Shown: one piece after another, positions 1-64,000 of the stretch | Position numbering within the stretch: the stretch's first letter is position 1 | How the letters are laid out: every line of letters starts with the position of its first letter | Assembly (NCBI GenBank): GCA_028286645.1 | Contig: JAQBRF010000004.1 | Span: 408,942 to 472,941, forward strand | Length of the DNA: 64,000 nt | Direction: 5' to 3' | DNA from: Candidatus Nomurabacteria bacterium | GTDB taxonomy: Bacteria; Patescibacteriota; Minisyncoccia; Phycocordibacterales; UBA5272 | Translations under genes and position numbers: made by a program | Notes under the pieces: model-generated | What the model saw: only the letters and a program-made list of their open reading frames with translations | What the model was told of the DNA's origin: nothing | The model's database searches: none

Positions 1-27
1 TCTAAAATCTAAAGTCTAATATCTAGT

Positions 28-1455
28 TTAGTATAGCTTTTCAAAGTCTTTCCCAACAGTGAATAGCCTGTCTTCTCTACCATGGGAAGCAATGAATTGA
101 ATACCGAACGGAAGATCAGATGTATCTTTCCCAGAGGGAATTGATATAGCAGGAACACCCACTATGTTTACAGGTACGGTGAAAATGTCAGCCAGATACA
201 TACTCATCGGATCTTGAGACTTTTCTCCAATGGCAAACGCAGTTGTAGGAGCAGTAGGAGTGGCGATGATATCTACTTCTTCAAAAACTTTTTCAAATTC
301 TTTCTTTAAAAGCTCTCGCGCAATATTTGCTTTATTATAGTATGCATCGTAATAACCAGATGAAAGCACATACGTCCCAAGCAATATTCTTCTTCTTACT
401 TCAGGGCCGAATCCTGCTGTGCGAGATTCAAAGTAACTTCTAATGCTTGTTTCTCCTGGATGAGATAGTCCATAACGTATGCCATCATAGCGCGCGAGAT
501 TGCTTGATACTTCGGCAAACATAATAATATAATATACAGAGAGAGTTTTTTCTAATTGATTTATCGATATGTCTTTTACTTCATAGCCTACCTTTTTTAA
601 CTTTTCAAGTGATTCATTAAAGTTCTTTAAAACTTCAGAATCTACCCCCTCTCTATTTATAAATGATATCGGGACTCCAATCTTTTTATTAAAGATTCCA
701 TCATGTTTCCTCTTTTCAAGAGGTAATGATGTGGCGTCGAGCGGATCATTACCAGTAATTATTTTATATACTTCTTCTACATCTTCAACAGTTTTTCCAA
801 ATGGACCCACCTGATCAAGGGATGACCCCATAGCCATAACTCCGTATCTTGAATTATCACCATATGTAGTCTTGAGTCCAACCACTCCGCAAAACGAGGC
901 TGGCTGTCTGATTGAACCTCCAGTATCTGTACCGAGTGAAACTGGTACTCCACCATACGCTATAACTGCAGCCGACCCTCCTGAAGACCCTCCAGGAACC
1001 CGATTTATGTTGTGCGGATTTTTGGTTGTTCCATATGCGGAATTCTCAGTCGATCCTCCCATGGCAAATTCATCCATGTTTGCGCGAGCGATAAGTATGG
1101 CGCCCGCTTCTTTTAATCTTTTAATAACCGTTGCGTCATATGTGGCATGATAATTTTCTAAAATTTTAGATGCAGCAGTTGCAAGTTCCCCTTTAACTAA
1201 GATATTATCTTTTATAACAACAGGAATACCGGTTAGTACGGTTGCTGTACCATCTGCAAACATACCTTTTGCTTTTTCAATCTGTGAATTAATTAAATCT
1301 TCTGAATACATTCCTAAAAGAGCATGAATATCTTTATCTTTATCTCCTATAGTCTTCTTGGACTCATCCACCAGCGCCTCCACGGTTAAAGATCCGTTTT
1401 TTAAATCCTCATGTAATTGTTTAATAGTCTTCATGTATTTTCTAAAATCTAACAT
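28..1455 (-). CDS. gatA: Glu-tRNA(Gln)/Asp-tRNA(Asn) amidotransferase subunit A (amidase family)
   Basis: 475 aa. Amidase signature GGSSGGSAAVIA and Ser-cisSer-Lys context. Length and order (gatC immediately upstream) are typical. Confidence 0.9.
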   Translation of the reverse strand: MLDFRKYMKTIKQLHEDLKNGSLTVEALVDESKKTIGDKDKDIHALLGMYSEDLINSQIEKAKGMFADGTATVLTGIPVVIKDNILVKGELATAASKILENYHATYDATVIKRLKEAGAILIARANMDEFAMGGSTENSAYGTTKNPHNINRVPGGSSGGSAAVIAYGGVPVSLGTDTGGSIRQPASFCGVVGLKTTYGDNSRYGVMAMGSSLDQVGPFGKTVEDVEEVYKIITGNDPLDATSLPLEKRKHDGIFNKKIGVPISFINREGVDSEVLKNFNESLEKLKKVGYEVKDISINQLEKTLSVYYIIMFAEVSSNLARYDGIRYGLSHPGETSIRSYFESRTAGFGPEVRRRILLGTYVLSSGYYDAYYNKANIARELLKKEFEKVFEEVDIIATPTAPTTAFAIGEKSQDPMSMYLADIFTVPVNIVGVPAISIPSGKDTSDLPFGIQFIASHGREDRLFTVGKDFEKLY

Positions 1456-1459
1456 CTAG

Positions 1460-1744
1460 TTATTTCATCACTTGTTCAACCTTTACATATCCATTTTCAG
1501 TTTCTGGAGCTTCGGCTAGTAATGCCTCAGTGTTTGATCCTGTTTCATGTGCGATAACATCTTCTCGAACAATATTAAATATAGTTTCAGTCCCTCTCTT
1601 TTCCGTTCCTTCTATACTATTTATCTCAGAAATATACCCCAAGATTGATTGCATATCATGAAGCATTTTTTCTTTTTCGGATGGAGAAATATCTATGCGG
1701 GCTAAGAGAGAAAGATTATTTAAGTCTGTTTCTGTAAATTGCAT
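1460..1744 (-). CDS. gatC: Glu-tRNA(Gln) amidotransferase subunit C
   Basis: 94 aa, LARIDIS..EKEKM...NIVREDV pattern typical of GatC. Its stop lies 4 nt upstream of the gatA start. Confidence 0.75.
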   Translation of the reverse strand: MQFTETDLNNLSLLARIDISPSEKEKMLHDMQSILGYISEINSIEGTEKRGTETIFNIVREDVIAHETGSNTEALLAEAPETENGYVKVEQVMK

Positions 1745-1813
1745 ATAGGTATTCTAACATAAGCTATAAGGTGTTGATATAGACAGGTATATGGTAGTAT
1801 CCATTATATAAAT

Positions 1814-2380
1814 ATGTCTTCAGAAAAAACATTGCCCCAAGAAAGCGGATATGCGCCTTTTGAAATAATTGGCGCTATATACATAGTGTACGCGACCTTG
1901 GCAGCTTTTTTCTTGTATTTTGCTTCAGTTCTTAACTGTTCGCCTGAATGTAACACTACGGGAGATTTGTGGTATAAGGAATCAATTCTTACGATAGGAT
2001 TTCTTTTACTTACTATTGTAGAACTACGAGGAATTCTTAAGAGACAACTGTGGGCCAAGTGGTACGGAATAATAATACCCTTATTATTTATTGCTCAGAT
2101 CATATTAATTATATCTTTTCAATATAACGGTTTCCCGACTTACACAATGGAATTGCGTTCGTTACATGATATCCTTCATAGCGTTTTATTTAATCCCTTC
2201 ATTTATTTACTTATTCTATGTGTGGTTGGTTTTCTTTTCTTTAAAAGAAACACAGCGTGGATATACTATGGGAAAAGATCACTTACCTATCTGATCATAT
2301 TATCTCTCATAGGAATCGCCCTTGTGGTCAAGGATTGGAAAAACTATTATGATATGTATTTGGCACTTGGAGGTAAGTAA
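1814..2380 (+). CDS. hypothetical integral membrane protein
   Basis: 188-aa ORF with 5-6 hydrophobic helices. No recognisable motif. Confidence 0.4.
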   Translation: MSSEKTLPQESGYAPFEIIGAIYIVYATLAAFFLYFASVLNCSPECNTTGDLWYKESILTIGFLLLTIVELRGILKRQLWAKWYGIIIPLLFIAQIILIISFQYNGFPTYTMELRSLHDILHSVLFNPFIYLLILCVVGFLFFKRNTAWIYYGKRSLTYLIILSLIGIALVVKDWKNYYDMYLALGGK

Positions 2381-2404
2381 GTTGTTTACTGGAAAATAAC
2401 TCTT

Positions 2405-4402
<1,998 letters not shown>

Positions 4403-4442
4403 TTAGTCATTATACCACGCAAAAGCATTGCAAACTAAGGAG

Positions 4443-5177
4443 TTATTTGACTTCAGTCGTATTTATAATAGCGCGCTCTATAGGTAGAGTGGTTTCATTT
4501 CCGCATGAAGAAAATCCTCTAGCCACTATCTGTCTGTAGGTACTTGTTTTATATACTAAAACAGTCGCACATCTATATTGCCCGTTCCCTAAATCCATTT
4601 TCATAGAAAATGTTGATTTCTGTCCGCTTTCAAGATCTCCTTTTGAATTTGATCTGTTAAATGGCTCATAAGTGATCGAGGAATTGGCCCCGCTAAAAAT
4701 CGCAGAAGTTGCACATTTAATATCAGAAAGTGTAAGACTGGGTAAATTGCGAGCCTGTCTTTGATTATTAACTTTGTCTAAAACTGTTTGGGGTGTGGCT
4801 GTTGTGTTATATGGAAATATTCCTATTCCACTGTCCGGATCTGTATATTGATCATCAATCATAATGGCGCACATTAGAGCGCTATCTGCTGCATAATATG
4901 CTAATTGGCTTTCTCGAGAAAGTTTAGAGAAATATAGCTCCTTGGTAAGGATGATAGATATGCCAGTGGAAATAGTGAGGATGATAGTACAAACAAGAAG
5001 CGTCATAGGAAGTATGAACCCGCCCACCTTCTTATGTCCGCTGAAATTTATTAGACCAAAGGGAGATTTACTTTTTATGATAAAATCTGACAAAATAATA
5101 GAAGGTGGGCGGGTGAATCCTTTTGAAGCTTTATTTTTAATTTTATTAAATAAGTTTTTCATATTAGCTTCGGGCAT
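4443..5177 (-). CDS. pilin-like membrane protein (degenerate prepilin motif), start uncertain
   Basis: N-terminal MKNLFNKIKNKASKGFT resembles the leaders of the adjacent pseudopilins but lacks Glu+5. Followed by a TM helix. Last gene of the pilus operon. Confidence 0.35.
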   Translation of the reverse strand: MPEANMKNLFNKIKNKASKGFTRPPSIILSDFIIKSKSPFGLINFSGHKKVGGFILPMTLLVCTIILTISTGISIILTKELYFSKLSRESQLAYYAADSALMCAIMIDDQYTDPDSGIGIFPYNTTATPQTVLDKVNNQRQARNLPSLTLSDIKCATSAIFSGANSSITYEPFNRSNSKGDLESGQKSTFSMKMDLGNGQYRCATVLVYKTSTYRQIVARGFSSCGNETTLPIERAIINTTEVK

Positions 5178-5838
5178 GAAGAAAATCTACAACCTTAATC
5201 TGTTTGGTAAATCCGTTAGACCGCAAAAAGGTAATAGTGACCACTACTCGTAGATCGGTATTATATTCTGCATCAGCTCCCGCAAATGTAATCAGAGGTG
5301 TTATGGAAACCGATCGTGAAAAACTTGTCGGTGTCGCCCCCTCACCGTGAACACCTGTACAAACATACATTCCAATCGCATTAACAGACAGTGTAGAGCA
5401 CTGGGAACCATTGAAATCGTATTTTGACGGACTTACCTCTTCATTGCCCACCATATCTATGAAATCATAAGCACATACGCCAGGAGTTTGATTACTCAAG
5501 CAAGAAACTCCATAATTTGTCGATGAAAGACGTTCATTAAACATTCTCCATGCGGCCTCTCGAGGAAGCTCATTATTCCGTAGCACACAAGCATTTGTAT
5601 CTTGTGATAAACATTTTAAATATATTGAATCCTGCTGATGACGAAGCAGTTCCACAGCTTCTTGCGCTAAATATACGGAAATCATGGTATCTTTTGTTTG
5701 TTTGGCATAAGTAGCGGCATTTGTCGCCACAGTAAGAGGACCTAAAATGACTAATGTGACAAGGGTGGTCGAAACTATAGCCTCTATGATTGTAAAACCT
5801 TTTGCTCTTTTCTGTTGTAATTTATTAAATATGTTCAT
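5164..5838 (-). CDS. minor (pseudo)pilin with class III signal peptide
   Basis: KGFTIIEAIVS prepilin-peptidase motif (G|FTxxE) followed by a hydrophobic helix. 224 aa. Confidence 0.6.
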   Translation of the reverse strand: MNIFNKLQQKRAKGFTIIEAIVSTTLVTLVILGPLTVATNAATYAKQTKDTMISVYLAQEAVELLRHQQDSIYLKCLSQDTNACVLRNNELPREAAWRMFNERLSSTNYGVSCLSNQTPGVCAYDFIDMVGNEEVSPSKYDFNGSQCSTLSVNAIGMYVCTGVHGEGATPTSFSRSVSITPLITFAGADAEYNTDLRVVVTITFLRSNGFTKQIKVVDFLHARS

Positions 5839-5839
5839 A

Positions 5840-6514
5840 TTAATTATCTAATCCGCGAGAAGATATACTTGTCTCAACGTTGAAAGTAACCGGTCGCGCT
5901 CTGACATTATTTGGAAGCGTCTTTCCAGCCAATATAAGAGTGATGACTGGCTGATTAGTATCTGTTCCACCATTAGTACTAGAAAGGGCTCCTGAAACAT
6001 AAAAAGTAAGATTGCTTATAAATACGTCAGAAGATGTGATCTGATATCTTTTTTTGTTATTAACATTTGAATTTGCATATTCGTCTTTATAAATAACGCC
6101 ATTTTCCAGAGAGTATGTAATTCTATCTTGAGTCGGATCAGTAGTTCCGGCTAAAGGTTCCACCGGCTTAAGAACAAGAAAACTTGAGCCAACACTTTCC
6201 CTGTAAGAACAGTCATTTCGAGGAACAGGAGCCACGGTGGGCACACCACAATAAAATTGTGATCCATAACGAATATCTCGGGTCATACCTTCTACTACCA
6301 AATTTACTCCGTCTAATATAACTTGGCTTTGTTCAAGCCTTGCATTTATTGCTTGCGCGGAAAAAAGTGCACCTACAGCAATAGTTATTATAGAGATAAA
6401 AAGCGCCATACTTACTAAAAGCTCTACTAATGTAAAGCCCTTTACATTCCCGCTAAAAAAACCAGAAGACTTATCAAACTTATTTATAAATTTTTTAATT
6501 TCGTGGATGGTCAT
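5840..6514 (-). CDS. minor (pseudo)pilin with class III signal peptide
   Basis: KGFTLVELLVSMALFISIITIAVG N-terminus. 224 aa. Overlaps neighbours by 1-4 nt (operon). Confidence 0.6.
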   Translation of the reverse strand: MTIHEIKKFINKFDKSSGFFSGNVKGFTLVELLVSMALFISIITIAVGALFSAQAINARLEQSQVILDGVNLVVEGMTRDIRYGSQFYCGVPTVAPVPRNDCSYRESVGSSFLVLKPVEPLAGTTDPTQDRITYSLENGVIYKDEYANSNVNNKKRYQITSSDVFISNLTFYVSGALSSTNGGTDTNQPVITLILAGKTLPNNVRARPVTFNVETSISSRGLDN

Positions 6515-7197
6515 GATGAGCTATTGTCACACTTACCAATTTGAGTTCGAATCATTCCAGAATTAAATACTTGAACAGATCGTATATGCCCTGAACGAGG
6601 AGCGTACGGAGAGCGAAGCTCAATACATGCCGCCGAATAATTTACACCAGAATTGTTATTTATATAAATATGAGGCTCTGGATCTGGCCTGGTAAATGAT
6701 ATAGTAAGAGAATTAATAACAGGAGTATTGGCGCTGTTGCATGTGAAGGGAAAACCATTCCCTACACATAGTTTATATATAGTAAAACTTTTTGAAAGGG
6801 TGGTAATGCTTTTGGTTTCATCAATTGGATTGCCATTTTCATATAAGCCATTACCGATGGAAAGGCCGTAAGGTTTAGGAACATTAGAATCAATTACATC
6901 TTTAAATAAAATTAACTTATTTGGGGTTGAGAGTTGTATAAAAACTCCATATCCTCCGATGGGGCTTTCAGAATTAAGAGTAATATTCCCAGAATCAATT
7001 GCACTTCCCCTAATCTGAGCTTCGCGCACCAAAAGGGCGAGTGAGTGAGTATTATTAGCAAGCGTTATTCTAGTAGATGTTTCTGGATATCCTGACATTA
7101 AAATAGCCGTGAGAATTGCCATAATCGCGAGGCTTACAGAAAGCTCAACTAAGGTAAACCCCTTCATTTTCAAGCAAGCGGAAAAACGCAATTTCAT
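6511..7197 (-). CDS. minor (pseudo)pilin with class III signal peptide
   Basis: MKGFTLVELSVSLAIMAILTAI N-terminus. 228 aa. Confidence 0.6.
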   Translation of the reverse strand: MKLRFSACLKMKGFTLVELSVSLAIMAILTAILMSGYPETSTRITLANNTHSLALLVREAQIRGSAIDSGNITLNSESPIGGYGVFIQLSTPNKLILFKDVIDSNVPKPYGLSIGNGLYENGNPIDETKSITTLSKSFTIYKLCVGNGFPFTCNSANTPVINSLTISFTRPDPEPHIYINNNSGVNYSAACIELRSPYAPRSGHIRSVQVFNSGMIRTQIGKCDNSSS

Positions 7198-7212
7198 ATG
7201 AACATAGTAACA

Positions 7213-7992
7213 CTAAGATACGACTCTAGCGATGGAATAAACATCAATCTGTGTGAACAAAACAAATAAAAATGAAATAACTATATAAGGAACGAATGGA
7301 ATCGCGGTATTTTTATTACCCATCTGCTTTCTAAGTATGTATATACATATGCCAACTAGGGCTCCTAGCCATATAGATAAAAGTAGCACTGCGAGCCCCT
7401 GCTCTATCCCAAAAAAAGCTCCAACCCCTAAAAATAATATAACATCTCCAAACCCAAGAGCTTTACCTCTAGAAACTATCCAAATAATTAGGAAAGGCAG
7501 AGCTATTACAATGGGGCCTAAAAACACCTCATATCCTCCTCCATCATATTGATACCTCATAAAAAGCATAATTATAGTAAGGACACAATAAATGAGTAAG
7601 TACTGGATCGGAATATAACTATGAGCCTTATCGTAAAGAGCTATTACCCCGAGAGAAATAAATAGTAATGTATAGTATACAAGCCAAGAAATAGAAAAGA
7701 TGAGCGAAGCCTGATCCGCTAGAACATATATATATAGGCATAAGAACATTAACCCATAAAATACTTCTACTAAAAGAGCGGAAATTCCAAATGGAGTTTT
7801 ACAATGTCTGCATCTTCCTTTTAAAAGGATGTAAGACAGTACCGGGATTAAGTCTGATGCGCGAAGTGCCTCTCCGCATGAGAGGCACTTACTGCGAGCT
7901 TTTGTAATCTTTGCTACATGTAACCTAGTTACAACCACTTCAACAAAACTTCCTATTGCCGCACCGTAGATAAAAGATAGAATGTAAAACAC
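7213..7992 (-). CDS. pilD: prepilin peptidase (A24 family)
   Basis: 259 aa polytopic membrane protein. N-terminal CxxC...CxxC zinc motif (KCLSCGE...CRHCKTP) and conserved Asp-containing loops typical of PilD/TadV. Confidence 0.85.
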   Translation of the reverse strand: MFYILSFIYGAAIGSFVEVVVTRLHVAKITKARSKCLSCGEALRASDLIPVLSYILLKGRCRHCKTPFGISALLVEVFYGLMFLCLYIYVLADQASLIFSISWLVYYTLLFISLGVIALYDKAHSYIPIQYLLIYCVLTIIMLFMRYQYDGGGYEVFLGPIVIALPFLIIWIVSRGKALGFGDVILFLGVGAFFGIEQGLAVLLLSIWLGALVGICIYILRKQMGNKNTAIPFVPYIVISFLFVLFTQIDVYSIARVVS

Positions 7993-8005
7993 AAACCTCC
8001 AACTT

Positions 8006-8653
8006 CTAGTTAGTTAAATCGTAGATACAGGCTGTTGTTCCTGTTACGGCTGACGTACAAGCTGTAGTGCTCGTATCAATTCCACCTCCGAAATCTCCCG
8101 TGGCCCCAGTAGAAACAGGCTGTCCCGCTTCGTTAGCAAAATAATTCGTATGGCTTACGGTACATGCTGTTATACATGTATAAGGAATTGAACCTGTTGT
8201 TTGATCTACACAAGGCTTTGCAGTTCCGGTGAGCGCCGTAGTTACGCCTCCGCAGTCTGCGTCATCATTTAAACCCTGGTTTGATGACTCCAGCTTAACA
8301 CCTAAGTGATACCCGATTCGTCGATTGTTTGCACCTGGGTCTGTATAAACCGCATACATATACTTATCTCTAGCAGCAACAGTTGACGAAGCATTTGTAG
8401 GAAGAGCTTGTAGATATCTTGGGGCGAGACTAGAAAGATCAGGCGGGTAATCTCCGCCATTGTCTTCTGCATAAAGCTGTAAAGCGGTCGAAATAGCGCG
8501 AAGGTCTGCAACCTTCTTTGCATCTCTTCCTTTTCTTCTAGATTCTGTGATCGGTGCTGCTATAACCGTTGAAAGAAGGCCGATAATTGCGATCACCACC
8601 AGGAGTTCGATGAGGGTGAATCCTTTGAAACTTTTTTTTAATATTTTTGACAT
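8006..8653 (-). CDS. pilA: type IV major pilin (paralog 1)
   Basis: KGFTLIELLVVIAIIGLLS N-methylation motif. 215 aa. C-terminal Cys pair. Confidence 0.8.
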   Translation of the reverse strand: MSKILKKSFKGFTLIELLVVIAIIGLLSTVIAAPITESRRKGRDAKKVADLRAISTALQLYAEDNGGDYPPDLSSLAPRYLQALPTNASSTVAARDKYMYAVYTDPGANNRRIGYHLGVKLESSNQGLNDDADCGGVTTALTGTAKPCVDQTTGSIPYTCITACTVSHTNYFANEAGQPVSTGATGDFGGGIDTSTTACTSAVTGTTACIYDLTN

Positions 8654-8750
8654 AGTTAGTATTATAAATTTCTATCTTGATTAGACTGAGCTAATTATAA
8701 ACCCTCTAGGGTAAATCACAAGCTTAGATGTGGATATCTTAATAAGATAA

Positions 8751-9404
8751 CTAATTAGTTAAATCATATATACATGCCGCAGGAGTGCTTACAAGAACAG
8801 ATGTACAAGCCGTTGTGCCTGTATCTTGTCCTCCGCCAAAATCGCTATTTATACTTGAAGCAGGAGGATACCCGGCATCACCAACTACCCATGTTGGGTT
8901 ACTTGCAGTACAGGCGATTATACATGTATAAGGAATAGCTCCTGTAGTCTGGTTGACACAAGGTTTTGAACTTCCCCCCATAGCAAAATCGAAAGCCCCT
9001 CCACAGTCCGCATCATCGTTTAGCGCCTGATTCGCAGATTCTAATTTTACTCCTAAATGATAACCAATACGTCTATTATTTGCCCCAGGGTCAGCAAAGA
9101 CTGTATACATATATTTATCTCTAGCACTTGCTGAAGACCAAGCATTAGCAGGCAAAGATTGTAGATACCTAGGAACAAGAGATGAAATATCGGGCGGATA
9201 TTCTCCCGCATTATCATCGGCATACAATTGTATGGCTGTAGAGATTGAGCGTAGATCGGCGATTTTCTTTGCATCTCTTCCTTTTCTTCTAGACTCTGTA
9301 ATAGGAGCCGCTATAACAGTTGAAAGAAGTCCGATAATTGCGATCACCACCAGGAGTTCGATGAGGGTGAATCCTTTGAAACTTTTTTTGGAAATTTTAA
9401 ACAT
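8751..9404 (-). CDS. pilA: type IV major pilin (paralog 2)
   Basis: First ~125 aa nearly identical to 8006..8653. C-terminal ~90 aa divergent. 217 aa. Confidence 0.8.
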   Translation of the reverse strand: MFKISKKSFKGFTLIELLVVIAIIGLLSTVIAAPITESRRKGRDAKKIADLRSISTAIQLYADDNAGEYPPDISSLVPRYLQSLPANAWSSASARDKYMYTVFADPGANNRRIGYHLGVKLESANQALNDDADCGGAFDFAMGGSSKPCVNQTTGAIPYTCIIACTASNPTWVVGDAGYPPASSINSDFGGGQDTGTTACTSVLVSTPAACIYDLTN

Positions 9405-9442
9405 AAATTATTTATATAACAATATATCTTTAATAAAAACAA

Positions 9443-10660
9443 TTAGCTTATAGCTGACGATAACGAATACATAGGCAACAAAACAGCAGACACTAATACT
9501 CCAACTCCTAGACCTAAAGAAACTATCATGGCGGGCTCAATTAGACCTATAACTCTATCAATAGAAGTATCGAGCTCGCGCTTATAAAATATAGCTAAGT
9601 TATTTAAAATATAAGCCAATTCTCCTGTTTCTTCTCCAATATGCACCATCTGTACTAAAATATTTGGAGCAAGAGGCTCTTCATAAAGAGCCTTAGAAAA
9701 GGCAACACCAGTCTGGACTTTTTGAGAAACTCTTTTTAAGAGATCTTTATATATAACATTCTCTACTACCGCCGAAGTAATATCAATTGATCTAACGATA
9801 GGCACCCCGCTTGTTAGCATCGTATTCATGTTATCCGCAAGCCGTGTTAAGAAAATACGCTGATACAAAGTCTTGATAACCGGAATTCTGGTTTTAATTT
9901 CGTCTATTTTCCTAGTTCCTCTTTCTGTTTTTGACCATTTATAAAATATCCATATCGCAATAACTATTATTGGAAATGATATAGCCCAGTATTTTACAAA
10001 TACATCTGAAATCCCTAATATTATTTTAGTAACCAGTGGGAGATCTGCCCCTTGATCGGCAAATAGGGCCGCCATTTTAGGAATAACAAAAGTAAGCATG
10101 CCCACCATAATTACCACGAAAGTTCCGATAACGAAGCTTGGATAAGTGAGAGCTTTTTTTATTTTCTGAGTAAGCTCATAATCTCTATCGAGATAATCTG
10201 CTAAATATAAAAATCTTTCATTTAATTTTCCGCTCTCTTCTCCGGCTTTTACCATGTTTATATAAAATGGCGAGAATATTCCAGGTCGACGCGAAAGAGA
10301 TTCAGACAATGAAACACCAGCTTCTATATCATCTGCCACACTGGTTAACTCTTTTTGAAGCGCGATATTTTCATTTTCCTGGGCGAGCAATCTAAAACCC
10401 TTAAGCGCTGGAACCCCTGCTTGAAAAAGCGTAGCAATCTGGCGAGAAAATATAACTAAATCCTTTGGCTTAACTTTTGGCTTTAAAAAATGGAAGTTTG
10501 TTATAGCATCTAATCCCTTGCTTTCTTTTTTCTCTACAATATTTACAATGGCTAAACCTCTTTTTTGTAGTAGTGCAATAGCCTGGTCTAATGAGCCGCT
10601 TTCAACATCGGCTTCGATCTTAACCCCATCGTTTCCAATTGATGTATAGTGAAAAAGCAT
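9443..10660 (-). CDS. pilC: type IV pilus inner-membrane platform protein (GspF/PilC family)
   Basis: 405 aa, duplicated T2SSF domain, three TM segments, typical PilC spacing. Confidence 0.85.
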   Translation of the reverse strand: MLFHYTSIGNDGVKIEADVESGSLDQAIALLQKRGLAIVNIVEKKESKGLDAITNFHFLKPKVKPKDLVIFSRQIATLFQAGVPALKGFRLLAQENENIALQKELTSVADDIEAGVSLSESLSRRPGIFSPFYINMVKAGEESGKLNERFLYLADYLDRDYELTQKIKKALTYPSFVIGTFVVIMVGMLTFVIPKMAALFADQGADLPLVTKIILGISDVFVKYWAISFPIIVIAIWIFYKWSKTERGTRKIDEIKTRIPVIKTLYQRIFLTRLADNMNTMLTSGVPIVRSIDITSAVVENVIYKDLLKRVSQKVQTGVAFSKALYEEPLAPNILVQMVHIGEETGELAYILNNLAIFYKRELDTSIDRVIGLIEPAMIVSLGLGVGVLVSAVLLPMYSLSSAIS

Positions 10661-11718
10661 TATAGTAATCGATCAAATAATGATGGCCGTCTGATATGGC
10701 CTTGTACATCATCCTTATTAACTTCTCCCTTTCTTATTAGTTCAGCCAAATTTCGATCAAGATCAATCATGCCATCCTTTGAGCCAGTCTCTATAAGAAC
10801 ATCAATTTCATGCGTTCTCTTTTCTCTAATAAGATTTGATACGGCAGAAGTGTTTAATAAAAGCTCAAACACTGGGATAAGACCACCAGAAATTCTAGGA
10901 ATTAATCTTTGAGAAAGCACTCCAATGAGTGATGAAGCCAGCTGTAATCTGATTTGTGACTGCTGTTCTGCCGGGAAAATATCAATAATTCTATCTATTG
11001 TTTGCGCGGCTGAGTTTGTGTGGAGGGTAGATAAAACCAGATGCCCCGTTTCTGCCGCAGTAACTGCTGCAGAAATAGTTTCCAAATCACGCATTTCACC
11101 GATCATGATAACATCCGCATCTTGTCTAAATACATGACCAAGAGCGGTATGGAAATCTTTTGTATCCACTCCGACCTCTCTTTGTTCAATTAGAGCTTTA
11201 TTTGGATCAAATCTAAACTCAATCGGATCTTCGATGGTGATGATATGCCTTTTCGCTTCTGAGTTAATCAAGTCCACCATGGAAGCAATTGTAGTAGACT
11301 TTCCTTGTCCCACGGGACCTACTACCAAGAAAAATCCCTGGCGCTCTCTGGCGATTTGAATTAATTGTTCAGGAAGATTAAGCTCAGCTATTGTTTTAAC
11401 TTTTGGAATAAGTCTTAGAGCAACAGAAATAAACCCTCTTTGAAATGATGCGTTTCCTCTTAATCGATATTCTTTCTTATGTTCATATGAGAAATCAAGT
11501 TCCTGATTTACCACGAAATCAGTAAGAGCTTTTTCTCCCACCATAATGCGTAAAAATCCTAAAGTATCTTCCGCGCTTAATTCTTTTTTTCGAGTTAAAG
11601 GAATGAGTTCGCGATTTACTCGAACAGTCGGGAAAGTACCAACAGTAAAATGAATATCAGACCCAGCTTCTTTAACCAGAGTCATTATTAAATCATCGAG
11701 CTCGTTTTCGTAATTCAT
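10660..11718 (-). CDS. pilT: twitching-motility/retraction ATPase (PilT family)
   Basis: 352 aa. Walker A GPVGQGKSTT, Asp box, His box. Size typical of PilT/PilU, not PilB. Preceded by the heptad leader motif. Confidence 0.85.
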   Translation of the reverse strand: MNYENELDDLIMTLVKEAGSDIHFTVGTFPTVRVNRELIPLTRKKELSAEDTLGFLRIMVGEKALTDFVVNQELDFSYEHKKEYRLRGNASFQRGFISVALRLIPKVKTIAELNLPEQLIQIARERQGFFLVVGPVGQGKSTTIASMVDLINSEAKRHIITIEDPIEFRFDPNKALIEQREVGVDTKDFHTALGHVFRQDADVIMIGEMRDLETISAAVTAAETGHLVLSTLHTNSAAQTIDRIIDIFPAEQQSQIRLQLASSLIGVLSQRLIPRISGGLIPVFELLLNTSAVSNLIREKRTHEIDVLIETGSKDGMIDLDRNLAELIRKGEVNKDDVQGHIRRPSLFDRLL

Positions 11719-11937
11719 AGGGATAGATAGTAGACGTTAGACATTAGATGTTAGAAAATACAAATTCTATGCATGATGCTAGTATAAACCGGAAATGTGT
11801 AAAGACAATTGAATAAGTCACAGAAACGAGATGCTAAGGACTAGGCGTTAGGTTTTAGGTGTTAAAATACTAAAGTTACAAATGCAATATATAAATACTT
11901 AGAATTTTCCGTTTCAATAAATTTAATAACTAAACAA

Positions 11938-11975
11938 AAACCCCGTTTCATCACCGGGGGGTGACGAAACGGGTT
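11938..11975 (-). terminator. rho-independent terminator of the GC-rich gene
   Basis: 16-bp perfect stem AACCCGTTTCGTCACC/GGTGATGAAACGGGGTT followed by a T-run on the minus strand. Confidence 0.6.
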
Positions 11976-11980
11976 GTAAA

Positions 11981-12514
11981 TCACCCGGGAGCAGAACACT
12001 CCGGGAATTTCGAGAAGATCTCCTTCTGAAGACCTGTGAGGTAAACGACACGAAACCAGAAAGGAGGAAAAATGCCGTGGCAGTTATGTTTTATGGCCTC
12101 CACGTTAGCTGACCATTCGTCGACCCTGCGGCTCTTTCTCATAAGTTCGGCGACTTCTTCCTCGCTCATGCCGTAGCGCTCGTGTTCTTCCTTTGCGCAC
12201 GCCTCCTGGAGGAGCCGATACCCTTCACGGATGAAAAGCTCCATGTGATTATGGTAGACACTTCCAGGACGAACGTCCCGAGGTTGGCCTTCGAGGTATT
12301 GCGCAGTACTCGGTGACCCTTCGCAGCTCTTTTCCCCCTCAATGTCATACCACGGCAGAAGATGCCGGGCTGACGCAGTAAAGCAGGTGGCATTGCCGGC
12401 ATAGAGCCCGACGTACGCAGCGTTGTTGCGATCCGGGACCGGAGTACGGCATTTGTCGCAGAGCGGCTTTCCTTTGTCGTTGTATTCGGTAATTACTGTA
12501 AAGACAAGCATGAC
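11981..12514 (-). CDS. hypothetical protein on a GC-rich islet (likely horizontally acquired)
   Basis: ORF with GGAGA RBS before the internal Met (MLVFTVITEY...). GC clearly above flanks. Own strong terminator. No recognisable domain. Confidence 0.5.
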   Translation of the reverse strand, partial: VMLVFTVITEYNDKGKPLCDKCRTPVPDRNNAAYVGLYAGNATCFTASARHLLPWYDIEGEKSCEGSPSTAQYLEGQPRDVRPGSVYHNHMELFIREGYRLLQEACAKEEHERYGMSEEEVAELMRKSRRVDEWSANVEAIKHNCHGIFPPFWFRVVYLTGLQKEIFSKFPECSAPG

Positions 12515-12828
12515 GGTCTCCTTCAAATTTAGTGTGCGTTTCCGCACCCTAAAGAAGAAAATCACCATTTAAGACTGGGTGCGGTTCTGATTGATCCAAG
12601 AAAGTTGTTAGCTGTGCTTCATGATTCCCCCCACATAAAAATGAGCAGATAAATACAGTATAACATATTTGCCCGATATTGTCAATATTGAAAATCCCCT
12701 ATTTATTATGGCCATATTTCGGAATTGGTTAGAAAATAAGATGAGTACAATGCAAAGGAATTTTTTGAGACTAAAACGTACATACGTTGCGTGAGCAAAA
12801 GATTCTCTTAACGGAATAATCGCTTATA

Positions 12829-12944
12829 TTAAAGACTTAAATTTGCTACAGATACGCGAAGCCTAGGAATCTTTTTGAAGAAGTGTACAAAGAAGTACAT
12901 TGATGAAAAAAATTCTGTAGCGACAAAGTAGATGGAGTAAATTT
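12829..12944. mobile_element. MITE-like element: ~116 bp bounded by 15-22 bp terminal inverted repeats (copy 1)
   Basis: ATTAAAGACTTAAATTTGCTACAG ... CTGTAGC ... AAATTTAAGTCTTTAA. Internal TGTAC-N6-GTACA palindrome. Core ~70% identical to 47626..47680. Confidence 0.4.
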
Positions 12945-12950
12945 AAGTCT

Positions 12951-14699
12951 TTAAAGTTCGTTAATTTCGACAAAGGGAATCAGGCCGTTTATAGACTTGA
13001 TAATCGCATCCTCCTTCATGGTCATCATTCCATTCGCACGTGCTAGATGCCAGATTTCTTCCTCTCCCTTGCTGTGAAGCACAGCATCCTGAATAGGAGG
13101 AGTAAATGTCAGCACTTCAAATACAGGCACTCTTCCTTTCATTCCTGTTGGAAACTTTTCAGATGTTTTTACTTCATTTAACGGTTTATCAAGCGGAAGC
13201 TTGGATTTAAATTGCTCCGGCAGATCTTTAAACTGCTCTGCAATCATTTCTTTCATTCCATCATTTATTTCCATCGGCTTTGCACAACCTTCTGCGATGC
13301 CTCTCGAAAGTCTCTGCCCAATAGTTGCGATAATCGTTGGAGCTATCAAGTATGGCTCAATACCCATGTCTAACAGTCTTGTAATCACCCCTACGGCAGT
13401 GTTGGTGTGAATAGTAGAAAACACCAAGTGTCCCGTAAGCGCGGCTTGTATGGCCAGCTGCGCGGTTTCTGCGTCGCGTATTTCTCCTACCATGATTACA
13501 TCGGGGTCCTGGCGAAGAATAGATCGGAGACCAGAAGCAAATGTATATCCAATTTCTGGAAATATTTGCGATTGGTTCATGCTTGGAACGTTGTATTCTA
13601 TCGGATCTTCAAGAGAAACCACATTTCGGTGTTCTCGGTCAATCTCATTTAACATGGCATAAAGAGTGGTGGTTTTACCAGATCCAGTAGGTCCGCAGAT
13701 TAGTATTATTCCATAAGGCCTTGCTAGAGCATTTCGAATTTCTTTCATTTGTCCATCAGAGAAACCAAGAGTATCAACTGGACGCACTCCTTTATAGCTG
13801 TCCAATATACGTATCACCACCTTTTCCCCATAATATCCAGGGAATGTAGACACACGGTAGTCAATAGTGTGGTCTCCGAACTTTGTACTGAATCTTCCAT
13901 CTTGAGGCTTTCTCTTTTCGTCGAGCTTCATTCCGCAAAGAATCTTTACGCGCGCGAGCAGCATGGGATGCATTTTAACGGGAAGAGTGGTTATAGTTTC
14001 TAGCTGCCCATCAAGTCTGACTCTGGCCCGCACCCCTGTTCCGATATGTTCAATATGAATATCAGATGCTCCGTTATCAATAGCATAACGTAAAATAATA
14101 CTAAATATTTCCGGAATAGAAAGCTTAGCAAGATCGCTATCCAGCCCTGCACTTGTTACCGCCGTTAAATCAATATCTTCTCCAGTAGTCTCTTTCCCTT
14201 TTTCTCCATCGTCTTTAGATATATACGAAAGTACTTCATCTCCCACCTTATCTGTAAGACTGGTCTTTTCAAGTGGGGCGTCAGAGTTTATTCCAAAGTG
14301 CTTTTTATATGCGTCATATGTAATTAAAAATACTTTGTATGCAATATGATCCTTGCCGAAAAGGAATTGAAGACTGTCTAGAACATTTGCATGCTCTGGA
14401 TCTACCACTCCTACAGTTACCACTCCATCTTTTTCAGATAAAGGAACAGAGAGCAACTGCTTAGATTGTTGAACGCTTATATATTTTGTTAATTCTTTGT
14501 CATCTGATATATCACCTTTAAATATAGGCAGCCCGTAAAGAATGCTTCTTACCTCCGTGATTTCCTCTGTTGTAATGTTTTTCTTAACTAAAATAGAATC
14601 AACCAAGATATCATCGCGCACTGAAATATCAGACTCAATGTCTTTAGCTTCAAGCTCGGTTAATTTATTTTGACTAACGAAGAGGTCTAGAAGAAGCAT
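12951..14699 (-). CDS. pilB: type IV pilus assembly ATPase (GspE/PilB family)
   Basis: 582 aa. N-terminal T2SSE_N domain, Walker A GPTGSGKTTT, tetracysteine-less CPR-style C-terminus. Confidence 0.9.
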   Translation of the reverse strand: MLLLDLFVSQNKLTELEAKDIESDISVRDDILVDSILVKKNITTEEITEVRSILYGLPIFKGDISDDKELTKYISVQQSKQLLSVPLSEKDGVVTVGVVDPEHANVLDSLQFLFGKDHIAYKVFLITYDAYKKHFGINSDAPLEKTSLTDKVGDEVLSYISKDDGEKGKETTGEDIDLTAVTSAGLDSDLAKLSIPEIFSIILRYAIDNGASDIHIEHIGTGVRARVRLDGQLETITTLPVKMHPMLLARVKILCGMKLDEKRKPQDGRFSTKFGDHTIDYRVSTFPGYYGEKVVIRILDSYKGVRPVDTLGFSDGQMKEIRNALARPYGIILICGPTGSGKTTTLYAMLNEIDREHRNVVSLEDPIEYNVPSMNQSQIFPEIGYTFASGLRSILRQDPDVIMVGEIRDAETAQLAIQAALTGHLVFSTIHTNTAVGVITRLLDMGIEPYLIAPTIIATIGQRLSRGIAEGCAKPMEINDGMKEMIAEQFKDLPEQFKSKLPLDKPLNEVKTSEKFPTGMKGRVPVFEVLTFTPPIQDAVLHSKGEEEIWHLARANGMMTMKEDAIIKSINGLIPFVEINEL

Positions 14700-15012
14700 A
14701 TGGTACGAAAGGATCTAATCTGCCGCGGGAAGCGGTCTCCCCTATAATTTCTGTATGATCTACAAGCGACTTTACTAATGTTGAATTCATAAAAGAAACA
14801 TCTTTAAAGGAAATCTTATCTTGAGTCTTGGATTTTAAGAAAAGAGTAATGTTTTGGCCTAACAGTGACTCATTGGCAGCTACAGTCGTCGTAGTCGCGG
14901 AATTTTCAGAAAACATTCCATATATGTAATAGCCTACGATAATGACAATAACCACTCCTACTATTTCTAATATAAGAGATTTTTTTTGGACTAAAATTGA
15001 TGGAATTTGCAT
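14674..15012 (-). CDS. small single-pass membrane protein (pilus-cluster associated)
   Basis: 112 aa with one TM. Overlaps the pilB start by 26 nt. Confidence 0.35.
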   Translation of the reverse strand: MQIPSILVQKKSLILEIVGVVIVIIVGYYIYGMFSENSATTTTVAANESLLGQNITLFLKSKTQDKISFKDVSFMNSTLVKSLVDHTEIIGETASRGRLDPFVPYASSRPLR

Positions 15013-15013
15013 A

Positions 15014-15562
15014 TTATTTCAAATAGTAAGTGCTTAACTTAACTTGATAGTTTGTAGAAGTTCCGGGCTCCGTAGACACACTAAATGAGGTCGATTCAAT
15101 ATTATACAGCCTCATACTCTTTTCATAACTATCTAGCAGCTGCTTAAACTTAGTATAGGTGGTTTTTGTTGAAAAACTAACTGTATATGATCCTCGACCT
15201 CCTACTGCCGGGTTCTCTGAGTATGATAAATCTGAGATTGGAACACCTGTCGTGTTTGCGATATTATCTACTTCACTTAAGAGTCTAACTGGATCAATCT
15301 TAGCAGGAACCATCGTTTCTATTTTCTTCTTTGTGTCAGCATCAATGTTATTGTATTGTTTCTTCAAAGTTTCTGCTTCATTATAAAGCTCATTTACTTG
15401 CGCCACAGTTTTCGTATACTCCTCATTCGAAGTCTTAAGGGCGGTAATTGATTGTTCTGGCTGCCAAACAGTTCCCCCGCCTGAATATAATGGACTTATA
15501 ACCACGTAATAAAGAGCGAATGATCCTACTATGAGCAAAGTGTTTAATAATCTGGGTGACAT
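15014..15562 (-). CDS. PilO-like pilus assembly membrane protein
   Basis: 182 aa, N-terminal TM then coiled-coil. Position between PilN-like and pilB. Confidence 0.45.
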   Translation of the reverse strand: MSPRLLNTLLIVGSFALYYVVISPLYSGGGTVWQPEQSITALKTSNEEYTKTVAQVNELYNEAETLKKQYNNIDADTKKKIETMVPAKIDPVRLLSEVDNIANTTGVPISDLSYSENPAVGGRGSYTVSFSTKTTYTKFKQLLDSYEKSMRLYNIESTSFSVSTEPGTSTNYQVKLSTYYLK

Positions 15563-15566
15563 ATAG

Positions 15567-16337
15567 TTATGGTCTTAATTTAGGAAGGGTTCCTGTTGCT
15601 GTGGGATTTATCATCTTTGTGCTCGACGCTTGAGGGATAATTAACGAAGCGCTGCTTGTGGCAGTGGTGGTCGATACATTAAGCGGCTCCACAGGAGGAG
15701 CAACTCCTAGAACTAATTCTTCTGGCAATACTCCGGAAATTGCTATATTCATTTTTAAATCAAAACCCACTTTTCCAGTATCATCGGGATGCAGACCCGC
15801 GATCGCGAGGTCAGATATATAGCTGCTGTAGGGTTTATTTTTAAGAGTCTCCATTTGTTGAACGATAGTTTTATAATCTGGGGCGGTTGCAGTTAAAGCA
15901 AGCAAATATGTTTTCTTGGCGTCATCATATCTTAAATCAAATCTAGAATAGGTCACTGGATTTTCCACGCTTTCTTCAAGAAGCCTAAAAGCGGCATTTT
16001 CAGATGGGTGATTTTTAACTAAAACATTTATATATTTTATTCTATTTGAGAGTGCTCTCATATCTTCAAGTGGAAGACCTCCAAGTTTAGCCTCATAATC
16101 ATTTATTAATTGCTGCTTAGATGTTATTTGTGACCCTAAATACCAGTGATACCCAAATAATGCAATGGCAGCGAGTATGAAAATGCCAAATATTCCATAA
16201 AGTATTTTTTGGAAAAAACCTACCCCTTCTGGAAGTCGCGAAGAAAAGCTAAGCGAAGATAAAGAAGAGCTTGACGCTCCCGAAACATCGGAAGACGTGC
16301 TTTGATTTGCTTGTGATGGTTTAAATGAAAACGGCAT
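15567..16337 (-). CDS. PilN-like pilus assembly membrane protein
   Basis: 256 aa, Ser-rich N-terminus, single TM, periplasmic domain. Immediately downstream of pilM. Confidence 0.4.
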   Translation of the reverse strand: MPFSFKPSQANQSTSSDVSGASSSSLSSLSFSSRLPEGVGFFQKILYGIFGIFILAAIALFGYHWYLGSQITSKQQLINDYEAKLGGLPLEDMRALSNRIKYINVLVKNHPSENAAFRLLEESVENPVTYSRFDLRYDDAKKTYLLALTATAPDYKTIVQQMETLKNKPYSSYISDLAIAGLHPDDTGKVGFDLKMNIAISGVLPEELVLGVAPPVEPLNVSTTTATSSASLIIPQASSTKMINPTATGTLPKLRP

Positions 16338-16338
16338 T

Positions 16339-17412
16339 TTAGATTTGAGGAACTAACTTCTTTAGAGCACACCCGACTGCAAGAGAGTATGTCGGACCCA
16401 CTCTTTCTATCATCTCGTGTAAAAACGCGGGCACTTCTATTTGATCAAATGGAGATGCGAGCCTGCCCGCGATATGAACAGTAGAATTATATGCATCCAT
16501 TAATCCTTTTGTACGCGCTCCTCCGCCGGATAAAATTATTCCTTCAATGTTCTGATTATACTTTCTTTCATACATAAGAGATAGTCTTGCGATCTCTCCA
16601 AAAAGTGGATAACTACTTAATTCCATAATTTCTTTTATATATGGATTTGATTTATCGCCAACATATCCGAATTCCCTCTTCGTGCTTTCTGCTGTATCGA
16701 TTGGGATGGATAATGCTTTAGAAAGTTGTATAGTCGCATCTTGAGATCCCTTGCTTATAACATGCATGTCTAAAACAGTATTTTCATGAGTCAATGAAAG
16801 GGTGGTGTACTGAGAACCAATATCAGCATATAAAATCATTCCGCGGTTTTGTGTTGGCGCGCTGCGCAAAAGACTATAACCATGAACTTCATATTCTACA
16901 TTTGTAAGCTCAAGCTTATGCACAATTCTGTCATACATAGCCAGTGTCTCATTATTCACCGCCGCCAATACGATATTTATCATTCTTTCGTCTTTGCCGA
17001 TGTTTAACATGCTTGGGATATGCCACCAATCCATTTGCACCTCAGTTAAAGGTACGGGAATATATTTTCTGGCCTCAAGAGGTATCATGGTTCTAAGCTC
17101 CCTGTCATCTACTTTTGGGACTTTTACAAGAGCCACATATCCGGCAGACGGGTCTATCGCCACTACCGTATCCCTTGCTGTTATTTTGGCTTCTTTAAAT
17201 AAATCGCCTATTGCCTCGATGGTCTTTTCTTCTCCTAGATGAACCGCTTGACCTGACTCTTTCCCAGCATATGGGCCAAGCTCAATCTCTCCATATGTAT
17301 CTAAAATTATTTTCTCTTTTTCACGCCGAAGCTGAACAACTTTTATCGAAGAAGTTCCAATGTCTAGACCAATAGCCTGACCAATTTCCTCTTTCTTAAA
17401 GAAATGAAACAT
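16339..17412 (-). CDS. pilM: type IV pilus assembly ATPase-fold protein PilM (actin-like)
   Basis: 357 aa. IGLDIGTSSIKVVQL N-terminal phosphate-1 motif of the actin/HSP70 fold typical of PilM/FtsA. Confidence 0.7.
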   Translation of the reverse strand: MFHFFKKEEIGQAIGLDIGTSSIKVVQLRREKEKIILDTYGEIELGPYAGKESGQAVHLGEEKTIEAIGDLFKEAKITARDTVVAIDPSAGYVALVKVPKVDDRELRTMIPLEARKYIPVPLTEVQMDWWHIPSMLNIGKDERMINIVLAAVNNETLAMYDRIVHKLELTNVEYEVHGYSLLRSAPTQNRGMILYADIGSQYTTLSLTHENTVLDMHVISKGSQDATIQLSKALSIPIDTAESTKREFGYVGDKSNPYIKEIMELSSYPLFGEIARLSLMYERKYNQNIEGIILSGGGARTKGLMDAYNSTVHIAGRLASPFDQIEVPAFLHEMIERVGPTYSLAVGCALKKLVPQI

Positions 17413-17458
17413 ATAAGATCAAGTATACACTGCCGGAGATCTAGATTTATGTATACAC

Positions 17459-18109
17459 TTGATTAATATGTGGACGATTACAGGCTTCTTTTCAAATCTT
17501 TTTAAAGTTTTTTTTCCGCCTTCCTGCTTGGGGTGTAAATCTAAAAATGTTTCAATATGCCGCACATGTCTGCAGAAAGTGAGCCGGGCAGTTGAAGCTC
17601 CTTATATTTATATGACAAGCATTTACAGTTATAAAGATCAGCTTATAAGAAACTCAATCAGAAAGATCAAATATTATCACAGAAAAGATTTGATCGACCC
17701 CTTAACGGATGAATTAGCAAAAGAAATTTTAAATGAAGCTAATGGCTATAGACTAATGGCTAATGACTGGACTTTGGTCCCCATCCCCATGTCAAGATTT
17801 AGAAAATATATGCGAGGCTATAACCAGGCAGAGTTGATTGCGACATCTTTAGGAGAAAAATGTAATATTCATGTTGACCATTCTGTTCTTAAGCGTTCTC
17901 GCAGCCCGATAAGCCAGGTGCATACCCGCACCAGAAGTGAACGACTTAAAAATCAAAATAATAGTTTTAAAGTTTGCAAAGACATTAAAGGAAGGAATTT
18001 TATTTTAGTAGATGATGTTACTACAACAGGCGCAACTATTTCCGAAGCAAGGAAACAACTATTGAAGACCGGAGCGCGAGAAGTGCTTGCAGTAACCATA
18101 GCCCATTGA
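17459..18109 (+). CDS. comFC: ComF family phosphoribosyltransferase-domain competence protein
   Basis: N-terminal double zinc ribbon (CLGCKS...CRTCLQK) plus PRTase motif FILVDDVTTTGATI. Confidence 0.75.
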   Translation: MINMWTITGFFSNLFKVFFPPSCLGCKSKNVSICRTCLQKVSRAVEAPYIYMTSIYSYKDQLIRNSIRKIKYYHRKDLIDPLTDELAKEILNEANGYRLMANDWTLVPIPMSRFRKYMRGYNQAELIATSLGEKCNIHVDHSVLKRSRSPISQVHTRTRSERLKNQNNSFKVCKDIKGRNFILVDDVTTTGATISEARKQLLKTGAREVLAVTIAH

Positions 18110-18141
18110 CTTAACATATTATTAACATTAGTATTCCAAAC

Positions 18142-18735
18142 ATGAACCCTTCTATGACACCTTCTGGGAAAGAAAGGAACTACATTCCGTGGAATCGGAA
18201 GTGGAATGTAGTTAGACGACATTTACCAATCATTCTTAAGCCAACGGCTGCGGGCTTAATCCTTGTGATTATTTGGAAACTTGTTTTATATGATAATGGA
18301 ATCTTTTTTTCAAAACATTCGGAGAATCCCATTTTGTTTCTTATAATGCCGCTCGTTGCATTTATTTATGTCATTTTTGCAAGCGTAGCCGTAGAATCAG
18401 TCTTTTCAGAATATAAAATAATATCTAAGTGCGTAGTTACAAGAGATTTAGAAACATTTCTTCTTTATAGAGATGAGCAGCTTCCCATTATGATGCACAT
18501 TCTTGTCGGCTCTCCGTCATTTATACTTATTATTCTTTCACTTTTTTTTAATTATGATGATGCCATAATCGGCGCTGTAGCTATTTTTCTCATCACTTTC
18601 GTAGTCGTCTTAACATGGGTTATATCCACTGAGCTTGATGATTATGAAAGAAGCATTTGGTTTAAGGAAAAAATTCCTAAAGAGTGGTATGAGATTGACA
18701 TTGAATCATTCTTCAAAGAAAAATCTAAGTTTTAA
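18142..18735 (+). CDS. hypothetical membrane protein
   Basis: 197 aa, 4-5 predicted TM helices. Confidence 0.4.
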   Translation: MNPSMTPSGKERNYIPWNRKWNVVRRHLPIILKPTAAGLILVIIWKLVLYDNGIFFSKHSENPILFLIMPLVAFIYVIFASVAVESVFSEYKIISKCVVTRDLETFLLYRDEQLPIMMHILVGSPSFILIILSLFFNYDDAIIGAVAIFLITFVVVLTWVISTELDDYERSIWFKEKIPKEWYEIDIESFFKEKSKF

Positions 18736-19156
18736 TCTTTATATCATCTATATTAGCGACAGTTAGCCAGGCGTTTCCCGTCCCAAACCCTTCTTTATTT
18801 ATTTGAAAGGGTTTTTGAATTAGTGCCGGACGCGCTAAGTAAACTAAAATGCAATACTTCGGACACTTGCCCCAAGTCTTACAATCGCTATTAACTATAC
18901 AGATTTTCTTTCCATACTTTGTTACTATTTTTTGCGCAGCATCCATATCCTTTATCTCAAACTGCTCTACTTTTATTACTTTTGCAATAGCCGTTACCGG
19001 CTTGCCAGAATCTTTTAAATAAATTACATCTCCCGGCTTTACTTTATCCCATGGATCTCTTTTCGTCTGATACCATCTAGACTCAATAGTTTTCTTACCG
19101 TCGATAATCTTATCAATCATCTTCCAAGACGGATTCATTATTGCAACGTGGTCCAT
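18725..19156 (-). CDS. ASCH (PUA-like) domain protein
   Basis: 143 aa. Pattern IESRWY...PGDVIYL matches the ASCH fold. Preceded by the heptad leader motif. Confidence 0.5.
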   Translation of the reverse strand: MDHVAIMNPSWKMIDKIIDGKKTIESRWYQTKRDPWDKVKPGDVIYLKDSGKPVTAIAKVIKVEQFEIKDMDAAQKIVTKYGKKICIVNSDCKTWGKCPKYCILVYLARPALIQKPFQINKEGFGTGNAWLTVANIDDIKIKT

Positions 19157-19203
19157 ATAGCTATATAGCAGGCATTAGATTTTAGACGTTAGATAATACA
19201 TTT

Positions 19204-19770
19204 TTAATACTTTCGAAAGAGTTTTTTGAAATCTTCTTCCATATAATATTTAACTAAATTGTACGCGATAATATATACAGTGCCTACAATAAACACTTCC
19301 CAGATACCAGTTACATAAGAATAAATAAGTGTAGGAATAACATAGTACCAAGCCAATTCGGAAATAATGTGCACAAAGCTATGATCTCTTACCTTATCTC
19401 CAAAGTAATCTTTCATTGCACCGAATATACTGAATACCAAGAAAAAAGTAATAAAACTAGTTGGTTCTATTGTTTGAGTAAATAAGAATGTAATAATTAT
19501 TATCACGGTTGCGATAGCATGATTCCAGTAGTCTATTCTCATTCTTACGATAAAGGCGAGAACCATTGCCATAACCAGATTGGCTACATATATATTTGAA
19601 ATAATTAAAAGAGCACCAAATAAGCCCCAGAGTATTCCCATCATTATGATTGCTCCTTTAAACCATTCCCTTACTCCATGCTCATTGAATAGATCTGCCA
19701 TCTTCATAGACGATCCATACAATAAAGAAAGTGTAATTAAAATCGGAATTGAGGATAAATAGATAATCAT
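19204..19770 (-). CDS. hypothetical membrane protein
   Basis: 188 aa, 5-6 TM helices. Confidence 0.4.
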   Translation of the reverse strand: MIIYLSSIPILITLSLLYGSSMKMADLFNEHGVREWFKGAIIMMGILWGLFGALLIISNIYVANLVMAMVLAFIVRMRIDYWNHAIATVIIIITFLFTQTIEPTSFITFFLVFSIFGAMKDYFGDKVRDHSFVHIISELAWYYVIPTLIYSYVTGIWEVFIVGTVYIIAYNLVKYYMEEDFKKLFRKY

Positions 19771-19951
19771 AGTTATTACTTGAATTTCTTCATCTCTTTA
19801 ACAATATCCTTATAACAATAAATACAAATATGGAGCTTCTTTACGTTGTTGTTTTTCGGAGGAGAAAATAAAAGTCCGCCGAAGTCTTTCAATTCTTTTT
19901 TACATCTGTCGCATTTGGGTCGTATGGCCATATGCTTAGTATACCCCTTTT

Positions 19952-20599
19952 CTATTGCACTTTTACCGTCTGCATCATGTGATCTACTATATTATCTAAA
20001 TCAAATGATTTTGATTTTCTTTCACACGCTTCTTTATTTGTTCTGTCGGCATAATTACATGAAGTTAAAAGCAAATCCACTGTTAAACGCATTACATGTG
20101 ATGTATCAGCTTCCTTATGAGGAAAGGTATAAGTATAGATGGCATGAGTTCTTCCCTCTGCCCCTTCTGAGACAGTAGAAATACAATAGGTGTGGCCATT
20201 TATAACTTTACTTTCCACCTTTTTATTCTCGCTTATTTTATTAATATCTATAGTACAGCTAGATTCGTCGTCGACTATTTCTAGTTTAGGCGGCCACGTT
20301 ACAGGCAGAATATAAATATTTCCTAAAGATGAAAGATAATTAAATGTAACTGTAGACCCATTACTTTCTGTTGTAGCGTTTAATACCTCATCTTTTGTCT
20401 TTGTGCATTCACTGGTAACACATTTAGTTATTGTATGAATTTTATTTGCTACGCGCGGACTAAAAATAAAGAATGAGTCAATAACAACAACAGCAAGAAG
20501 CATTATGATTAATCCAGTAAGAATGTGTACGACATGTTGATCGTGTGTCTCAACTTTTTTTCTAGGCATGAGTAAATTGTAGCACCGAAATATATTCAC
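19952..20599 (-). CDS. membrane-anchored Cys-containing secreted protein, paralog A
   Basis: N-terminal TM. Conserved INGHTYC...SEGA.G..Y.YTFP...C.NY....K..CE......FD...IVD.M.QT.K motifs shared with 20663..21304. Confidence 0.5.
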   Translation of the reverse strand: MNIFRCYNLLMPRKKVETHDQHVVHILTGLIIMLLAVVVIDSFFIFSPRVANKIHTITKCVTSECTKTKDEVLNATTESNGSTVTFNYLSSLGNIYILPVTWPPKLEIVDDESSCTIDINKISENKKVESKVINGHTYCISTVSEGAEGRTHAIYTYTFPHKEADTSHVMRLTVDLLLTSCNYADRTNKEACERKSKSFDLDNIVDHMMQTVKVQ

Positions 20600-20662
20600 G
20601 CTACAAAGTTATACAGATATTGATTAATTATATAAATATTCTTACGAAAGAATTTAATTACT

Positions 20663-21304
20663 TTATTTAATTGTTTGGACCATTTGATCTACAATCTTTC
20701 CTATATCAAATGTTGCTCGCTCATTTTCACATGTTGTTTTGTTTGGCTCATCATAATTTCCACACTGGATAAATCGCAAGCTAAATGTAAAGGTTAGCGC
20801 TACTTCTTTAGGATTATATGGAAATGTATACGCATACATTGTATACATACTTCCGGCGGCTCCTTCTGATCTTTTCGTCACACAATATGTGTGCCCATTA
20901 ATTAGTTGTACTTTAGTGATTCCACCCGAGGCAGTTTCAGACCCGGCCTCTGTACAATCAAAGACTTCGTCCGTGGCTTGAAGTATGGGTGGCCAATCAG
21001 TTTGAATTATATATGGTGTTGAAATGCTTTTCGGATATTTAAATGTTAAAGACAGCTCATCACTTGAACTGCTGGTTCCCCAGCTGCTGGTATCAAGTTG
21101 CGGACACTCTGCAAATTCACACATTGGGCCGCCTCTTCCTACACTAGATCCATCCGGACAAATCTTGGCTTCCGTAGTACATGCCGTTGGTTCATTGTCA
21201 TTGCTCTTAGAGACATACTGAGACCATGCCAAACCTCCTACCACTATTATTAATAAGATAACCACAATAGGAACAATGAGGCTTTTATTTTGTTTAGATT
21301 CCAC
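20663..21304 (-). CDS. membrane-anchored Cys-containing secreted protein, paralog B
   Basis: 213 aa. Clear sequence similarity to 19952..20599 over the C-terminal ~130 aa. Confidence 0.5.
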   Translation of the reverse strand: MESKQNKSLIVPIVVILLIIVVGGLAWSQYVSKSNDNEPTACTTEAKICPDGSSVGRGGPMCEFAECPQLDTSSWGTSSSSDELSLTFKYPKSISTPYIIQTDWPPILQATDEVFDCTEAGSETASGGITKVQLINGHTYCVTKRSEGAAGSMYTMYAYTFPYNPKEVALTFTFSLRFIQCGNYDEPNKTTCENERATFDIGKIVDQMVQTIK

Positions 21305-21369
21305 ATACTTAGTTTAACAGTTAAATAAGTAAGTTGTGACGATAACAATAGGAATCAATAAACCAGACA

Positions 21370-21400
21370 AATAAAAAAGTCCTCGCGCACGCGCGAGGGC
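21370..21400 (-). terminator. rho-independent terminator
   Basis: CCTCGCGCACGCGCGAGG hairpin followed by a T-run on the minus strand. Confidence 0.5.
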
Positions 21401-21423
21401 TTGATCATCATGTGAGTGCCAGC

Positions 21424-21633
21424 TCAGATGATGATCTCTTTTGGTTGAGGAACGACTTCGTACACCGGCACCGGCAAGTCCGGGTATGTCTGGTACATCG
21501 TCGGCGACGGAACTGGTACTTGTTGCACAGGTGCCGGTTGCTTGACCTGCGACATCATCATCGCAAACACGCTGATCGCTATGATCGCGAGCGAACACGT
21601 CTTCACCACGTCCGAAAAGTCAGTCCAATTCAT
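21424..21633 (-). CDS. small Pro-rich secreted protein (GC-rich islet)
   Basis: 69 aa, signal-peptide-like N-terminus, AAGGGAGAG RBS 6 nt upstream. Confidence 0.45.
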   Translation of the reverse strand: MNWTDFSDVVKTCSLAIIAISVFAMMMSQVKQPAPVQQVPVPSPTMYQTYPDLPVPVYEVVPQPKEIII

Positions 21634-21671
21634 GTTGCTCTCCCTTCTTGGTTATGAGTGATCGAGAGCAT

Positions 21672-22094
21672 CTAGCCAAGCCAGCCAGCGTAAGTGAGAA
21701 ACGTGGTCTCGCGTTTGTGGAAGTCGTATTGCAATGTTTCGGGGTGATCTCCTGGGCTCGTGATCATGATGATACCAATCGCATCCCGTTTAATCGCGGA
21801 GAACACATGCGTTTGTGTTGCAGGATCTCTGGTCACCACAAGCGTACTCCGATAAATCTCGCGCGTGCGTTTGTAGCTGCCCACATTTTCGATCTCGCTC
21901 ACGGTGACATTGTACGTCCCGGGAGCCTTGAAGTGCACTGTGTAGGCGGCGGCTTTTTCATCCCAGCCGTCTTTCGAAGGCTGCACGATGACCCGGCCTC
22001 CGAACATTGGAATATCCCTGGTCTTGTCTCCGTAGACTTGTGTGAAGTAAAAAGCCCCTACTGCCAGTATAAATAATGCAAAAAGCCATCTCAT
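21672..22094 (-). CDS. secreted hypothetical protein (GC-rich islet)
   Basis: 140 aa, signal peptide MRWLFALFILAVGAF, AAGGAAAGGGA RBS. Confidence 0.5.
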   Translation of the reverse strand: MRWLFALFILAVGAFYFTQVYGDKTRDIPMFGGRVIVQPSKDGWDEKAAAYTVHFKAPGTYNVTVSEIENVGSYKRTREIYRSTLVVTRDPATQTHVFSAIKRDAIGIIMITSPGDHPETLQYDFHKRETTFLTYAGWLG

Positions 22095-22197
22095 ATTCCC
22101 TTTCCTTTTCTTTTAAATTAATCAAAGGCGCAAGCGCCGACAGGTTGTATACAATCAAATATATTAGATCATGTTTGTCAATATAAGAAAATTACAA

Positions 22198-22635
22198 CTA
22201 AACACTTTTCTGAATAATCGAAAATATGTTTTTATTTATAAAATTCTCTGGTATTTCATTTGATTTAAACCATTTCCACTCACCGAATTTCTCCGGCTCC
22301 ATGAGCTTTGCTTCTTGATTTGTAGAACATACAAAAACTTCTACAATATCTCCCTCCTTTGCTCCATCTACCTTTCCAATATATTCTTCAATTTTAAGAT
22401 CTGTGATTCCGGTCTCTTCTTCTGTTTCTCTTTTTAAGCATTCTTCTACAGTTTCTCCTTCATCGCCCCTTCCTCCTGGAGTTGTCCAAAATGATCCTAT
22501 CCATTTGTCTGGTGTGTAGTTGCGCAATCCTAATAATATTTTCCCATCACGAATTATAAGCGCCGAAGTTGCTGTCTCGCGGGTTACTTGTGTTTTTAAA
22601 ATTTGGTCCATGTGAAAAAAGTATATCAGTTTCAT
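22198..22635 (-). CDS. NUDIX hydrolase
   Basis: Nudix box GGRGDEGETVEECLKRETEEETGI. AT-rich native composition. TAG stop. Confidence 0.8.
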   Translation of the reverse strand: MKLIYFFHMDQILKTQVTRETATSALIIRDGKILLGLRNYTPDKWIGSFWTTPGGRGDEGETVEECLKRETEEETGITDLKIEEYIGKVDGAKEGDIVEVFVCSTNQEAKLMEPEKFGEWKWFKSNEIPENFINKNIFSIIQKSV

Positions 22636-22682
22636 TTTACAAAAAGAAAAGCTCCGACCGAAGCCGGAGGTTGTCGTCTGTA

Positions 22683-23375
22683 CTAACGTGGGCGACGGGT
22701 GCGCGTACCGAGGAAGCTGGATGCGATGAGGACATCGACTATTCCGCGGTCAGAACCGCCGAGCGAACTTGCGAAGATCGACGCCATCAATGCATCCACA
22801 CCTCCGCTGCCAGAGGACTGTTTCGAACAGGCTACACCATAGGCGCAGATGAGCTCGACGATGAGGCGCATTTGAGGCCCCTCGAGTTTCACCCCTTCCA
22901 GCGCCAAACCGACAGCGAGCTGCATGTTCTGCATACGCACTTCCGGCTCCGGTGGGTACATGGCGCCCGCAAGCAGCGCCTCGAGTTGGGCGATTTTTTT
23001 GTTGTTGCGTTGTGCGCCGAGAGTCTTCCAGTCCGCCAACTGGAAGGGAGCATCGGAGGGCTGCGGTAAGCTTTGATACCACCCGAGCTCTTCGACACCC
23101 GCGGCGACCATCACGGTGCTGTCGGGCCGAATGTGGTCATGAGGACGGCCGTCTTGATCGATGAAGTAAGGCGCTTCCCACGTGTAGGGGCTGCACACAT
23201 CCTTCGCGAGGTAGATCCTCGAAGCTCTGAAGGAGAGATCGAAGGCTCCGTTTTCATGTTTCTTGAGGACCAACACTTTCGTGTCGGCGCATTCGTCGCA
23301 GCCGAAGCCCGTGATCACATCTCCCGGACGCAGGGTCGAGCTGCTCATGGCTTCGCCAACCTTTTTCGTGTGCAT
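22683..23375 (-). CDS. hypothetical protein (GC-rich islet)
   Basis: 230 aa, AAAGGAA RBS, downstream hairpin+T-run terminator at ~22646-22680. No recognisable domain. Confidence 0.5.
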   Translation of the reverse strand: MHTKKVGEAMSSSTLRPGDVITGFGCDECADTKVLVLKKHENGAFDLSFRASRIYLAKDVCSPYTWEAPYFIDQDGRPHDHIRPDSTVMVAAGVEELGWYQSLPQPSDAPFQLADWKTLGAQRNNKKIAQLEALLAGAMYPPEPEVRMQNMQLAVGLALEGVKLEGPQMRLIVELICAYGVACSKQSSGSGGVDALMASIFASSLGGSDRGIVDVLIASSFLGTRTRRPR

Positions 23376-23529
23376 CGCATTCCTTTCTATAGTGTTTGTG
23401 TTGAAATGAGCGCTTCTACTTATTTAAGTAAACAGTACTTCACCACCCTAACAATAAAATCATAATTTGTCAATGAGAGTATAAAAAGAAAAGCCCGTCT
23501 TGCGACGGGTGTGTTTGAAACGGGGGTGA

Positions 23530-23976
23530 TTACTCCCACCATTTCCAGAATGGGAAGAGAGCGCCGATACCGAAGCTCCCGAAACGAATGCCCCCGCCAC
23601 CGGCCAGGCAACCGAATCCGCCGAGGCAAGCGCCGACCGTTACGAAGAGAAATCCGATGTCGAGGTTCGGCCCGATGTAAAAGGCCACTCTCTTGTACCA
23701 GGCCTTACCTGCCGCTTTCTCGGCGGCCAGAGCAAGCTCCGGAAGTAAAAGGGGGAGAATGCGCATTGCACGGATTGCCTTCGGGATATTCCGGAAAGGA
23801 ACCTGAATCATTCGCCTTTCGTCGAGGATTCCTCCGACACTATCCGCGATGCTCGCCAGAACATCTCCACCTCCCCCGCCGCCATCACCCGTGGAAATAT
23901 CGTCTGAGATACCGCTGCCTTCTCCCAGGATTCCTCCAAGGTCGATCACGATCCCTAATGCCACGCCGAAATGCAT
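23530..23976 (-). CDS. glycine-rich protein with GxxxG-rich hydrophobic C-terminus
   Basis: GGGAGGG RBS before MHFGVALG. poly-Gly stretch. C-terminal FLFVTVGACLGGFGCLAGGGGIRFGSFGIGALFPFWKWWE. Confidence 0.45.
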   Translation of the reverse strand: MHFGVALGIVIDLGGILGEGSGISDDISTGDGGGGGGDVLASIADSVGGILDERRMIQVPFRNIPKAIRAMRILPLLLPELALAAEKAAGKAWYKRVAFYIGPNLDIGFLFVTVGACLGGFGCLAGGGGIRFGSFGIGALFPFWKWWE

Positions 23977-24066
23977 AATGTGCCCTCCCAAAATTCCAAC
24001 TGTTACAGAAGCAACCGAAGTTGACTAGTTATAAACTATAATACCATTAATGTTCTGTCAATTACA

Positions 24067-24113
24067 CCTAAACACTGCTTCTATATTATTCCATCTGGGT
24101 CTAGAACGAATAC
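24067..24113 (-). repeat. degenerate copy C of the VOC-gene 3' end (att-like direct repeat)
   Basis: ~45/48 identical to 25845..25893 with one 1-nt deletion. Similarity extends ~15 bp past the former stop codon. Confidence 0.6.
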
Positions 24114-24157
24114 ATCTAATAGTTTTCTCAAATACAAAAGAAAAACCGCACCTGCTT

Positions 24158-24616
24158 TCAGTGCGGACAAGGAACATCTGTGTTAATCTCCATATCGAAA
24201 TACTCATGGAGCATTTGCGGTTCTACTCTAAATATTTTGTATGGAATGATGGGCGTGGTAGCCACATAGAAAAGTCCATTCCGTACAGGTGCAAAATATT
24301 CGCGCGGAAGAACGTACACATAACCCGTGCGATAGCGCACATTCCTTCCTGTTACGATAACCTTGCGGTTGCGTAACCCCCAATGAAGGTACCCGTGCTT
24401 GCTCCGTATACGGAGTACTGCGTGAAGGATAGCTATCCCGGATGATGTTGTTGCATAGATTGCGTTTAAATTATTCTCCGGAATCCCCGTCGTGCAAATC
24501 GCTTTTCTCGGCTCCACTTTACTAAGTAGCCACGGCGAGCCATGAAATAAAAAATTCTCTCGGTCAATGCGTATCAAAGGATATACGTTCGATATTCTCT
24601 TTTGAATTGCTCTCAT
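24158..24616 (-). CDS. hypothetical protein (cassette A, GC-rich)
   Basis: GGAGAAG RBS before the second Met (MRAIQKRIS...). 152 aa. Confidence 0.45.
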   Translation of the reverse strand: MRAIQKRISNVYPLIRIDRENFLFHGSPWLLSKVEPRKAICTTGIPENNLNAIYATTSSGIAILHAVLRIRSKHGYLHWGLRNRKVIVTGRNVRYRTGYVYVLPREYFAPVRNGLFYVATTPIIPYKIFRVEPQMLHEYFDMEINTDVPCPH

Positions 24617-24679
24617 GATACTTCTCCGCATGTAGTGGTTTCTATCAAACTACAGCACAGATGATACTTAGTCAATCAT

Positions 24680-24728
24680 CCCTAAACACTGCTTCTATAT
24701 TATTTACATTTGGATCTAGGACGAATGC
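24680..24728 (-). repeat. copy B of the VOC-gene 3' end (att-like direct repeat)
   Basis: 47/49 identical to 25845..25893. Encodes AFVLDPNVNNIEAVFRDD*. Confidence 0.65.
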
Positions 24729-24796
24729 AGGAGTAACTTCAATTATAAAAAAAATAGACCACCGAGGTGGTCTATTACTCGGCGCGGAAGAGGTCC

Positions 24797-25237
24797 TTAC
24801 TCTTCGTATACGCGCAGAATCTTGATGAACGGATAGCGTTTGGCGCTGTACGCGTAACCCCGCATGATGTCTCTCATGCCGCGGTACTCTTCATCGTAAC
24901 CGTGGTTGTACGAAATGCGATTTGCCCACCAGTAATACCTGAATCCTTCGGTGCGGACAAACACTTCGTACTCTTCTGGCACAAACTGCACCAGTCTGCA
25001 GTTGAAGGCACGACTTGTCGTGGTTATGCACACTCGTAGCGGGGTGGTGGTGACTTTCGCCACCTTCACCCATGGAGCTGATAAATTCCAGCCCGGCGTG
25101 TCACGCTTCACCTCGCCCGTAAATGCATTTCGCATGATACCTACCTGAGTGGGCTCGCTATGATGCATGAACGGAAAGTAGATGAGCGCGCCGAGGAGAA
25201 GAAGGGCGCCGGCAACGAGGATGTGTAGATGCTTCAC
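24797..25237 (-). CDS. membrane-anchored hypothetical protein (cassette B, paralog 1)
   Basis: GTG start overlapping the upstream stop (GTGA). N-terminal TM. Shared motifs P..VCI......NC.LVQF and YAY.....YPF with 25234..25752. Confidence 0.5.
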   Translation of the reverse strand: MKHLHILVAGALLLLGALIYFPFMHHSEPTQVGIMRNAFTGEVKRDTPGWNLSAPWVKVAKVTTTPLRVCITTTSRAFNCRLVQFVPEEYEVFVRTEGFRYYWWANRISYNHGYDEEYRGMRDIMRGYAYSAKRYPFIKILRVYEE

Positions 25238-25752
25238 TTGGCATCCTCGTTCTTGAGTTCTCGCACGACGGAAAGGAATGGATATATCTTCCCCGTTCCT
25301 TCGTATGCGTAACTCTTGAGGATTTCGGAAAAGTCCGTTGTTCTTTCTTTTCCGCCCTTTCTACTACCTCCGGTTCCCGGCCCTTCGTAGTCCCGCCGGC
25401 CATGCCAGGAAAGGAAGAGATCGAGTCCCTTCGCATTGAACTGCACAAGCTTGCAGTTGAGCACACGCTGATTCGCATTGATGCACACCTGCATCGGCCG
25501 CAAGTCGACCGTATGATACTGCTCGACGATCGGCGTTCGTACGAAGTAGCCGGTCCTCTCGAGTGTCGTGATCTTCCCAGTGCGGGTATTGAACACATAG
25601 CCCTGTTGGTAGGTGTCGACGAACTGGACAAACCATATCCAGGTCACGCCGATGATCACGAGTGCAATGATGGTGAGTCCCGCCAGAAAATACCCCAACT
25701 TTAGCCAGAGCCTGCGCGAATTGAAGCCCTCTTTCATACTTTTCTCAGCCAT
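25234..25752 (-). CDS. membrane-anchored hypothetical protein (cassette B, paralog 2)
   Basis: AGAGGA RBS. 172 aa. N-terminal TM. Weak SPFH/band-7-like pattern (low confidence). Confidence 0.5.
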   Translation of the reverse strand: MAEKSMKEGFNSRRLWLKLGYFLAGLTIIALVIIGVTWIWFVQFVDTYQQGYVFNTRTGKITTLERTGYFVRTPIVEQYHTVDLRPMQVCINANQRVLNCKLVQFNAKGLDLFLSWHGRRDYEGPGTGGSRKGGKERTTDFSEILKSYAYEGTGKIYPFLSVVRELKNEDAK

Positions 25753-25833
25753 TATGAATGTCCTCTTGTGTCGTTAATCGGAACAGCCCACATGCACTGT
25801 CTAGAATTACACTATAATATCTTCCGATGTTCG

Positions 25834-26211
25834 TCAACAGTACCCCCTAAACACTGCTTCTATATTATTTCCATCTGGATCTAGGACGAATGCGGCGTAA
25901 TAGTTTGGTCCGTAGATTGGACGACCCCCTGGTGCTCCATTATCTTTTCCACCTACTTTTATTGCTTCTTTATAAAATGCGTTCACTTCTACATTTCCAT
26001 TAGCTTTATACGCTAAATGCGTCGGACCGCTTATCGGCTCATCATTTGTGATCCAAGTATCATTCTTCCCAACATTTGCGAATCCTAAAATCTGCACTCC
26101 CTAGTAATTAAAATCCATGGCGAGTGTGTATCCAAGTGGTAGAAGTGCTTGCTTATAAAATTCTCTAGCTTTGTTTATATCCGAAACTCGGATGGTGATG
26201 TAGTCGAGCAT
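25834..26211 (-). pseudogene. VOC/glyoxalase-family gene interrupted by an in-frame TAG. Its 3' end is the repeated att-like sequence.
   Basis: Single reading frame MLDYITIRVSDINKAREFYKQALLPLGYTLAMDFNY-TAG-GVQILGF...AAFVLDPDGNNIEAVFRGYC. VOC betaalphabetabetabeta signature. Confidence 0.55.
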
Positions 26212-26226
26212 AAACAATATATTAAA

Positions 26227-26610
26227 TTATATGTTCTGCATTGTTTCCAGAGGAGACTCTTTAGTTTCTCCTTTTTCTGTATATTTCACTATACATGTAT
26301 TTAAAAAAGAATCATAATAAATACCCACCACATTATTCCATCTCTGCTGAAGAGAGGTAAGCAAGGAATTACATTTAAGGGTATTGTCGAATAATTGTTT
26401 GTCTTCTTCTTTCTTGGTCTGTTCTACCTTTGTCTCCGCTTCTATTAATTGTTGTTTTTCAATTGATTTCTGCTTATTTATTTGAGCGGCATAGAAAAAA
26501 CCTCCTAAAACAATACATCCAAAAATTATACTTATAGATAGAATTAAGCTATTTTTATTCATAATAATGAGTTTACCCTTTTTATGGAACCACCCTACTC
26601 CTTTATACAC
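26227..26610 (-). CDS. small membrane protein, co-oriented downstream of the P-loop NTPase
   Basis: 127 aa, one TM (SLILSISIIFGCIVLGGFFYA), coiled-coil, 35-nt gap to the NTPase gene. Confidence 0.45.
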   Translation of the reverse strand: MYKGVGWFHKKGKLIIMNKNSLILSISIIFGCIVLGGFFYAAQINKQKSIEKQQLIEAETKVEQTKKEEDKQLFDNTLKCNSLLTSLQQRWNNVVGIYYDSFLNTCIVKYTEKGETKESPLETMQNI

Positions 26611-26645
26611 TTTCTGTAAAGGTCAGACTTTAAAAAATAAGAAAA

Positions 26646-28139
26646 TTACTTCTTTCTCTTTTGCGCAAACCAATACAGACCTCTATGTAGGAAAAAGGAA
26701 TACTCCTTAAATTTTTTTACAAGAAGAGGATAATTACTCGATATATATTTAAAATGTATAACCTTATCATTTTTTTCTTTAAAACCGATCACACCATACC
26801 ACCATAATTCTTGGATAAATTCTTGAATTCTATTCCATCCTAATTTTGTTTTTACTCCTAAATATTGACCTAATTCCGTTTTAAGCTGTGAAACATTAAA
26901 ACCTTCTTTCCCACTTAATAAGTCTATAAGTTCATTAATATTATCCTGGCTAAAATTATATTTTAAGAGACGACTTATCAAAAATAGTTCATCTTTTAAT
27001 TCTTTTGTAAAATATTCCGAGTATTCTATTTCTGCAGAATCAATATTCTCAAAAGTTGCTGGATGTTTTGTGCTTAATCTATCTCTCATAGCATAACAAA
27101 ACTTGAGAAAATCTCTTGGTCGATTAAATGATATGGCGATCATATAAGCGTAAAAGTTGGTAGCATAACGATTTGTTTCAAAGTTTTCTAATGTTTTTGA
27201 AAAGATTGTATCTGGAAACTGGCTACGTAATGCTTTTATTGGATCACTCAAACTTTCTTGAAGTCTGTCTTGGTAGTATGGAATACGACGTATTAAAAGA
27301 CTTGCAAAACTTTTTTCATTCCATTCAAGTTTTAATGAGTCATTTATGAGTTTGTTGATATTTGATCCTTGCATAAACTCAAACAAATCATCTCTAATAA
27401 GACATATAAATCTCAATTTTTTACCTGAATCTCTAAAAATAGAATTATACAGGTCCAAACTAAGAAGTAATTCTCTAATCGTAACTAAATCTTCTTTAAG
27501 TTTTTTTTCATCTGCCTCATCTAAATAATCACTGATATCATCAATAAATATAAAAATAGTATCTTCTTTTGGCGTTGTTTCTTTTAACGAATTTATAAGA
27601 GAAGATGGCGCATTGGATATGACTGACCTAGTAGACTGCGACTCATCTTCTGTATTTGCTCCGCCTTCTGCCTTTGCGAACAAAGAATTTAACCATCCCT
27701 TTACAGAAAATCCTGTCTTATTTACTCTTCTTGTTTCTATAAACGTCTCATAATCTGAAGTATCTTGTAGACCGTTTTGTGTTAAAAAATCTAACCAGTA
27801 ACTTTCTGAACTCCCAATAAAAAGCTTTTCTTCAAGAAATTTTTGAATTGTTTTTATTATTATAAAAAAGAGTATTGAATTTAAATGATCGTTGAAACTC
27901 TCTCCTTCTGTAAGAGAAACACTCCTTATAGATATTCTATAGGATAATTTAATTCCATAATCTTGAGACTTTTGCTCTAAATACCTAGCTATGGCAGTTT
28001 TTCCTGTTCCTTTCCTTCCGCAAAGAATTGAATAGTTAGATGTAGTTATTGAATTAATAAACCCCGCATCATGAAAACACTCAAATAAATAATCGTCTTT
28101 TTCAGCTTCGGTCTGACGCTGGATTTTAAATTCTGACAT
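26646..28139 (-). CDS. predicted P-loop NTPase (KAP/STAND-like), unknown function
   Basis: 497 aa. Walker A ILCGRKGTGKTAI, Walker B IFIFIDDISDYLDE ~170 aa later, long helical C-terminal region. Confidence 0.6.
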   Translation of the reverse strand: MSEFKIQRQTEAEKDDYLFECFHDAGFINSITTSNYSILCGRKGTGKTAIARYLEQKSQDYGIKLSYRISIRSVSLTEGESFNDHLNSILFFIIIKTIQKFLEEKLFIGSSESYWLDFLTQNGLQDTSDYETFIETRRVNKTGFSVKGWLNSLFAKAEGGANTEDESQSTRSVISNAPSSLINSLKETTPKEDTIFIFIDDISDYLDEADEKKLKEDLVTIRELLLSLDLYNSIFRDSGKKLRFICLIRDDLFEFMQGSNINKLINDSLKLEWNEKSFASLLIRRIPYYQDRLQESLSDPIKALRSQFPDTIFSKTLENFETNRYATNFYAYMIAISFNRPRDFLKFCYAMRDRLSTKHPATFENIDSAEIEYSEYFTKELKDELFLISRLLKYNFSQDNINELIDLLSGKEGFNVSQLKTELGQYLGVKTKLGWNRIQEFIQELWWYGVIGFKEKNDKVIHFKYISSNYPLLVKKFKEYSFFLHRGLYWFAQKRKK

Positions 28140-28256
28140 AGCTATAAAATAAAAAGCTTTATCCTAATATTTCCATAGTCTACTCCCTAAAAAGGATAAT
28201 ACTAGCTGCTTTTAAATTTGCTTTCTCTCCTTTTTGTTATGTAAATTTAATAAGTC

Positions 28257-28604
28257 TTACATCCCGCCCTTGCTCACTTCCATGATATCTATGAAAGATG
28301 TTGGAATTGCGAAATGAGGATTTTCCTTAAACATTTCAGTAACTTCTTCAGCAGATTCAGCTTGTACGATGCACATATAATTCATGTCATTCGTTACTGG
28401 CTTTGCTCCAGTTGCGTCCACTCGAGTATTCTTCCCAAGAGGAAGTCCTTCACCCACAAATGATGCTTTATGCTTTTCCGTCCACGCCATCATATCAGCT
28501 CCTAGCTTCTCCCCTTGTTCCTTCATTTTCTCCGGTGGAGTATTCTTCTTCCACTCTTCCATTGTCTCCACAGGCACACGATATATAATTACAAATTTTT
28601 TCAT
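28257..28604 (-). CDS. hypothetical protein
   Basis: 115-aa ORF divergent from the cassette array. No motif. Confidence 0.45.
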   Translation of the reverse strand: MKKFVIIYRVPVETMEEWKKNTPPEKMKEQGEKLGADMMAWTEKHKASFVGEGLPLGKNTRVDATGAKPVTNDMNYMCIVQAESAEEVTEMFKENPHFAIPTSFIDIMEVSKGGM

Positions 28605-28622
28605 ATGTATATTCTAGCACAT

Positions 28623-28651
28623 TGCCTTATTTTCTTTTATGTTGTAGATTC
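28623..28651 (+). promoter_or_regulatory. promoter of cassette 1 (TTGCCT-N17-TAGATT)
   Basis: Same -35/-10 architecture and spacing as the intercistronic modules R1-R4. Confidence 0.45.
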
Positions 28652-28681
28652 AAGGAGATAGATCACAGGGAGATTTGTGCC

Positions 28682-28915
28682 ATGAATATTCCGAAAGACA
28701 AGAACTACCCGCCAGACGCTGTGCAGTGCAACGAATGTGGTGGGTGGGGTGAAACAGAAAGAAACGAAGACTGCGAGACCTGTGGAGGAAAAGGATGGCT
28801 TCCGCATGGCCATCCGAAAGGCAGAAAGTGCTATCGCGAGGTATGCACCAACACCATCCCTCCCGCGCAAGTCGCCGTTTACTGCACAAATGAATGCGCC
28901 CACCTCGACGCATAA
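28682..28915 (+). CDS. small Cys-rich zinc-ribbon protein (cassette 1)
   Basis: GGGAGA RBS. 77 aa with CNECGG...CETCGG plus further Cys/His. Confidence 0.5.
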   Translation: MNIPKDKNYPPDAVQCNECGGWGETERNEDCETCGGKGWLPHGHPKGRKCYREVCTNTIPPAQVAVYCTNECAHLDA

Positions 28916-28931
28916 CGGCATCCCTGCAATA

Positions 28932-28998
28932 CCCCGGGCCTCGTGGCCTGGGATTTTTTATTTGCTTTTCAATTTTATCTATTGTAGGTTTAGGGGGA
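28932..28998 (+). promoter_or_regulatory. terminator-promoter-RBS module R1
   Basis: GC hairpin CCCGGGCC-TCGT-GGCCTGGG + T-run, then TTGCTT-N17-TAGGTT, then TAGGGGGAA. 67/67 identical to R3. Confidence 0.6.
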
Positions 28999-29035
28999 AA
29001 TGCACCGTACCTAACTCGCCTGAGGAGACATCACA

Positions 29036-29433
29036 TGACTGTACCGAAACAGGACGAAAAAGACGCCATATGCTTCCTCGCGTTTTACATCAGCAGCGAA
29101 GGACCCCCTGCGTTCTACGTATTGGGGCCGAATCTCCCCACCTCGGACTTCGGTCATGAGAGCCTTGAGAGGTTTGCCTCAAATGTAGCAACAGCGATCG
29201 GAGGTGCCGGTACTTGCCACATGCAGCCACCGTATGCCGAGTATCTCATCATCAAGGACGACCAGGTGAAAGTCTCCGGGGGAAGCGCGGGCCTCCGGAT
29301 CGCCGAAGATGTGGCGAAGAGCAAGAAGATCGAGGGGTACCTCAATTCTAACAACCGCGCCAAAGACGCGCTGCTCAACCTTTCCCCGCTCATTCGCTGG
29401 CGGACAGTGCAGCAAATCATTATCCCTCTGTAA
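29036..29433 (+). CDS. hypothetical protein (cassette 2)
   Basis: GAGGAG RBS 6 nt upstream. 132 aa. GC-rich. Confidence 0.5.
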
Positions 29434-29448
29434 CTGCGACCACGATCG

Positions 29449-29600
29449 ACCCGAGCCCTCACGGCTCGGGATTTTCTTTCCTATAGCCGAGCAAAGCACG
29501 CTATAGGATTGCACCCTATACCGAGCTCTGCTCTGGTGTAGGGTTTTGCTTAAATTTTTTAAATGGTGTAGTGTAATTTTGAACCAGACCTGATTTCCTA
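29449..29600 (+). promoter_or_regulatory. terminator-promoter module R2 (variant with two hairpins)
   Basis: CCGAGCC-CTCA-CGGCTCGG + T-run. Second hairpin ACCCTATACC/GGTGTAGGGT. TTGCTT-N17-TAGTGT. Confidence 0.5.
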
Positions 29601-29615
29601 CCAACTGGAGCCGAT

Positions 29616-38262: not shown

Positions 38263-38751
38263 ATGATGAGACATATCAAAGTTACGTTCGATCCAGATCA
38301 TTTCGGAAAAGAATTAGGGAGTGTAACACCGGAGGACTACATCCACCAACTACGCAGAGAAGTTTTCCCATTCATTTCAGAAGAAGAGGACCTCAAATGC
38401 ATACTGGTGGAGATCGTTACCAATTTCTGCAGGCATTCCACGTATGGCCGAGGAGTCTTAGGGATTTACAGGCAAGGGCCATACATTTGGGTGTATGCCG
38501 AGGATTTCGGTCCAGGTTACGTGGGGAATTCGCCGAAGAAAGATTTCATAAGCATAGCGCGGTTTCATAAAGAAAAATTTAGGGAAGGTAAGCGCGAAGG
38601 CGGACGGGGTCTTTATCACATCCTTAAAAGCTTTAACAAAATAAAAAGAGAGGATGTTTATAGAAGGGTGCGCTACAAAGTAGAAACTAAAGGAAGATTT
38701 TTCTTCGCCGGTCTTTACGCGAGCGCCATCTATGACCGCCTACGCCCATAA
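38263..38751 (+). CDS. GHKL-type ATPase-like protein (anti-sigma-factor-like)
   Basis: 162 aa. E..VEIVTNFCRHS and GGRGLYHIL resemble N-box/G-box of HATPase_c. Confidence 0.4.
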   Translation: MMRHIKVTFDPDHFGKELGSVTPEDYIHQLRREVFPFISEEEDLKCILVEIVTNFCRHSTYGRGVLGIYRQGPYIWVYAEDFGPGYVGNSPKKDFISIARFHKEKFREGKREGGRGLYHILKSFNKIKREDVYRRVRYKVETKGRFFFAGLYASAIYDRLRP

Positions 38752-38769
38752 GCCCGCCGAAAGGACGGG

Positions 38770-39234
38770 CTATTTTATTTCTGTTAAGCTGTGCTCAATG
38801 ATTTTATTATATCCATCAAATATAAACTTTCCTGTAAATTTTTTTCCTTGTAAAAATAATGGGTACCAGTATTCATCATCCGGCCACATGTCCTTATATG
38901 GAATTTCGCTAATAGAAAACCACTCGGGTTTCATCTCTCTTCCTTCGCTTGGAATACCGACATATTTAATTACCCTAAAAACATTTACTTCCATTAATTT
39001 ATCTTTTCCTCTGTATTCAAAATCCATCACTCCGACTAACTCAAGCTCTTCTGCGAGCAATCCAGATTCTTCCATCAGCTCTCTACGAGCTGCTTCTTCC
39101 AGGAATTCATACTTGTGTACTTTCCCGCCAAAACCATTCCATCTGCCTTTTCCAGCGCCGATCTTATGAAGACCGAGCAAAATTTTCCCGTCATTACAAA
39201 CCAAACAATTAGTTGTTATGATTTTCTCAGACAT
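38770..39234 (-). CDS. NUDIX hydrolase
   Basis: Nudix box GGKVHKYEFLEEAARRELMEESGL. Confidence 0.75.
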   Translation of the reverse strand: MSEKIITTNCLVCNDGKILLGLHKIGAGKGRWNGFGGKVHKYEFLEEAARRELMEESGLLAEELELVGVMDFEYRGKDKLMEVNVFRVIKYVGIPSEGREMKPEWFSISEIPYKDMWPDDEYWYPLFLQGKKFTGKFIFDGYNKIIEHSLTEIK

Positions 39235-39264
39235 TATTGCAATAAGTATACCAGTGATATACTT

Positions 39265-39428
39265 TTAGTATCTATAGGAGGAAACTGGCCAGTCCTTCTA
39301 TTTCTCCCGATGGAGTGGCAAAGATTGGCTACCGCAAGGGTCGTGGGGTTTTACTCCTGCATACCAAGGATTACGTCCGGAGTGTGCATGAAGGAGTCTT
39401 ATACCCAAAACCACGACCGCAGTCTTGC
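39265..39428 (+). ncRNA. candidate structured small RNA of unknown class with intrinsic terminator
   Basis: GC-rich non-coding stretch. Nested long-range helices (GGGTCGTGGGGTTTT/CCCAAAACCACGACC and ACTCCTGCAT/ATGAAGGAGT). Ends ACCGCA-GTCTT-GCGGTG+T6. 10-bp palindrome ACTGGCCAGT at the 5' end. Confidence 0.3.
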
Positions 39429-39538
39429 GGTGTTTTTTATTCGAAAATAAAGAATCTAATTTTGTAAAATAAAAAGATATCTTAGTAAATCAAATCTTGT
39501 ATTAAGCGATTTGTTAAATATGAAAGTATCTTTAAATA

Positions 39539-40120
39539 TTAAATAAACTTTACTTTTTTTACCTGCTTTTCAAATGTCATTATTACGTACTCCTTATCAT
39601 CGATCCCCTCGAGTGCGTAAATTTGGGTGGCAGAAAACTTCTTAGCATCTTCTTTGTTAAAACCTAATAGAGAAATTGCTTTGTCTACGTCTCCCCATGA
39701 CTTCCCTTCTATTTCTAGAAATGGCTTAAGCAAAGGATATTCATCTATATCAAACTCTATACCATCCATGATATATCGGGTGCGCTTGTTTTCTATGTAA
39801 AATTTGTCGACTAGCCCAATCTTTCTTAAGATATCTGCCGTTCCTTCATAATCTTTCACTTCGACTTCTCTTTCATACATTCCTTCATCTTTTCCAGTTG
39901 TCCCCTGCATACCGAGGCGCTGTTTAAAACCAAGCATTACTCTACCACCTTCATCTCGAAGCCTGACCCAAGCACCCTGTTTATCTAATCTAAGATCTGG
40001 GTAATCAAATACATTTCTCTTATAAAAATAATCACCCTCTTTCTTTGCTCCTAAAGAAATAAGCTTTTCTTCCAAGCTTTCTTTGTCGATATTTAAAAAC
40101 TTTACTTCAATTTCTTCCAT
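39539..40120 (-). CDS. CYTH-domain protein (class IV adenylate cyclase/triphosphatase-like)
   Basis: N-terminal EIEVKF and downstream acidic/basic residues of the CYTH triphosphate tunnel. 193 aa. Confidence 0.65.
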   Translation of the reverse strand: MEEIEVKFLNIDKESLEEKLISLGAKKEGDYFYKRNVFDYPDLRLDKQGAWVRLRDEGGRVMLGFKQRLGMQGTTGKDEGMYEREVEVKDYEGTADILRKIGLVDKFYIENKRTRYIMDGIEFDIDEYPLLKPFLEIEGKSWGDVDKAISLLGFNKEDAKKFSATQIYALEGIDDKEYVIMTFEKQVKKVKFI

Positions 40121-40527
40121 ATATATAATACTTTGTCTTTCGCATTCTCCGGCAAAAAGTTTGTTAATTTAAAAAATTCCTCTATTGTTACCCAAGTAAG
40201 AATATATTTATTAGTTTCACTAACTTTTTCCGCCTCTGGCCCACCTAATATAAATTCTCCTCTATAATCAATAATTAAAAAGTTATGCTCTTCCCGTCCA
40301 ACATTAGGAATTGTAAATACTTTCTTTTTTTCTTTGACTTCTATTGTGAGCTCTTCTTTCATTTCTCTGACAAGAGCAATTTCAGCGGTTTCACCTTCTT
40401 CTACGCTACCTCCGGGTAAAACCCAATATTCTCTGTCGCCATTAAATCTATGGATAAGAAGAATTTTATTATCTTTAATAATAATCCCCGAAGCACGATC
40501 CTTTGTTAAAGTTTTAGTCCAAGTCAT
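40102..40527 (-). CDS. NUDIX hydrolase
   Basis: Nudix box GGSVEEGETAEIALVREMKEELTI. Confidence 0.75.
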   Translation of the reverse strand: MTWTKTLTKDRASGIIIKDNKILLIHRFNGDREYWVLPGGSVEEGETAEIALVREMKEELTIEVKEKKKVFTIPNVGREEHNFLIIDYRGEFILGGPEAEKVSETNKYILTWVTIEEFFKLTNFLPENAKDKVLYIWKKLK

Positions 40528-40571
40528 CTTACTATTATATATATAAAACTAAAATAGAGAAAATGCTTTAC

Positions 40572-43112
40572 TTATTTCTTTTGATTCATCAATCGCTGAT
40601 GTTCCTCGGTATTTAACGCTCCGCATTTCTTCCATTTTTTACCGCTTCCGCAAGGACAATGATCATTTCTGCCGATGTCTTTTACTTCCTCACTTCCAGC
40701 ATCTCCCCCAGGAATAACGGCTACAAAGTTTTGGTTGGCGGCTTGCTGAGACGCGAAGAATCCATCAATGTTTTCTATAAACATAATCAATTCAGCTCGG
40801 AGAGTGGCTTCGAGGGATTTGAATGCGCGCAATCCTTCTTTCTTATATTCAACAAGAGGATCTCGCTGACCATAAGCACGAAGATTCACGCTATTTCTCA
40901 AATGCTCCATCTGATCTAGATGCTCCATCCATAATGTATCTATTACTTGAAGCATCATGACTCTGAAGATATGACGTACTGCTTCTTTGGTATATTGCTC
41001 ATCTTTTTCTTTTAAGATGCTTTCGAGTTCTGGTTTTTCTAGAATCAATTCTGCAATTGCTTCTTCAATAAATGATTCATCGTTGAAAAGAATCTTTCTT
41101 CTTCTAGAATAAATACTTGTTCTTTGCTGATTTAAGACATCGTCATACTGAAGAGTATGCTTACGAGTGTCGAAATGGAATCCTTCGATCTTTTCCTGGG
41201 CATTTTCAAGAGCTCGAGATACTAGTTTAGACTGTACTGGTTCGTCTTCTGGAATGCCGAAGCGTCCCATCATGGCTTTTATGTTTTGAGAACCGAATAC
41301 GCGCATCAAGTCATCTTCTAATGATACGAAAAATTGTGTCTCTCCCACATCTCCTTGGCGGCCTGATCTTCCTCTTAACTGATTGTCGATTCTGCGAGCT
41401 TCATGACGCTCTGTACCTATGACAAATAATCCGCCCTGAGCTAATACTTCTTCGCGTTCTGCTTCTGTCGCGCTCGGTCCTCCTAATTTAATATCCACTC
41501 CGCGGCCCGCCATGTTAGTAGCAATAGTTACCGCTCCTTTCTTACCAGCTTCTGCGATAATTTCTCCTTCTCTTTCGTGATTCTTCGCGTTAAGCACTGC
41601 GTGAGGGATGTTGGCGCGTGTTAAATATTCTGAAATAGCTTCGTTCTTTTCAATTGAAATAGTACCAATAAGAACCGGTTGGCCTTTTTCATGAAGCTCT
41701 TTTATCCTGCGCGTTAATGCTTGCCACTTGCCTTTTTCTGATTGGTATATCAGATCATTGTGATCTTTTCTGTTAATAGGATTATGTGTAGGAACTGGAG
41801 TAACAACTAAACCATACACTCTATAAAATTCTTCTTTTGAAGTAAGAGCAGTTCCTGTCATGCCGGCAAGCTTTTCATAAAACCTAAAGTAATTCTGGAA
41901 TGTGATCGATGCCAGCGTGCGAGATTCTTGCTCTATCTTTACACCTTCTTTAGCTTCGATTGCTTGATGTAGCCCATCTGACCATCGTCGTCCCGGCTGC
42001 ATACGTCCAGTAAATTCGTCCACTATAACAACTCCATTATCCTTTACCACATATTCACGCTCGCGCAGGAAAAGCGCTTTTGCTTTCACGGCAGTTTCTA
42101 AATGGTGAACATTCTTCATCCCTTCTACCGAATAAATATTAGATAATCCGAGCAATTCTTCTGCTTTTGAAATACCTTCTTCTGTTAATGAAATTGCGCG
42201 CTGCTTTTCATCCACTTTATAGTGATCTCCTTCTTGTAATTGCTCGGCCACAGCTGCGAACTTCTTATACATATCGCTAGACTCTTGAGCGGGTGCAGAA
42301 ATAATAAGCGGAGTTCTCGCTTCATCGATAAGAATAGAGTCGATTTCGTCCACTATCGCATAATGATGACTCCATTGCGTGATAGCTTCCGCGTTGTAAC
42401 CAATATTGTCTCGAAGATAATCGAATCCGAATTCATTATTTGTTCCATAAGTAACATCGGCTCTGTATGCATCCTGGCGAGTCGTTGGCTTTAAATAATC
42501 ATATATAACTTTGTATGATCCAACTTCGTCGCGCTTAATGTCGTCTTTTTCCTCAACTTCCTTATTTAAATGAGAGCTGTCATAAATAAATGATGATAGG
42601 TGATTTATCACAGCCACTTTTATGCCAAGAGCATCATATACTTGACCCATCCACACGGCATCGCGGCGTGAAAGGTAATCGTTCACTGTAACTATATGCA
42701 CTCCGCGTCCTGTTAAGGCATTTAGATATGCGGGGAGCGTCGCCACGAGAGTCTTTCCTTCCCCGGTTCTCATTTCGGCGATGTGGCCCTCATGAAGCAA
42801 GATTCCTCCGATCACCTGCACTCTGTAATGCATCATATGAAGAGTTCTTCTAGCTGCTTCACGAACTAATGCGAAAGCTTCCGGTAAAACTTCGTTTAAA
42901 ACTCTTTTTTCCGTCTTTTTTAAATCGTCCCCCGACTTTCCTTCAAGCTCTTTTTCTACTCGCTTTTTTAATTGAAGACTTCTTTCTTTTAAAGCTTCGT
43001 CGCCCATTCCTTTTAGTTCTTCTTCATATGAAAAAACCGTGTCAACTATAGGAGCTAACTTTTTTATAACGCTTTTTGATTCGTCTGGGAAAAGGCTTGA
43101 GAATATGGACAT
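40572..43112 (-). CDS. secA: preprotein translocase ATPase SecA
   Basis: 846 aa. DEAD-like motor motifs, preprotein cross-linking domain, C-terminal zinc finger CPCGSGKKWKKC. Confidence 0.95.
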   Translation of the reverse strand: MSIFSSLFPDESKSVIKKLAPIVDTVFSYEEELKGMGDEALKERSLQLKKRVEKELEGKSGDDLKKTEKRVLNEVLPEAFALVREAARRTLHMMHYRVQVIGGILLHEGHIAEMRTGEGKTLVATLPAYLNALTGRGVHIVTVNDYLSRRDAVWMGQVYDALGIKVAVINHLSSFIYDSSHLNKEVEEKDDIKRDEVGSYKVIYDYLKPTTRQDAYRADVTYGTNNEFGFDYLRDNIGYNAEAITQWSHHYAIVDEIDSILIDEARTPLIISAPAQESSDMYKKFAAVAEQLQEGDHYKVDEKQRAISLTEEGISKAEELLGLSNIYSVEGMKNVHHLETAVKAKALFLREREYVVKDNGVVIVDEFTGRMQPGRRWSDGLHQAIEAKEGVKIEQESRTLASITFQNYFRFYEKLAGMTGTALTSKEEFYRVYGLVVTPVPTHNPINRKDHNDLIYQSEKGKWQALTRRIKELHEKGQPVLIGTISIEKNEAISEYLTRANIPHAVLNAKNHEREGEIIAEAGKKGAVTIATNMAGRGVDIKLGGPSATEAEREEVLAQGGLFVIGTERHEARRIDNQLRGRSGRQGDVGETQFFVSLEDDLMRVFGSQNIKAMMGRFGIPEDEPVQSKLVSRALENAQEKIEGFHFDTRKHTLQYDDVLNQQRTSIYSRRRKILFNDESFIEEAIAELILEKPELESILKEKDEQYTKEAVRHIFRVMMLQVIDTLWMEHLDQMEHLRNSVNLRAYGQRDPLVEYKKEGLRAFKSLEATLRAELIMFIENIDGFFASQQAANQNFVAVIPGGDAGSEEVKDIGRNDHCPCGSGKKWKKCGALNTEEHQRLMNQKK

Positions 43113-43161
43113 AGATAGCTAATTATAGCATAAACAGTCGATGGTTTATAGTCACTGGTTA

Positions 43162-43587
43162 CTAGTTAATTGCCAGCCCAGAAAGATATTTCTTGATAAT
43201 CTCAATATCTTTTAAATCCTTATTCCTACTATAGATTTTCTTTATTTCAACTACATGACTTAGAGTAGCAAAAGGAATGCCCTGAATCATTTCAGAATCT
43301 TTTCTTACTTCTTCAAATCCCTTATTTGTTCCTCCTATGGTTGGATAAAGTTCTACAGTCCCCTCATTATTTACTAACCCCGAAGGTTCTGTAGGGATTA
43401 TTCTTGGATGATAGTGCCATTCTGGTTTCTTTTTCAATTCTTCTAGAAGATCTTGCGAAACTAATATATCTATATCAGTAGTTTCTTTTATCTTTCTTCC
43501 TGCCATTGCCGCCCCACCTATAACCACATACTTATCTGGAGGAAAGTTTAGAGATTTAATAAGAGTAAATATATCCGTATATTTCAT
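43162..43587 (-). CDS. minimal nucleotidyltransferase-fold protein (tentative)
   Basis: VVIGGAAMAGRKIKETTDIDILV resembles the GS...DxD motif of MNT-type nucleotidyltransferases. Confidence 0.3.
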   Translation of the reverse strand: MKYTDIFTLIKSLNFPPDKYVVIGGAAMAGRKIKETTDIDILVSQDLLEELKKKPEWHYHPRIIPTEPSGLVNNEGTVELYPTIGGTNKGFEEVRKDSEMIQGIPFATLSHVVEIKKIYSRNKDLKDIEIIKKYLSGLAIN

Positions 43588-44924
43588 ATATTATTTAAAA
43601 TTCTTTCAGCAACTTCTTTTCCACTCGACAATGCCCCTTCTACTGTGGCTGTATCATGACCGGTATAAAGGGCCTCCCCAGCAAAATAAACTTTGTTATT
43701 AAGAGGAGTGGTTAGTTCTTTAATAGCAGCAAGAGTTTCGGGCGTGGCATAACTATATGCGCCTAATGTATATGGATCCGCTGGCCAATTTATAACTTTC
43801 GCTGTTATTATTTGTTTCCTTATATTCTCTTCACTTACTTTCAAAATTCTGGATAATGATTCAATTTCTAAATTAAGAATTTCCGCATCTGGAGCATTTT
43901 TATATTTTTCTGTATTTTTACCTACTATCCATCCAGTGAGCACCGGGTGAGTCTCAGGATATTGCGTCCACCATGACCGGATTTCTTCATTTAAAAGAAG
44001 AAATGTCATCTTACTCAAATCCTTCCCCCATGCATTATTCCACCACGGCGTCTTAAATCTAATTAAAACTTTTATGACACTGCCAAACCCAATGTCTGAT
44101 ATAGCTTTTATTTTCTTAGGAATCTCTGGAATAAATTGTATTGATGTAATAACTGGGAGAGGAACGGTAACTATAACCTTATCGCCAGAAAATATAGTTC
44201 CGTCCTCACAACTAACTCTTATCCCGTAACCACCGTGAATTACACTAATAACTTTTTTATTTAAAATTATTTCTACGCCGGTCTTTTCGCAAGCTGATCT
44301 TAAATAAGAAAGGAGCTTTCCGTACCCTTCTTTTATTCTTCCTTGTTTCCACTCACCCCCGCTTAACCATTCATCTCTAAGTGCAAATGTACTGATTTTA
44401 TTTATATCCGCTACATCATATCCTTCAGCCATGTCTACGACCCACTCTCGCAACTGAGAATAGCTTTCGTCTTTAAAGTTTTTTTCAAGAAATATTGAAA
44501 TGGGCACATCTTCTTTTATTTCTCCAAGCTTTTGAATAATCTCTTCTTTATATTGCAAGAAAATCGGATCGCCTGTTGGTCCTCCTAAAGATTTAGTAAG
44601 TTCACCATTTCTTAAGTTAAATATTTCTCCTCCTGCCATATCCACAATGCTTAGCCCCGCTTCCTTTATTAACTCTTTCGTAACTGGTGAATCTCCATGA
44701 ATAAATTCTGCACCCCCTTGTGCTTCATATCCAAACTCTTCTTCTGAAAGCGGTAAAATTCTTCCCCCGACTCTATCTCTAGCCTCCAAGACTATAATCT
44801 TTTTACCTAACTTGCTTAATTCTCTTGCAGCCATTAATCCAGAAGCTCCAGCGCCTATAACTACTATTTTAGATTTATCCATCGCTTGATTATAGCAACT
44901 TGTCCTAATTTTATTTAAATTCAA
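43584..44924 (-). CDS. FAD-dependent amine oxidase/protoporphyrinogen oxidase-like flavoprotein
   Basis: N-terminal dinucleotide fold VVIGAGASGLMAARELSKLGKKIIVLEARDRVGGR. Confidence 0.7.
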   Translation of the reverse strand: MNLNKIRTSCYNQAMDKSKIVVIGAGASGLMAARELSKLGKKIIVLEARDRVGGRILPLSEEEFGYEAQGGAEFIHGDSPVTKELIKEAGLSIVDMAGGEIFNLRNGELTKSLGGPTGDPIFLQYKEEIIQKLGEIKEDVPISIFLEKNFKDESYSQLREWVVDMAEGYDVADINKISTFALRDEWLSGGEWKQGRIKEGYGKLLSYLRSACEKTGVEIILNKKVISVIHGGYGIRVSCEDGTIFSGDKVIVTVPLPVITSIQFIPEIPKKIKAISDIGFGSVIKVLIRFKTPWWNNAWGKDLSKMTFLLLNEEIRSWWTQYPETHPVLTGWIVGKNTEKYKNAPDAEILNLEIESLSRILKVSEENIRKQIITAKVINWPADPYTLGAYSYATPETLAAIKELTTPLNNKVYFAGEALYTGHDTATVEGALSSGKEVAERILNNI

Positions 44925-45468
44925 TGGAATTAATTATTTCGTTCCATTCTCCTTCCGACAATTCGACATAGTCTGGTAGATATCTATAGGTATAAGAAAT
45001 TTCTAAATAGTGATTAGCATCTAATGGAATTTGGAAAATCCTCCATTCATACCCAGTGGAGGTAACAAAATAATGGTTATAGCCATTTTTTCCATTTACC
45101 ACCACTTCATTTGTCCTTTCATCTGTTTCGCGATCAAACTGCTTTATTAATGTATCTAATAAATTCTCACACACTAAAGTTACGGTGACATTACTAGCAA
45201 TAGCTAGCTGCTTGCTTTTTATCACACTATCATCCCATGCTGCTACAGTTGCGCATTCATCGAGTTTTAGGGCTGTAAAGGAGCCAATCTTTGATGGATA
45301 TTTAAAATCAAATTTATATTCATCATTTATATAAGTAAGATCCCCGGTAGAACTAGCAGAATTAGGTATATGTACCGAGGTATTAGTATCCTTTTTATTA
45401 TTAAAATAAAAGGCTCCGATAGAAATGATTAATATCATTCCTATTAAAATCCATAATCGTTTTTTCAT
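44911..45468 (-). CDS. secreted hypothetical protein
   Basis: Signal peptide MKKRLWILIGMILIISIGAFYF. 185 aa. Confidence 0.4.
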   Translation of the reverse strand: MKKRLWILIGMILIISIGAFYFNNKKDTNTSVHIPNSASSTGDLTYINDEYKFDFKYPSKIGSFTALKLDECATVAAWDDSVIKSKQLAIASNVTVTLVCENLLDTLIKQFDRETDERTNEVVVNGKNGYNHYFVTSTGYEWRIFQIPLDANHYLEISYTYRYLPDYVELSEGEWNEIINSIEFK

Positions 45469-45471
45469 AGA

Positions 45472-46170
45472 TTATTTCCCCTCGAATGTAAATGGATTAT
45501 AAGAAATCCCTTTATCGTATACATCCAAGCCCTCCGCTTTTTTTAATTTATTTATAACAAAATAAGTAACAGGAGTAAGCACAACTTCTATCAGCACCTT
45601 AGCTAGGTATCCAGAGATAATAGTAGTCAAAATCGCCGAATTTGGGATAATACCCCAAAAACCAATTAAAATAAAGAAGGTTGTATCTAATCCTTCTCCG
45701 ACAATTGTAGACCCTATTGTTCTCATCCATAAATACTTACCTTGACTCCATACTTTCATTCGCGAAAGAACGTAAGAGTTCGCAAATTCTCCTATAAAAT
45801 AAGCAATCATTCCGGCCACTAGTATGCGTGGTGTTGCTCCTAATATAGCTTCATAAGCCGCTTGATTCTGCCAAAAAGCTGGATATGGTAAGTATTGTAC
45901 GAAAACGTAACATAATGTCATTAATATAAGCACGGCAAATCCTGCCCAAACTATTTTTCTAGATTCTTTATATCCATATACTTCAGTAAGAACGTCTCCA
46001 AATATGTAACTTAATGGGAAAATAAACGTTGCGCCCGCAAAAATAAAAGGTCCAATTTCTACCAATTTACTTCCAACAGTATTGGAAACCATGAGCACGG
46101 CTACGAAAAATATTCCTACGTACATTAGGTATCGACTATGCGTCGCTACAGCTCGTGGCTCTGTTTCCAT
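45472..46170 (-). CDS. queuosine-precursor transporter family (YhhQ/DUF165) membrane protein
   Basis: Polytopic protein with ...FIFPLSYIFGDVLTEVYGY... motif characteristic of YhhQ. Confidence 0.6.
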   Translation of the reverse strand: METEPRAVATHSRYLMYVGIFFVAVLMVSNTVGSKLVEIGPFIFAGATFIFPLSYIFGDVLTEVYGYKESRKIVWAGFAVLILMTLCYVFVQYLPYPAFWQNQAAYEAILGATPRILVAGMIAYFIGEFANSYVLSRMKVWSQGKYLWMRTIGSTIVGEGLDTTFFILIGFWGIIPNSAILTTIISGYLAKVLIEVVLTPVTYFVINKLKKAEGLDVYDKGISYNPFTFEGK

Positions 46171-46211
46171 GTTTATACTCTAATTAGATCATTAAATTTA
46201 ACGAATAGCAA

Positions 46212-46895
46212 CTAAGTCTTTTTAGCAACAATCAGCATGGTAAGAAGTTTGACCTTATCTTTATAAGGATGAGTTTCGTCCATCCTAGCATTCGCATTTT
46301 CAATAGATTTATAAGTATCTATCTCAAACCCAGCATCTTTTAGATCTTTTTCTACTTTTTTATAAGATTTCAATATATTAGTAACTAATGTTGTGTTTTC
46401 GCTAATTCCCAATCTAATAGGTGCCGGGGTATTTAATGGAAGGTCCAAGCCCTCAGGAATCTCATAAGCTCCCATGGTGGCCACTAAATATCCGTCTTTT
46501 TTCAATACTCTATAAATTTCTTTTAATGGTTTTAAGGTGTCTACAAAATGATGCAAGACAAAGAATGCAAAAGTTAAATCAAATGCCCTTTCTTCAAAGG
46601 GTAAGTTATTTCCGTCTGCTTCTATGAATTGAATGGCGGGATGCTTACTTTTTGCTAACTCTATCATTTTGGGAGCATCATCAATTCCTACAATTTCTCT
46701 TGCTCCTAATTTAATAAATTCCTCTGCATAAACTCCATCGCCGCATCCAAAATCCAACACTTTCTTATCTTTTATTCCTATTCTTTCAATATGAGAAAAA
46801 ACTTCTTTATCAGTCGCCTTATAGTTTGCTCTATTCTGTGCATATGTTTCTGAAAGTTCGTCTGAATATAGTGGCATATAAGTATATAATATCAT
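46212..46895 (-). CDS. class I SAM-dependent methyltransferase
   Basis: Motif I VLDFGCGDGVY and downstream acidic loop. Confidence 0.7.
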   Translation of the reverse strand: MILYTYMPLYSDELSETYAQNRANYKATDKEVFSHIERIGIKDKKVLDFGCGDGVYAEEFIKLGAREIVGIDDAPKMIELAKSKHPAIQFIEADGNNLPFEERAFDLTFAFFVLHHFVDTLKPLKEIYRVLKKDGYLVATMGAYEIPEGLDLPLNTPAPIRLGISENTTLVTNILKSYKKVEKDLKDAGFEIDTYKSIENANARMDETHPYKDKVKLLTMLIVAKKT

Positions 46896-46933
46896 TTAAA
46901 AATAAATCCGCCGATCTTGCGACCAGCGGCATT

Positions 46934-47470
46934 TCATCTCCTCCACGAAATCACAGCAAGATGTTCAGAGTTGTCGCCAGCATTAAGGACACTGGCTCCG
47001 AGTTTTTCATACCAAGCAGACAACTCCGGCTCGCACACCCCCCATAACACGGGGTGGACCTCAAGGACTTTTCGGACAGAACGCCGCACGATCTCCGCCC
47101 CCCAACCCTCACCCCTTTTCACATTACGCACATGAAGACATGTAATGTATGAAGCCCCTGTGGCTTCAAGAGTGGATTGCATGTATTTTAGATCTGGGTC
47201 GGTGAATCTTTCAGGAGATTGTTCGAAGTGAAGAACCCCACCGAAAAATTCTCTGTCCATTCCGGACGTAAGAAACTGATATGGCAGGATGGTGCCCGGA
47301 TCGCAGCCGATAGTGCGGTAAATCTCCCTTTCGAAATGCCGGCCATTTGTACAGAACGAGAGATGATTTAATGGCTTAAGCCAAGGTATTACAGGCCCAA
47401 ACTCATTCATAAGCTGAATAAACTGCAAGAGAAAGGCTCTCCCGCTGACATCTTTTTTCAAAAGAAGCAT
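46934..47470 (-). CDS. GNAT-like acetyltransferase, tentative (GC-rich islet)
   Basis: Elevated GC versus flanks. RGEGWGAEIV resembles GNAT motif A. Confidence 0.35.
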   Translation of the reverse strand: MLLLKKDVSGRAFLLQFIQLMNEFGPVIPWLKPLNHLSFCTNGRHFEREIYRTIGCDPGTILPYQFLTSGMDREFFGGVLHFEQSPERFTDPDLKYMQSTLEATGASYITCLHVRNVKRGEGWGAEIVRRSVRKVLEVHPVLWGVCEPELSAWYEKLGASVLNAGDNSEHLAVISWRR

Positions 47471-47585
47471 GTTAGCACCTCAAATCATTGTTTATCTTGT
47501 TCTAATATATTAAAAGCTGTCTGTCAATTTATAATAAGCGCAATGAATCTTTAGAATGAGATATCTTCCTTTTTTAAATTATTCT

Positions 47586-47692
47586 GAATTCGAGGGCGGG
47601 AGAGGTTTTGAAAGAAACGTACACAGAAGTACATAGAGGAGAAACTTAGACTAGCAACAAAGAAGCCGGATAATTTAAGAAGAGAGAAAACA
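47586..47692. mobile_element. MITE-like element copy 2 (shorter terminal inverted repeats)
   Basis: TTAAAATTAT ... ATAATTTAA termini. Core GTACACAGAAGTACATAGAGGAG...TAGCAACAAAG homologous to copy 1. Confidence 0.35.
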
Positions 47693-47752
47693 AAAATCGC
47701 TTCGTGGGAGTGAAGCGATTTTTGTAAATTGAACCAAGTGAGACTATGCTCT

Positions 47753-47830
47753 CTTAGCGCTCTTTCGTTTTGCAACTTTCTTCTTTGAAGATTTCTTTGC
47801 TGCTTTCTTTTTTGCTGCCATAAAATTTTA
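47753..47830 (-). CDS. possible 25-aa Lys/Ala-rich micro-ORF (very tentative)
   Basis: ATG-MAAKKKAAKKSSKKKVAKRKSAKRA-TAG followed immediately by hairpin AAATCGCTTC/GAAGCGATTT+T-run. TATAAT 10 nt upstream, no SD. Confidence 0.2.
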
Positions 47831-48069
47831 TTATACAAATTTTTAGAGAGTGCTGGTAATATTGTTTTTGATCAGCGACCACTGATCACGTCTCTCTACT
47901 TATAAGTATGTCATGCATACAAACGTTAACAATAGTTTTTGTAACTTTATATGTGGATAACTTTTTTGTTTTCAGATTTATTTTTTATTTTTTTAATTGT
48001 TATATATGCAGATGCGAAGATTTCGCAAATATGAGTCATTAGTTATTGATTAATTAGTTATTAGTGAAT

Positions 48070-48102
48070 GTAAAAACGGCACCGTTAGTGCCGTTTTTAC
48101 AG
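48070..48102. terminator. bidirectional rho-independent terminator
   Basis: GTAAAAACGGCAC-CGTTA-GTGCCGTTTTTAC. Confidence 0.6.
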
Positions 48103-48119
48103 AATTTATATCTCTCTAA

Positions 48120-48671
48120 CTAATTACTGGATTTCATTCCATATAGATGTTTCTTCGCAGTACAGTTACATCCATGCGGAGCAATATGCTCAAGAACAAA
48201 CTCTTCTCCATAGTCATATACTATCTCCTCGCCTTCGGCTATGTTTTTAATAGCAGAAATTAATACTCGCCCCTTCTTTACATCGCTTTCTGCATTTGGA
48301 TTACACGAGTGATTGCAATATCGTGCTGTATTCCAGCGAGGCGTGCCATCTATCGTCTTGTTTTTATTTATTTCAAATAAATACTGGCTGGTTACGCGTT
48401 TGTCCGCTTCTTCTTTGGTAAGAATATTTCCAATGTATTCGACGATTAATTCTCCTTTCTTTATAGATTCCTCAGCAAATAAGCCTAGACCAGCAAGACC
48501 TCTCTTAACTTTTATTTTCTTAAAATGATGCGCTGGCAGGGATGCTGCACCCTTTTTGTTTGCTTTATTTAAACTTGAAACCTTCTTGGATACATTCTTT
48601 AATATCTTCGATTGTTTAGATTTTACTAATCTTTCAGTTATTTCATCGTTCTTTTTGGATTTTTTCGACAT
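48120..48671 (-). CDS. SET-domain protein-lysine methyltransferase
   Basis: GLGLFAEESIKKGELIVEYIGNIL... plus NHSCNPN and post-SET Cys (CNC). Lys-rich N-terminal tail. Confidence 0.75.
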   Translation of the reverse strand: MSKKSKKNDEITERLVKSKQSKILKNVSKKVSSLNKANKKGAASLPAHHFKKIKVKRGLAGLGLFAEESIKKGELIVEYIGNILTKEEADKRVTSQYLFEINKNKTIDGTPRWNTARYCNHSCNPNAESDVKKGRVLISAIKNIAEGEEIVYDYGEEFVLEHIAPHGCNCTAKKHLYGMKSSN

Positions 48672-48846
48672 AGAAGTACTATGATACTATATAAACATAC
48701 CAGGTACTAGGTTTTAGGGACTGGGTACTAGAAAAATTGGATTTCTGTCCAGAAGAAAAAACCCTAAAACTTTAAGCAAAAATCATAAAAAACCGTTTAA
48801 ACGAAATTTCAAATGAACAGATTTAGGTTTTAAAATTTAGGAATTT

Positions 48847-48891
48847 ATCTAAAATCTAACATCTAATGTCTAACGCCTACTATCTATCCCT
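48847..48891 (+). promoter_or_regulatory. tandem-heptad (TCTAAnn)x6 leader element abutting the valS start codon
   Basis: TCTAAAA TCTAACA TCTAATG TCTAACG CCTACTA TCTATCC CT-ATG. 35/36 identical to the element before pilT. Confidence 0.5.
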
Positions 48892-51039
48892 ATGAAGCAA
48901 TTACCCGAACAACTCACTAAGCCATATAACCCTCAATCTGTAGAAACGGAGCTTTATAAAACATGGGAAGAAAGCGGGTATTTCAACCCAGATAATTTGC
49001 CAGGAGAAAGGACTGAGAGCTTCACCATTGTGCTTCCCCCACCAAATGTAACAGGAACTCTGCATACGGGCAGCGCTATCATGCTTGCAATACAAGACTC
49101 TATAATAAGATTTAAAAGAATGAGAGGCTACAAAGCGCTTTGGATTCCTGGAACAGATCATGCGGCAATTGCTACTCAATCTAAAGTAGAAAAAGAAATT
49201 TATAAAAAAGAAGGAAAGAATAGACATGATTTAGGAAGAGAAGAAATGCTGAAGCGTATTAATGAATTCGCATTAGAGAGCCAGAACACCATTCTTTCTC
49301 AAATGCGGTCAATCGGAGCCTCGCTTGATTGGTCACGACTCGCGTTTACCCTCGATGAAAAGCGTAATCTTGCGGTACGAACAATGTTTAAGAAAATGTA
49401 TGATGACGGTCTTATATACAGAGGATCAAGAATCGTGAATTGGGATCCGAAGGGTCAAACAACTATAAGCGATGATGAAATTGTGTCTGAGGAAAGAAAG
49501 GCAATTCTTTATACATTTAAATACTCCAACGATTTTCCTATTGCAATCTCCACTACTCGCCCCGAAACTAAAGTGGGAGATACAGCGGTTGCGGTACACC
49601 CTGAAGATGAAAGATACAAAGATTTTATCGGCAATGAATATGATTTAGAATTTGCGGGATGTCCCATACATATAAAAGTTATCGCCGATACCGCGGTTGA
49701 GAAGGACTTCGGAACAGGAGCTCTTGGAGTTACGCCAGCGCACAGCATAACGGATTGGGAAATGGCCGATAGGCACTCGCTTCCTCGCCCTCAAGTAATA
49801 AACGAATACGCAAAGATGGTAGGACTTAAAAATGAAGAATTAAATGGCAAAAGAGTAACAGACGCGCGAGAATATATCGTCAATTGGTTAAAAGAGAATA
49901 ATTTATTAACTAATGAAGAAGAAATTACTCAGAATGTCCCTACGGCCGAAAGAACGGGTGGAGTTATAGAGCCTCTTCCTAAATTACAGTGGTTTATAGC
50001 GGTTAATAAAAGTTTTAACCATTTTGGCAATGAAATCACCCTCAAAAAATTAATGGCAGCCGCTGTTTCAAGTAAAGCAATCAATATACTGCCTGATCGA
50101 TTCGAAAAAGTTTATTTCCATTGGACAGAGAACCTGCGAGATTGGTGCATCAGCAGACAAATATGGTACGGACATAGAATTCCTGTTTGGTATAAAGAAG
50201 GAAAAATATATTGTGATATAAATTCACCTAAAGAAGAGGGCTGGGAGCAAGATGAAGATACACTAGACACCTGGTTTTCTTCGGGACTTTGGACATTTTC
50301 TACATTAGGCTGGCCAGATCAAACCAAGGACCTAAAGACATATCACCCGACGGACCTTTTAGAGACGGGCCATGATATTCTTTTCTTCTGGATAGCGAGA
50401 ATGATACTTTTCTCAACATATGCACTAAATGAAGTACCCTTTAAGCAAGTGTATCTACATGGATTAGTGCGTGACGCCAAGGGAAGAAAGATGAGCAAGT
50501 CGTTAGATAATATTTTGGATCCAAGAGACTTGTCAGAAAAGTATGGGACAGACGCTCTGCGCATGTCATTATTAGTAGGGAATGGTCCAGGAAATGATCT
50601 TAAGCTAGGAGAGGATAAAATCAAAGCCTACAAACTGTTTGCCAATAAAATATGGAACGCGGCACGCTTTGTATTAGAGAGAACTCAAGATTTTGAAAAG
50701 GAAGTAAATTTAATAGAAGAAGATCAGTCTGTTTATGAAACTTGGAGAGAAATCCATAAGGACATTACATCGGATGTAGAAAATTATCGCCTGCACTTAG
50801 CCACCGAAAAAATATATGATTATTTTTGGAAAGTTTTCTGTGATGAAATTATTGAAACGAGAAAGACAAGAATACTTGATGATATTGATAAAGCGAGCGC
50901 TCAAACCCTTCTTCTTAAGCTTCTTCGAGAGCAATTGATAGTTGTCCACCCTTTTATGCCATTTATAACTGAAGAATTATGGAAGTACGTAAAGAAAGAT
51001 GGTGAAGGCCTGTTGATGATTACAAATTGGAACGGGTAG
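48892..51039 (+). CDS. valS: valyl-tRNA synthetase (short form)
   Basis: Class I HIGH-region PPPNVTGTLHTGSA (ValRS-type PxxNxTGxLHxGH) and KMSKS. 715 aa, shorter than the ~880 aa canonical enzyme. Confidence 0.8.
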   Translation: MKQLPEQLTKPYNPQSVETELYKTWEESGYFNPDNLPGERTESFTIVLPPPNVTGTLHTGSAIMLAIQDSIIRFKRMRGYKALWIPGTDHAAIATQSKVEKEIYKKEGKNRHDLGREEMLKRINEFALESQNTILSQMRSIGASLDWSRLAFTLDEKRNLAVRTMFKKMYDDGLIYRGSRIVNWDPKGQTTISDDEIVSEERKAILYTFKYSNDFPIAISTTRPETKVGDTAVAVHPEDERYKDFIGNEYDLEFAGCPIHIKVIADTAVEKDFGTGALGVTPAHSITDWEMADRHSLPRPQVINEYAKMVGLKNEELNGKRVTDAREYIVNWLKENNLLTNEEEITQNVPTAERTGGVIEPLPKLQWFIAVNKSFNHFGNEITLKKLMAAAVSSKAINILPDRFEKVYFHWTENLRDWCISRQIWYGHRIPVWYKEGKIYCDINSPKEEGWEQDEDTLDTWFSSGLWTFSTLGWPDQTKDLKTYHPTDLLETGHDILFFWIARMILFSTYALNEVPFKQVYLHGLVRDAKGRKMSKSLDNILDPRDLSEKYGTDALRMSLLVGNGPGNDLKLGEDKIKAYKLFANKIWNAARFVLERTQDFEKEVNLIEEDQSVYETWREIHKDITSDVENYRLHLATEKIYDYFWKVFCDEIIETRKTRILDDIDKASAQTLLLKLLREQLIVVHPFMPFITEELWKYVKKDGEGLLMITNWNG

Positions 51040-51239
51040 CACTGCTTAGCATCCACTAAGCATCAAATTTATCTTCGTCAAAATTTGCCAATTTGACGTG
51101 ATTCGGCAAAACTGATCGCACATTCGCACTGCTGTGCTCAGCACCTCCTCACCTTCGTTCGTCGGCCTGTGGATAGTTATAGGCAAAAGCCTATATATAA
51201 GGTGTATTATGTATCCATACACCTTAACCCAATTTTATT

Positions 51240-51794
51240 ATGCTTAAAGAAAAAAAATCATTCTTCGAACGTCTTGCCGGTTCGATCAATGTTGATGAAG
51301 AAGACGATCAATTAGATTATGATCGCGATGATGAAGATATGGAAGAAGTGCCTATTAAGCATGTAGGCAAAAAAGTACCCGAGTCGCCCGTTTCTCACAA
51401 TAAACTAAAAGCTCGCCACGCCACTCTCGATGAAGATATGGAAGAGGTTGACCCTGACATGGAAGAAGGAGAGCTTTCGGTTGATGTATACCAGACTTCA
51501 AACGAAATTATAATAGAGGCCATGGTTGCTGGAGTTAAGCCAGAAGACCTTCATCTTTCTATTACAAGAGATATGGTAACCATTAAAGGCCGCCGGGATG
51601 GAAATACTCAAGTCACCCACGATGATTACTTTTATAAGGAACTTTACTGGGGAAGCTTCACTCGTACGATTCTTCTTCCACATGAAGTAGAGATTGAGGA
51701 GGCAGAGGCTGTGGAAAAGCACGGGCTCCTTATCATTAGGCTTCCGAAAGTTGATAAGGCTAGACAAGCAAAGCTAAAAGTTAAATCAATTTAG
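51240..51794 (+). CDS. Hsp20/alpha-crystallin family small heat-shock protein
   Basis: Alpha-crystallin domain with ...HLSITRDMVTIKGRR... and C-terminal I-x-I-like motif. Acidic N-terminal extension. Confidence 0.8.
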   Translation: MLKEKKSFFERLAGSINVDEEDDQLDYDRDDEDMEEVPIKHVGKKVPESPVSHNKLKARHATLDEDMEEVDPDMEEGELSVDVYQTSNEIIIEAMVAGVKPEDLHLSITRDMVTIKGRRDGNTQVTHDDYFYKELYWGSFTRTILLPHEVEIEEAEAVEKHGLLIIRLPKVDKARQAKLKVKSI

Positions 51795-51802
51795 AATAAA
51801 AA

Positions 51803-51838
51803 AATAAAATCATCCGGCGGTCGCCGGATGATTTTATT
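51803..51838. terminator. bidirectional rho-independent terminator
   Basis: AAATCATCCGGCG-GT-CGCCGGATGATTT flanked by A- and T-runs. Confidence 0.6.
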
Positions 51839-52382
51839 TTAATATAAATACATACAGTTTTTTACATAGCCCATTATGTGATAAAGGCAAATCAATAACC
51901 TTATCCGGAGTAATGTCTCTCGGAATGAAATCACATGTAACTATTCTTGTGCCCGATCTACACTCTTCCTTAAATTTAAAAAACAGCCGGTTTACTATCT
52001 TTGGAAATAAATAAAGGTAAATATGTGTAGCATTTGAAATATCCGTTTTCAGAAAGTTTCCTAAGATAACTTTTGCTGATGTTTTTCTTAAGGATATCTT
52101 TGAAAGCGTAAATGGAAGAATGTTTTTCTCAATTCCTATAGCCTGTATCCCCTTAACTTCTTTTAAAGCTTCTTTCAACACTCTTCCATCTCCGCAACCT
52201 AAGTCATATAGTACGCTTCCTGGCTCTAACTCTAGAGATTCAACTATCTTTTTAAGGACTGATGAATTAACCGGAACGAAAGGTGCATCTTGAAACAATG
52301 AACTTATAAAGAAAACTATTAGAAACATGAAAATTAGAATAAGAAGAAGGTAAATAACAAGCAAAAAGGTTAGTAAAATCAT
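51834..52382 (-). CDS. small SAM-dependent methyltransferase
   Basis: N-terminal TM then motif I VLYDLGCGDGRVL. Confidence 0.55.
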   Translation of the reverse strand: MILLTFLLVIYLLLILIFMFLIVFFISSLFQDAPFVPVNSSVLKKIVESLELEPGSVLYDLGCGDGRVLKEALKEVKGIQAIGIEKNILPFTLSKISLRKTSAKVILGNFLKTDISNATHIYLYLFPKIVNRLFFKFKEECRSGTRIVTCDFIPRDITPDKVIDLPLSHNGLCKKLYVFILK

Positions 52383-52485
52383 TGGAGTAAATTATAACAT
52401 TTATGCTAGGTTACAAAATCGTATAGTAATTTGGGTCCAGGCGGGAATCTCCGACAAGTATTTGCTTGGGACTCCGCTTACCACT

Positions 52486-52660
52486 TGGTCACGAGTTACT
52501 AAATTGCGCTAACTGCACTTTGTGCAGATTGCTCATAAGTACTCTCGACCCGGCCTCCTGGTTTTAAAAAGTCAGGAAGAAAACTTTTTAAAACATCAGT
52601 GCGGCACACAAAACTAAAAATCTTTAGCAGAAAAGATTTTCTTTACGTTTTGTGCCCCCG
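52486..52660 (-). repeat. conserved tRNA-downstream structured element, copy 2
   Basis: Homolog of 34764..34931. Hairpin AACTGCAC-TTT-GTGCAGATT, identical 11-bp IR, terminator-like hairpin AAAATCTTT-AGCAGA-AAAGATTTT with the same loop. Confidence 0.55.
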
Positions 52661-52732
52661 GCGGGAATCGAACCTACAATAACTCCTTAGGACGGAGCAG
52701 TTATATCCATTTAACTACGGGGGCAATAAGAG
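52661..52732 (-). tRNA. tRNA-Arg (anticodon CCU), one mismatch in the T-stem
   Basis: Close match to argW-type tRNA: acceptor GCCCCCG/CGGGGGC, D-arm TAGTTAAATGGATATAACT, anticodon loop containing CCT, T-loop TTCGATT. Confidence 0.6.
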
Positions 52733-52881
52733 GATTCTAACACATTCGCGACGCTGCGCTCAGTACGCCCCACTCGCATTCGGTTGCACATTCGCAGTAC
52801 TCTGCTCAGTACCTCACACCTTCCTTAATTGGCAGATTTTGTGCATTTGGTACACACTCAATCTAAGTTATACTTAAATTC

Positions 52882-53223
52882 ATGTCTGATTTAAATAATC
52901 AAGAAAAACTAGAGGCAATCTATAAAATGACTTTGCAAAACCATGAAATATTGCAGGGCATGAGAAGCCGTGAGCGATTAGGGAATATCGTACGAATTGT
53001 TTACTGGCTGATTATATTGGGCGCGATTGGTGGTGTATATATCTATGTAAAGCCATTACTGCAGTCCGTATCAGATAATAAATCTAAAGTACAAGATACT
53101 TTGAACCAATTTGAGAAACTGCGCTCTCAATTTCCCGAAACAAAAGCCATACAGGAGTTTTTTAATCAGATGAAATCAAGCCAAAATACTGCAACGGATA
53201 CTTCTGCAACTAGCAATCAATAA
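52882..53223 (+). CDS. hypothetical membrane protein
   Basis: 113 aa, one central TM (IVRIVYWLIILGAIGGVYIYV). Confidence 0.4.
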   Translation: MSDLNNQEKLEAIYKMTLQNHEILQGMRSRERLGNIVRIVYWLIILGAIGGVYIYVKPLLQSVSDNKSKVQDTLNQFEKLRSQFPETKAIQEFFNQMKSSQNTATDTSATSNQ

Positions 53224-53278
53224 TCTTTTCTGGGGGCTTAATTTGTGTTAGTATAAGAAAACTGTTTCTTTGCTGGGA

Positions 53279-53297
53279 TAGCTCAGTTGGCAAGAAG
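53279..53297 (+). repeat. tRNA-Phe 5'-half fragment (19/19 identical to the start of the intact gene)
   Basis: GCTGGGATAGCTCAGTTGG then divergence. Followed by TTGACA and 12-bp palindrome TTTGCTAGCAAA. Confidence 0.4.
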
Positions 53298-53373
53298 AAT
53301 ATTTGACATTTGCTAGCAAATGCTGAACCAGAATAATAGTAGGAATACATCAAGTTTCTCAAATAAAATATAT

Positions 53374-53446
53374 GCTGGGATAGCTCAGTTGGTAGAGCAT
53401 TTGCCTGAAGAGCAAAGGGTCGGCAGTTCGAGCCTGCCTCCCAGCA
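53374..53446 (+). tRNA. tRNA-Phe (anticodon GAA)
   Basis: Canonical cloverleaf, anticodon loop CTGAAGA, T-arm GGCAG-TTCGAGC-CTGCC, 73 nt without CCA. Confidence 0.85.
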
Positions 53447-53490
53447 CAAAATGAAAAACGCCGAAAGGCGCTTTTTCATTTTGTGCTGGG
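53447..53490 (+). terminator. rho-independent terminator of tRNA-Phe
   Basis: AAAAACGCC-GAAA-GGCGCTTTTT. Confidence 0.65.
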
Positions 53491-53776
53491 AGAGAACATG
53501 ACCTGCGTCATGTTCGTGCAGGTTCGAAGGGCGGAGCGTTATGAGGCAAACACGCCGAATCGCGAGCGGCAGGTTACGAATCTTATGAGTGGCCGGCGAA
53601 TAAGAATTTGTAACCGAGCCTAATCTGCAACTGCTTTGCGTATGTGCAGGCTCGTCTCCTTTTTCGATAACCCAGCTAAAAATCTTTTAGGAGAATAGTT
53701 ACTTTTTTATTGACTGTTGACATCTTATGTATTCTATGGCAGGATTCATAATGATAGTTAACCGGAGGATTCAGAT

Positions 53777-54073
53777 ATGATGATTTTTCGCGCTCAAATG
53801 TCGGCACTCGGGATCCCTACTGATATTTCTCACGGGGAAATCGAAATCAAAATAAAGGGCTCACGAGACAAAGATGAGACCCACGCGCTCGTGTCGTTGA
53901 ACCACCAAATCAGACCTCCTATGGTTCTCGGGGGCACGTACTGTGATGTATTTCTGTACTGTGTGTCTGAGCACGAGGATGAATTCGATTCCGGGAACAT
54001 TTTCGGAATGGTAACGGCCGGCGAAGGAGAGGCGCTTGCCTACAACCCGATCGGAACGACATTCGGAGAGTAG
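53777..54073 (+). CDS. hypothetical protein (GC-rich islet downstream of tRNA-Phe)
   Basis: GGAGGA RBS. 98 aa. Terminator AACAGGCAG-TGTGGG-CTGCCTGTT+T-run at 54078-54108. Confidence 0.4.
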   Translation: MMIFRAQMSALGIPTDISHGEIEIKIKGSRDKDETHALVSLNHQIRPPMVLGGTYCDVFLYCVSEHEDEFDSGNIFGMVTAGEGEALAYNPIGTTFGE

Positions 54074-54114
54074 CAAAACAGGCAGTGTGGGCTGCCTGTT
54101 TTTTCTTTTCTTTT

Positions 54115-54390
54115 TTACTCCTTTACCCCGGCTAATTCCGCAAGCCTTGTGGGATCAAATCCAATCATGACATCATTTCCCACTTTTATAACCGGGACCC
54201 CCATTTGACCAGTAATTTCAACCATCTCCTTTCGTTTATCCATATCTTGTGCCACATTATAATCTACATAAGGAACCCCCTTTTCCGTAAGCCAATCTTT
54301 TGCCATATGGCAGAAATGGCATGTCGGAGTGCTGTAAATCTCTACTTTGGCATTGTTTGTATTTGTGTTTGTGTTTGTAGTTGTATCCAT
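54115..54390 (-). CDS. glutaredoxin-like (NrdH/Grx) protein
   Basis: CxxC active site (TPTCHFCH) in thioredoxin fold. N-terminal (TN)n tail from a GTTTGT hexamer repeat. Confidence 0.7.
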   Translation of the reverse strand: MDTTTNTNTNTNNAKVEIYSTPTCHFCHMAKDWLTEKGVPYVDYNVAQDMDKRKEMVEITGQMGVPVIKVGNDVMIGFDPTRLAELAGVKE

Positions 54391-54423
54391 AGGATTTTAG
54401 TATACGTAAATGAAATGTAAAAA

Positions 54424-54909
54424 TCAATTTTCTAAAAACTCTAATGTTTTGATGAGAGCTTTTGAATGATTAACGGGAAGATTATCTTTACGAAACCATT
54501 TCGCCTCTTTAACTTCTGCTAAACTTATTGTGAAATCTTTTGTATATACATCCGCATAAAAGCAATTAATTTCATCTTTCTTATATTCCACACTACTTGT
54601 ATAAGACCCTAAAAATCTCACATTTTTTAAATGAATTCCAAGTTCTTCGTAAACTTCTCGAATGACTGACCGTTCTGTATCTTCTGATTTCTTTACCCCT
54701 CCTCCAGGCAGAGTCCAATAGTCTCCAGAATATGCTGTTTTTATTAAAAGATATTCATCGTTATATCCAATGAGGCATTTTACTCCTACGGTAGAAGGGC
54801 GAAATATGAACCAATAAATTCTTTGCTGTATATGGAGAAACTTATAGAGACTTCCCATAATCACTTCTTTATCATATGATCTCTCCACCAAACCGCAAAT
54901 CGTTCCCAA
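54424..54909 (-). CDS. NUDIX hydrolase
   Basis: Nudix box GGGVKKSEDTERSVIREVYEELGI. Confidence 0.7.
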   Translation of the reverse strand: MGTICGLVERSYDKEVIMGSLYKFLHIQQRIYWFIFRPSTVGVKCLIGYNDEYLLIKTAYSGDYWTLPGGGVKKSEDTERSVIREVYEELGIHLKNVRFLGSYTSSVEYKKDEINCFYADVYTKDFTISLAEVKEAKWFRKDNLPVNHSKALIKTLEFLEN

Positions 54910-55253
54910 AGATTTAAATCTTCTCTTACATTGCTTACCGGACTTTTATCTTCATCGTATATAACTATTACTCCTTCATCCTGCTTTACCACCGGAAAAG
55001 TCGTGCGTATATAAGTTTCTAAGCCCCTAGGGGTGGCTATGGCGTCATTCTTAGTCTTAGCATCACTCACTTTTTTTTCCATTTGATCGCGCTCAGCTTG
55101 AGACTCGTTTCTTAGCTTATTCATCTCTATACGCTTATCATTTAATGCCATTATAGAGCGAAGAAGGAGTATGCACAGCAAAAATAATATAACCATTGTC
55201 ACCCTAGAATAGAGCATGGTGCGAATTACATGTTTTTGTTGATATTCCTTCAT
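54861..55253 (-). CDS. septum-formation-initiator-like (FtsB/DivIC-like) protein, tentative
   Basis: 130 aa with N-terminal TM and coiled-coil. Confidence 0.3.
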   Translation of the reverse strand: MKEYQQKHVIRTMLYSRVTMVILFLLCILLLRSIMALNDKRIEMNKLRNESQAERDQMEKKVSDAKTKNDAIATPRGLETYIRTTFPVVKQDEGVIVIYDEDKSPVSNVREDLNLWERFAVWWRDHMIKK

Positions 55254-55659
55254 TTGTTTGATACTATTCTAACATGATTTTTAACTCAAAAAACCGAAAG
55301 CTCGTGCATAAAATTTGGGCAGTAGTATCAATTATCGCGATTATTGGAATGGTGGGGTTCTCGCTCGTTGCTCTGATTCAGTAAAAATAAAAGCCAAGCG
55401 GTTTCCACCGCCTGGCTGTTTTAATCCGCACCCGCCCCCCACCAGCTTGTAGTGAAATATTTCCTTGGGGGAGGAGTCATATTTTTTAACTCTTTATCTC
55501 CTTCCCTTATTTGTACATTGCTGCTGACACCGGTGTCGGATCCAAAATCACTTGGATAGTCATATGCCAAACTCCTAAGTAGGGTTGATTCCCATTCATT
55601 CAACTACATATATGTTTTTAAGTCAATCTTAGTTTTAAAATTAGATGAGATGTTTTAAA

Positions 55660-57453
55660 CTATGATTTCATCATATTTAGGAATGTATCATGTGAAATAT
55701 GCACCTTTCCTTCCCTTTCCATCTTTTTCTTTCCTTTTTTCTGCTTTTCGCGCAATTTCATCTTTCGAGTAATATCTCCTCCATAGAGATGCCCCGTCAC
55801 ATCTTTTTTCATCGGAGCAATAGCCCGAGATGCAATGATCTTTCCTTTCACATAAGCCTGTATCTTTACTCGAAACATTTCCCGAGGCAATATCTTTTCA
55901 AGTTTTTCTACAGCCTCTTCGGATTCTTCTTGGATGCGATATTCTGGGATTACCCTAGAAAAAGCCGCCACTCTTTCTTCCGCTATATAAATATCCATTC
56001 TGGTTACTTGAGCGGATTTCATTTCTCCTGGCTCATAAGCAATGGACGCATAACCACTAGATGCAGATTTTACTTCATTAAAGAAATTCCTCATGAGTTC
56101 TCTTAGCGGCATATTAAGATCCATTTTTATTCTGTCATGTCCCCAGTCCACCATATCTTTTACTTCTGCTTCGTGGTTTGGAAGGAGCTGCATAATTCCA
56201 CTTAAATAATCATTCGGAGTAATAATAGTGAGCACTATCCATGGCTCGCGCACAGAAACATATGCCCCATGGTCTGGAAAATGTATCGGAGTATAAACCA
56301 TTTCAATCTCGCCATTCTTCAAAGTTACTTCATAAGTAATAGATGGAGAAGTCACAATTAATTCTTGATTGAACTCTCTCCTTAACCTTTCTGTAACTAT
56401 TTCTAAGTGAAGCATTCCTAAAAAACCGGCACGAAATCCACGGCCTAGTGCACCTGATGACTCTTCTTCAAATGTAAGTGAGGAGTCAGATAACTTTAAT
56501 TTAAATAAGCTCGAACGAAGATCATCAAACTCATCTTGGCTTTCCGGATAAATAGAAGCAAAAACAATCGGCACTGGTTCAGCGTACCCAGGAAAAGCTG
56601 GGAGTGGGCGATTAGATGTGGTCACTGTATCTCCGACACGTGCGATACCTGGTTCTTTAATACCTGTAACAATATATCCGATTTCGCCGGCTTCAATGGT
56701 AGGCTTCATACTTTTCTCCGGAGAAAAGGTCCCAACTTCTCGCACTATAAATCTATGTTCAGATTGAACAAATAGTAATGAGTCATCGCGCTTGATGCTA
56801 CCGTCCAATACTCGCACATAAAGAATCACACCCATGTGGTTACTATATTCAAAATCAAAAATAAGAGCTCGCGTTTGATTTCCTTTCTTATCAACGTGCG
56901 CACTCTTCGGCTCTGGTACTCGTTTTATAACTTCTTCAATCAACTCTTTCACCCCCTCACCTGTTTTCCCCGAAACCGCTAAAATTTCATTAGGGTCACA
57001 TTTAATTAAATCGACTATTTCTTGCTTCACATCCTCTACATGCGACAGCGGGCTATCAATCTTCGTTACTACCGGAATAATCGTAAGGCCAGCCTCTAGT
57101 GCCATCTGAAGGGTCGTCATGGTCTGTGCCTGCACCCCTTGGGTAGAATCTACCAGAAGCAATGTCCCTTCCACTGCTTGAAGGGACCGTGAAACTTCAT
57201 ATGAAAAATCAATATGCCCTGGAGTGTCAATTAAATTCAAATTATACATTTTCCCATTTTGACTTTTGTATTCCATTCTAACCGGCGTCATCTTAATCGT
57301 AATCCCTCGCTCTCTTTCAAGTTCCATAGAATCGAGCACCTGATCTTTCATTTTTCTTTTATCCACCGTCTGAGTCACTTCTAAAAGCCTGTCTGCCAGA
57401 GTAGACTTTCCATGATCAATATGCGCGATAATTGAGAAATTGCGGATTTCCAT
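55660..57453 (-). CDS. lepA: elongation factor 4 (LepA)
   Basis: 597 aa. N-terminus IRNFSIIAHIDHGKSTLADRLL, G1-G5 GTPase motifs and LepA-specific C-terminal domain. Confidence 0.9.
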   Translation of the reverse strand: MEIRNFSIIAHIDHGKSTLADRLLEVTQTVDKRKMKDQVLDSMELERERGITIKMTPVRMEYKSQNGKMYNLNLIDTPGHIDFSYEVSRSLQAVEGTLLLVDSTQGVQAQTMTTLQMALEAGLTIIPVVTKIDSPLSHVEDVKQEIVDLIKCDPNEILAVSGKTGEGVKELIEEVIKRVPEPKSAHVDKKGNQTRALIFDFEYSNHMGVILYVRVLDGSIKRDDSLLFVQSEHRFIVREVGTFSPEKSMKPTIEAGEIGYIVTGIKEPGIARVGDTVTTSNRPLPAFPGYAEPVPIVFASIYPESQDEFDDLRSSLFKLKLSDSSLTFEEESSGALGRGFRAGFLGMLHLEIVTERLRREFNQELIVTSPSITYEVTLKNGEIEMVYTPIHFPDHGAYVSVREPWIVLTIITPNDYLSGIMQLLPNHEAEVKDMVDWGHDRIKMDLNMPLRELMRNFFNEVKSASSGYASIAYEPGEMKSAQVTRMDIYIAEERVAAFSRVIPEYRIQEESEEAVEKLEKILPREMFRVKIQAYVKGKIIASRAIAPMKKDVTGHLYGGDITRKMKLREKQKKGKKKMEREGKVHISHDTFLNMMKS

Positions 57454-57496
57454 AAAGTTCTTTTATATTACAGGAAATTCTTATATAAGTAAAAAT

Positions 57497-58774
57497 CTAC
57501 TTTAACCTCTTCCTTTGAAAGAAGAATAAGAGACAAACAATGAAAGAAATATTCATTGATATGATCCCATATGCCAAACTAATAAGACCAAGCCCTTGAG
57601 ATTTATAGTAAAAACATACCCCCACGGCAATTGCAGTAGATACTATATTTGAATAAAAAATGCTTTTAGTGTCCTTTGTAGCATTGAATGCTGCAATTGT
57701 ATACCACCCTAATGCATGAAGCGGCATGCTAATAATTATTAATCTAAGTATTGTAATAATGTCGACATTCCTAGGTGTTTTTCCATATAAGAGATTAACA
57801 ACTAGATGCGGGAAATAATAACAAAATCCTGCGAATAAAATGGCCAGAATGAATACTAATCCTGCATTATGAAAAAAAGTCTTTTTAAATCCGACGATAT
57901 CGCCTCTGTCTATATGATCTGCTAGACGTGGCAAACTCCCAGATGAAAAGCTCTGAGATATAACTGTAAGTCCGGCGTCAATTATCTTCTGAGCAAAAAG
58001 ATACACGGTGAGCGCCCCTGCACCGAATAGAGTTGCAAAGCCAGTAAAAAATAGGACGCGTATTTGATTAATTATAAATGATCCAGATCTTGGAACTGAA
58101 ATATGCAAATGTTCCTTAACGAATCCTATCGAAAAATGCTTACGAGTGATTTTGATCGGATGCTTAATAAAAGTAAATGATTGTAAACCGAGATGAAGAG
58201 CGGCACCTATAACTACTCCTATAATAATTCCCAATAATCCCATATGTGGATAAAGAGTTATGATAGAAATTATTATTGATACAGTATAAATAAGCGGAGC
58301 TGTGCAAAATAAAAGAAATTCATTTCTTGCTTGAGCTAAACAAGAAATCAAGGAAGAAAATCCTAATAATATAGGCTGAATTAACAATATCCTCGTAAAG
58401 AAAATATATTTATCTGTTTGGTCTGGTGTAAATCCTGGTACAAAAAATGATGCATAGAAAGGAAGCGTAACAAAAACGATTCCACATATTATAATCATCA
58501 TCATTCCAAAAAAATAAAAGAGCGAATTAAACCTCATTGAAAGTTCTTCTTTATTATTAGAACTTATAGATTTAGATATAAATGGAATAACAGTTCCCGC
58601 CGCCGCAAAAGACAGCATTATCCCTAAGGCCAGGTCTGGAATGCGAAAAGAGGCGTTATATATATCCAGAAGTTGTCCCACCCCGACATTTTGTGCTAAT
58701 AATCTATCTCTTAAAATGCCAAGGAGTTGTGCAATTACTGCAAAAGAAGCAATTATGAAAGAGTATCTAAACAT
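57497..58774 (-). CDS. MurJ/MviN-like lipid II flippase (MOP superfamily), short
   Basis: 425-aa polytopic protein. N-terminal LGILRDRLLAQNVGVGQLLDIYNASFRIPDL matches the MurJ signature (LGF.RD....FG.....DAF..AF.IPNL). Confidence 0.5.
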   Translation of the reverse strand: MFRYSFIIASFAVIAQLLGILRDRLLAQNVGVGQLLDIYNASFRIPDLALGIMLSFAAAGTVIPFISKSISSNNKEELSMRFNSLFYFFGMMMIIICGIVFVTLPFYASFFVPGFTPDQTDKYIFFTRILLIQPILLGFSSLISCLAQARNEFLLFCTAPLIYTVSIIISIITLYPHMGLLGIIIGVVIGAALHLGLQSFTFIKHPIKITRKHFSIGFVKEHLHISVPRSGSFIINQIRVLFFTGFATLFGAGALTVYLFAQKIIDAGLTVISQSFSSGSLPRLADHIDRGDIVGFKKTFFHNAGLVFILAILFAGFCYYFPHLVVNLLYGKTPRNVDIITILRLIIISMPLHALGWYTIAAFNATKDTKSIFYSNIVSTAIAVGVCFYYKSQGLGLISLAYGIISMNISFIVCLLFFFQRKRLK

Positions 58775-58845
58775 AAAATTATACTATCATATTTAAAGAA
58801 AAAGAACTCCTTTCGGAGTTCTTTTTCATATTTGTGGTTCTACCT

Positions 58846-59170
58846 ATAAGCCGGATTCTGTCTTCACTTGCGTGATGTGTAATCATTTATCTGGGATGAC
58901 TGTTACCAATCACCTCAAGCGGCACTCCTGTATTACTACAGGCACGGCCTTGCACACATGTAAGGATTTAGCCGTTTCAATCATGCGTTACCGCATGCAT
59001 CATCCGCATTACTGCGGAGTTCTTTGCTTTCGCTTGGAACGTCTCTGCTCGCACCTCTTAGATTGCTCTAGACGGGTGTTACCCGCTACAATTGAACAAT
59101 TAAATGTTCTGTGTGTCCGGACTTTCCTCCCTGATTGCTCAGAGCAATTACCCAGTAGAACCTCTTTAGA
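58846..59170 (-). ncRNA. rnpB: RNase P RNA (bacterial type)
   Basis: Minus-strand GGAGGAAAGTCCGGACAC (P4 5' strand) and GACAGAATCCGGCTTAT (P4 3' strand). P1 pairing GGTTCTACT/AGGTAGAACC. Promoter TTGTCA-N16-TAATCT upstream. Confidence 0.75.
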
Positions 59171-59225
59171 TTAGCATTTTATTAGCATATTGACAATGTC
59201 GATATAAATGATATGATACAAGAGC

Positions 59226-59346
59226 GGGCTTTCTAGTCAGCTCGTGGAATGTGGTGGCGAATGGTCCACCCCCTAAAAGGTGAGATACCTTAAGTGAGTA
59301 TCTCCGACCTCTTACCGTTTATCGTCTACTAGAGACGATTAGGTAG
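59226..59346 (+). ncRNA. candidate ~120-nt small RNA of unknown class, divergent from rnpB
   Basis: TTGACA(59192-59197)-N16-TATGAT promoter. Ends in nested hairpin GACCTCTTACC...CGTCT-ACTAG-AGACG...GGTAGAGGTC + T6. No ORF with RBS. Confidence 0.3.
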
Positions 59347-59355
59347 AGGTCTTTT

Positions 59356-59883
59356 TTATTCCCCAATCTTCACTTTCGATCCTAAATACACACCATATTT
59401 GTCAGACATCCCCGCCGCTATTTCTAATACATAACTTGCGTCAATTGTGTTTACAAAAGTCTGAGGATTGCTCCTCGGAGCAACACCACTATATGACTCA
59501 GGTGTAACATTTCTCTCAATATGCACGACTACTCCATTTTGATTAATCCAAATTATATCTAAAGAAAAGAGCATATCCTTCATCCAAAAACCATATTTAC
59601 CTGGATAATCGAATATAAATAACATTCCTTCATTTTCTCGGAGTCCCGCCCTCCCAGATAATCCTAACTCGCGTGAAGCGGGAGTATCGGCCACTTCTGC
59701 AACAATGGCCCCTTGCGGTAGCGTTATAGTTACATCATGCCTTACGAATTTATTTATTACTTCAGCATTACAATTTTTCTCTAAAAAACATTTATTACCG
59801 AACCATCCGCTGGTAATTAAAAGAATTAAAAACGCGACAGCAAGTCCGATTTTTTCATTTTTTGAGAATTTTATTTTACGCAT
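59356..59883 (-). CDS. DUF192-family (COG1430) secreted protein
   Basis: Signal peptide, then A.V.TP.SRELGLSGRAGL..NEGMLFIFD......FWMKDMLFSLDIIWIN..GVVV typical of DUF192. Confidence 0.65.
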   Translation of the reverse strand: MRKIKFSKNEKIGLAVAFLILLITSGWFGNKCFLEKNCNAEVINKFVRHDVTITLPQGAIVAEVADTPASRELGLSGRAGLRENEGMLFIFDYPGKYGFWMKDMLFSLDIIWINQNGVVVHIERNVTPESYSGVAPRSNPQTFVNTIDASYVLEIAAGMSDKYGVYLGSKVKIGE

Positions 59884-59884
59884 A

Positions 59885-60433
59885 TTATTTAGATTTATTT
59901 AATTTTTCTAATGCCTCTATCGCCGGGCGCACTACCACATGCTTATTGCGTATACTCTCTGGCGTTTTTTCATATTTTTCTAAATAAGGCACAGCTCTTT
60001 GATCTCCTAAATTCCCTAAAGCTTCTATATAAATCCATTTGTCCATAATATTTAAAGTAGATTCCAAAAGTTCTAATATCTTAACGAATGATTTTTTGCT
60101 TTGCATAAACCCAAGCGCCATTGCCGCATACTCGCGAGTCCGATCATTTTTACTATCTAATGCTTTTATGAGTGCGTCTTCTGCTTCTATTCCGACTTTT
60201 CCTAAAATCTTCGCGACTGAGATGCGGCGGCGCCAATATTCATCGCTCGCTTCTTCGGAGTCTTCCGTAAGTTCTTCATCTTTTAACTTATCTAATTCAT
60301 GTATAAGATAATGTACTTCATTTGAGCCCGCCAACTGTGCTATACGCTCAATTTTATCTTCTGGTATCACTTCCCAAGTATTATCATTTACTATTTCTTC
60401 CCAAAGCTCTTCAAATTCTTTATCTATTTGCAT
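59885..60433 (-). CDS. HEAT-repeat protein
   Basis: Repeated ...A...LG.IG...A...L...L.D.N..VR..A..AL helices (PBS-lyase HEAT-like). Confidence 0.5.
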   Translation of the reverse strand: MQIDKEFEELWEEIVNDNTWEVIPEDKIERIAQLAGSNEVHYLIHELDKLKDEELTEDSEEASDEYWRRRISVAKILGKVGIEAEDALIKALDSKNDRTREYAAMALGFMQSKKSFVKILELLESTLNIMDKWIYIEALGNLGDQRAVPYLEKYEKTPESIRNKHVVVRPAIEALEKLNKSK

Positions 60434-60463
60434 TATAAATCAGAGTATACCTAAAATCAAAGC

Positions 60464-62251
60464 TTAAGACTTTCTTCCTGACTTTGCGCGATCTGTTTCG
60501 GTCAATAATTGTTTGCGTAGACGAACTGATTTCGGTGTTACTTCCAAATATTCATCGGCATTCATGATTTCTAGGCCTCTTTCAATACTAATTTCCCACG
60601 CAGGAACTAGGGTGATAGCTTCGTCAGCACCGGATGATCTCATGTTTGATAACTGCTTTCCTTTTGTAGGATTCACCATCATTTCTTCGCCTTTTGAAGT
60701 ATTTCCTATAACCATTCCTTCATAAACTTCTGTGTTCGGTAAAATATAAATAACTCCACGATCTTGTAAATTCCAAAGTGAAAAGGCAAGCGCTTTACCA
60801 GCAGCCATTGATGTCATAGATCCCACGAGGCGTCTTTGAATAGTTCCGGCATATGGTCCAAACTTTGAAAATCTTGCAGATAAAATTCCAAGACCTTTAG
60901 TATCAATAACGAACTCCCCTCTGTAACCCAAAAGCCCGCGTGTAGGGATCTCAGCTTTAATTCTGTTAACACCATGCTTTTCTGACATATCAGTAATCAT
61001 CGCTTTTCTCCTTCCGATCTTTTCAATAACTGCTCCTGAATATTCAACTGGCACATCTATGACCAATTCTTCATATGGTTCTTCTTTTACTCCATCTTTT
61101 TCATGGAAGATTACTTGTGGCTGAGATACCTGAAGCTCATAGCCTTCTCTTCGCATAGTTTCTAGTAGAACTCCGATGTGAAGCTCCCCTCGTCCGTAAA
61201 CTAAATATTTATCAGTCTCAAAATTAACTTTCAAACCGACATTTATTTCAAGTTCTTTTTCTAGTCGGTCGCGGATTTGGCGTCCCGTGACAAACTTACC
61301 TTCCTTACCAGCAAATGGAGAATCGTTCACCAAAAAGTGTAGTGCGATTGTCGGCTCATCGATATGAATTGCTTCCTTCGGATCTTGATCAGCATTTTTC
61401 ACGAATGTTTCACCGATATAAATATCAGGAAATCCTGCAATCATAGCAATATCTCCCGCTTCCGCAGTCTGCACATCCACTCGTTCAATTCCATTAAATG
61501 TATAAATCTTTGTAATCCTTCCTTTTCTGGTTTCGCCAGTTGGTTTCTTTACTATAATTTCTTCTCCGACTTTTGCGACACCGTCATAAATACGAGCAAT
61601 AGCCATACGTCCTAAGAAATTATCATATGCTAGATTAAAAACTTGAGCAGAAAATGGATTATTTATGTCCCCAGTTGCCTTCGGAACTTTCTCTAAAATC
61701 ATATCAAGAAGAGGCGTAAGATCTTTCTTTTCATCTTCTAAATTTTTCATTGCGACTCCCTGGCGTCCGATAGCATAAACCGTTGCGAAGTCTAATTGTT
61801 CATCGTTAGCTCCAAGCTCCATGAATAATTCAAATACTTCGTCATGAACTTTTTTCGGATCAGCTGCCGGCTTATCTATTTTATTGATTACAACAATTGG
61901 TTTAAGACCGAGCTCTAGAGATTTTTTAAGTACAAATCTTGTCTGAGGCATTGGACCTTCTTGAGCGTCAACAACGAGAAGAACCGAGTCGATAGATCGA
62001 AGTACGCGCTCTACTTCTGAACCGAAATCCGCGTGCCCTGGAGTATCTAGGATGTTAATCTTTACTCCTTTATATGGAACGGATGTATTCTTGGCTGTAA
62101 TAGTAATACCGCGTTCCTGCTCCATAGGATTTGAGTCCATGGTCTGACCTTCCTTCCCTACCCCGCACTGCTTCATAAGCCCGTCGGTTAGAGTTGTCTT
62201 TCCATGGTCCACATGGGCGATAATAGCGATGTTTCTAATTTCTTGTTGCAT
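60464..62251 (-). CDS. typA: translational GTPase TypA/BipA
   Basis: 595 aa. [22 protein letters not shown]-like domains II-V, BipA-specific C-terminus. Confidence 0.9.
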
Positions 62252-62373
62252 AAAATATGAATAGAAAACCGGCTCGAGAACGGCTCGTAGCCGGAATTCT
62301 TAATGCGAAAATTATAACACAAAAGGCTGTTTTGCACTAGTAAAAAGAAATCGGCATTTCTGCCGATAGTTCC

Positions 62374-62703
62374 TCATGTTTTCACTCTGAAGCGGGGGCG
62401 CCCGTCATACTCTATGAACTGACCACCCATGAACGCCCCAACATCTTCTCTCCGGGTTTTTGTGCGTTGAATTTCGAGAAGACCTTGGCGGACCATCTGA
62501 AACAGACCATGAAGGAACTTTCGTTTGTCTCCTTCATACTCCTCATCACAGATATCTCCAGGGATAACCCAAGCCTTCTTTTCCCCTTCTTTGGGCCAAT
62601 AATGTTTGCGTGAAGGAAGTCGAAGATCCCCTGCTTCGTTGATGGCTTGCATGATTTCTTCATCGCTTGAACGATGATTTACTGCCTTTTTTATGCGAAG
62701 CAT
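62374..62703 (-). CDS. hypothetical protein
   Basis: 109-aa ORF with moderately elevated GC. Confidence 0.35.
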   Translation of the reverse strand: MLRIKKAVNHRSSDEEIMQAINEAGDLRLPSRKHYWPKEGEKKAWVIPGDICDEEYEGDKRKFLHGLFQMVRQGLLEIQRTKTRREDVGAFMGGQFIEYDGRPRFRVKT

Positions 62704-62759
62704 AAAGCACCCCCAATGATCATATGACCTTATACTACCCCGCCCTAAAAATTTAGCAA

Positions 62760-64000
62760 CTACTTACCGATTAACTCCTTAAGAAACGCTTTCTGATTTG
62801 GCTTCCTCCCTAAGAAATTCGTAATTAACTTTATTTCATCCTCTGATGATCCTTTTTCAAGAACTTCCTTTCTCCATTTCATTCCAATTTCTTTATTTGT
62901 CATTACGCTTTTATTTCCTTTTGTTTTAAAACTCTCAAATGCGTCTATTGCATAAACCAGCGCCCAAAGATATGAGTAGTATCCTGCGTCATATCCGACT
63001 AAGTGCCCGAAGCCAGCTGGAAATAACGTTTCTTTTTCTGGCAGGTCAATATTTAAATACATCTTGTTCATTTTTCTCCAGGCTTCTGTTACATTTTTTA
63101 TTTTGCCCGTATGAAGATCCATATCGAGTTTACCGTGCATAATCTGACGCATGTTGGCGCTCCCTTCCTGGAAGCTTCTTCCTTTTACCATTCTTTCTAT
63201 CATGTCCTTTGGCATTTTCTTTCCAGTAATATAATGCTTAGAAAATCTCTCCATTACTTTCGGATCCCAAATCCAATTTTCCATAATTTGTGATGGTGTC
63301 TCTACGAAGTCCCAGGCTACGTTCGCCCCTGCTTGGCTTTCGAGTCTTGCGCGTGAAAGCGTCATATGCAAACAGTGTCCGAATTCATGGAACAAGGTTT
63401 CTACATCTCTTATCGAAAGAAGAGATGGCGACTTCTTAGATGGAGCTGGGAAATTACATACCATAGACGAATACGGCGCGATATATTCTTCAGATCCATA
63501 TTCCTTCTCATGAGGAATAACTACGTCATGCATAGCCGCATGGCCATTTTTCCCAACTCTCGGGAAAAGATCCATCGAAAAATACCCGATTAGATCTCCA
63601 TTTTTATCATTTACTTGATATGACTTCGCGTCCTTATGCCAAAGCTTTATATTGTATTCTTTAATTGAAATAGAAAATAATTCTCCAAACATTTTAAACA
63701 TTTCAGTTCTCACATGTTCAAGCGGGAAATATGACATTATAACTTCAGGGTCCACATCATATAGCTTCTTTTTCAATTGAGTATTCAAATACGCCATATC
63801 ATAAAACTCCATCTTTTTTATTCCCATGCTTTTACCGAATTCGGTTAATTGCTGTATATCTTTTTTGGCTAGCGGAACGATGTCCTTCTCTAAAGACTTT
63901 TGGAAATCTTCCACAGTCTTTCCCGTCTTTGCCATTCTATTTTCTGTACGAAAATCCGCATGATGCTTATACCCTAGGATGGTGGCAATTTCATGACGGA
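62760..64000 (-). CDS. M3-family oligoendopeptidase (PepF-like), 5' end beyond window
   Basis: Zinc motif HEFGHCLH and downstream Glu. Reading frame stays open to the window edge, so the N-terminus is outside. Confidence 0.75.
   Translation of the reverse strand, partial: RHEIATILGYKHHADFRTENRMAKTGKTVEDFQKSLEKDIVPLAKKDIQQLTEFGKSMGIKKMEFYDMAYLNTQLKKKLYDVDPEVIMSYFPLEHVRTEMFKMFGELFSISIKEYNIKLWHKDAKSYQVNDKNGDLIGYFSMDLFPRVGKNGHAAMHDVVIPHEKEYGSEEYIAPYSSMVCNFPAPSKKSPSLLSIRDVETLFHEFGHCLHMTLSRARLESQAGANVAWDFVETPSQIMENWIWDPKVMERFSKHYITGKKMPKDMIERMVKGRSFQEGSANMRQIMHGKLDMDLHTGKIKNVTEAWRKMNKMYLNIDLPEKETLFPAGFGHLVGYDAGYYSYLWALVYAIDAFESFKTKGNKSVMTNKEIGMKWRKEVLEKGSSEDEIKLITNFLGRKPNQKAFLKELIGK

What the first reader, a model, noticed from the sequence alone, without database searches (positions are those of the whole stretch)
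24067..26211. Three direct copies of a VOC-gene 3' end flanking GC-rich cassettes: tandem site-specific insertions
Seen directly in the sequence:
- The last ~49 nt of the VOC/glyoxalase gene at 25845..25893 encode AFVLDPDGNNIEAVFRG.
- That stretch recurs at 24680..24728 (47/49 identical, encoding AFVLDPNVNNIEAVFRDD*).
- It recurs again at 24067..24113 (more degenerate, one 1-nt deletion). Similarity in this copy runs ~15 bp past the former stop codon.
- All three copies are in the same orientation.
- GC-rich segments lie between them. The 24116..24679 segment carries one 152-aa gene. The 24729..25844 segment carries two overlapping paralogous membrane-protein genes with their own terminator.

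Interpretation:
- This is the classic footprint of integrative elements that target the 3' end of a protein gene and bring a replacement 3' end.
- The e14/icd case is the established precedent.
- Here it seems to have happened at least twice in tandem.
- The oldest att copy lies farthest from the gene and is the most decayed.
- The cassettes are tiny (0.56 and 1.1 kb) and carry no integrase.
- They would therefore need a trans-acting recombinase, as integron cassettes do.

An attB sitting inside a protein-coding 3' end, serving mini-cassettes in a reduced genome, would be new.
Basis: seen in the sequence. Interest (0 to 1): 0.8.

Follow-up and report, generated by a model that had tools for sequence, protein, structure and literature searches.

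The report
Gene-cassette pile-up behind a VOC gene
Behind a small enzyme gene of a tiny-genome (CPR, Nomurabacteria) bacterium, several foreign GC-rich mini-genes, each with its own promoter and terminator, have been added one after another; each addition left a copy of the enzyme gene's tail, and no integrase is in sight, which points to an unusual, cheap way of acquiring genes.

Summary
Three direct copies of the last ~49-66 nt of a VOC/glyoxalase gene lie at the stated coordinates. They appear in two assemblies, and a related metagenome contig (L086) has the same kind of duplication.

- Read on the minus strand, each copy is followed by a sigma70-type promoter, one or two GC-rich ORFan genes and an intrinsic terminator.
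- A fourth, truncated copy is fused to the downstream NUDIX gene.
- The VOC gene carries an in-frame TAG.
- About 14 such promoter-ORF-terminator cassettes lie in the 64 kb, including a second array with its own 75-nt terminator+promoter junction repeat.

Three related genomes carry different cassettes directly after the VOC stop codon, so the site is a true hotspot. Cassette A, from its -35 box to its terminator, also occurs in two other genomic contexts without the VOC tail.

No recombinase or transposase domain was found in the window. The repeat has no hairpin or dyad symmetry. Junction modules are mosaic and are shared between unrelated cargos.

I favour integrase-independent accretion and shuffling by homologous plus microhomology recombination, like the PeSL modules of T4-type phages (about 0.45). 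Integrase-less elements stacked at protein-gene 3' ends (CIMEs) are already known.

The parts
25834..26211 (-). VOC/glyoxalase gene, with an in-frame TAG at 26103..26101. Its present stop codon (TGA, 25836..25834) lies inside the -35 box of cassette A.
   Evidence: Pfam PF00903, E = 9.6e-7. Translation. Intact orthologues of 79-80% identity in L086 and L087.
25841..25910 (-). Copy 1 of the VOC 3'-end block. This is the coding end of the gene; the 49-nt core is 25845-25893.
24753..25837 (-). Cassette A. Promoter TTGACG-17-TAGTGT (25837..25809); 5'UTR motif TAGACAGTG..GCTGTT; two overlapping paralogous membrane-protein genes (25752..25234 and 25237..24797); terminator (24776..24753).
   Evidence: Orthologous in L086 at about 77% nt identity. 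The same unit occurs in other contexts, L092 and L093-L095. About 200 homologues, mostly CPR, plus jumbo phages.
24680..24745 (-). Copy 2 of the VOC 3'-end block (displaced, non-coding). Homology between the window and L086 ends exactly at its promoter-proximal end (window 24680 = L086 11493).
24146..24675 (-). Cassette B. Promoter TTGACT-17-TAGTTT (24675..24647); 152-aa ORFan (24616..24158); terminator (24166..24146).
   Evidence: The only match among 5.8e9 proteins is itself, JWN37_863. No Pfam or PHROG hit.
24067..24130 (-). Copy 3 of the VOC 3'-end block. It has a 1-nt deletion, keeps the native stop region, and its similarity to VOC starts at AAACTATTA.
23494..24061 (-). Cassette C. Its promoter TTGACA-17-TAGTTT is about 70% like cassette A's promoter up to about +10. 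It encodes a Gly-rich 148-aa ORFan (23976..23530) and ends in a terminator (23509..23494).
22652..23473 (-). Cassette D. Promoter TTGACA-17-TAGGGT; 230-aa ORFan (23375..22683, 59% GC); terminator (22669..22652). It joins cassette C by a plain terminator-promoter junction with no VOC block.
22190..22635 (-). AT-rich NUDIX gene lying inside the array. Its last ~22 nt plus the following TGTAATT (22190-22222) form a fourth, truncated VOC-tail copy, followed by TTTTCTTATATTGACA.
   Evidence: Pfam NUDIX. 16/17 match to copy 3 and 27/31 match to the L086 VOC-to-A junction; no shuffle out of 400 reached either score.
21381..22176 (-). Cassette E. 140-aa ORFan (22094..21672) and 69-aa ORFan (21633..21424); terminator (21398..21381).
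28620..30660 (+). Second array: four GC-rich cassettes plus a remnant. The ORFs are 28682-28915, 29035-29433, 29616-30062 and 30179-30544. They are separated by composite terminator + promoter junctions (TTGCTT-17-TAGGTT-TAGGGGGAA). Two of the junctions are 96% identical over 75 nt, and one is a mosaic.
   Evidence: The same junction module is kept at about 91% in L086 in front of a different cargo.

Best explanation
**What it is**
- The locus is a cassette-accretion hotspot in a Candidatus Nomurabacteria (CPR) chromosome.
- The mobile units are self-contained transcription units of 0.5-1.1 kb: a sigma70-type promoter, a short leader, one or two ORFan genes and an intrinsic terminator.
- They have foreign (GC-rich) composition and were most likely acquired from GC-richer CPR relatives or their phages.
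- They are stacked head to tail directly after the VOC stop codon.
- Each addition left a displaced copy of the last ~50-66 nt of VOC between the previous terminator and the next promoter.

**How I think it works (inferred, not shown)**
- The additions and later swaps are driven by the cell's general recombination acting on taken-up DNA, not by a dedicated integrase.
- A DNA fragment or small circle carrying 'VOC tail - promoter - cargo - terminator' pairs with the resident VOC tail.
- It is joined either by a Campbell-type single crossover or by homology-facilitated illegitimate recombination, using a microhomology such as AAACTA at the other end.
- This duplicates the tail.
- Once two tails or two terminator/promoter junctions exist, they act as portable homology. 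They can loop out, insert, replace and convert cassettes, exactly as PeSL promoter/stem-loop modules do in T4-type phage genomes.
- The VOC tail is therefore the local junction module of this array. It is not a specific att site.
For: **Shown**
- The three copies plus a fourth remnant are real and lie in cassette junctions.
- Cassette architecture is stereotyped: promoter hits at all nine array junctions, and terminators at 22 found against 9.6 expected.
- Cassettes have foreign composition.
- Three related genomes carry different cassettes at the same point.
- Window/L086 homology runs through VOC, cassette A, its terminator and the displaced tail at 77-88% identity, and stops at the end of the tail.
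- Cassette A, from -35 box to terminator, occurs in three unrelated flanking contexts. It has native composition in a 58%-GC CPR genome.
- Other arrays use other junction repeats.
  - The plus-strand array uses a 75-nt terminator+promoter repeat.
  - L092 uses a 35-73-nt repeat at four junctions.
- Junction modules are shared between unrelated cargos and are mosaic.
  - winP5 is about 91% like L086 cassette 2's promoter.
  - winP5 combines the 5' half of P3 with the 3' half of P2/P4.
  - The cassette at window 12690 matches the L087 VOC-to-F leader at 24/29.
  - The NUDIX-to-E junction matches the L086 VOC-to-A junction at 27/31.
- The left ends of the duplicated tail differ between events (-49, -66, -22).
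- No recombinase or transposase domain occurs in the 64 kb, in L097 or in L086.
- The block has no secondary structure or dyad symmetry.

**Context from the window and the literature**
- A type IV pilus/competence-like cluster lies at 4-17 kb.
- Saccharibacteria, another CPR group, are naturally competent (PMC10187176, listed).
- PeSL modules mediate this kind of shuffling and form mini-circles in T4-type phages (PMC2839356, PMC4122927).
Against: - The first duplication of the tail still needs a non-homologous step that I cannot demonstrate.
- Three or four additions at one site, with the repeat ending exactly at the native stop codon, also match the classic look of integrases that target gene 3' ends.
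- The motif GTGTTTAG(G) recurs at cassette 5' junctions outside VOC, so a short specific core cannot be excluded.
  - It occurs at the NUDIX-to-E junction and at L093 upstream of cassette A.
  - GGTTTAGGGGG occurs in the plus-strand array.
  - With one mismatch there are 8 hits against 3.2 expected.
- Only 64 kb of a 514-kb contig could be searched for recombinases.
- The signal for gene conversion between in-genome copies is weak: 3 differences within the genome against 6 between positional orthologues.
- No circles or polymorphic junctions could be looked for in reads.
Confidence: 0.45

Rival explanations
1. A site-specific recombinase encoded elsewhere in the genome acts in trans, as in an integron. 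It inserts circular mini-cassettes at an attB inside or at the end of the VOC gene. Each cassette carries an attP with a surrogate VOC 3' end, so successive insertions stack, with the oldest farthest from the gene.
For: - The repeats cover exactly the gene's 3' end up to the native stop, and every cassette in the VOC-proximal part is flanked by them.
- The same point is used in three genomes by different cassettes.
- Decay and truncation increase with distance from VOC, including the fourth remnant.
- GTGTTTAG(G) recurs at other cassette 5' junctions.
- A marginal 26-nt VOC-tail remnant lies upstream of cassette A in L093.
- There is precedent for integrase-less elements accreted at protein-gene 3' ends (PMC7563491).
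Against: - No recombinase was found in the 64 kb, in 2.7 kb beyond it, or on L086.
- Cassette A in L092 lacks any VOC-like sequence and is flanked by a different repeat.
- Other arrays have unrelated junction repeats, so one recombinase cannot explain them all.
- The block has no dyad symmetry or hairpin.
- The left boundaries differ between events.
- No phage or plasmid-like contig carries the block: 0 hits in IMG/VR.
Confidence: 0.3
2. The cassettes are the last remnants of full-size integrative elements (prophages, ICEs or IMEs with their own integrases). These elements integrated one after another at the VOC 3' end and were then deleted down to the moron-like gene next to the att site. The result would be CIME-type decay in a streamlined genome.
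For: - Tandem att-flanked, integrase-less remnants at protein-gene 3' ends are common in streptococci, including 130-220-bp microCIMEs.
- Cassette A's gene pair occurs in jumbo phages.
- Cassettes look like phage morons: own promoter, own terminator, and a deviant GC content.
Against: - About 14 cassettes in 64 kb all have the same clean promoter-ORF-terminator form, with no pseudogene debris.
- Many are single insertions without att-like repeats.
- Cassette A has the same compact boundaries in four contexts.
- No PHROG hits for any cassette protein.
Confidence: 0.1
3. One tandem duplication of the segment 'VOC tail + promoter + cassette', by unequal crossing-over or slippage, produced the repeats. 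The cargo downstream of each duplicated promoter was later replaced.
For: - The promoter after copy 3 is about 70% like cassette A's promoter up to about +10.
- Promoter modules are conserved while cargo differs.
Against: - Copy 2's promoter is not similar to the others.
- This model needs additional replacement events anyway, so it merges with the best explanation.
- It does not explain the different left boundaries.
Confidence: 0.08
4. Long target-site duplication. An integrase makes staggered cuts at the two ends of the ~50-66-nt VOC tail, as Cas1 does at a CRISPR repeat or a casposase at its target. It inserts a cassette with no homology to the site, and gap repair duplicates the tail.
For: - The geometry is the same as leader-proximal spacer addition.
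- The cassette carries no tail of its own in other contexts.
- L092 shows a different block duplicated at each junction.
Against: - No Cas1, casposase or other integrase was found.
- Duplicated lengths differ between events.
- The solitary cassette A in L093 has no long flanking repeat.
- No terminal inverted repeats on the cassettes.
Confidence: 0.04
5. Assembly artefact: chimeric joining of GC-rich and AT-rich contigs at a short repeat.
For: There are abrupt GC changes at the repeat copies.
Against: - The structure is identical in an independent Logan assembly.
- The same structure occurs at about 77% identity in a contig from another metagenome.
- The junctions are functional-looking promoter/terminator units.
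- The repeats are shorter than, or diverged within, typical k-mers.
Confidence: 0.01

Closest known systems
PeSLs (promoter-early stem-loop regulatory cassettes) of T4-type phages (Arbiol et al. 2010, PMC2839356; Comeau et al. 2014, PMC4122927)
   Same: - Small composite terminator + sigma70-promoter modules flank ORFan genes in hyperplastic regions.
- The modules are conserved while the cargo differs between close relatives.
- The modules act as portable homology for insertion, deletion and replacement.
- No dedicated recombinase is needed.
- The plus-strand array (28620-30660) fits this description closely.
   Different: - This is a cellular CPR chromosome, not a phage.
- In the VOC array the junction module includes the 3' end of a host protein gene.
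- The cargo is strongly GC-deviant.
- Mini-circles have not been shown here.
Accretion of ICEs/IMEs and CIMEs/microCIMEs at the 3' ends of protein genes (rpmG, rpsI, fda, rplL) in streptococci (PMC7563491), and e14/phage 21 at icd (from my own knowledge)
   Same: - Direct repeats consist of the 3' end of a protein gene and flank each of several tandem inserts.
- The inserts themselves lack an integrase.
- The repeat ends at the end of the gene.
   Different: - No integrase-bearing partner element is present.
- The inserts are single transcription units of 0.5-1.1 kb.
- The same cassette occurs elsewhere without the repeat.
- Other arrays in the same genome use unrelated junctions.
Integron cassette arrays, especially sedentary chromosomal integrons with array-specific attC repeats (from my own knowledge)
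   Same: - Arrays of co-oriented, mostly ORFan, compositionally foreign single-gene cassettes of 0.5-1 kb.
- The cassettes are separated by a repeat that is homogeneous within an array.
- Any recombinase would act in trans on the cassettes.
   Different: - No intI next to the array.
- The repeat does not fold into an attC-like hairpin.
- No RYYYAAC/GTTRRRY core pair.
- Every cassette has its own promoter and terminator.
Phage morons (from my own knowledge)
   Same: A single gene flanked by its own promoter and factor-independent terminator, with a nucleotide composition unlike its surroundings, inserted between two genes.
   Different: - Not in a prophage.
- Stacked in arrays with repeated junctions.
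- Spread over a cellular chromosome.
Homology-facilitated illegitimate recombination during natural transformation (concept as used in PMC6382021 and PMC8116780, listed)
   Same: One homologous anchor (the VOC gene) plus a microhomology join at the other end would add foreign DNA and can duplicate part of the anchor.
   Different: This is inferred only. No experimental system exists for this organism, and recurrence at one site has not been described for this process.

Membership tests
Integron | An intI tyrosine recombinase gene adjacent to the array, with attI and Pc | tested here: not met
   - No recombinase domain in any ORF of at least 110 aa of the window.
- The genes upstream of VOC are a 127-aa protein and a 497-aa ATPase.
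- In L086 the upstream genes are DUF2130 and a helicase.
Integron | attC: an imperfect palindrome that folds as single-stranded DNA, with R''/R' cores RYYYAAC and GTTRRRY | tested here: not met
   - All three blocks, on both strands, fold no better than shuffles (z from +0.05 to +1.5).
- The motif is GTTTAGG, not GTTRRRY.
Integron | Co-oriented, mostly promoterless cassettes | tested here: not met
   The cassettes are co-oriented, but each has its own TTGnnn-17-TAGnnT promoter and its own terminator.
Gene-3'-end integrative elements (e14/icd type, ICE/IME/CIME accretion) | Direct repeats made of the target gene's 3' end flank each insert | tested here: met
Gene-3'-end integrative elements (e14/icd type, ICE/IME/CIME accretion) | An integrase on the element or on a tandem partner | tested here: not met
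   None was found in the window, L097 or L086.
Gene-3'-end integrative elements (e14/icd type, ICE/IME/CIME accretion) | The element carries its own copy of the att/3'-end sequence (attP) wherever it is found | tested here: inconclusive
   - Cassette A in L092 has no VOC-like sequence.
- In L093 there is a 23/26 remnant about 50 nt upstream of the -35 box. Its p is 0.003-0.007 before correction for about 20 tests.
PeSL-type regulatory cassettes | A composite intrinsic terminator + sigma70-like promoter module repeated between ORFan genes | tested here: met
   - Plus-strand array: 75-nt module, 96% identical between two junctions.
- Five promoter modules align.
- Terminators are listed.
- In the VOC array the VOC tail sits between terminator and promoter.
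PeSL-type regulatory cassettes | Modules conserved between related genomes while the flanked genes differ; modules are mosaic | tested here: met
   - winP5 is about 91% like L086 cassette 2's promoter, with different cargo.
- Mosaic P5.
- Leaders shared between unrelated cargos.
PeSL-type regulatory cassettes | Mini-circles formed by recombination between modules; located in a T4-type phage genome | not testable with these tools
   No read data are available. The replicon here is a cellular chromosome, with RNase P RNA, tRNAs and SecA.
Tycheposon-like or tRNA-targeting islands | Integration into a tRNA/tmRNA 3' end with partial tRNA repeats, and an element-encoded tyrosine recombinase | tested here: not met
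   The target is a protein gene, there is no partial tRNA in the array, and there is no recombinase.
CRISPR/casposon-type staggered integration | A Cas1-family integrase and a duplication of fixed length | tested here: not met
   No Cas1 domain was found (Pfam calls). Duplicated lengths differ: about 49, 66 and 30 nt.

The most novel reading that the evidence does not exclude
CPR bacteria may possess a dedicated, so far undescribed cassette system. A recombinase encoded elsewhere in the genome would insert autonomous promoter-ORF-terminator mini-cassettes at a short core (about GTGTTTAGG / GGTTTAGGGGG) at the stop codons of host genes and at terminator-promoter junctions. This would build integron-like arrays without attC hairpins and without an adjacent integrase.
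Probability: 0.2. Interest if true: 0.85.

Novelty: new variant of a known kind. Interest (0 to 1): 0.6.

Why it matters
- CPR/Patescibacteria have tiny genomes and few recognisable mobile elements, yet large strain-specific gene pools of unknown origin.
- This window shows about 14 self-contained foreign mini-transcription units in 64 kb. They sit at hotspots that differ between related genomes and have repeated junction modules.
- If general recombination on short portable junctions is enough to capture and shuffle ready-to-express genes, this would explain how such reduced, competent epibionts keep a flexible gene pool without integrases.
- It would also extend a mechanism known only from T4-type phages to cellular genomes.
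- If instead a trans-acting recombinase is responsible, it would be a new integron-like system.
- The two alternatives can be separated with the existing read data and the full MAG.

Tried and rejected
- **Exact-protein look-ups.** Look-ups of cassette A1, cassette B and NUDIX failed because of start-codon choice.
- **JGI metagenome DNA scans.** Two scans with the block (24-mer and degenerate 21-mer) gave 0 hits. L086-L088 came instead from the protein route.
- **IMG/VR scan with the block.** 0 hits.
- **IMG/VR scan with the plus-strand array promoter motif.** Three hits, all coincidental matches inside coding regions.
- **Plasmid collection.** No match.
- **Integron reading.** Rejected on three defining features (and the Pfam calls).
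- **The block as an UP element with fixed spacing.** Rejected, because the distance from the block end to the -35 box varies from 5 to 24 nt.
- **Strong purifying selection on the displaced copy.** Not supported. Its 88% identity between the window and L086 is similar to the neighbouring terminator region at about 83%.
- **Concerted evolution of in-genome copies.** Only a weak signal.
- **Literature searches.** No description of integrons or cassette arrays in CPR was found.
- **Extending the window to look for an integrase.** This added only 2.7 kb on the left.


Full report
**1.

The window is part of a 514-kb contig of a MAG named Candidatus Nomurabacteria bacterium, with locus tags JWN37_863 to JWN37_866 for the genes in question. 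It is cellular DNA:
- RNase P RNA and four tRNAs;
- SecA;
- a type IV pilus cluster, DNA ligase, LepA and others.

On the minus strand a VOC/glyoxalase gene runs from 26211 to 25834 (Pfam PF00903). Its last ~49 nt recur at 24680-24728 and 24067-24113 in the same orientation.
- In a common 49-column register, copy 1 and copy 2 differ at 3 positions.
- Copy 1 and copy 3 differ at 5 positions, including a 1-nt deletion.
- Chance would give about 1e-15 such pairs in 64 kb.
- An independent Logan assembly of run SRR13312974 is identical over 16646-28962.
- A contig from another metagenome has the same kind of structure (below). An assembly artefact is therefore excluded for practical purposes.

**2. 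What lies between and around the copies**

Read on the minus strand, each copy is followed by the same series of parts:
- within 5-24 nt, a promoter of the form TTGACn-17 nt-TAGnnT;
- a short leader with a Shine-Dalgarno sequence;
- one or two ORFs;
- a G+C-rich hairpin with a T-run;
- then the next copy.

The ORFs have GC3 of 0.45-0.70, against 0.21-0.40 in neighbouring host genes. None has a Pfam or PHROG family. The 152-aa protein of cassette B has no relative among 5.8 billion proteins except itself.

The two genes of cassette A are paralogues. They belong to a family of about 200 proteins found mostly in CPR bacteria and as the same gene pair in jumbo phages.

The array does not stop at copy 3:
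- Cassettes C and D follow, joined by a plain terminator-promoter junction.
- Next comes an AT-rich NUDIX gene whose last ~30 nt are a fourth, truncated VOC-tail copy. It matches copy 3 at 16/17 and the L086 VOC-to-A junction at 27/31, and no shuffle out of 400 reached either score.
- Cassette E comes last.

The VOC gene itself carries an in-frame TAG at codon 37. Its orthologues are intact.

**3. The same architecture elsewhere in the window**

A second array lies on the plus strand at 28620-30660. It has four cassettes and a remnant.
- They are separated by a composite terminator + promoter module.
- Two of the junctions are 96% identical over 75 nt.
- The fifth promoter is a mosaic of the 5' half of the third and the 3' half of the second and fourth.

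Single cassettes of the same build lie at these positions:
- about 11940-12690 (-);
- 31869-32440 (-);
- 33690-34205 (+);
- 46920-47530 (-);
- 53700-54110 (+).

That gives roughly 14 cassettes in 64 kb.

**4. Related genomes**

The GTDB scan found no close VOC relative. The protein database held two relatives of 79-80% identity.

*L086 (JGI, 15 kb)*
- It has an intact VOC.
- The orthologue of cassette A follows with the same boundaries.
- A displaced VOC tail follows that.
- Next come a promoter and a different, 41%-GC gene of 188 aa.
- The window/L086 alignment runs at 77-88% identity from the VOC start to the last base of the displaced tail. It then collapses.

*L087 and L088*
- They have an intact VOC followed directly by a promoter and yet another GC-rich cassette.
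- The point right after the VOC stop codon is therefore a hotspot used by different cassettes in three genomes.

*The second array in L086*
- It lies at the same place, next to the same 115-aa gene.
- Its cargo is completely different, but its promoter modules are homologous. One is about 91% identical to a window module, above the 77-80% background.
- An empty promoter-terminator scar is also present.

**5. What is the mobile unit?**

Cassette A can be compared in four contexts:
- the VOC locus (window and L086);
- L092, a GC-rich contig from the same sample;
- L093-L095, where it follows a PF06983 gene in a 32%-GC genome;
- L096, a 58%-GC CPR genome where it has native composition.

Findings from that comparison:
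- Homology spans from the -35 box, through a conserved leader (TAGACAGTG..GCTGTT), to the terminator and a few bases beyond. It does not extend further.
- In L092 the cassette is flanked by a different repeat of 35-73 nt, which recurs at four consecutive junctions.
- In L093 there is no long flanking repeat.
- The VOC tail is therefore not an intrinsic part of cassette A.
- One caveat: 23 of 26 nt of the tail's 3' end appear about 50 nt upstream of the promoter in L093. This is nominally significant but not after correction for multiple tests.

Leader and promoter modules are also shared between unrelated cargos:
- window 12690 against the L087 VOC-to-F junction, 24/29;
- the NUDIX-to-E junction against the L086 VOC-to-A junction, 27/31.

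**6. Mechanism**

The data show serial additions at one site, each leaving a tail copy. They do not show which enzyme is responsible.

*Against a dedicated site-specific recombinase*
- None is found in the 64 kb, in 2.7 kb beyond it, or on L086.
- The block has no hairpin or dyad symmetry.
- The left ends of the duplications differ (about -49, -66, -22).
- The same cassette sits in other repeats elsewhere.
- Different arrays use unrelated junction repeats.
- No viral contig carries the block.

*For homology-driven processes*
- Junction modules are mosaic and portable.
- Module conservation exceeds the genomic background.
- Everything distal to a tail copy has been replaced wholesale between the two lineages.
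- T4-type phages offer a direct precedent. There, terminator/promoter modules (PeSLs) mediate exactly such shuffling and form mini-circles (PMC2839356, PMC4122927).
- A pilus/competence-like cluster is adjacent. Natural competence has been shown for another CPR group (PMC10187176).

*Conclusion*
I therefore favour integrase-independent accretion, either by a Campbell-type single crossover or by homology-facilitated illegitimate recombination using the VOC tail. PeSL-like shuffling would follow. My confidence is about 0.45.

- The repeat ends exactly at the native stop.
- The site is reused.
- Decay grows with distance from VOC.
- The motif GTGTTTAG(G) recurs at other cassette 5' junctions (8 hits against 3.2 expected with one mismatch).

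Minor rivals are decayed full-size elements (CIME-type), one tandem duplication with later cargo replacement, and a staggered-cut duplication.

**7. Comparison with what is known, and novelty**

- Direct repeats of a protein gene's 3' end around tandem, integrase-less inserts are known: CIMEs and microCIMEs at rpmG, rpsI, fda and rplL (PMC7563491).
- The locus fails three defining integron features: an adjacent intI, an attC hairpin, and promoterless cassettes.
- It meets the sequence-level features of PeSL modules, but in a cellular CPR chromosome.
- I found no description of such arrays in CPR.
- I rate it a new variant of a known kind, with interest 0.6.
- The most novel reading not excluded is a dedicated integron-like system with a short core and a distant recombinase. 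I give it a probability of about 0.2.

**8. Limits**

- Only 64 kb of the genome, and three related loci, could be examined.
- There is no read-level evidence.
- The gene-conversion signal among copies is weak.

Noticed in passing
window 26101-26103 (- strand codon 37 of the VOC gene): There is an in-frame TAG in the VOC gene. It is present in both assemblies, while the orthologues in L086 and L087 have GAA/GAG (Glu) at this codon. The target gene is probably a pseudogene in this genome, although its 3' end is still kept.
   Followed up: partly
window 28620-30660 (+): A second array of four GC-rich ORFan cassettes plus a remnant. The cassettes are separated by composite terminator+promoter modules: two are 96% identical over 75 nt and one is a mosaic. 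The same locus in L086 (about 1450-4500) has homologous modules but entirely different cargo, plus an empty promoter-terminator scar.
   Followed up: yes
window 53447-53670 (+) and L086 ~1000-1200 (-): A GC-rich element of about 170-200 nt lies directly 3' of a tRNA: tRNA-Phe in the window and tRNA-Ser in L086. The two copies are about 70% identical. Each begins with a hairpin whose descending arm is an inverted copy of that tRNA's own 3' acceptor end, followed by GAGA, a hairpin with loop CCTGCG, and GGTTCGAAGGGCGGAGCG. There is no Rfam match. It could be a tRNA-linked ncRNA or the end of a tRNA-targeting element.
   Followed up: partly
window 11940-12690 (-), 31869-32440 (-), 33690-34205 (+), 46920-47530 (-), 53700-54110 (+): Solitary GC-rich promoter-ORF-terminator cassettes are inserted between AT-rich host genes, with no long flanking direct repeats. 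The leader of the cassette at 12690 matches the VOC-to-F junction of L087 at 24/29.
   Followed up: partly
L083 5303-6369 (LR756504.1, 636-kb uncultured phage); L084, L085 (IMG/VR contigs of 310 and 288 kb): The two-gene membrane-protein pair of cassette A occurs as the same adjacent pair in jumbo phage genomes, at the phage's own 25% GC. Protein identity is 42-54%. There is a weak SPFH/Band_7 hit (E = 0.008) for the first gene.
   Followed up: partly
L092 1-2890 (Logan, same run SRR13312974); L003 3416-3430: A GC-rich contig from the same sample carries cassette A (81% aa identity) in an array whose four junctions share a different repeat (AGTTCCAAyyTCGTysACGA..., plus a second hairpin AGAAAGACCGCTCATTTGAGCGGTCTTTCT). 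The 14-mer AGTTCCAACTTCGT also occurs in a Saccharibacteria contig.
   Followed up: no
window 26227-28139 (-) versus L086 5152-9970: The genes between the 115-aa gene and VOC differ between the two genomes. The window has a 497-aa P-loop ATPase (weak ATPase_2/nSTAND3 hits) plus a 127-aa membrane protein. L086 has DUF2130 plus a 1171-aa AAA_11/AAA_12 helicase with an MTES_1575 domain. This looks like a variable, defence-island-like slot next to the cassette hotspots.
   Followed up: no
L093 14825-17538: In the 32%-GC genome that carries a solitary cassette A, a rolling-circle Rep (REP_ORF2-G2P) and a large serine recombinase (Resolvase+Recombinase, 514 aa) lie about 5.5-8 kb downstream. No link to the cassette was established.
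   Followed up: no
window 5164-9404 (-): Four or five tandem paralogous pilin-like genes (N_methyl motif) lie next to a prepilin peptidase, PilC-like and PilB/PilT-like ATPases, and PilM/PilO. Together they form a complete type IV pilus/competence-type cluster 4-17 kb from the arrays.
   Followed up: no

What the first reader, a model, noticed from the sequence alone, without database searches (positions are those of the whole stretch)
48847..48891. Tandem-heptad (TCTAAnn)n element fused to start codons of pilT, valS and an ASCH gene
The motif copies:
- valS has TCTAAAA TCTAACA TCTAATG TCTAACG CCTACTA TCTATCC CT-ATG immediately upstream.
- The pilT copy at 11719..11761 (minus strand) is 35/36 identical.
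- Before the ASCH gene (19157..19199, minus strand) the variant is CTAACGT CTAAAAT CTAATGC CTGCTAT ATAGCTA T-ATG.
- Related copies sit at 1..27 and 1441..1455 in the opposite orientation. The latter overlaps the gatC stop / gatA start junction.

Shared context and consequences:
- The upstream ~100 bp of the pilT and valS intergenic regions also share TTAGGnn heptads and an AACCG(G)TTTA segment.
- No Shine-Dalgarno is present at these three starts. The element ends 1-2 nt before the ATG.
- This implies either leaderless or very short-leader mRNAs with a promoter embedded in the repeats, or a repeat-binding regulator co-controlling functionally unrelated genes.
- A 7-nt periodic leader like this is not a standard bacterial signal that I know of.
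Basis: seen in the sequence. Interest (0 to 1): 0.6.

Follow-up and report, generated by a model that had tools for sequence, protein, structure and literature searches.

The report
Seven-base repeats abutting start codons
Short runs of a 7-base repeat (TCTAAnn) sit directly against the start codons of several unrelated genes in this tiny-genome bacterium; they are real and non-random, but they belong to an already described and still unexplained class of start-codon-proximal heptamer repeats, and most likely form ribosome-binding-site-free leaders rather than a promoter or shared switch.

Summary
TCTAAnn heptad arrays lie at five sites in the window (8 pattern hits against 0.04 expected). All five are intergenic, and four visibly end 0-4 nt from a start codon with no Shine-Dalgarno sequence. 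The fifth, at the window edge, is presumed to precede gatB.

The genome is a Candidatus Nomurabacteria MAG (Patescibacteria). It is poor in Shine-Dalgarno sequences and rich in leaderless-type starts (TAnnnT 6-8 nt before ATG).

Orthologue comparison shows the arrays are lineage-specific insertions:
- Four relatives have no array before valS.
- Three relatives have TATACT-N6-ATG before pilT.
- The window and its closest relative keep that same promoter, but 62 nt carrying five CTA-phased heptads now separate it from the ATG.

So the array makes a leader; it is probably not the promoter.

Arrays resemble each other within a genome more than they resemble their orthologues (valS and pilT copies 41/42 identical). 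In relatives they also occur inside 5'UTRs, between operon genes, and just upstream of -10 boxes.

TCTAAnn arrays are widespread. Their bias towards start codons is strong in Cyanobacteria and Bacteroidota (30 forward, 2 reverse).

The closest precedent is the TAACTGA repeats of MacGregor 2015. Verdict: a new variant of a known kind; function unproven.

The parts
48848..48891 (+). valS array: TCTAAAA TCTAACA TCTAATG TCTAACG CCTACTA TCTATCC CT, followed by the valS ATG at 48892.
   Evidence: Absent upstream of valS in four relatives of 79-86% identity.
11719..11762 (-). pilT array, read on the minus strand: TGTATTT TCTAACA TCTAATG TCTAACG TCTACTA TCTATCC CT, followed by the pilT ATG at 11718.
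   Evidence: 41/42 identical to the valS copy. The orthologue L243 has five CTA-phased heptads at the same place; L244, L245 and L246 have none.
11781..11808 (-). Conserved pilT promoter (TTGTCT/TTTACA, spacer, TATACT). It is now 62 nt upstream of the ATG because of the array.
   Evidence: consensus scan; the count is not above shuffles. One search shows the same block in L243, and in L244-L246 it lies 6 nt before the ATG.
19157..19200 (-). ASCH array: TGTATTA TCTAACG TCTAAAA TCTAATG CCTGCTA TATAGCT AT, then ATG at 19156. It fills all but 3 nt of the 47-nt spacer after the upstream gene's stop (19204-19206).
1435..1459 (-). Reverse-orientation copy forming the whole gatC-gatA spacer. On the mRNA strand: TAA CTAGATG TTAGATT TTAGAAA ATAC ATG.
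   Evidence: Conserved in L243, longer in L195, partial in L246, absent in L245.
1..27 (-). Reverse-orientation copy directly after the gatA stop (28-30); presumably the gatA-gatB spacer. It is cut by the window edge.
48698..48729 (+). G-rich heptads (GTACTAG GTTTTAG GGACTGG GTACTAG) at the 5' end of the ~190-nt insertion upstream of valS. They are inverted relative to the TCTAAnn array.
   Evidence: Pairing with 48848-48891 on the + strand RNA is -18.8 kcal/mol, z = -1.8, which is inconclusive.
48822..48847 (+). TTTAGGn/TTTAAAA heptads abutting the valS array in inverted orientation.
   Evidence: pairing not above shuffles.
11842..11864 (-). CCTAAAA CCTAACG CCTAGTC heptads upstream of the pilT promoter, in the same orientation as the pilT array.

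Best explanation
**What it is**

The elements are members of a family of CTA-phased heptanucleotide simple-sequence repeats; the flavour in this genome is TCTAAnn. Such arrays probably arise and turn over by 7-nt slippage (inferred). Within a genome they are copied or homogenised.

In this compact genome, which is poor in Shine-Dalgarno sequences and rich in leaderless-type starts, they have lodged at two kinds of place:
- between an existing promoter and an unchanged ancestral start codon (pilT, valS);
- between cistrons (the gene upstream of ASCH and ASCH, gatC-gatA, gatA-gatB).

**How it most likely works**

The arrays are transcribed and form the leader or intercistronic spacer that touches the AUG. 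For the TCTAAnn flavour this RNA has three properties:
- it is G-poor;
- it has essentially no predicted structure;
- it carries stop codons in all three frames.

Initiation would therefore proceed without a Shine-Dalgarno sequence, either on an open start region or by reinitiation after the upstream stop.

**Shown and inferred**

Shown:
- the arrays are non-random and biased towards start codons;
- they are insertions relative to orthologues;
- the old pilT promoter is retained;
- copies within one genome resemble each other;
- this start-codon-fused placement recurs in relatives, Cyanobacteria and Bacteroidota; the arrays themselves occur far more widely.

Inferred:
- that the arrays are transcribed in this organism;
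- that they help translation rather than merely permit it.

They are not the promoter, and there is no evidence that they co-regulate the genes that carry them.
For: **Non-randomness and position**
- 8 hits against 0.04 expected.
- In the window plus 8 relatives' loci (217 kb) there are 10 arrays with at least 4 CTA at period 7, against 0.1 in shuffles.
- Nine of these are intergenic. Eight of the nine point towards a start within 25 nt, and five of the nine end 0-4 nt from the ATG.
- Random intergenic placement gives 15% and 4.5% respectively, so P is about 2e-6 and 2e-5.

**Insertion, not ancestral signal**
- valS: the SET-valS spacer is 55-70 nt without heptads in four relatives and 220 nt here. 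The N-terminus MKQLPEQ is unchanged, and the ancestral 'tatataaaca(ta)cc' is now ~190 nt from the ATG.
- pilT: L244, L245 and L246 have TATACT-N6-ATG. The window and L243 keep the promoter but have 62 nt with five heptads in the same register. CTA is identical in 15 of 15 positions; the other positions match in only 2 of 20.

**Transcribed context elsewhere**
- L184 and L241: TTTACA-N17-TATAAT, then the array, then GGAGG and ATG.
- L162: terminator, TGCTAGAAT, array, ATG.
- L121 typA: the array lies inside a conserved long 5'UTR.
- L219: rplN-rplX spacer. L195: gatC-gatA spacer.

**Concerted evolution within genomes**
- The valS and pilT copies are 41/42 identical.
- The L243/L121 loci (one metagenome sample, probably one organism) use GCTAnnn/CTACACG flavours instead.

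**Low structure**
- RNA folding energy of -45..+18 is 0.0 for valS and -1.0 for pilT. These rank 1 and 2 of 84 starts (median -6.9). gatA ranks 8.

**Literature context**
- Initiation in SD-less Bacteroidetes is tuned by mRNA structure (PMC6847099).
- The anti-SD motif was detected in only 48% of Parcubacteria (PMC9297842).
- The same pattern was described for TAACTGA, including 7-nt indels and repeat-free relatives (PMC4679880).
- Forward-to-start bias of TCTAAnn arrays: Cyanobacteria 16 to 0, Bacteroidota 14 to 2.
Against: - No transcription start data exist for this organism.
- The valS and pilT copies do contain TACTAT 8 nt before the ATG. This falls within the 6-8 nt range seen at other starts, so a second, leaderless promoter inside the array is not excluded here.
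- Two arrays in relatives lie upstream of an extended -10 (L243 gatC, L122 grx) and need not be transcribed.
- 'Unstructured' is not a general property. The G-containing array before L121 typA ranks 126 of 148, and ASCH ranks only 23 of 84.
- The three forward copies carry an upstream AUG (CTAATG), which is unexpected for an initiation-promoting leader.
- About 60% of TCTAAnn arrays across genomes are not next to any start.
- The orientation bias could come from how the repeats are seeded, not from function.
Confidence: 0.5

Rival explanations
1. Neutral simple-sequence DNA. The arrays are slippage products seeded by oriented motifs that already sit near starts (CTAT-ATG contexts, TATACT/TAGAAT boxes). 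They persist only where they do no harm and have no role in expression.
For: - Absent at orthologous valS, Mur-ligase, typA and grx positions in close relatives.
- Variable copy number at the gatC-gatA junction.
- Placement on either side of the -10 box.
- About 60% of arrays across genomes are not start-adjacent.
- Heptanucleotide repeats are the commonest long simple repeats in prokaryotes, according to Mrazek 2007 as cited in PMC4679880.
Against: - The CTA phase and the heptad number (five) are kept between the window and L243 while every other position has turned over.
- The gatC-gatA copy is retained down to 76% GatA identity.
- The phase relative to the ATG is locked: offset 0-1 nt in most start-fused copies.
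- Orientation bias is 30 to 2 in Cyanobacteria plus Bacteroidota.
- Essential genes (valS, gatCAB) must still be translated through the arrays.
Confidence: 0.22
2. Binding array for a trans-acting factor. This could be a DNA-binding repressor that reads tandem heptads, as the omega repressor of inc18 plasmids does. It could instead be an RNA-binding protein with a ~7-nt footprint (cold-shock protein, S1) that coats the leader. Either would give co-ordinated control of the genes carrying arrays.
For: - An invariant 3-5 nt core with free positions in each heptad is the pattern expected of a protein footprint.
- Genome-specific flavours (TCTAAnn here, GCTAnnn/CTACACG in L243/L121) fit co-evolution with a factor.
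- Copies occur in both orientations.
- MacGregor proposed S1, Csp or CsrA for TAACTGA.
Against: - No candidate factor was identified.
- The genes carrying arrays have no functional theme.
- Arrays are missing from the same genes in close relatives.
- The same heptad occurs in contigs from 16% to 66% GC and in many phyla. That argues for a universal property, not a dedicated regulator.
- Strong strand bias relative to the gene argues against a purely DNA-level operator.
Confidence: 0.13
3. Promoter module for leaderless mRNAs. The 3' end of the array (TACTAT-N8-ATG) would be a -10 box that starts transcription at the ATG. The upstream heptads, each reading TAAnnT, would act as spare -10s or an UP-like element. 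The 42-nt unit would be a copied 'mobile promoter'.
For: - TACTAT lies 8 nt before the ATG in valS and pilT, and again in L162 and L230. TAATAT or TAAAAT lies at N8 in L212 and L140.
- The genome shows a TAnnnT peak at 6-8 nt.
- The 42-nt unit shared by two unrelated genes runs into the ATG.
Against: - The ASCH copy has no TAnnnT at the right distance.
- The orthologous L243 pilT array has no TAnnnT at all, yet keeps the old TATACT promoter 62 nt upstream.
- GCTAnnn-flavour arrays cannot read as -10 boxes.
- In L184 and L241 the array lies downstream of a consensus promoter and upstream of a GGAGG.
- The consensus promoter scan finds nothing inside the arrays.
- No terminal inverted repeats or target duplications bound the 42-nt unit.
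Confidence: 0.1
4. Phase-variation (contingency) locus. Changes in copy number of a heptanucleotide repeat between promoter and start would switch expression, as with (ATCTTTC)n upstream of hmw1A in Haemophilus influenzae. There the repeat forms a 5'UTR hairpin with a G-rich arm.
For: - Position between promoter and ATG.
- A G-rich inverted heptad block lies upstream of valS. It can pair with the array only on the mRNA strand: -18.8 against -13.5±3.0 kcal/mol.
- Precedent: PMC12721329.
Against: - The arrays are short (3-6 units) and imperfect, which is poor substrate for frequent slippage.
- The genes are housekeeping, not surface or contingency genes.
- The pairing is not significant (28 of 500 shuffles do as well), and the whole region folds no better than shuffles (z = -0.75).
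- The one independent assembly of this region is identical.
Confidence: 0.05

Closest known systems
TAACTGA heptamer direct repeats of marine Beggiatoaceae, some Cyanobacteria and Bacteroidetes (MacGregor 2015, PMC4679880)
   Same: - Two to six tandem 7-nt units, often interrupted by related heptamers.
- Intergenic, pointing towards the downstream gene, most often ending ~1 nt before a start codon that has no RBS.
- Functionally unrelated downstream genes, including essential ones and ribosomal-protein operons.
- Strain-specific; close relatives have shorter repeat-free spacers; indels come in 7-nt steps.
- Function unknown.
   Different: - The unit is TCTAAnn (more generally CTA-phased with free positions), not TAACTGA.
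- The host is a Patescibacterium, a phylum not covered in that paper.
- Reverse-orientation copies serve as operon spacers here.
- This work adds that the arrays were inserted between a conserved leaderless-type promoter and the ATG.
Long simple sequence repeats of prokaryotes (Mrazek 2007, as cited in PMC4679880) and cyanobacterial short tandemly repeated heptamers (STRR; recalled from my own knowledge, not checked here)
   Same: - Heptanucleotide unit, the most abundant class of 5-11 nt repeats.
- Sporadic phylogenetic distribution.
- Perfect (TCTAAAA)n arrays found here in Microcoleus, Nostoc, Symploca and others.
   Different: - The window's arrays are short and imperfect: only 5 of 7 positions are fixed.
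- They are phase-locked to start codons.
(ATCTTTC)n repeat in the hmw1A/hmw2A 5'UTR of Haemophilus influenzae (PMC12721329)
   Same: - A heptanucleotide, pyrimidine-rich repeat transcribed between promoter and start codon.
- A possible G-rich pairing partner upstream.
   Different: - There the arrays are long, perfect and phase-variable, control an adhesin, and act through an RNase III-cleaved hairpin.
- Here they are short and imperfect, precede housekeeping genes, and the hairpin is not significant.
Heptad operators of the omega repressor (inc18 plasmids) and MetJ metbox arrays (from my own knowledge, not checked here)
   Same: Tandem 7-8 bp units in direct or inverted orientation at gene 5' ends, each unit a protein-binding site.
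   Different: - No sequence resemblance to WATCACW.
- No cognate repressor found.
- Strand bias and very wide distribution do not fit a dedicated operator.
SD-independent initiation in Bacteroidetes (Baez 2019, PMC6847099) and leaderless initiation
   Same: - Start selection without a Shine-Dalgarno sequence.
- Dependence on an open start region.
- The window genome shows both rare SD motifs and -10 boxes 6-8 nt from the ATG.
   Different: - Those mechanisms need no repeats.
- AUG is depleted near starts in Bacteroidetes, whereas these arrays contain an upstream AUG.

Membership tests
Start-codon-proximal heptamer direct repeats (MacGregor 2015 type) | Tandem direct repeats of a 7-nt unit, 2-6 copies, sometimes split by related heptamers | tested here: met
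   3-6 units per site, period exactly 7.
Start-codon-proximal heptamer direct repeats (MacGregor 2015 type) | Intergenic, forward orientation, ending within a few nt of a start codon | tested here: met
   - Window: valS, pilT and ASCH copies end 2 nt before the ATG in the TCTAnnn register.
- Clade census: 8 of 9 forward, 5 of 9 within 0-4 nt; P about 2e-6 and 2e-5.
- Two window copies are in reverse orientation.
Start-codon-proximal heptamer direct repeats (MacGregor 2015 type) | No recognisable ribosome-binding site between repeat and start | tested here: met
Start-codon-proximal heptamer direct repeats (MacGregor 2015 type) | Unit sequence TAACTGA | tested here: not met
   The unit is TCTAAnn. 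This is therefore a different repeat of the same kind, not the same family by sequence.
Start-codon-proximal heptamer direct repeats (MacGregor 2015 type) | Lineage-specific: relatives have shorter, repeat-free spacers; length changes in 7-nt steps | tested here: met
   - valS, Mur ligase, typA, grx and pilT comparisons.
- The gatC-gatA spacer has 3 heptads here and in L243, 5 in L195, about 2 in L246, and none in L245.
Leaderless promoter (-10 box 6-8 nt before ATG) | TAnnnT ending 6-8 nt upstream of the start codon, with no other promoter needed | tested here: inconclusive
   - Met by sequence in valS and pilT (TACTAT-N8).
- Not met in ASCH or in the orthologous L243 array.
- The ancestral TATACT promoter is retained 62 nt upstream.
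- The transcription start was not measured.
Phase-variable heptanucleotide 5'UTR repeat (hmw1A type) | Long, perfect array (11 or more units) prone to slippage | tested here: not met
   3-6 imperfect units.
Phase-variable heptanucleotide 5'UTR repeat (hmw1A type) | Repeat arm pairs with a G-rich arm in a stable 5'UTR hairpin | tested here: inconclusive
   - + strand duplex -18.8 against -13.5±3.0 kcal/mol, 28 of 500 shuffles as good.
- Minus strand z = +0.2.
- Whole-region fold z = -0.75.
Heptad operator array of an omega-type repressor | Heptads matching the repressor's consensus, and a cognate ribbon-helix-helix repressor in the genome | not tested
   No similarity to WATCACW by eye. No search for a repressor was made, and only 64 kb of the genome is available.
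Miniature mobile element / mobile promoter | Defined ends with terminal inverted repeats and target-site duplication; multiple near-identical copies | tested here: not met
   - Only one 42-nt pair is near-identical.
- The flanks do not align.
- No target duplication at the valS insertion.
- The ends of the ~190-nt valS insertion are inverted heptad blocks, but these pair only marginally.
Known structured RNA families (Rfam 15) | Match to a covariance model | tested here: not met
   - No match at gathering score in the window at these sites.
- No meaningful match at E up to 1 in either region.

The most novel reading that the evidence does not exclude
CTA-phased heptad arrays (TCTAAnn and its genome-specific flavours) may be a genuine, widely shared cis-signal for Shine-Dalgarno-independent translation. 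In this reading, a conserved component of the initiation machinery or an RNA chaperone with a ~7-nt footprint (S1 or a cold-shock protein) reads them. The signal would be used in Cyanobacteria, Bacteroidota and some Patescibacteria. It would let a lineage convert leaderless genes into leadered ones without evolving a ribosome-binding site.
Probability: 0.15. Interest if true: 0.75.

Novelty: new variant of a known kind. Interest (0 to 1): 0.45.

Why it matters
How ribosomes choose start codons in the many bacteria that hardly use Shine-Dalgarno sequences is only partly understood. Start-proximal heptamer repeats have been reported once, in uncultivated sulfur bacteria, and were never explained.

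This case adds three things:
- It extends the phenomenon to the Candidate Phyla Radiation (Patescibacteria).
- It shows by orthologue comparison that an array can be dropped between a leaderless-type promoter and its ATG, before pilT and probably also before the essential valS, and persist there.
- It shows that one particular heptad (TCTAAnn) has a 30-to-2 forward bias towards start codons in Cyanobacteria and Bacteroidota. Both phyla contain culturable, genetically tractable species in which the effect of heptad number on translation could be measured directly.

If the arrays prove neutral, they remain a useful marker of slippage-driven turnover of 5' regions in reduced genomes.

Tried and rejected
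- **Array of -10 boxes.** Each TCTAAnn+T reads TAAnnT. Rejected as a general reading, because the related GCTAnnn and CTACACG arrays at the same or equivalent positions cannot read as -10 boxes.
- **Three-frame stop insulator.** TAA every 7 nt blocks all frames in the window's arrays. Not general: the L243 pilT array has only two stops.
- **uORF coupling.** The valS and pilT copies encode a 9-codon uORF (AUG in CTAATG) whose UGA overlaps the main AUG as AUGA. It is not conserved: the ASCH uORF stops earlier and L243 has no AUG.
- **Pairing with the 16S 3' tail.** Could not be tested, since there is no 16S gene in the window or the loci.
- **Extended homology between the valS and pilT upstream regions.** Beyond the 42 nt there is none.
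- **Structured RNA.** Region folds are not better than shuffles. The pilT z of -1.79 is due to the upstream terminator hairpin. No Rfam match.
- **Consensus promoter scan.** Hits are not above the shuffle expectation.
- **GCTAATG period-7 run at 17737-17768.** It lies inside comF and is unrelated.
- **Literature search for TCTAAAA/TTTTAGA repeats.** Nothing relevant was found.
- **Reaching the rest of this genome.** The 514-kb NCBI contig was not retrievable. The exact-protein look-up returned only an identical 17.6-kb Logan contig.

Full report
**1. Observation**

- valS is preceded by TCTAAAA TCTAACA TCTAATG TCTAACG CCTACTA TCTATCC CT-ATG (48848-48891).
- pilT, on the minus strand, is preceded by TGTATTT TCTAACA TCTAATG TCTAACG TCTACTA TCTATCC CT-ATG (11719-11762).
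- The ASCH gene is preceded by TGTATTA TCTAACG TCTAAAA TCTAATG CCTGCTA TATAGCT AT-ATG (19157-19200).
- Two further copies lie in the opposite orientation. One fills the 25-nt gatC-gatA spacer (1435-1459). The other follows the gatA stop (1-27).

A three-heptad pattern with one mismatch allowed hits 8 times at these 5 sites, against 0.04 expected. Period-7 self-similarity is enriched: 23 segments against 3.8 in shuffles. The valS and pilT copies are 41/42 identical through ATGAA. This is the longest repeat between different loci in the window that lies outside paralogous genes and outside the repeat families near the GC-rich segment and the tRNA genes.

Gene identities were checked: valS, pilT, and ASCH, GatC, amidase/GatA and SET. 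None of the three forward starts has an SD-like motif.

**2. Organism and its initiation signals**

The valS and pilT proteins are 100% identical to entries named Candidatus Nomurabacteria bacterium (MAG), on a 514-kb contig. The window has 39% GC and is about 89% coding.

SD-like motifs are rare upstream of its roughly 83 ORFs. TAnnnT hexamers peak 6-8 nt before the ATG, at 27 of 83 starts. This is the signature of leaderless transcripts.

Published work reports that the anti-SD motif was detected in only 48% of Parcubacteria, and that their S1 proteins are short (PMC9297842).

**3. Orthologue comparison**

Synteny around valS (SET-valS-HSP20) is kept in four relatives of 79-86% ValRS identity.

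- Their SET-valS spacers are 55-70 nt long and contain no heptads. The window has 220 nt.
- The protein N-terminus is unchanged.
- A block that abuts the ATG in L121 (catataaacacc|ATG) lies ~190 nt upstream in the window.

For pilT the picture is clearer.

- L244, L245 and L246 carry a conserved -35 region and TATACT, followed by 6 nt and the ATG.
- The window and its closest relative L243 (86%) keep that promoter block, but 62 nt now separate TATACT from the ATG.
- Both have tttgtattt followed by five heptads in the same register. The window has CTAACAT CTAATGT CTAACGT CTACTAT CTATCCC. L243 has CTATACG CTACACG CTACTAA CTACACG CTAAACA.
- CTA is kept in all five heptads, while the other positions agree in 2 of 20.
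- The L243 array has no TAnnnT near the ATG.

The array is therefore an insertion that turns a leaderless-type gene into one with a ~55-nt leader. It is unlikely to be the promoter itself.

The reverse copy at gatC-gatA is conserved in L243 (GatA 89% identical), longer in L195 (77%), partial in L246 (76%) and absent in L245 (67%). All four array-bearing versions end in AAATAC-ATG.

**4. Census in the clade**

In the window plus eight relatives' loci (217 kb), ten arrays have at least four CTA at period 7, against 0.1 in shuffles. One of them is the coding comF run. Of the nine intergenic arrays:

- eight point towards a start within 25 nt;
- five end 0-4 nt from the ATG (valS, pilT, L243 pilT, L124 Mur ligase, L121 typA);
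- two sit just upstream of an extended -10 of a leaderless-type promoter (L243 gatC, L122 grx).

Random intergenic placement gives 15% and 4.5% for these two measures. That puts P at about 2e-6 and 2e-5, or 3e-4 if valS and pilT are counted as one event.

At typA every relative has an extended -10 about 90 nt upstream plus a leader hairpin. L121 has its array inside that 5'UTR, so the array is transcribed there.

**5. Wider distribution**

Matches came from Cyanobacteria (perfect TCTAAAA runs), Bacteroidota, Patescibacteria, Acidobacteriota, Ignavibacteria, Clostridia and others.

The table gives the number of evaluable arrays with a long ORF starting within -9..+40 nt, in the forward and the reverse direction.

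| Group | Arrays | Forward | Reverse |
|---|---|---|---|
| All genomes | 125 | 32 | 10 |
| Cyanobacteria | 42 | 16 | 0 |
| Bacteroidota | 41 | 14 | 2 |
| Other Patescibacteria | 7 | 0 | 2 |
| Other phyla | 35 | 2 | 6 |

A metagenome scan for the array plus its 3' module found 118 loci, with GC content from 16% to 66%. The informative cases are:

- L184 and L241 (about 60% GC): TTTACA-N17-TATAAT, then the array, then GGAGG-ATG.
- L162: terminator, TGCTAGAAT, then an array ending CTACTATCTACCCCT-ATG.
- L212 and L140: TGTATTn heptads, then the array, then CTACC..-ATG.
- L219: a reverse array between rplN and rplX.

In other Patescibacteria the arrays often come as inverted pairs that can form hairpins.

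**6. Mechanism**

The best-supported reading is a slippage-born, intragenomically homogenised heptanucleotide repeat that is transcribed as the leader or spacer touching the AUG.

For the TCTAAnn flavour this RNA is G-poor. It gives the two least structured start regions of the window: folding energy 0.0 and -1.0 kcal/mol, against a median of -6.9 over 84 starts. That fits what is known of SD-independent initiation (PMC6847099).

This property is not general, however. The G-containing L121 array is more structured than average, at rank 126 of 148. So benefit, as opposed to tolerance, is not shown.

A possible long-range pairing between G-rich heptads (48698-48729) and the valS array exists only on the mRNA strand, and it is marginal (z = -1.8). 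The regions do not fold better than shuffles, and nothing matches Rfam.

**7. Comparison with what is known**

The closest precedent is the TAACTGA heptamer repeats of Candidatus Maribeggiatoa (PMC4679880).

- There are 169 sets in that genome, most of them forward.
- The largest class ends 1 nt before RBS-less starts.
- The repeats occur in front of unrelated and essential genes.
- They are also found in Cyanobacteria and Bacteroidetes.
- Relatives lack them, and indels come in 7-nt steps.

The window's elements meet every defining feature of that kind except the unit sequence, and they occur in a phylum not reported there. Other comparisons gave the following:

- The hmw1A (ATCTTTC)n 5'UTR repeat (PMC12721329) is the only experimentally dissected analogue. 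It is long, perfect and phase-variable.
- Omega-type heptad operators are a formal analogue only.

**8. Verdict**

This is a real, non-random feature and a new variant of a known but unexplained kind. The promoter-in-repeat reading is disfavoured, and a co-regulating factor is neither supported nor excluded. Interest is moderate, at 0.45. The main value is that the same heptad shows a strong start-codon bias in culturable phyla, which makes the open question experimentally testable.

Noticed in passing
window 21000-31700: A segment of raised GC (0.47-0.49, against ~0.38 elsewhere) ends next to tRNA-Ser (31641-31729). It contains many short or overlapping ORFs with GTG/TTG starts and may be an integrated foreign island.
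   Followed up: no
window 28926-29000, 30080-30154, 30541-30615: Three copies (96% and 61% to the reference) of a 75-nt unit: a GC-rich hairpin with a T-run, followed by TTGCTTTTCAATTTTATCTATTGTAGGTTTAGGGGGAAA. It looks like a repeated terminator-plus-start module inside the GC-rich segment (family D2). Families D11/D12 (24033, 24647, 25845) are similar.
   Followed up: no
window 34779-34882 and 52502-52605: A 104-nt direct repeat (87% identical), each copy lying about 50 nt from a tRNA gene (tRNA-Glu 34931-35003, tRNA-Arg 52652-52724).
   Followed up: no
window, all gene starts: The genome-wide start signature is leaderless-like. TAnnnT ends 6-8 nt before the ATG at 27 of 83 starts, often as an extended -10 (TGnTAGAAT / TGnTATAAT). 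G is depleted at -1 to -6, and few SD motifs occur.
   Followed up: partly
window 48866-48895 and 11744-11715 (minus strand): The valS and pilT arrays contain an upstream AUG (in CTAATG). It opens a 9-codon uORF (MSNAYYLSL / MSNVYYLSL) whose UGA overlaps the main start as AUGA. The ASCH copy has a 4-codon uORF ending 4 nt before the ATG. The feature is not conserved in L243.
   Followed up: partly
window 58831-59163 (minus strand): An RNase P RNA (bacterial class A, 126 bits) lies here. The mechanical ORF 58872-59174 on the opposite strand is therefore spurious.
   Followed up: no
window 11981-12568: A 195-aa ORF with no Pfam match, followed by a strong terminator hairpin (11942-11973), lies between pilB and pilT. 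Relatives L243-L246 have pilB directly followed by pilT, so this gene is an insertion in the pilus operon.
   Followed up: partly
L066 1979-2066, 5235-5317, 5893-5976; L090 857-948; L103 6683-6805; L010 6549-6652; L093 2021-2134: In Saccharibacteria and other Patescibacteria, heptad arrays (TCTAATn, AATCCTA and others) occur as inverted pairs separated by 10-40 nt. These would form long hairpins built entirely of heptads, several per 8 kb. Their role is unknown; terminators or mobile elements are possibilities.
   Followed up: no
L184 ~2008-2050 and L241 ~9683-9730: In two high-GC (0.57-0.62) metagenomic contigs, orthologous genes (MNYTHEVE...) have a consensus TTTACA-N17-TATAAT promoter, then a TCTAAnn array starting 2 nt after the -10, then GGAGG and ATG. 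The array differs between the two by one heptad and a few substitutions.
   Followed up: partly
window 62252-62340; L121-L124 upstream of typA/bipA: typA/bipA has a conserved leader in all five genomes: an extended -10 about 70-90 nt upstream, then a GC-rich hairpin followed by a T-run, then ~15 nt and the ATG. This looks like an attenuator or riboregulator, and no Rfam family was found for it at gathering score.
   Followed up: no

What the first reader, a model, noticed from the sequence alone, without database searches (positions are those of the whole stretch)
59171..59346. Divergent promoters sharing one palindromic -35 between rnpB and an unassigned small transcript
- ATTGACAAT at 59191-59199 reads TTGACA on the plus strand and TTGTCA on the minus strand.
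- Minus strand: TTGTCA-N16-TAATCT precedes the RNase P RNA 5' end by ~7 nt.
- Plus strand: TTGACA-N16-TATGAT would start a transcript at ~59226.
- That transcript runs through GC-rich structured sequence into a nested hairpin terminator plus T6 at 59295-59346.
- No ORF with an RBS is present, apart from a 14-codon MWWRMVHPLKGEIP with no SD.
- The ~120-nt RNA does not show the SRP domain-IV motifs that I tested for. It may be a novel small RNA, or a highly divergent SRP or 6S RNA.
Basis: partly seen in the sequence, partly recalled or inferred. Interest (0 to 1): 0.5.

Follow-up and report, generated by a model that had tools for sequence, protein, structure and literature searches.

The report
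Orphan small RNA gene beside rnpB
Next to the RNase P RNA gene of an uncultured Nomurabacteria (CPR) bacterium sits a short non-coding unit of about 134 nt with a very strong predicted promoter and a clear terminator; it matches no known RNA family, occurs in only a few close relatives, and is an ordinary though well-supported orphan small-RNA candidate of unknown function.

Summary
The sequence features are real, with small coordinate errors. rnpB (58831-59163, minus strand) and a plus-strand unit are transcribed back to back. Their -35 hexamers overlap in the palindrome ATTGACAAT (59189-59197).

- **Promoter:** the plus-strand promoter is TTGACA-N16-TGaTATGAT. It is one of three TG-extended sites matching at least 11 of 12 positions in 64 kb, against 0.08 expected by chance.
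- **Transcript:** about 134 nt (59224-59357), with three hairpins and then a nested terminator followed by T6. The T-run overlaps the stop codon of the convergent DUF192 gene.
- **Known families:** no Rfam family (SRP, 6S and all others) matches at E<=10, and ARAGORN finds no tmRNA. The 14-codon ORF is not conserved.
- **Relatives:** only two other lineages (L082/L083 and L086) carry the unit at this position. All keep TTGACA-N16/17-TGnTAnnnT and the T-run terminator, but the body is 60-140 nt and cannot be aligned.
- **Structure:** window and L082 share the hairpin layout, with a few compensatory changes and a covarying loop-loop complementarity.
- **Absence:** most related genomes lack the unit.

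Verdict: this is a lineage-restricted, fast-evolving orphan small RNA (confidence about 0.5). It is not a divergent SRP or 6S RNA. Its function is unknown, and expression cannot be tested here.

The parts
58831..59163 (-). RNase P RNA gene (rnpB, bacterial type A)
   Evidence: Rfam RF00010, 126.5 bits, full-length model match
58798..58827 (-). rnpB terminator, a perfect 13-bp palindromic hairpin flanked by an A-run and a T-run
   Evidence: I1
59168..59196 (-). rnpB promoter: -35 TTGTCA (59196->59191), 17-nt spacer, TGc + TAATCT (59176->59168)
   Evidence: Read. Relatives have a promoter at the same position relative to the rnpB 5' end.
59189..59197 (.). 9-nt palindrome ATTGACAAT containing both -35 hexamers, which overlap by 5 bp with a 1-bp offset
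   Evidence: The same TTGACAA/TTGTCAA sharing is seen in L082 and L086.
59190..59217 (+). Small-RNA promoter: TTGACA, N16, TG-extended -10 TGaTATGAT
   Evidence: 11 of 12 plus TG. It is one of 3 such TG sites in 64 kb against 0.08 expected. L082 has TTGACA-N16-TGcTATACT and L086 has TTGACA-N17-TGtTATTAT.
59224..59357 (+). Predicted non-coding transcript of about 134 nt. The start is inferred as 7 nt after the -10.
   Evidence: Inference from promoter and terminator. No Rfam hit. The body is 52% GC against 39% for the window.
59224..59245 (+). Hairpin H1 (GCGGGCU / AGCUCGU, loop UUCUAGUC). The motif AGUCAGCU is shared with L082.
   Evidence: MFE fold. Against L082 there is one compensatory G-C to C-G change and one G.U to A-U change (read from the structures).
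59253..59270 (+). Hairpin H2
   Evidence: MFE fold. L082 has a larger hairpin at the same position with a different sequence.
59282..59304 (+). Hairpin H3. On the minus strand it is followed by ACCUUUUA, so it may also serve as a weak terminator for DUF192.
   Evidence: MFE folds of both strands. Reading it as a minus-strand terminator is inference by eye.
59306..59357 (+). Nested intrinsic terminator: outer stem 59306-16 / 59342-51, inner hairpin 59321-39 with loop ACUAG (59328-32), and T6 at 59352-57
   Evidence: The T-run lies on the plus strand in the window, L082 and L086. The inner loop is complementary to the H1 loop CUAGU at 59233-37.
59356..59883 (-). Convergent DUF192 gene. Its stop codon (59356-58) overlaps the last two T of the small-RNA T-run.
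   Evidence: ORF list; Pfam PF02643

Best explanation
This is an independently transcribed, intrinsically terminated, non-coding small RNA gene of about 134 nt (59224-59357, + strand). It belongs to a Candidatus Nomurabacteria (CPR/Paceibacteria) genome.

**Layout**
- The gene sits back to back with rnpB. The two -35 hexamers occupy the same palindrome, so the sigma-factor contacts of the two promoters probably exclude each other (inferred).
- It sits tail to tail with the DUF192 gene.

**What is shown**
- A near-consensus extended -10 promoter.
- A plus-strand terminator.
- No coding potential.
- No match to any curated RNA family.
- Promoter and terminator are kept at the same position in two other lineages.

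**What is inferred**
- The RNA product itself matters. It would be a compact folded RNA with three 5' hairpins and a kissing contact between the H1 loop and the inner terminator loop.
- It would act as a lineage-specific regulatory RNA, by base pairing or protein binding.

Its target is unknown. It is an orphan, fast-evolving small RNA, not a housekeeping RNA.
For: **Promoter**
- 11 of 12 plus TG. TG-extended sites of this quality occur 3 times in 64 kb against 0.08 expected.

**Terminator and fold**
- The fold is -49.8 kcal/mol, z=-3.8.

**Orthologous units**
- L082/L083 (DUF192 75% identical) and L086 carry the unit.
- They keep TTGACA-N16/17-TGnTAnnnT and a T6-7 terminator, although the spacers and bodies cannot be aligned.

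**L082 argues against a pure insulator role**
- In L082, DUF192 has acquired its own perfect terminator.
- A relic of the old DUF192 3' end (..VEIGE*) still abuts the small-RNA terminator (read by eye).
- The small-RNA unit is retained intact even though it is no longer needed to end DUF192 transcription.

**Shared structure between window and L082**
- Both have the H1-H2-H3-nested-terminator layout.
- H1 and the inner terminator hairpin each show a compensatory change.
- The 5-nt loop-loop complementarity changes from CUAGU:ACUAG to CCAGU:ACUGG, with P about 0.01 per genome.

**Composition and coding**
- The body is 52% GC, against 25% in the promoter region and 39% in the window.
- There is no ORF of 30 aa or more. 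The 14-codon ORF has no counterpart in L082 or L086.
Against: - There is no expression data of any kind.
- Only three lineages carry the unit.
- Most related genomes have DUF192 abutting the rnpB promoter, or have rnpB inverted, with no such unit.
- Primary sequence is not conserved. nhmmer finds nothing outside the same organism.
- Length ranges from about 60 to 140 nt.
- Without the terminator, the body is not clearly more stable than shuffled sequence (z=-1.5 in the window, -2.4 in L082).
- In L082 the opposite strand folds better, -35.3 against -26.3 kcal/mol.
- The covariation rests on a single pair of sequences and was found post hoc.
Confidence: 0.5

Rival explanations
1. The unit is transcribed but the RNA product has no function. 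What selection keeps is the promoter and the terminator.
- A strong promoter sharing the -35 with rnpB would tune rnpB by competing for polymerase, or couple to it through supercoiling.
- Convergent transcription plus the terminator would shield the rnpB promoter from read-through out of the typA-HEAT-DUF192 operon.
For: - Promoter and terminator are conserved, while the body is not alignable and varies from 60 to 140 nt.
- In L086 the transcript is little more than two mini-hairpins and a terminator.
- The same shared palindromic -35 with rnpB occurs in other CPR contigs. There the partner is usually a protein gene, or a promoter followed directly by a terminator (L094/96/102, L097, L100, L105, L101).
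- Relatives without the unit have no terminator between DUF192 and rnpB (L009, L106).
Against: - In L082, DUF192 has its own strong terminator, yet the unit persists.
- The body is GC-rich and keeps its hairpin layout and loop-loop complementarity between window and L082. A functionless spacer should not need these.
Confidence: 0.28
2. There is no plus-strand RNA. The region is only the structured 3' UTR and terminator region of the minus-strand DUF192 gene, or a leader of an rnpB precursor. The plus-strand promoter match is an accident of the palindromic rnpB -35 in AT-rich DNA.
For: - The minus strand folds about as well as the plus strand (z=-4.1), and better in L082.
- Hairpin H3 is followed by a short U-run on the minus strand in the window and L082 (by eye).
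- Generic promoter-like hits are not enriched in the region: 11 found against 8.3 +/- 2.9 expected.
Against: - The T6-7 run follows the terminator hairpin on the plus strand in all three genomes. On the minus strand the hairpin has an A-run in front and no U-run behind.
- The TGnTAnnnT extended -10 sits at 16-17 nt from TTGACA in three genomes whose spacers cannot be aligned.
- TG-extended near-consensus sites are about 40 times rarer by chance than observed.
Confidence: 0.12
3. It is a highly divergent member of a universal housekeeping RNA family, such as SRP (4.5S) RNA or 6S RNA.
For: - Promoter strength and the position next to another housekeeping RNA gene fit this idea.
- No SRP, 6S or tmRNA gene is found elsewhere in the 64-kb window.
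- There are superficial strings: CUAGUCAG..GGAA..GGCGAAUGG in the window and ACCAGUCAG..GAAGCGGGCUAAAG in L082. From my own knowledge of E. coli 4.5S RNA, they recall its domain IV.
Against: - No Rfam hit at E<=10 in three orthologues, and no tmRNA.
- The GGAA is not closed by a helix, and there is no 5'/3' closing stem.
- Length varies 60-140 nt, and the unit is absent from the same position in most relatives.
- A universal RNA would not evolve faster than the neighbouring protein genes.
- The window is only about 12% of a 514-kb contig, so a canonical gene can lie elsewhere.
Confidence: 0.03
4. It is a decayed inverted partial duplicate of rnpB (promoter, 5' end and 3' end), left over from the rnpB inversions seen among relatives.
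For: - rnpB orientation flips between close relatives.
- The small RNA contains TAGGTAGA, identical to the rnpB 3' P1 strand (I10).
- Its 3' end GAGGTCTTTTT resembles the rnpB terminator half (I4).
- A GAA(A/U)G(G)UCC-like string lies 34-39 nt from the start in all three, as in rnpB (by eye).
Against: - Local alignment of small RNA against rnpB is no better than shuffles (p=0.26-0.6).
- Anchored arm-to-arm alignment gives z of 0.8 or less.
- A profile of 27 rnpB promoter and 5' regions does not detect the small-RNA arms.
- The Rfam RNase P model has no plus-strand hit.
Confidence: 0.07

Closest known systems
Generic bacterial intergenic small RNAs with their own sigma-70 promoter and a Rho-independent terminator (orphan, species-restricted sRNAs)
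   Same: - It has its own strong promoter.
- It is 60-140 nt long and non-coding.
- It has 5' hairpins followed by a terminator hairpin and a U-run.
- It evolves quickly and has a narrow phylogenetic range.
- In L086 the only Rfam hits are weak, sub-threshold matches to many unrelated terminator-bearing sRNA and leader families.
   Different: - No target, chaperone or expression is known.
- The terminator is nested and Y-like, with an inner hairpin whose loop is complementary to the 5' hairpin loop.
- It shares its -35 with rnpB.
Bacterial small SRP RNA (4.5S, RF00169) and 6S RNA (RF00013)
   Same: Both are small, presumably abundant, non-coding RNAs from a strong promoter, grouped with housekeeping RNA genes.
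   Different: - There is no covariance-model match.
- It forms four local hairpins, not one long closed hairpin.
- It has no helix-8 motifs and no central bubble.
- It is not conserved across relatives.
Bidirectional promoters caused by DNA-sequence symmetry (shared symmetrical -10 elements, starts about 18 bp apart).
   Same: Divergent transcription arises from one symmetrical promoter element, and compact genomes re-use promoter DNA.
   Different: - Here the -35 is shared (TTGACAA/TTGTCAA), not the -10.
- The two starts lie about 61 bp apart, and each promoter has its own extended -10.
An rnpB-linked RNA of about 80 nt found here in 13 other Paceibacteria species ('fam2', alignment A3, model R1)
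   Same: - It is a small non-coding unit with a TG-extended promoter and a terminator.
- It always lies next to rnpB in the DUF192-rnpB neighbourhood.
- It is absent from Rfam.
   Different: - Its sequence and fold differ: one 5' hairpin and a conserved single-stranded stretch, UUUAUCGUAAACAACAUAAGUGCCGC.
- Model R1 does not hit the window's small RNA.
- It lies on the other side of rnpB.
- It is well conserved, unlike the window's RNA.

Membership tests
Bacterial small SRP RNA (RF00169 / SRP clan) | Match to the family covariance model | tested here: not met
   No SRP hit at E<=10 in window 59100-59450, L082 4200-4620 or L086 600-800. No SRP hit anywhere in the window at E<=0.5.
Bacterial small SRP RNA (RF00169 / SRP clan) | Single extended hairpin closed by 5'/3' pairing, capped by a GNAR tetraloop, with the conserved symmetric and asymmetric loops of helix 8 | tested here: not met
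   The MFE and centroid folds show four independent local hairpins. The only GGAA (59247-59250) lies in an unpaired linker with non-complementary flanks.
Bacterial small SRP RNA (RF00169 / SRP clan) | Universal presence and conservation in related genomes | tested here: not met
   nhmmer detects no sequence match in any other locus, including the 80 related DUF192 loci. By eye, a syntenic unit is present only in L082/L083 and L086. Length varies from 60 to 140 nt.
Bacterial small SRP RNA (RF00169 / SRP clan) | Binding to Ffh | not testable with these tools
   Needs biochemistry.
6S RNA (RF00013) | Match to the covariance model, and a rod of about 180 nt with a large central bubble | tested here: not met
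   No hit at E<=10. The RNA is 134 nt and forms local hairpins only.
tmRNA | tRNA-like domain plus a tag reading frame | tested here: not met
   ARAGORN finds nothing in 58700-59500, and there is no Rfam hit.
Independent intrinsically terminated bacterial sRNA gene (generic kind) | Own promoter | tested here: met
   TTGACA-N16-TGaTATGAT, 11 of 12 plus TG. TG-extended sites occur 3 times against 0.08 expected in 64 kb. The promoter is conserved in L082 and L086. This is a prediction only.
Independent intrinsically terminated bacterial sRNA gene (generic kind) | Rho-independent terminator on the same strand | tested here: met
   Nested hairpin 59306-59351 plus T6. The orientation is the same in L082 and L086.
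Independent intrinsically terminated bacterial sRNA gene (generic kind) | No conserved coding potential | tested here: met
   No ORF of 30 aa or more. The 14-codon ORF lacks a ribosome-binding site and has no counterpart in L082 or L086 (sequences).
Independent intrinsically terminated bacterial sRNA gene (generic kind) | Detectable transcript with defined ends | not testable with these tools
   No transcriptome data are available.
Independent intrinsically terminated bacterial sRNA gene (generic kind) | Structure supported by covariation | tested here: inconclusive
   Only two informative sequences are available. There is one compensatory pair in H1, one in the inner terminator hairpin and one in the loop-loop contact. 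Body z-scores are -1.5 and -2.4.
   cmsearch over the window at E<=10 gives no hit in 59170-59360. The best window hit is the rnpB 3' end plus its terminator, at 24 bits.
Symmetry-driven bidirectional promoter (shared -10 type) | One symmetrical -10 element used in both directions, with starts about 18 bp apart | tested here: not met
   The two -10 elements are separate (59168-59173 and 59212-59217). The shared element is the -35, and the starts lie about 61 bp apart.

The most novel reading that the evidence does not exclude
The small RNA and RNase P RNA form a coupled pair. Because both promoters use the same -35 palindrome, only one can be occupied at a time, which would set the ratio of the two RNAs.
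- The small RNA has a compact kissing-loop fold.
- Its 3' stem carries the same AGGUAGA string as the rnpB P1 strand.
- It could therefore act on RNase P itself, as a decoy, regulator or substrate mimic.

Together with the unrelated but likewise rnpB-linked 'fam2' RNA in other Paceibacteria, this would point to a CPR-specific class of RNase P partner RNAs.
Probability: 0.06. Interest if true: 0.6.

Novelty: new member of a known kind. Interest (0 to 1): 0.3.

Why it matters
- **Small RNAs in CPR bacteria.** CPR/Patescibacteria have tiny genomes and, as far as my two literature searches show, no described small-RNA repertoire. A well-delimited orphan RNA gene with one of the strongest predicted promoters in 64 kb is a concrete candidate for the first regulatory RNAs in this group.
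- **Compact promoter architecture.** One -35 palindrome serves rnpB and a divergent partner. This recurs in other CPR contigs, with small RNAs or protein genes as the partner.
- **Limits.** The RNA itself is lineage-restricted and of unknown function. Its wider importance is modest unless expression and a target are shown.

Tried and rejected
1. **SRP, 6S, tmRNA or any curated family.** Rfam at E<=10 on the window, L082 and L086 regions, Rfam on the whole window at E<=0.5, and ARAGORN all gave nothing relevant.
2. **More orthologues.**
   - A genome-contig scan with MurJ found nothing.
   - The 80 DUF192 loci from GTDB genomes gave no nhmmer hit to the small RNA.
   - Contigs of the closest DUF192 and MurJ homologues yielded only L082/L083 and L086. 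L084, L085, L087 and L106-L108 lack the unit.
   - The metagenome pattern CGGACTTTCCTC..AGAAC..TTGACAA gave 18 CPR loci. They share the -35 arrangement, but none has a homologous RNA.
3. **Same family as the rnpB-linked 'fam2' RNA.** Model R1 does not hit it.
4. **Decayed inverted copy of the rnpB 5' or 3' ends.** Local, anchored and profile alignments are all not significant. The short identities (I4, I10) are kept only as a curiosity.
5. **Relocated murJ promoter after rnpB inversion.** murJ keeps its own TGnTAGTAT promoter in both gene orders. The 16-nt, 75% inverted repeat between the two -10 regions (I2) is what two AT-rich extended -10 promoters would give.
6. **Pairing with rnpB.** The duplex energy is no better than for shuffled sequence.
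7. **Small protein.** The 14-codon ORF is not conserved.
8. **Literature.** Two full-text searches found nothing on CPR small RNAs or rnpB-linked RNAs.

Full report
**Context**

- The DUF192 and MurJ proteins encoded in the window are 100% identical to proteins named JWN37_902 and JWN37_901. These come from a MAG of Candidatus Nomurabacteria, on a 514-kb contig.
- The local gene order on the minus strand is typA/bipA, a HEAT-repeat protein, DUF192 (59356-59883), rnpB (58831-59163), murJ (57497-58774) and lepA.
- The finding concerns the 192 nt between DUF192 and rnpB.

**Check of the observation**

- rnpB is confirmed: RF00010, 126.5 bits, full-length match.
- The palindrome ATTGACAAT is at 59189-59197.
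- On the plus strand, TTGACA (59190-95) is followed after 16 nt by TATGAT (59212-17), with TG two bases upstream. This scores 11 of 12 plus an extended -10 and is the best site in the 2.5-kb scan.
- Over the whole window there are four sites of at least 11/12, against 2.6 expected from a first-order Markov model. Three of them carry the TG, against 0.08 expected. The TG-extended near-consensus promoters of this organism are therefore not chance events, and this is one of them.
- On the minus strand, TTGTCA (59196->59191) is followed after 17 nt (not 16) by TGc-TAATCT (59176->59168). That ends 4 nt before the first base aligned to the RNase P model.
- Related rnpB genes have a -35/-10 pair at the same distance from the conserved 5' end GTTCT. 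The rnpB promoter assignment therefore has comparative support.
- The plus-strand terminator is a nested hairpin at 59306-59351 followed by T6 at 59352-59357.
- The last two T of the T-run overlap the DUF192 stop codon.
- The predicted RNA is 59224-59357. It folds at -49.8 kcal/mol with z=-3.8.
- It contains no ORF of 30 aa or more.

**Known families**

- Rfam 15 with permissive filters at E<=10 reports nothing on the plus strand of 59100-59450.
- The orthologous region of L082 also gives nothing relevant.
- In L086 the only hits are weak, sub-threshold matches to many unrelated terminator-bearing sRNA and leader families.
- The whole window at E<=0.5 holds only rnpB and four tRNAs.
- ARAGORN finds no tmRNA.
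- The fold is four local hairpins, with no closing stem and no helix capped by the single GGAA.
- SRP, 6S and tmRNA are therefore rejected as memberships.

**Relatives**

- Scanning GTDB genomes with a DUF192 alignment gave 80 loci. rnpB is linked to DUF192 in about 45 of them.
- No locus other than the same organism (L001) matches the small RNA by nhmmer.
- Contigs carrying the closest DUF192 and MurJ homologues were then fetched.
  - L082/L083 (DUF192 75% identical) and L086 have the same order: DUF192, small RNA on the opposite strand, then rnpB.
  - L082 has TTGACA-N16-TGcTATACT and L086 has TTGACA-N17-TGtTATTAT. Each shares the TTGACAA/TTGTCAA palindrome with the rnpB -35.
  - Each transcript ends in a hairpin followed by T7 on the small-RNA strand.
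- The promoter spacers and the transcribed bodies cannot be aligned. The transcripts are about 140 nt in L082 and about 60 nt in L086.
- The other relatives fall into two groups.
  - In some, the DUF192 stop codon abuts the rnpB -35 (L009, L106), or only a terminator lies between (L007).
  - In the rest, rnpB is inverted and its promoter sits back to back with the murJ promoter (L002-4, L008, L010, L084, L085, L107).
- A metagenome scan for rnpB genes with a TTGTCAA -35 found 18 further CPR contigs. In these the TTGACA half serves a protein gene (L094/96/102, L097, L100, L105) or a promoter followed directly by a terminator (L101). None has a homologous RNA.
- Two conclusions follow.
  - The shared-palindrome promoter design recurs in CPR.
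  - The RNA itself is confined to a narrow set of lineages and evolves faster than the neighbouring genes.

**Is the product functional?**

Evidence for a functional product:
- The body is 52% GC, against 25% in the promoter region and 39% overall.
- Window and L082 share the order H1, H2, H3, nested terminator.
- H1 keeps its loop end and 3' strand (AGUCAGCU) and shows one G-C to C-G swap.
- The inner terminator hairpin keeps AUCGUC and shows one U-A to C-G swap.
- The H1 loop is complementary over 5 nt to the inner terminator loop in both genomes, through a compensatory change from CUAGU:ACUAG to CCAGU:ACUGG. Shuffled loops reach this in about 1% of trials.
- In L082, DUF192 has acquired its own perfect terminator, and a relic of the old DUF192 3' end (..VEIGE*, read by eye) still abuts the small-RNA terminator. 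The small-RNA unit is nevertheless intact, which argues against a role purely as a DUF192 terminator or insulator.

Evidence against a functional product:
- Without the terminator the body is only weakly more stable than shuffles (z=-1.5 and -2.4).
- In L082 the opposite strand folds better.
- The L086 version is minimal.
- The covariation rests on one pair of sequences, examined post hoc.

**Mechanism**

- The best-supported statement is that this is a real, independently transcribed, terminated, non-coding RNA gene.
- I commit, at about 0.5, to the product being a lineage-specific regulatory or structural small RNA.
- The main rival, at about 0.28, is that only transcription and termination matter. 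That would mean promoter competition or supercoiling coupling with rnpB through the shared -35, and protection of rnpB from read-through.
- A pure minus-strand 3' UTR reading (about 0.12) conflicts with two observations. The T-run is on the plus strand in all three genomes, and the extended -10 is conserved.
- Derivation from an rnpB duplicate (about 0.07) has some short suggestive identities but fails every significance test.
- A divergent SRP or 6S RNA (about 0.03) is essentially excluded.

**Novelty and score**

- This is a new member of a known kind, an orphan bacterial small RNA.
- It is of modest interest, mainly because small RNAs of CPR bacteria appear to be uncharted and because of the shared -35 arrangement with rnpB.
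- Interest: 0.3.

Noticed in passing
L017:4957-5036, L039:4883-4962, L045:4795-4873, L041:7462-7542, L080:4882-4960, L029:4989-5069, L055:4882-4962, L059:7277-7357, L070:4788-4871, L079:4957-5035, L076:4788-4867, L023:7361-7433, L061:6457-6532 (all + strand): A conserved RNA of about 80 nt ('fam2') lies next to rnpB in 13 Paceibacteria species.
- It has a TG-extended promoter.
- It has a 5' hairpin (GUGAG/CUCAC) that shows covariation.
- It has an almost invariant single-stranded stretch, UUUAUCGUAAACAACAUAAGUGCCGC, followed by a terminator.
- It keeps its orientation whether rnpB is co-oriented or inverted.
- Rfam gives only sub-threshold rnk_pseudo hits (28-36 bits against a gathering score of 55).
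- The genes downstream differ between loci, so it is probably a free-standing small RNA.
- Model R1 also weakly matches the rnpB 3' end plus terminator in other genomes.
   Followed up: partly
Loci L002-L011, L084-L086, L106, L107 compared with window 58780-59220: The orientation of rnpB relative to its fixed neighbours DUF192 and murJ flips repeatedly among related Paceibacteria, with roughly 19 loci co-oriented and 14 inverted. murJ keeps its own TGnTAGTAT promoter in both states. In the inverted state the palindromic rnpB terminator serves both DUF192 and rnpB. The window has a weak inverted repeat between the murJ and small-RNA -10 regions (58780-58795 / 59203-59218, 75%) that flanks the segment.
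   Followed up: partly
window 33440-33553 (- strand): This is the only perfect 12/12 promoter in the window, TTGACA-N17-TGcTATAAT. It is followed by a short AT-rich transcript of about 75 nt that ends in a stem (ACCAG...CUGGU) plus T6, upstream of the next ORF. It may be another small RNA or a leader.
   Followed up: no
window 12520-12690 (- strand): A second copy of the ATTGACAAT -35 palindrome sits in a TG-extended 11/12 promoter (TTGACA-N17-TGtTATACT). It drives an untranslated leader of about 150 nt before a GAAGGAG ribosome-binding site and an ATG.
   Followed up: no
L094, L096, L102, L097, L100, L105, L101 (coordinates): In other CPR contigs the rnpB -35 TTGTCAA is likewise shared, as TTGACAA, with a divergent promoter. 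The partner is a small protein gene or, in L101, a promoter followed directly by a terminator. Back-to-back promoters that overlap in the -35 seem to be a recurrent compact design around rnpB in CPR.
   Followed up: partly
L082:4221-4400: The closest relative has a duplicated relic of the DUF192 3' end (..GAGVEIGE*, read by eye) next to the small-RNA terminator. It also has a new perfect 19-bp palindromic terminator directly after the functional DUF192 stop codon. This indicates a recent insertion or rearrangement between DUF192 and the small-RNA unit.
   Followed up: partly
window 58774-58800 (- strand) and the homologous sites in L085 and L084: The murJ -10 (TGaTAGTAT) ends 6 nt before the ATG in the window and in L085. 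This suggests a leaderless or nearly leaderless murJ mRNA in some of these genomes.
   Followed up: no
window 12000-34500: Several stretches reach 60-64% GC in a window that averages 39% (129-nt windows at about 12.3, 22.8, 23.5, 28.8, 29.2, 30.4 and 34.1 kb). The composition is heterogeneous and was not examined further.
   Followed up: no
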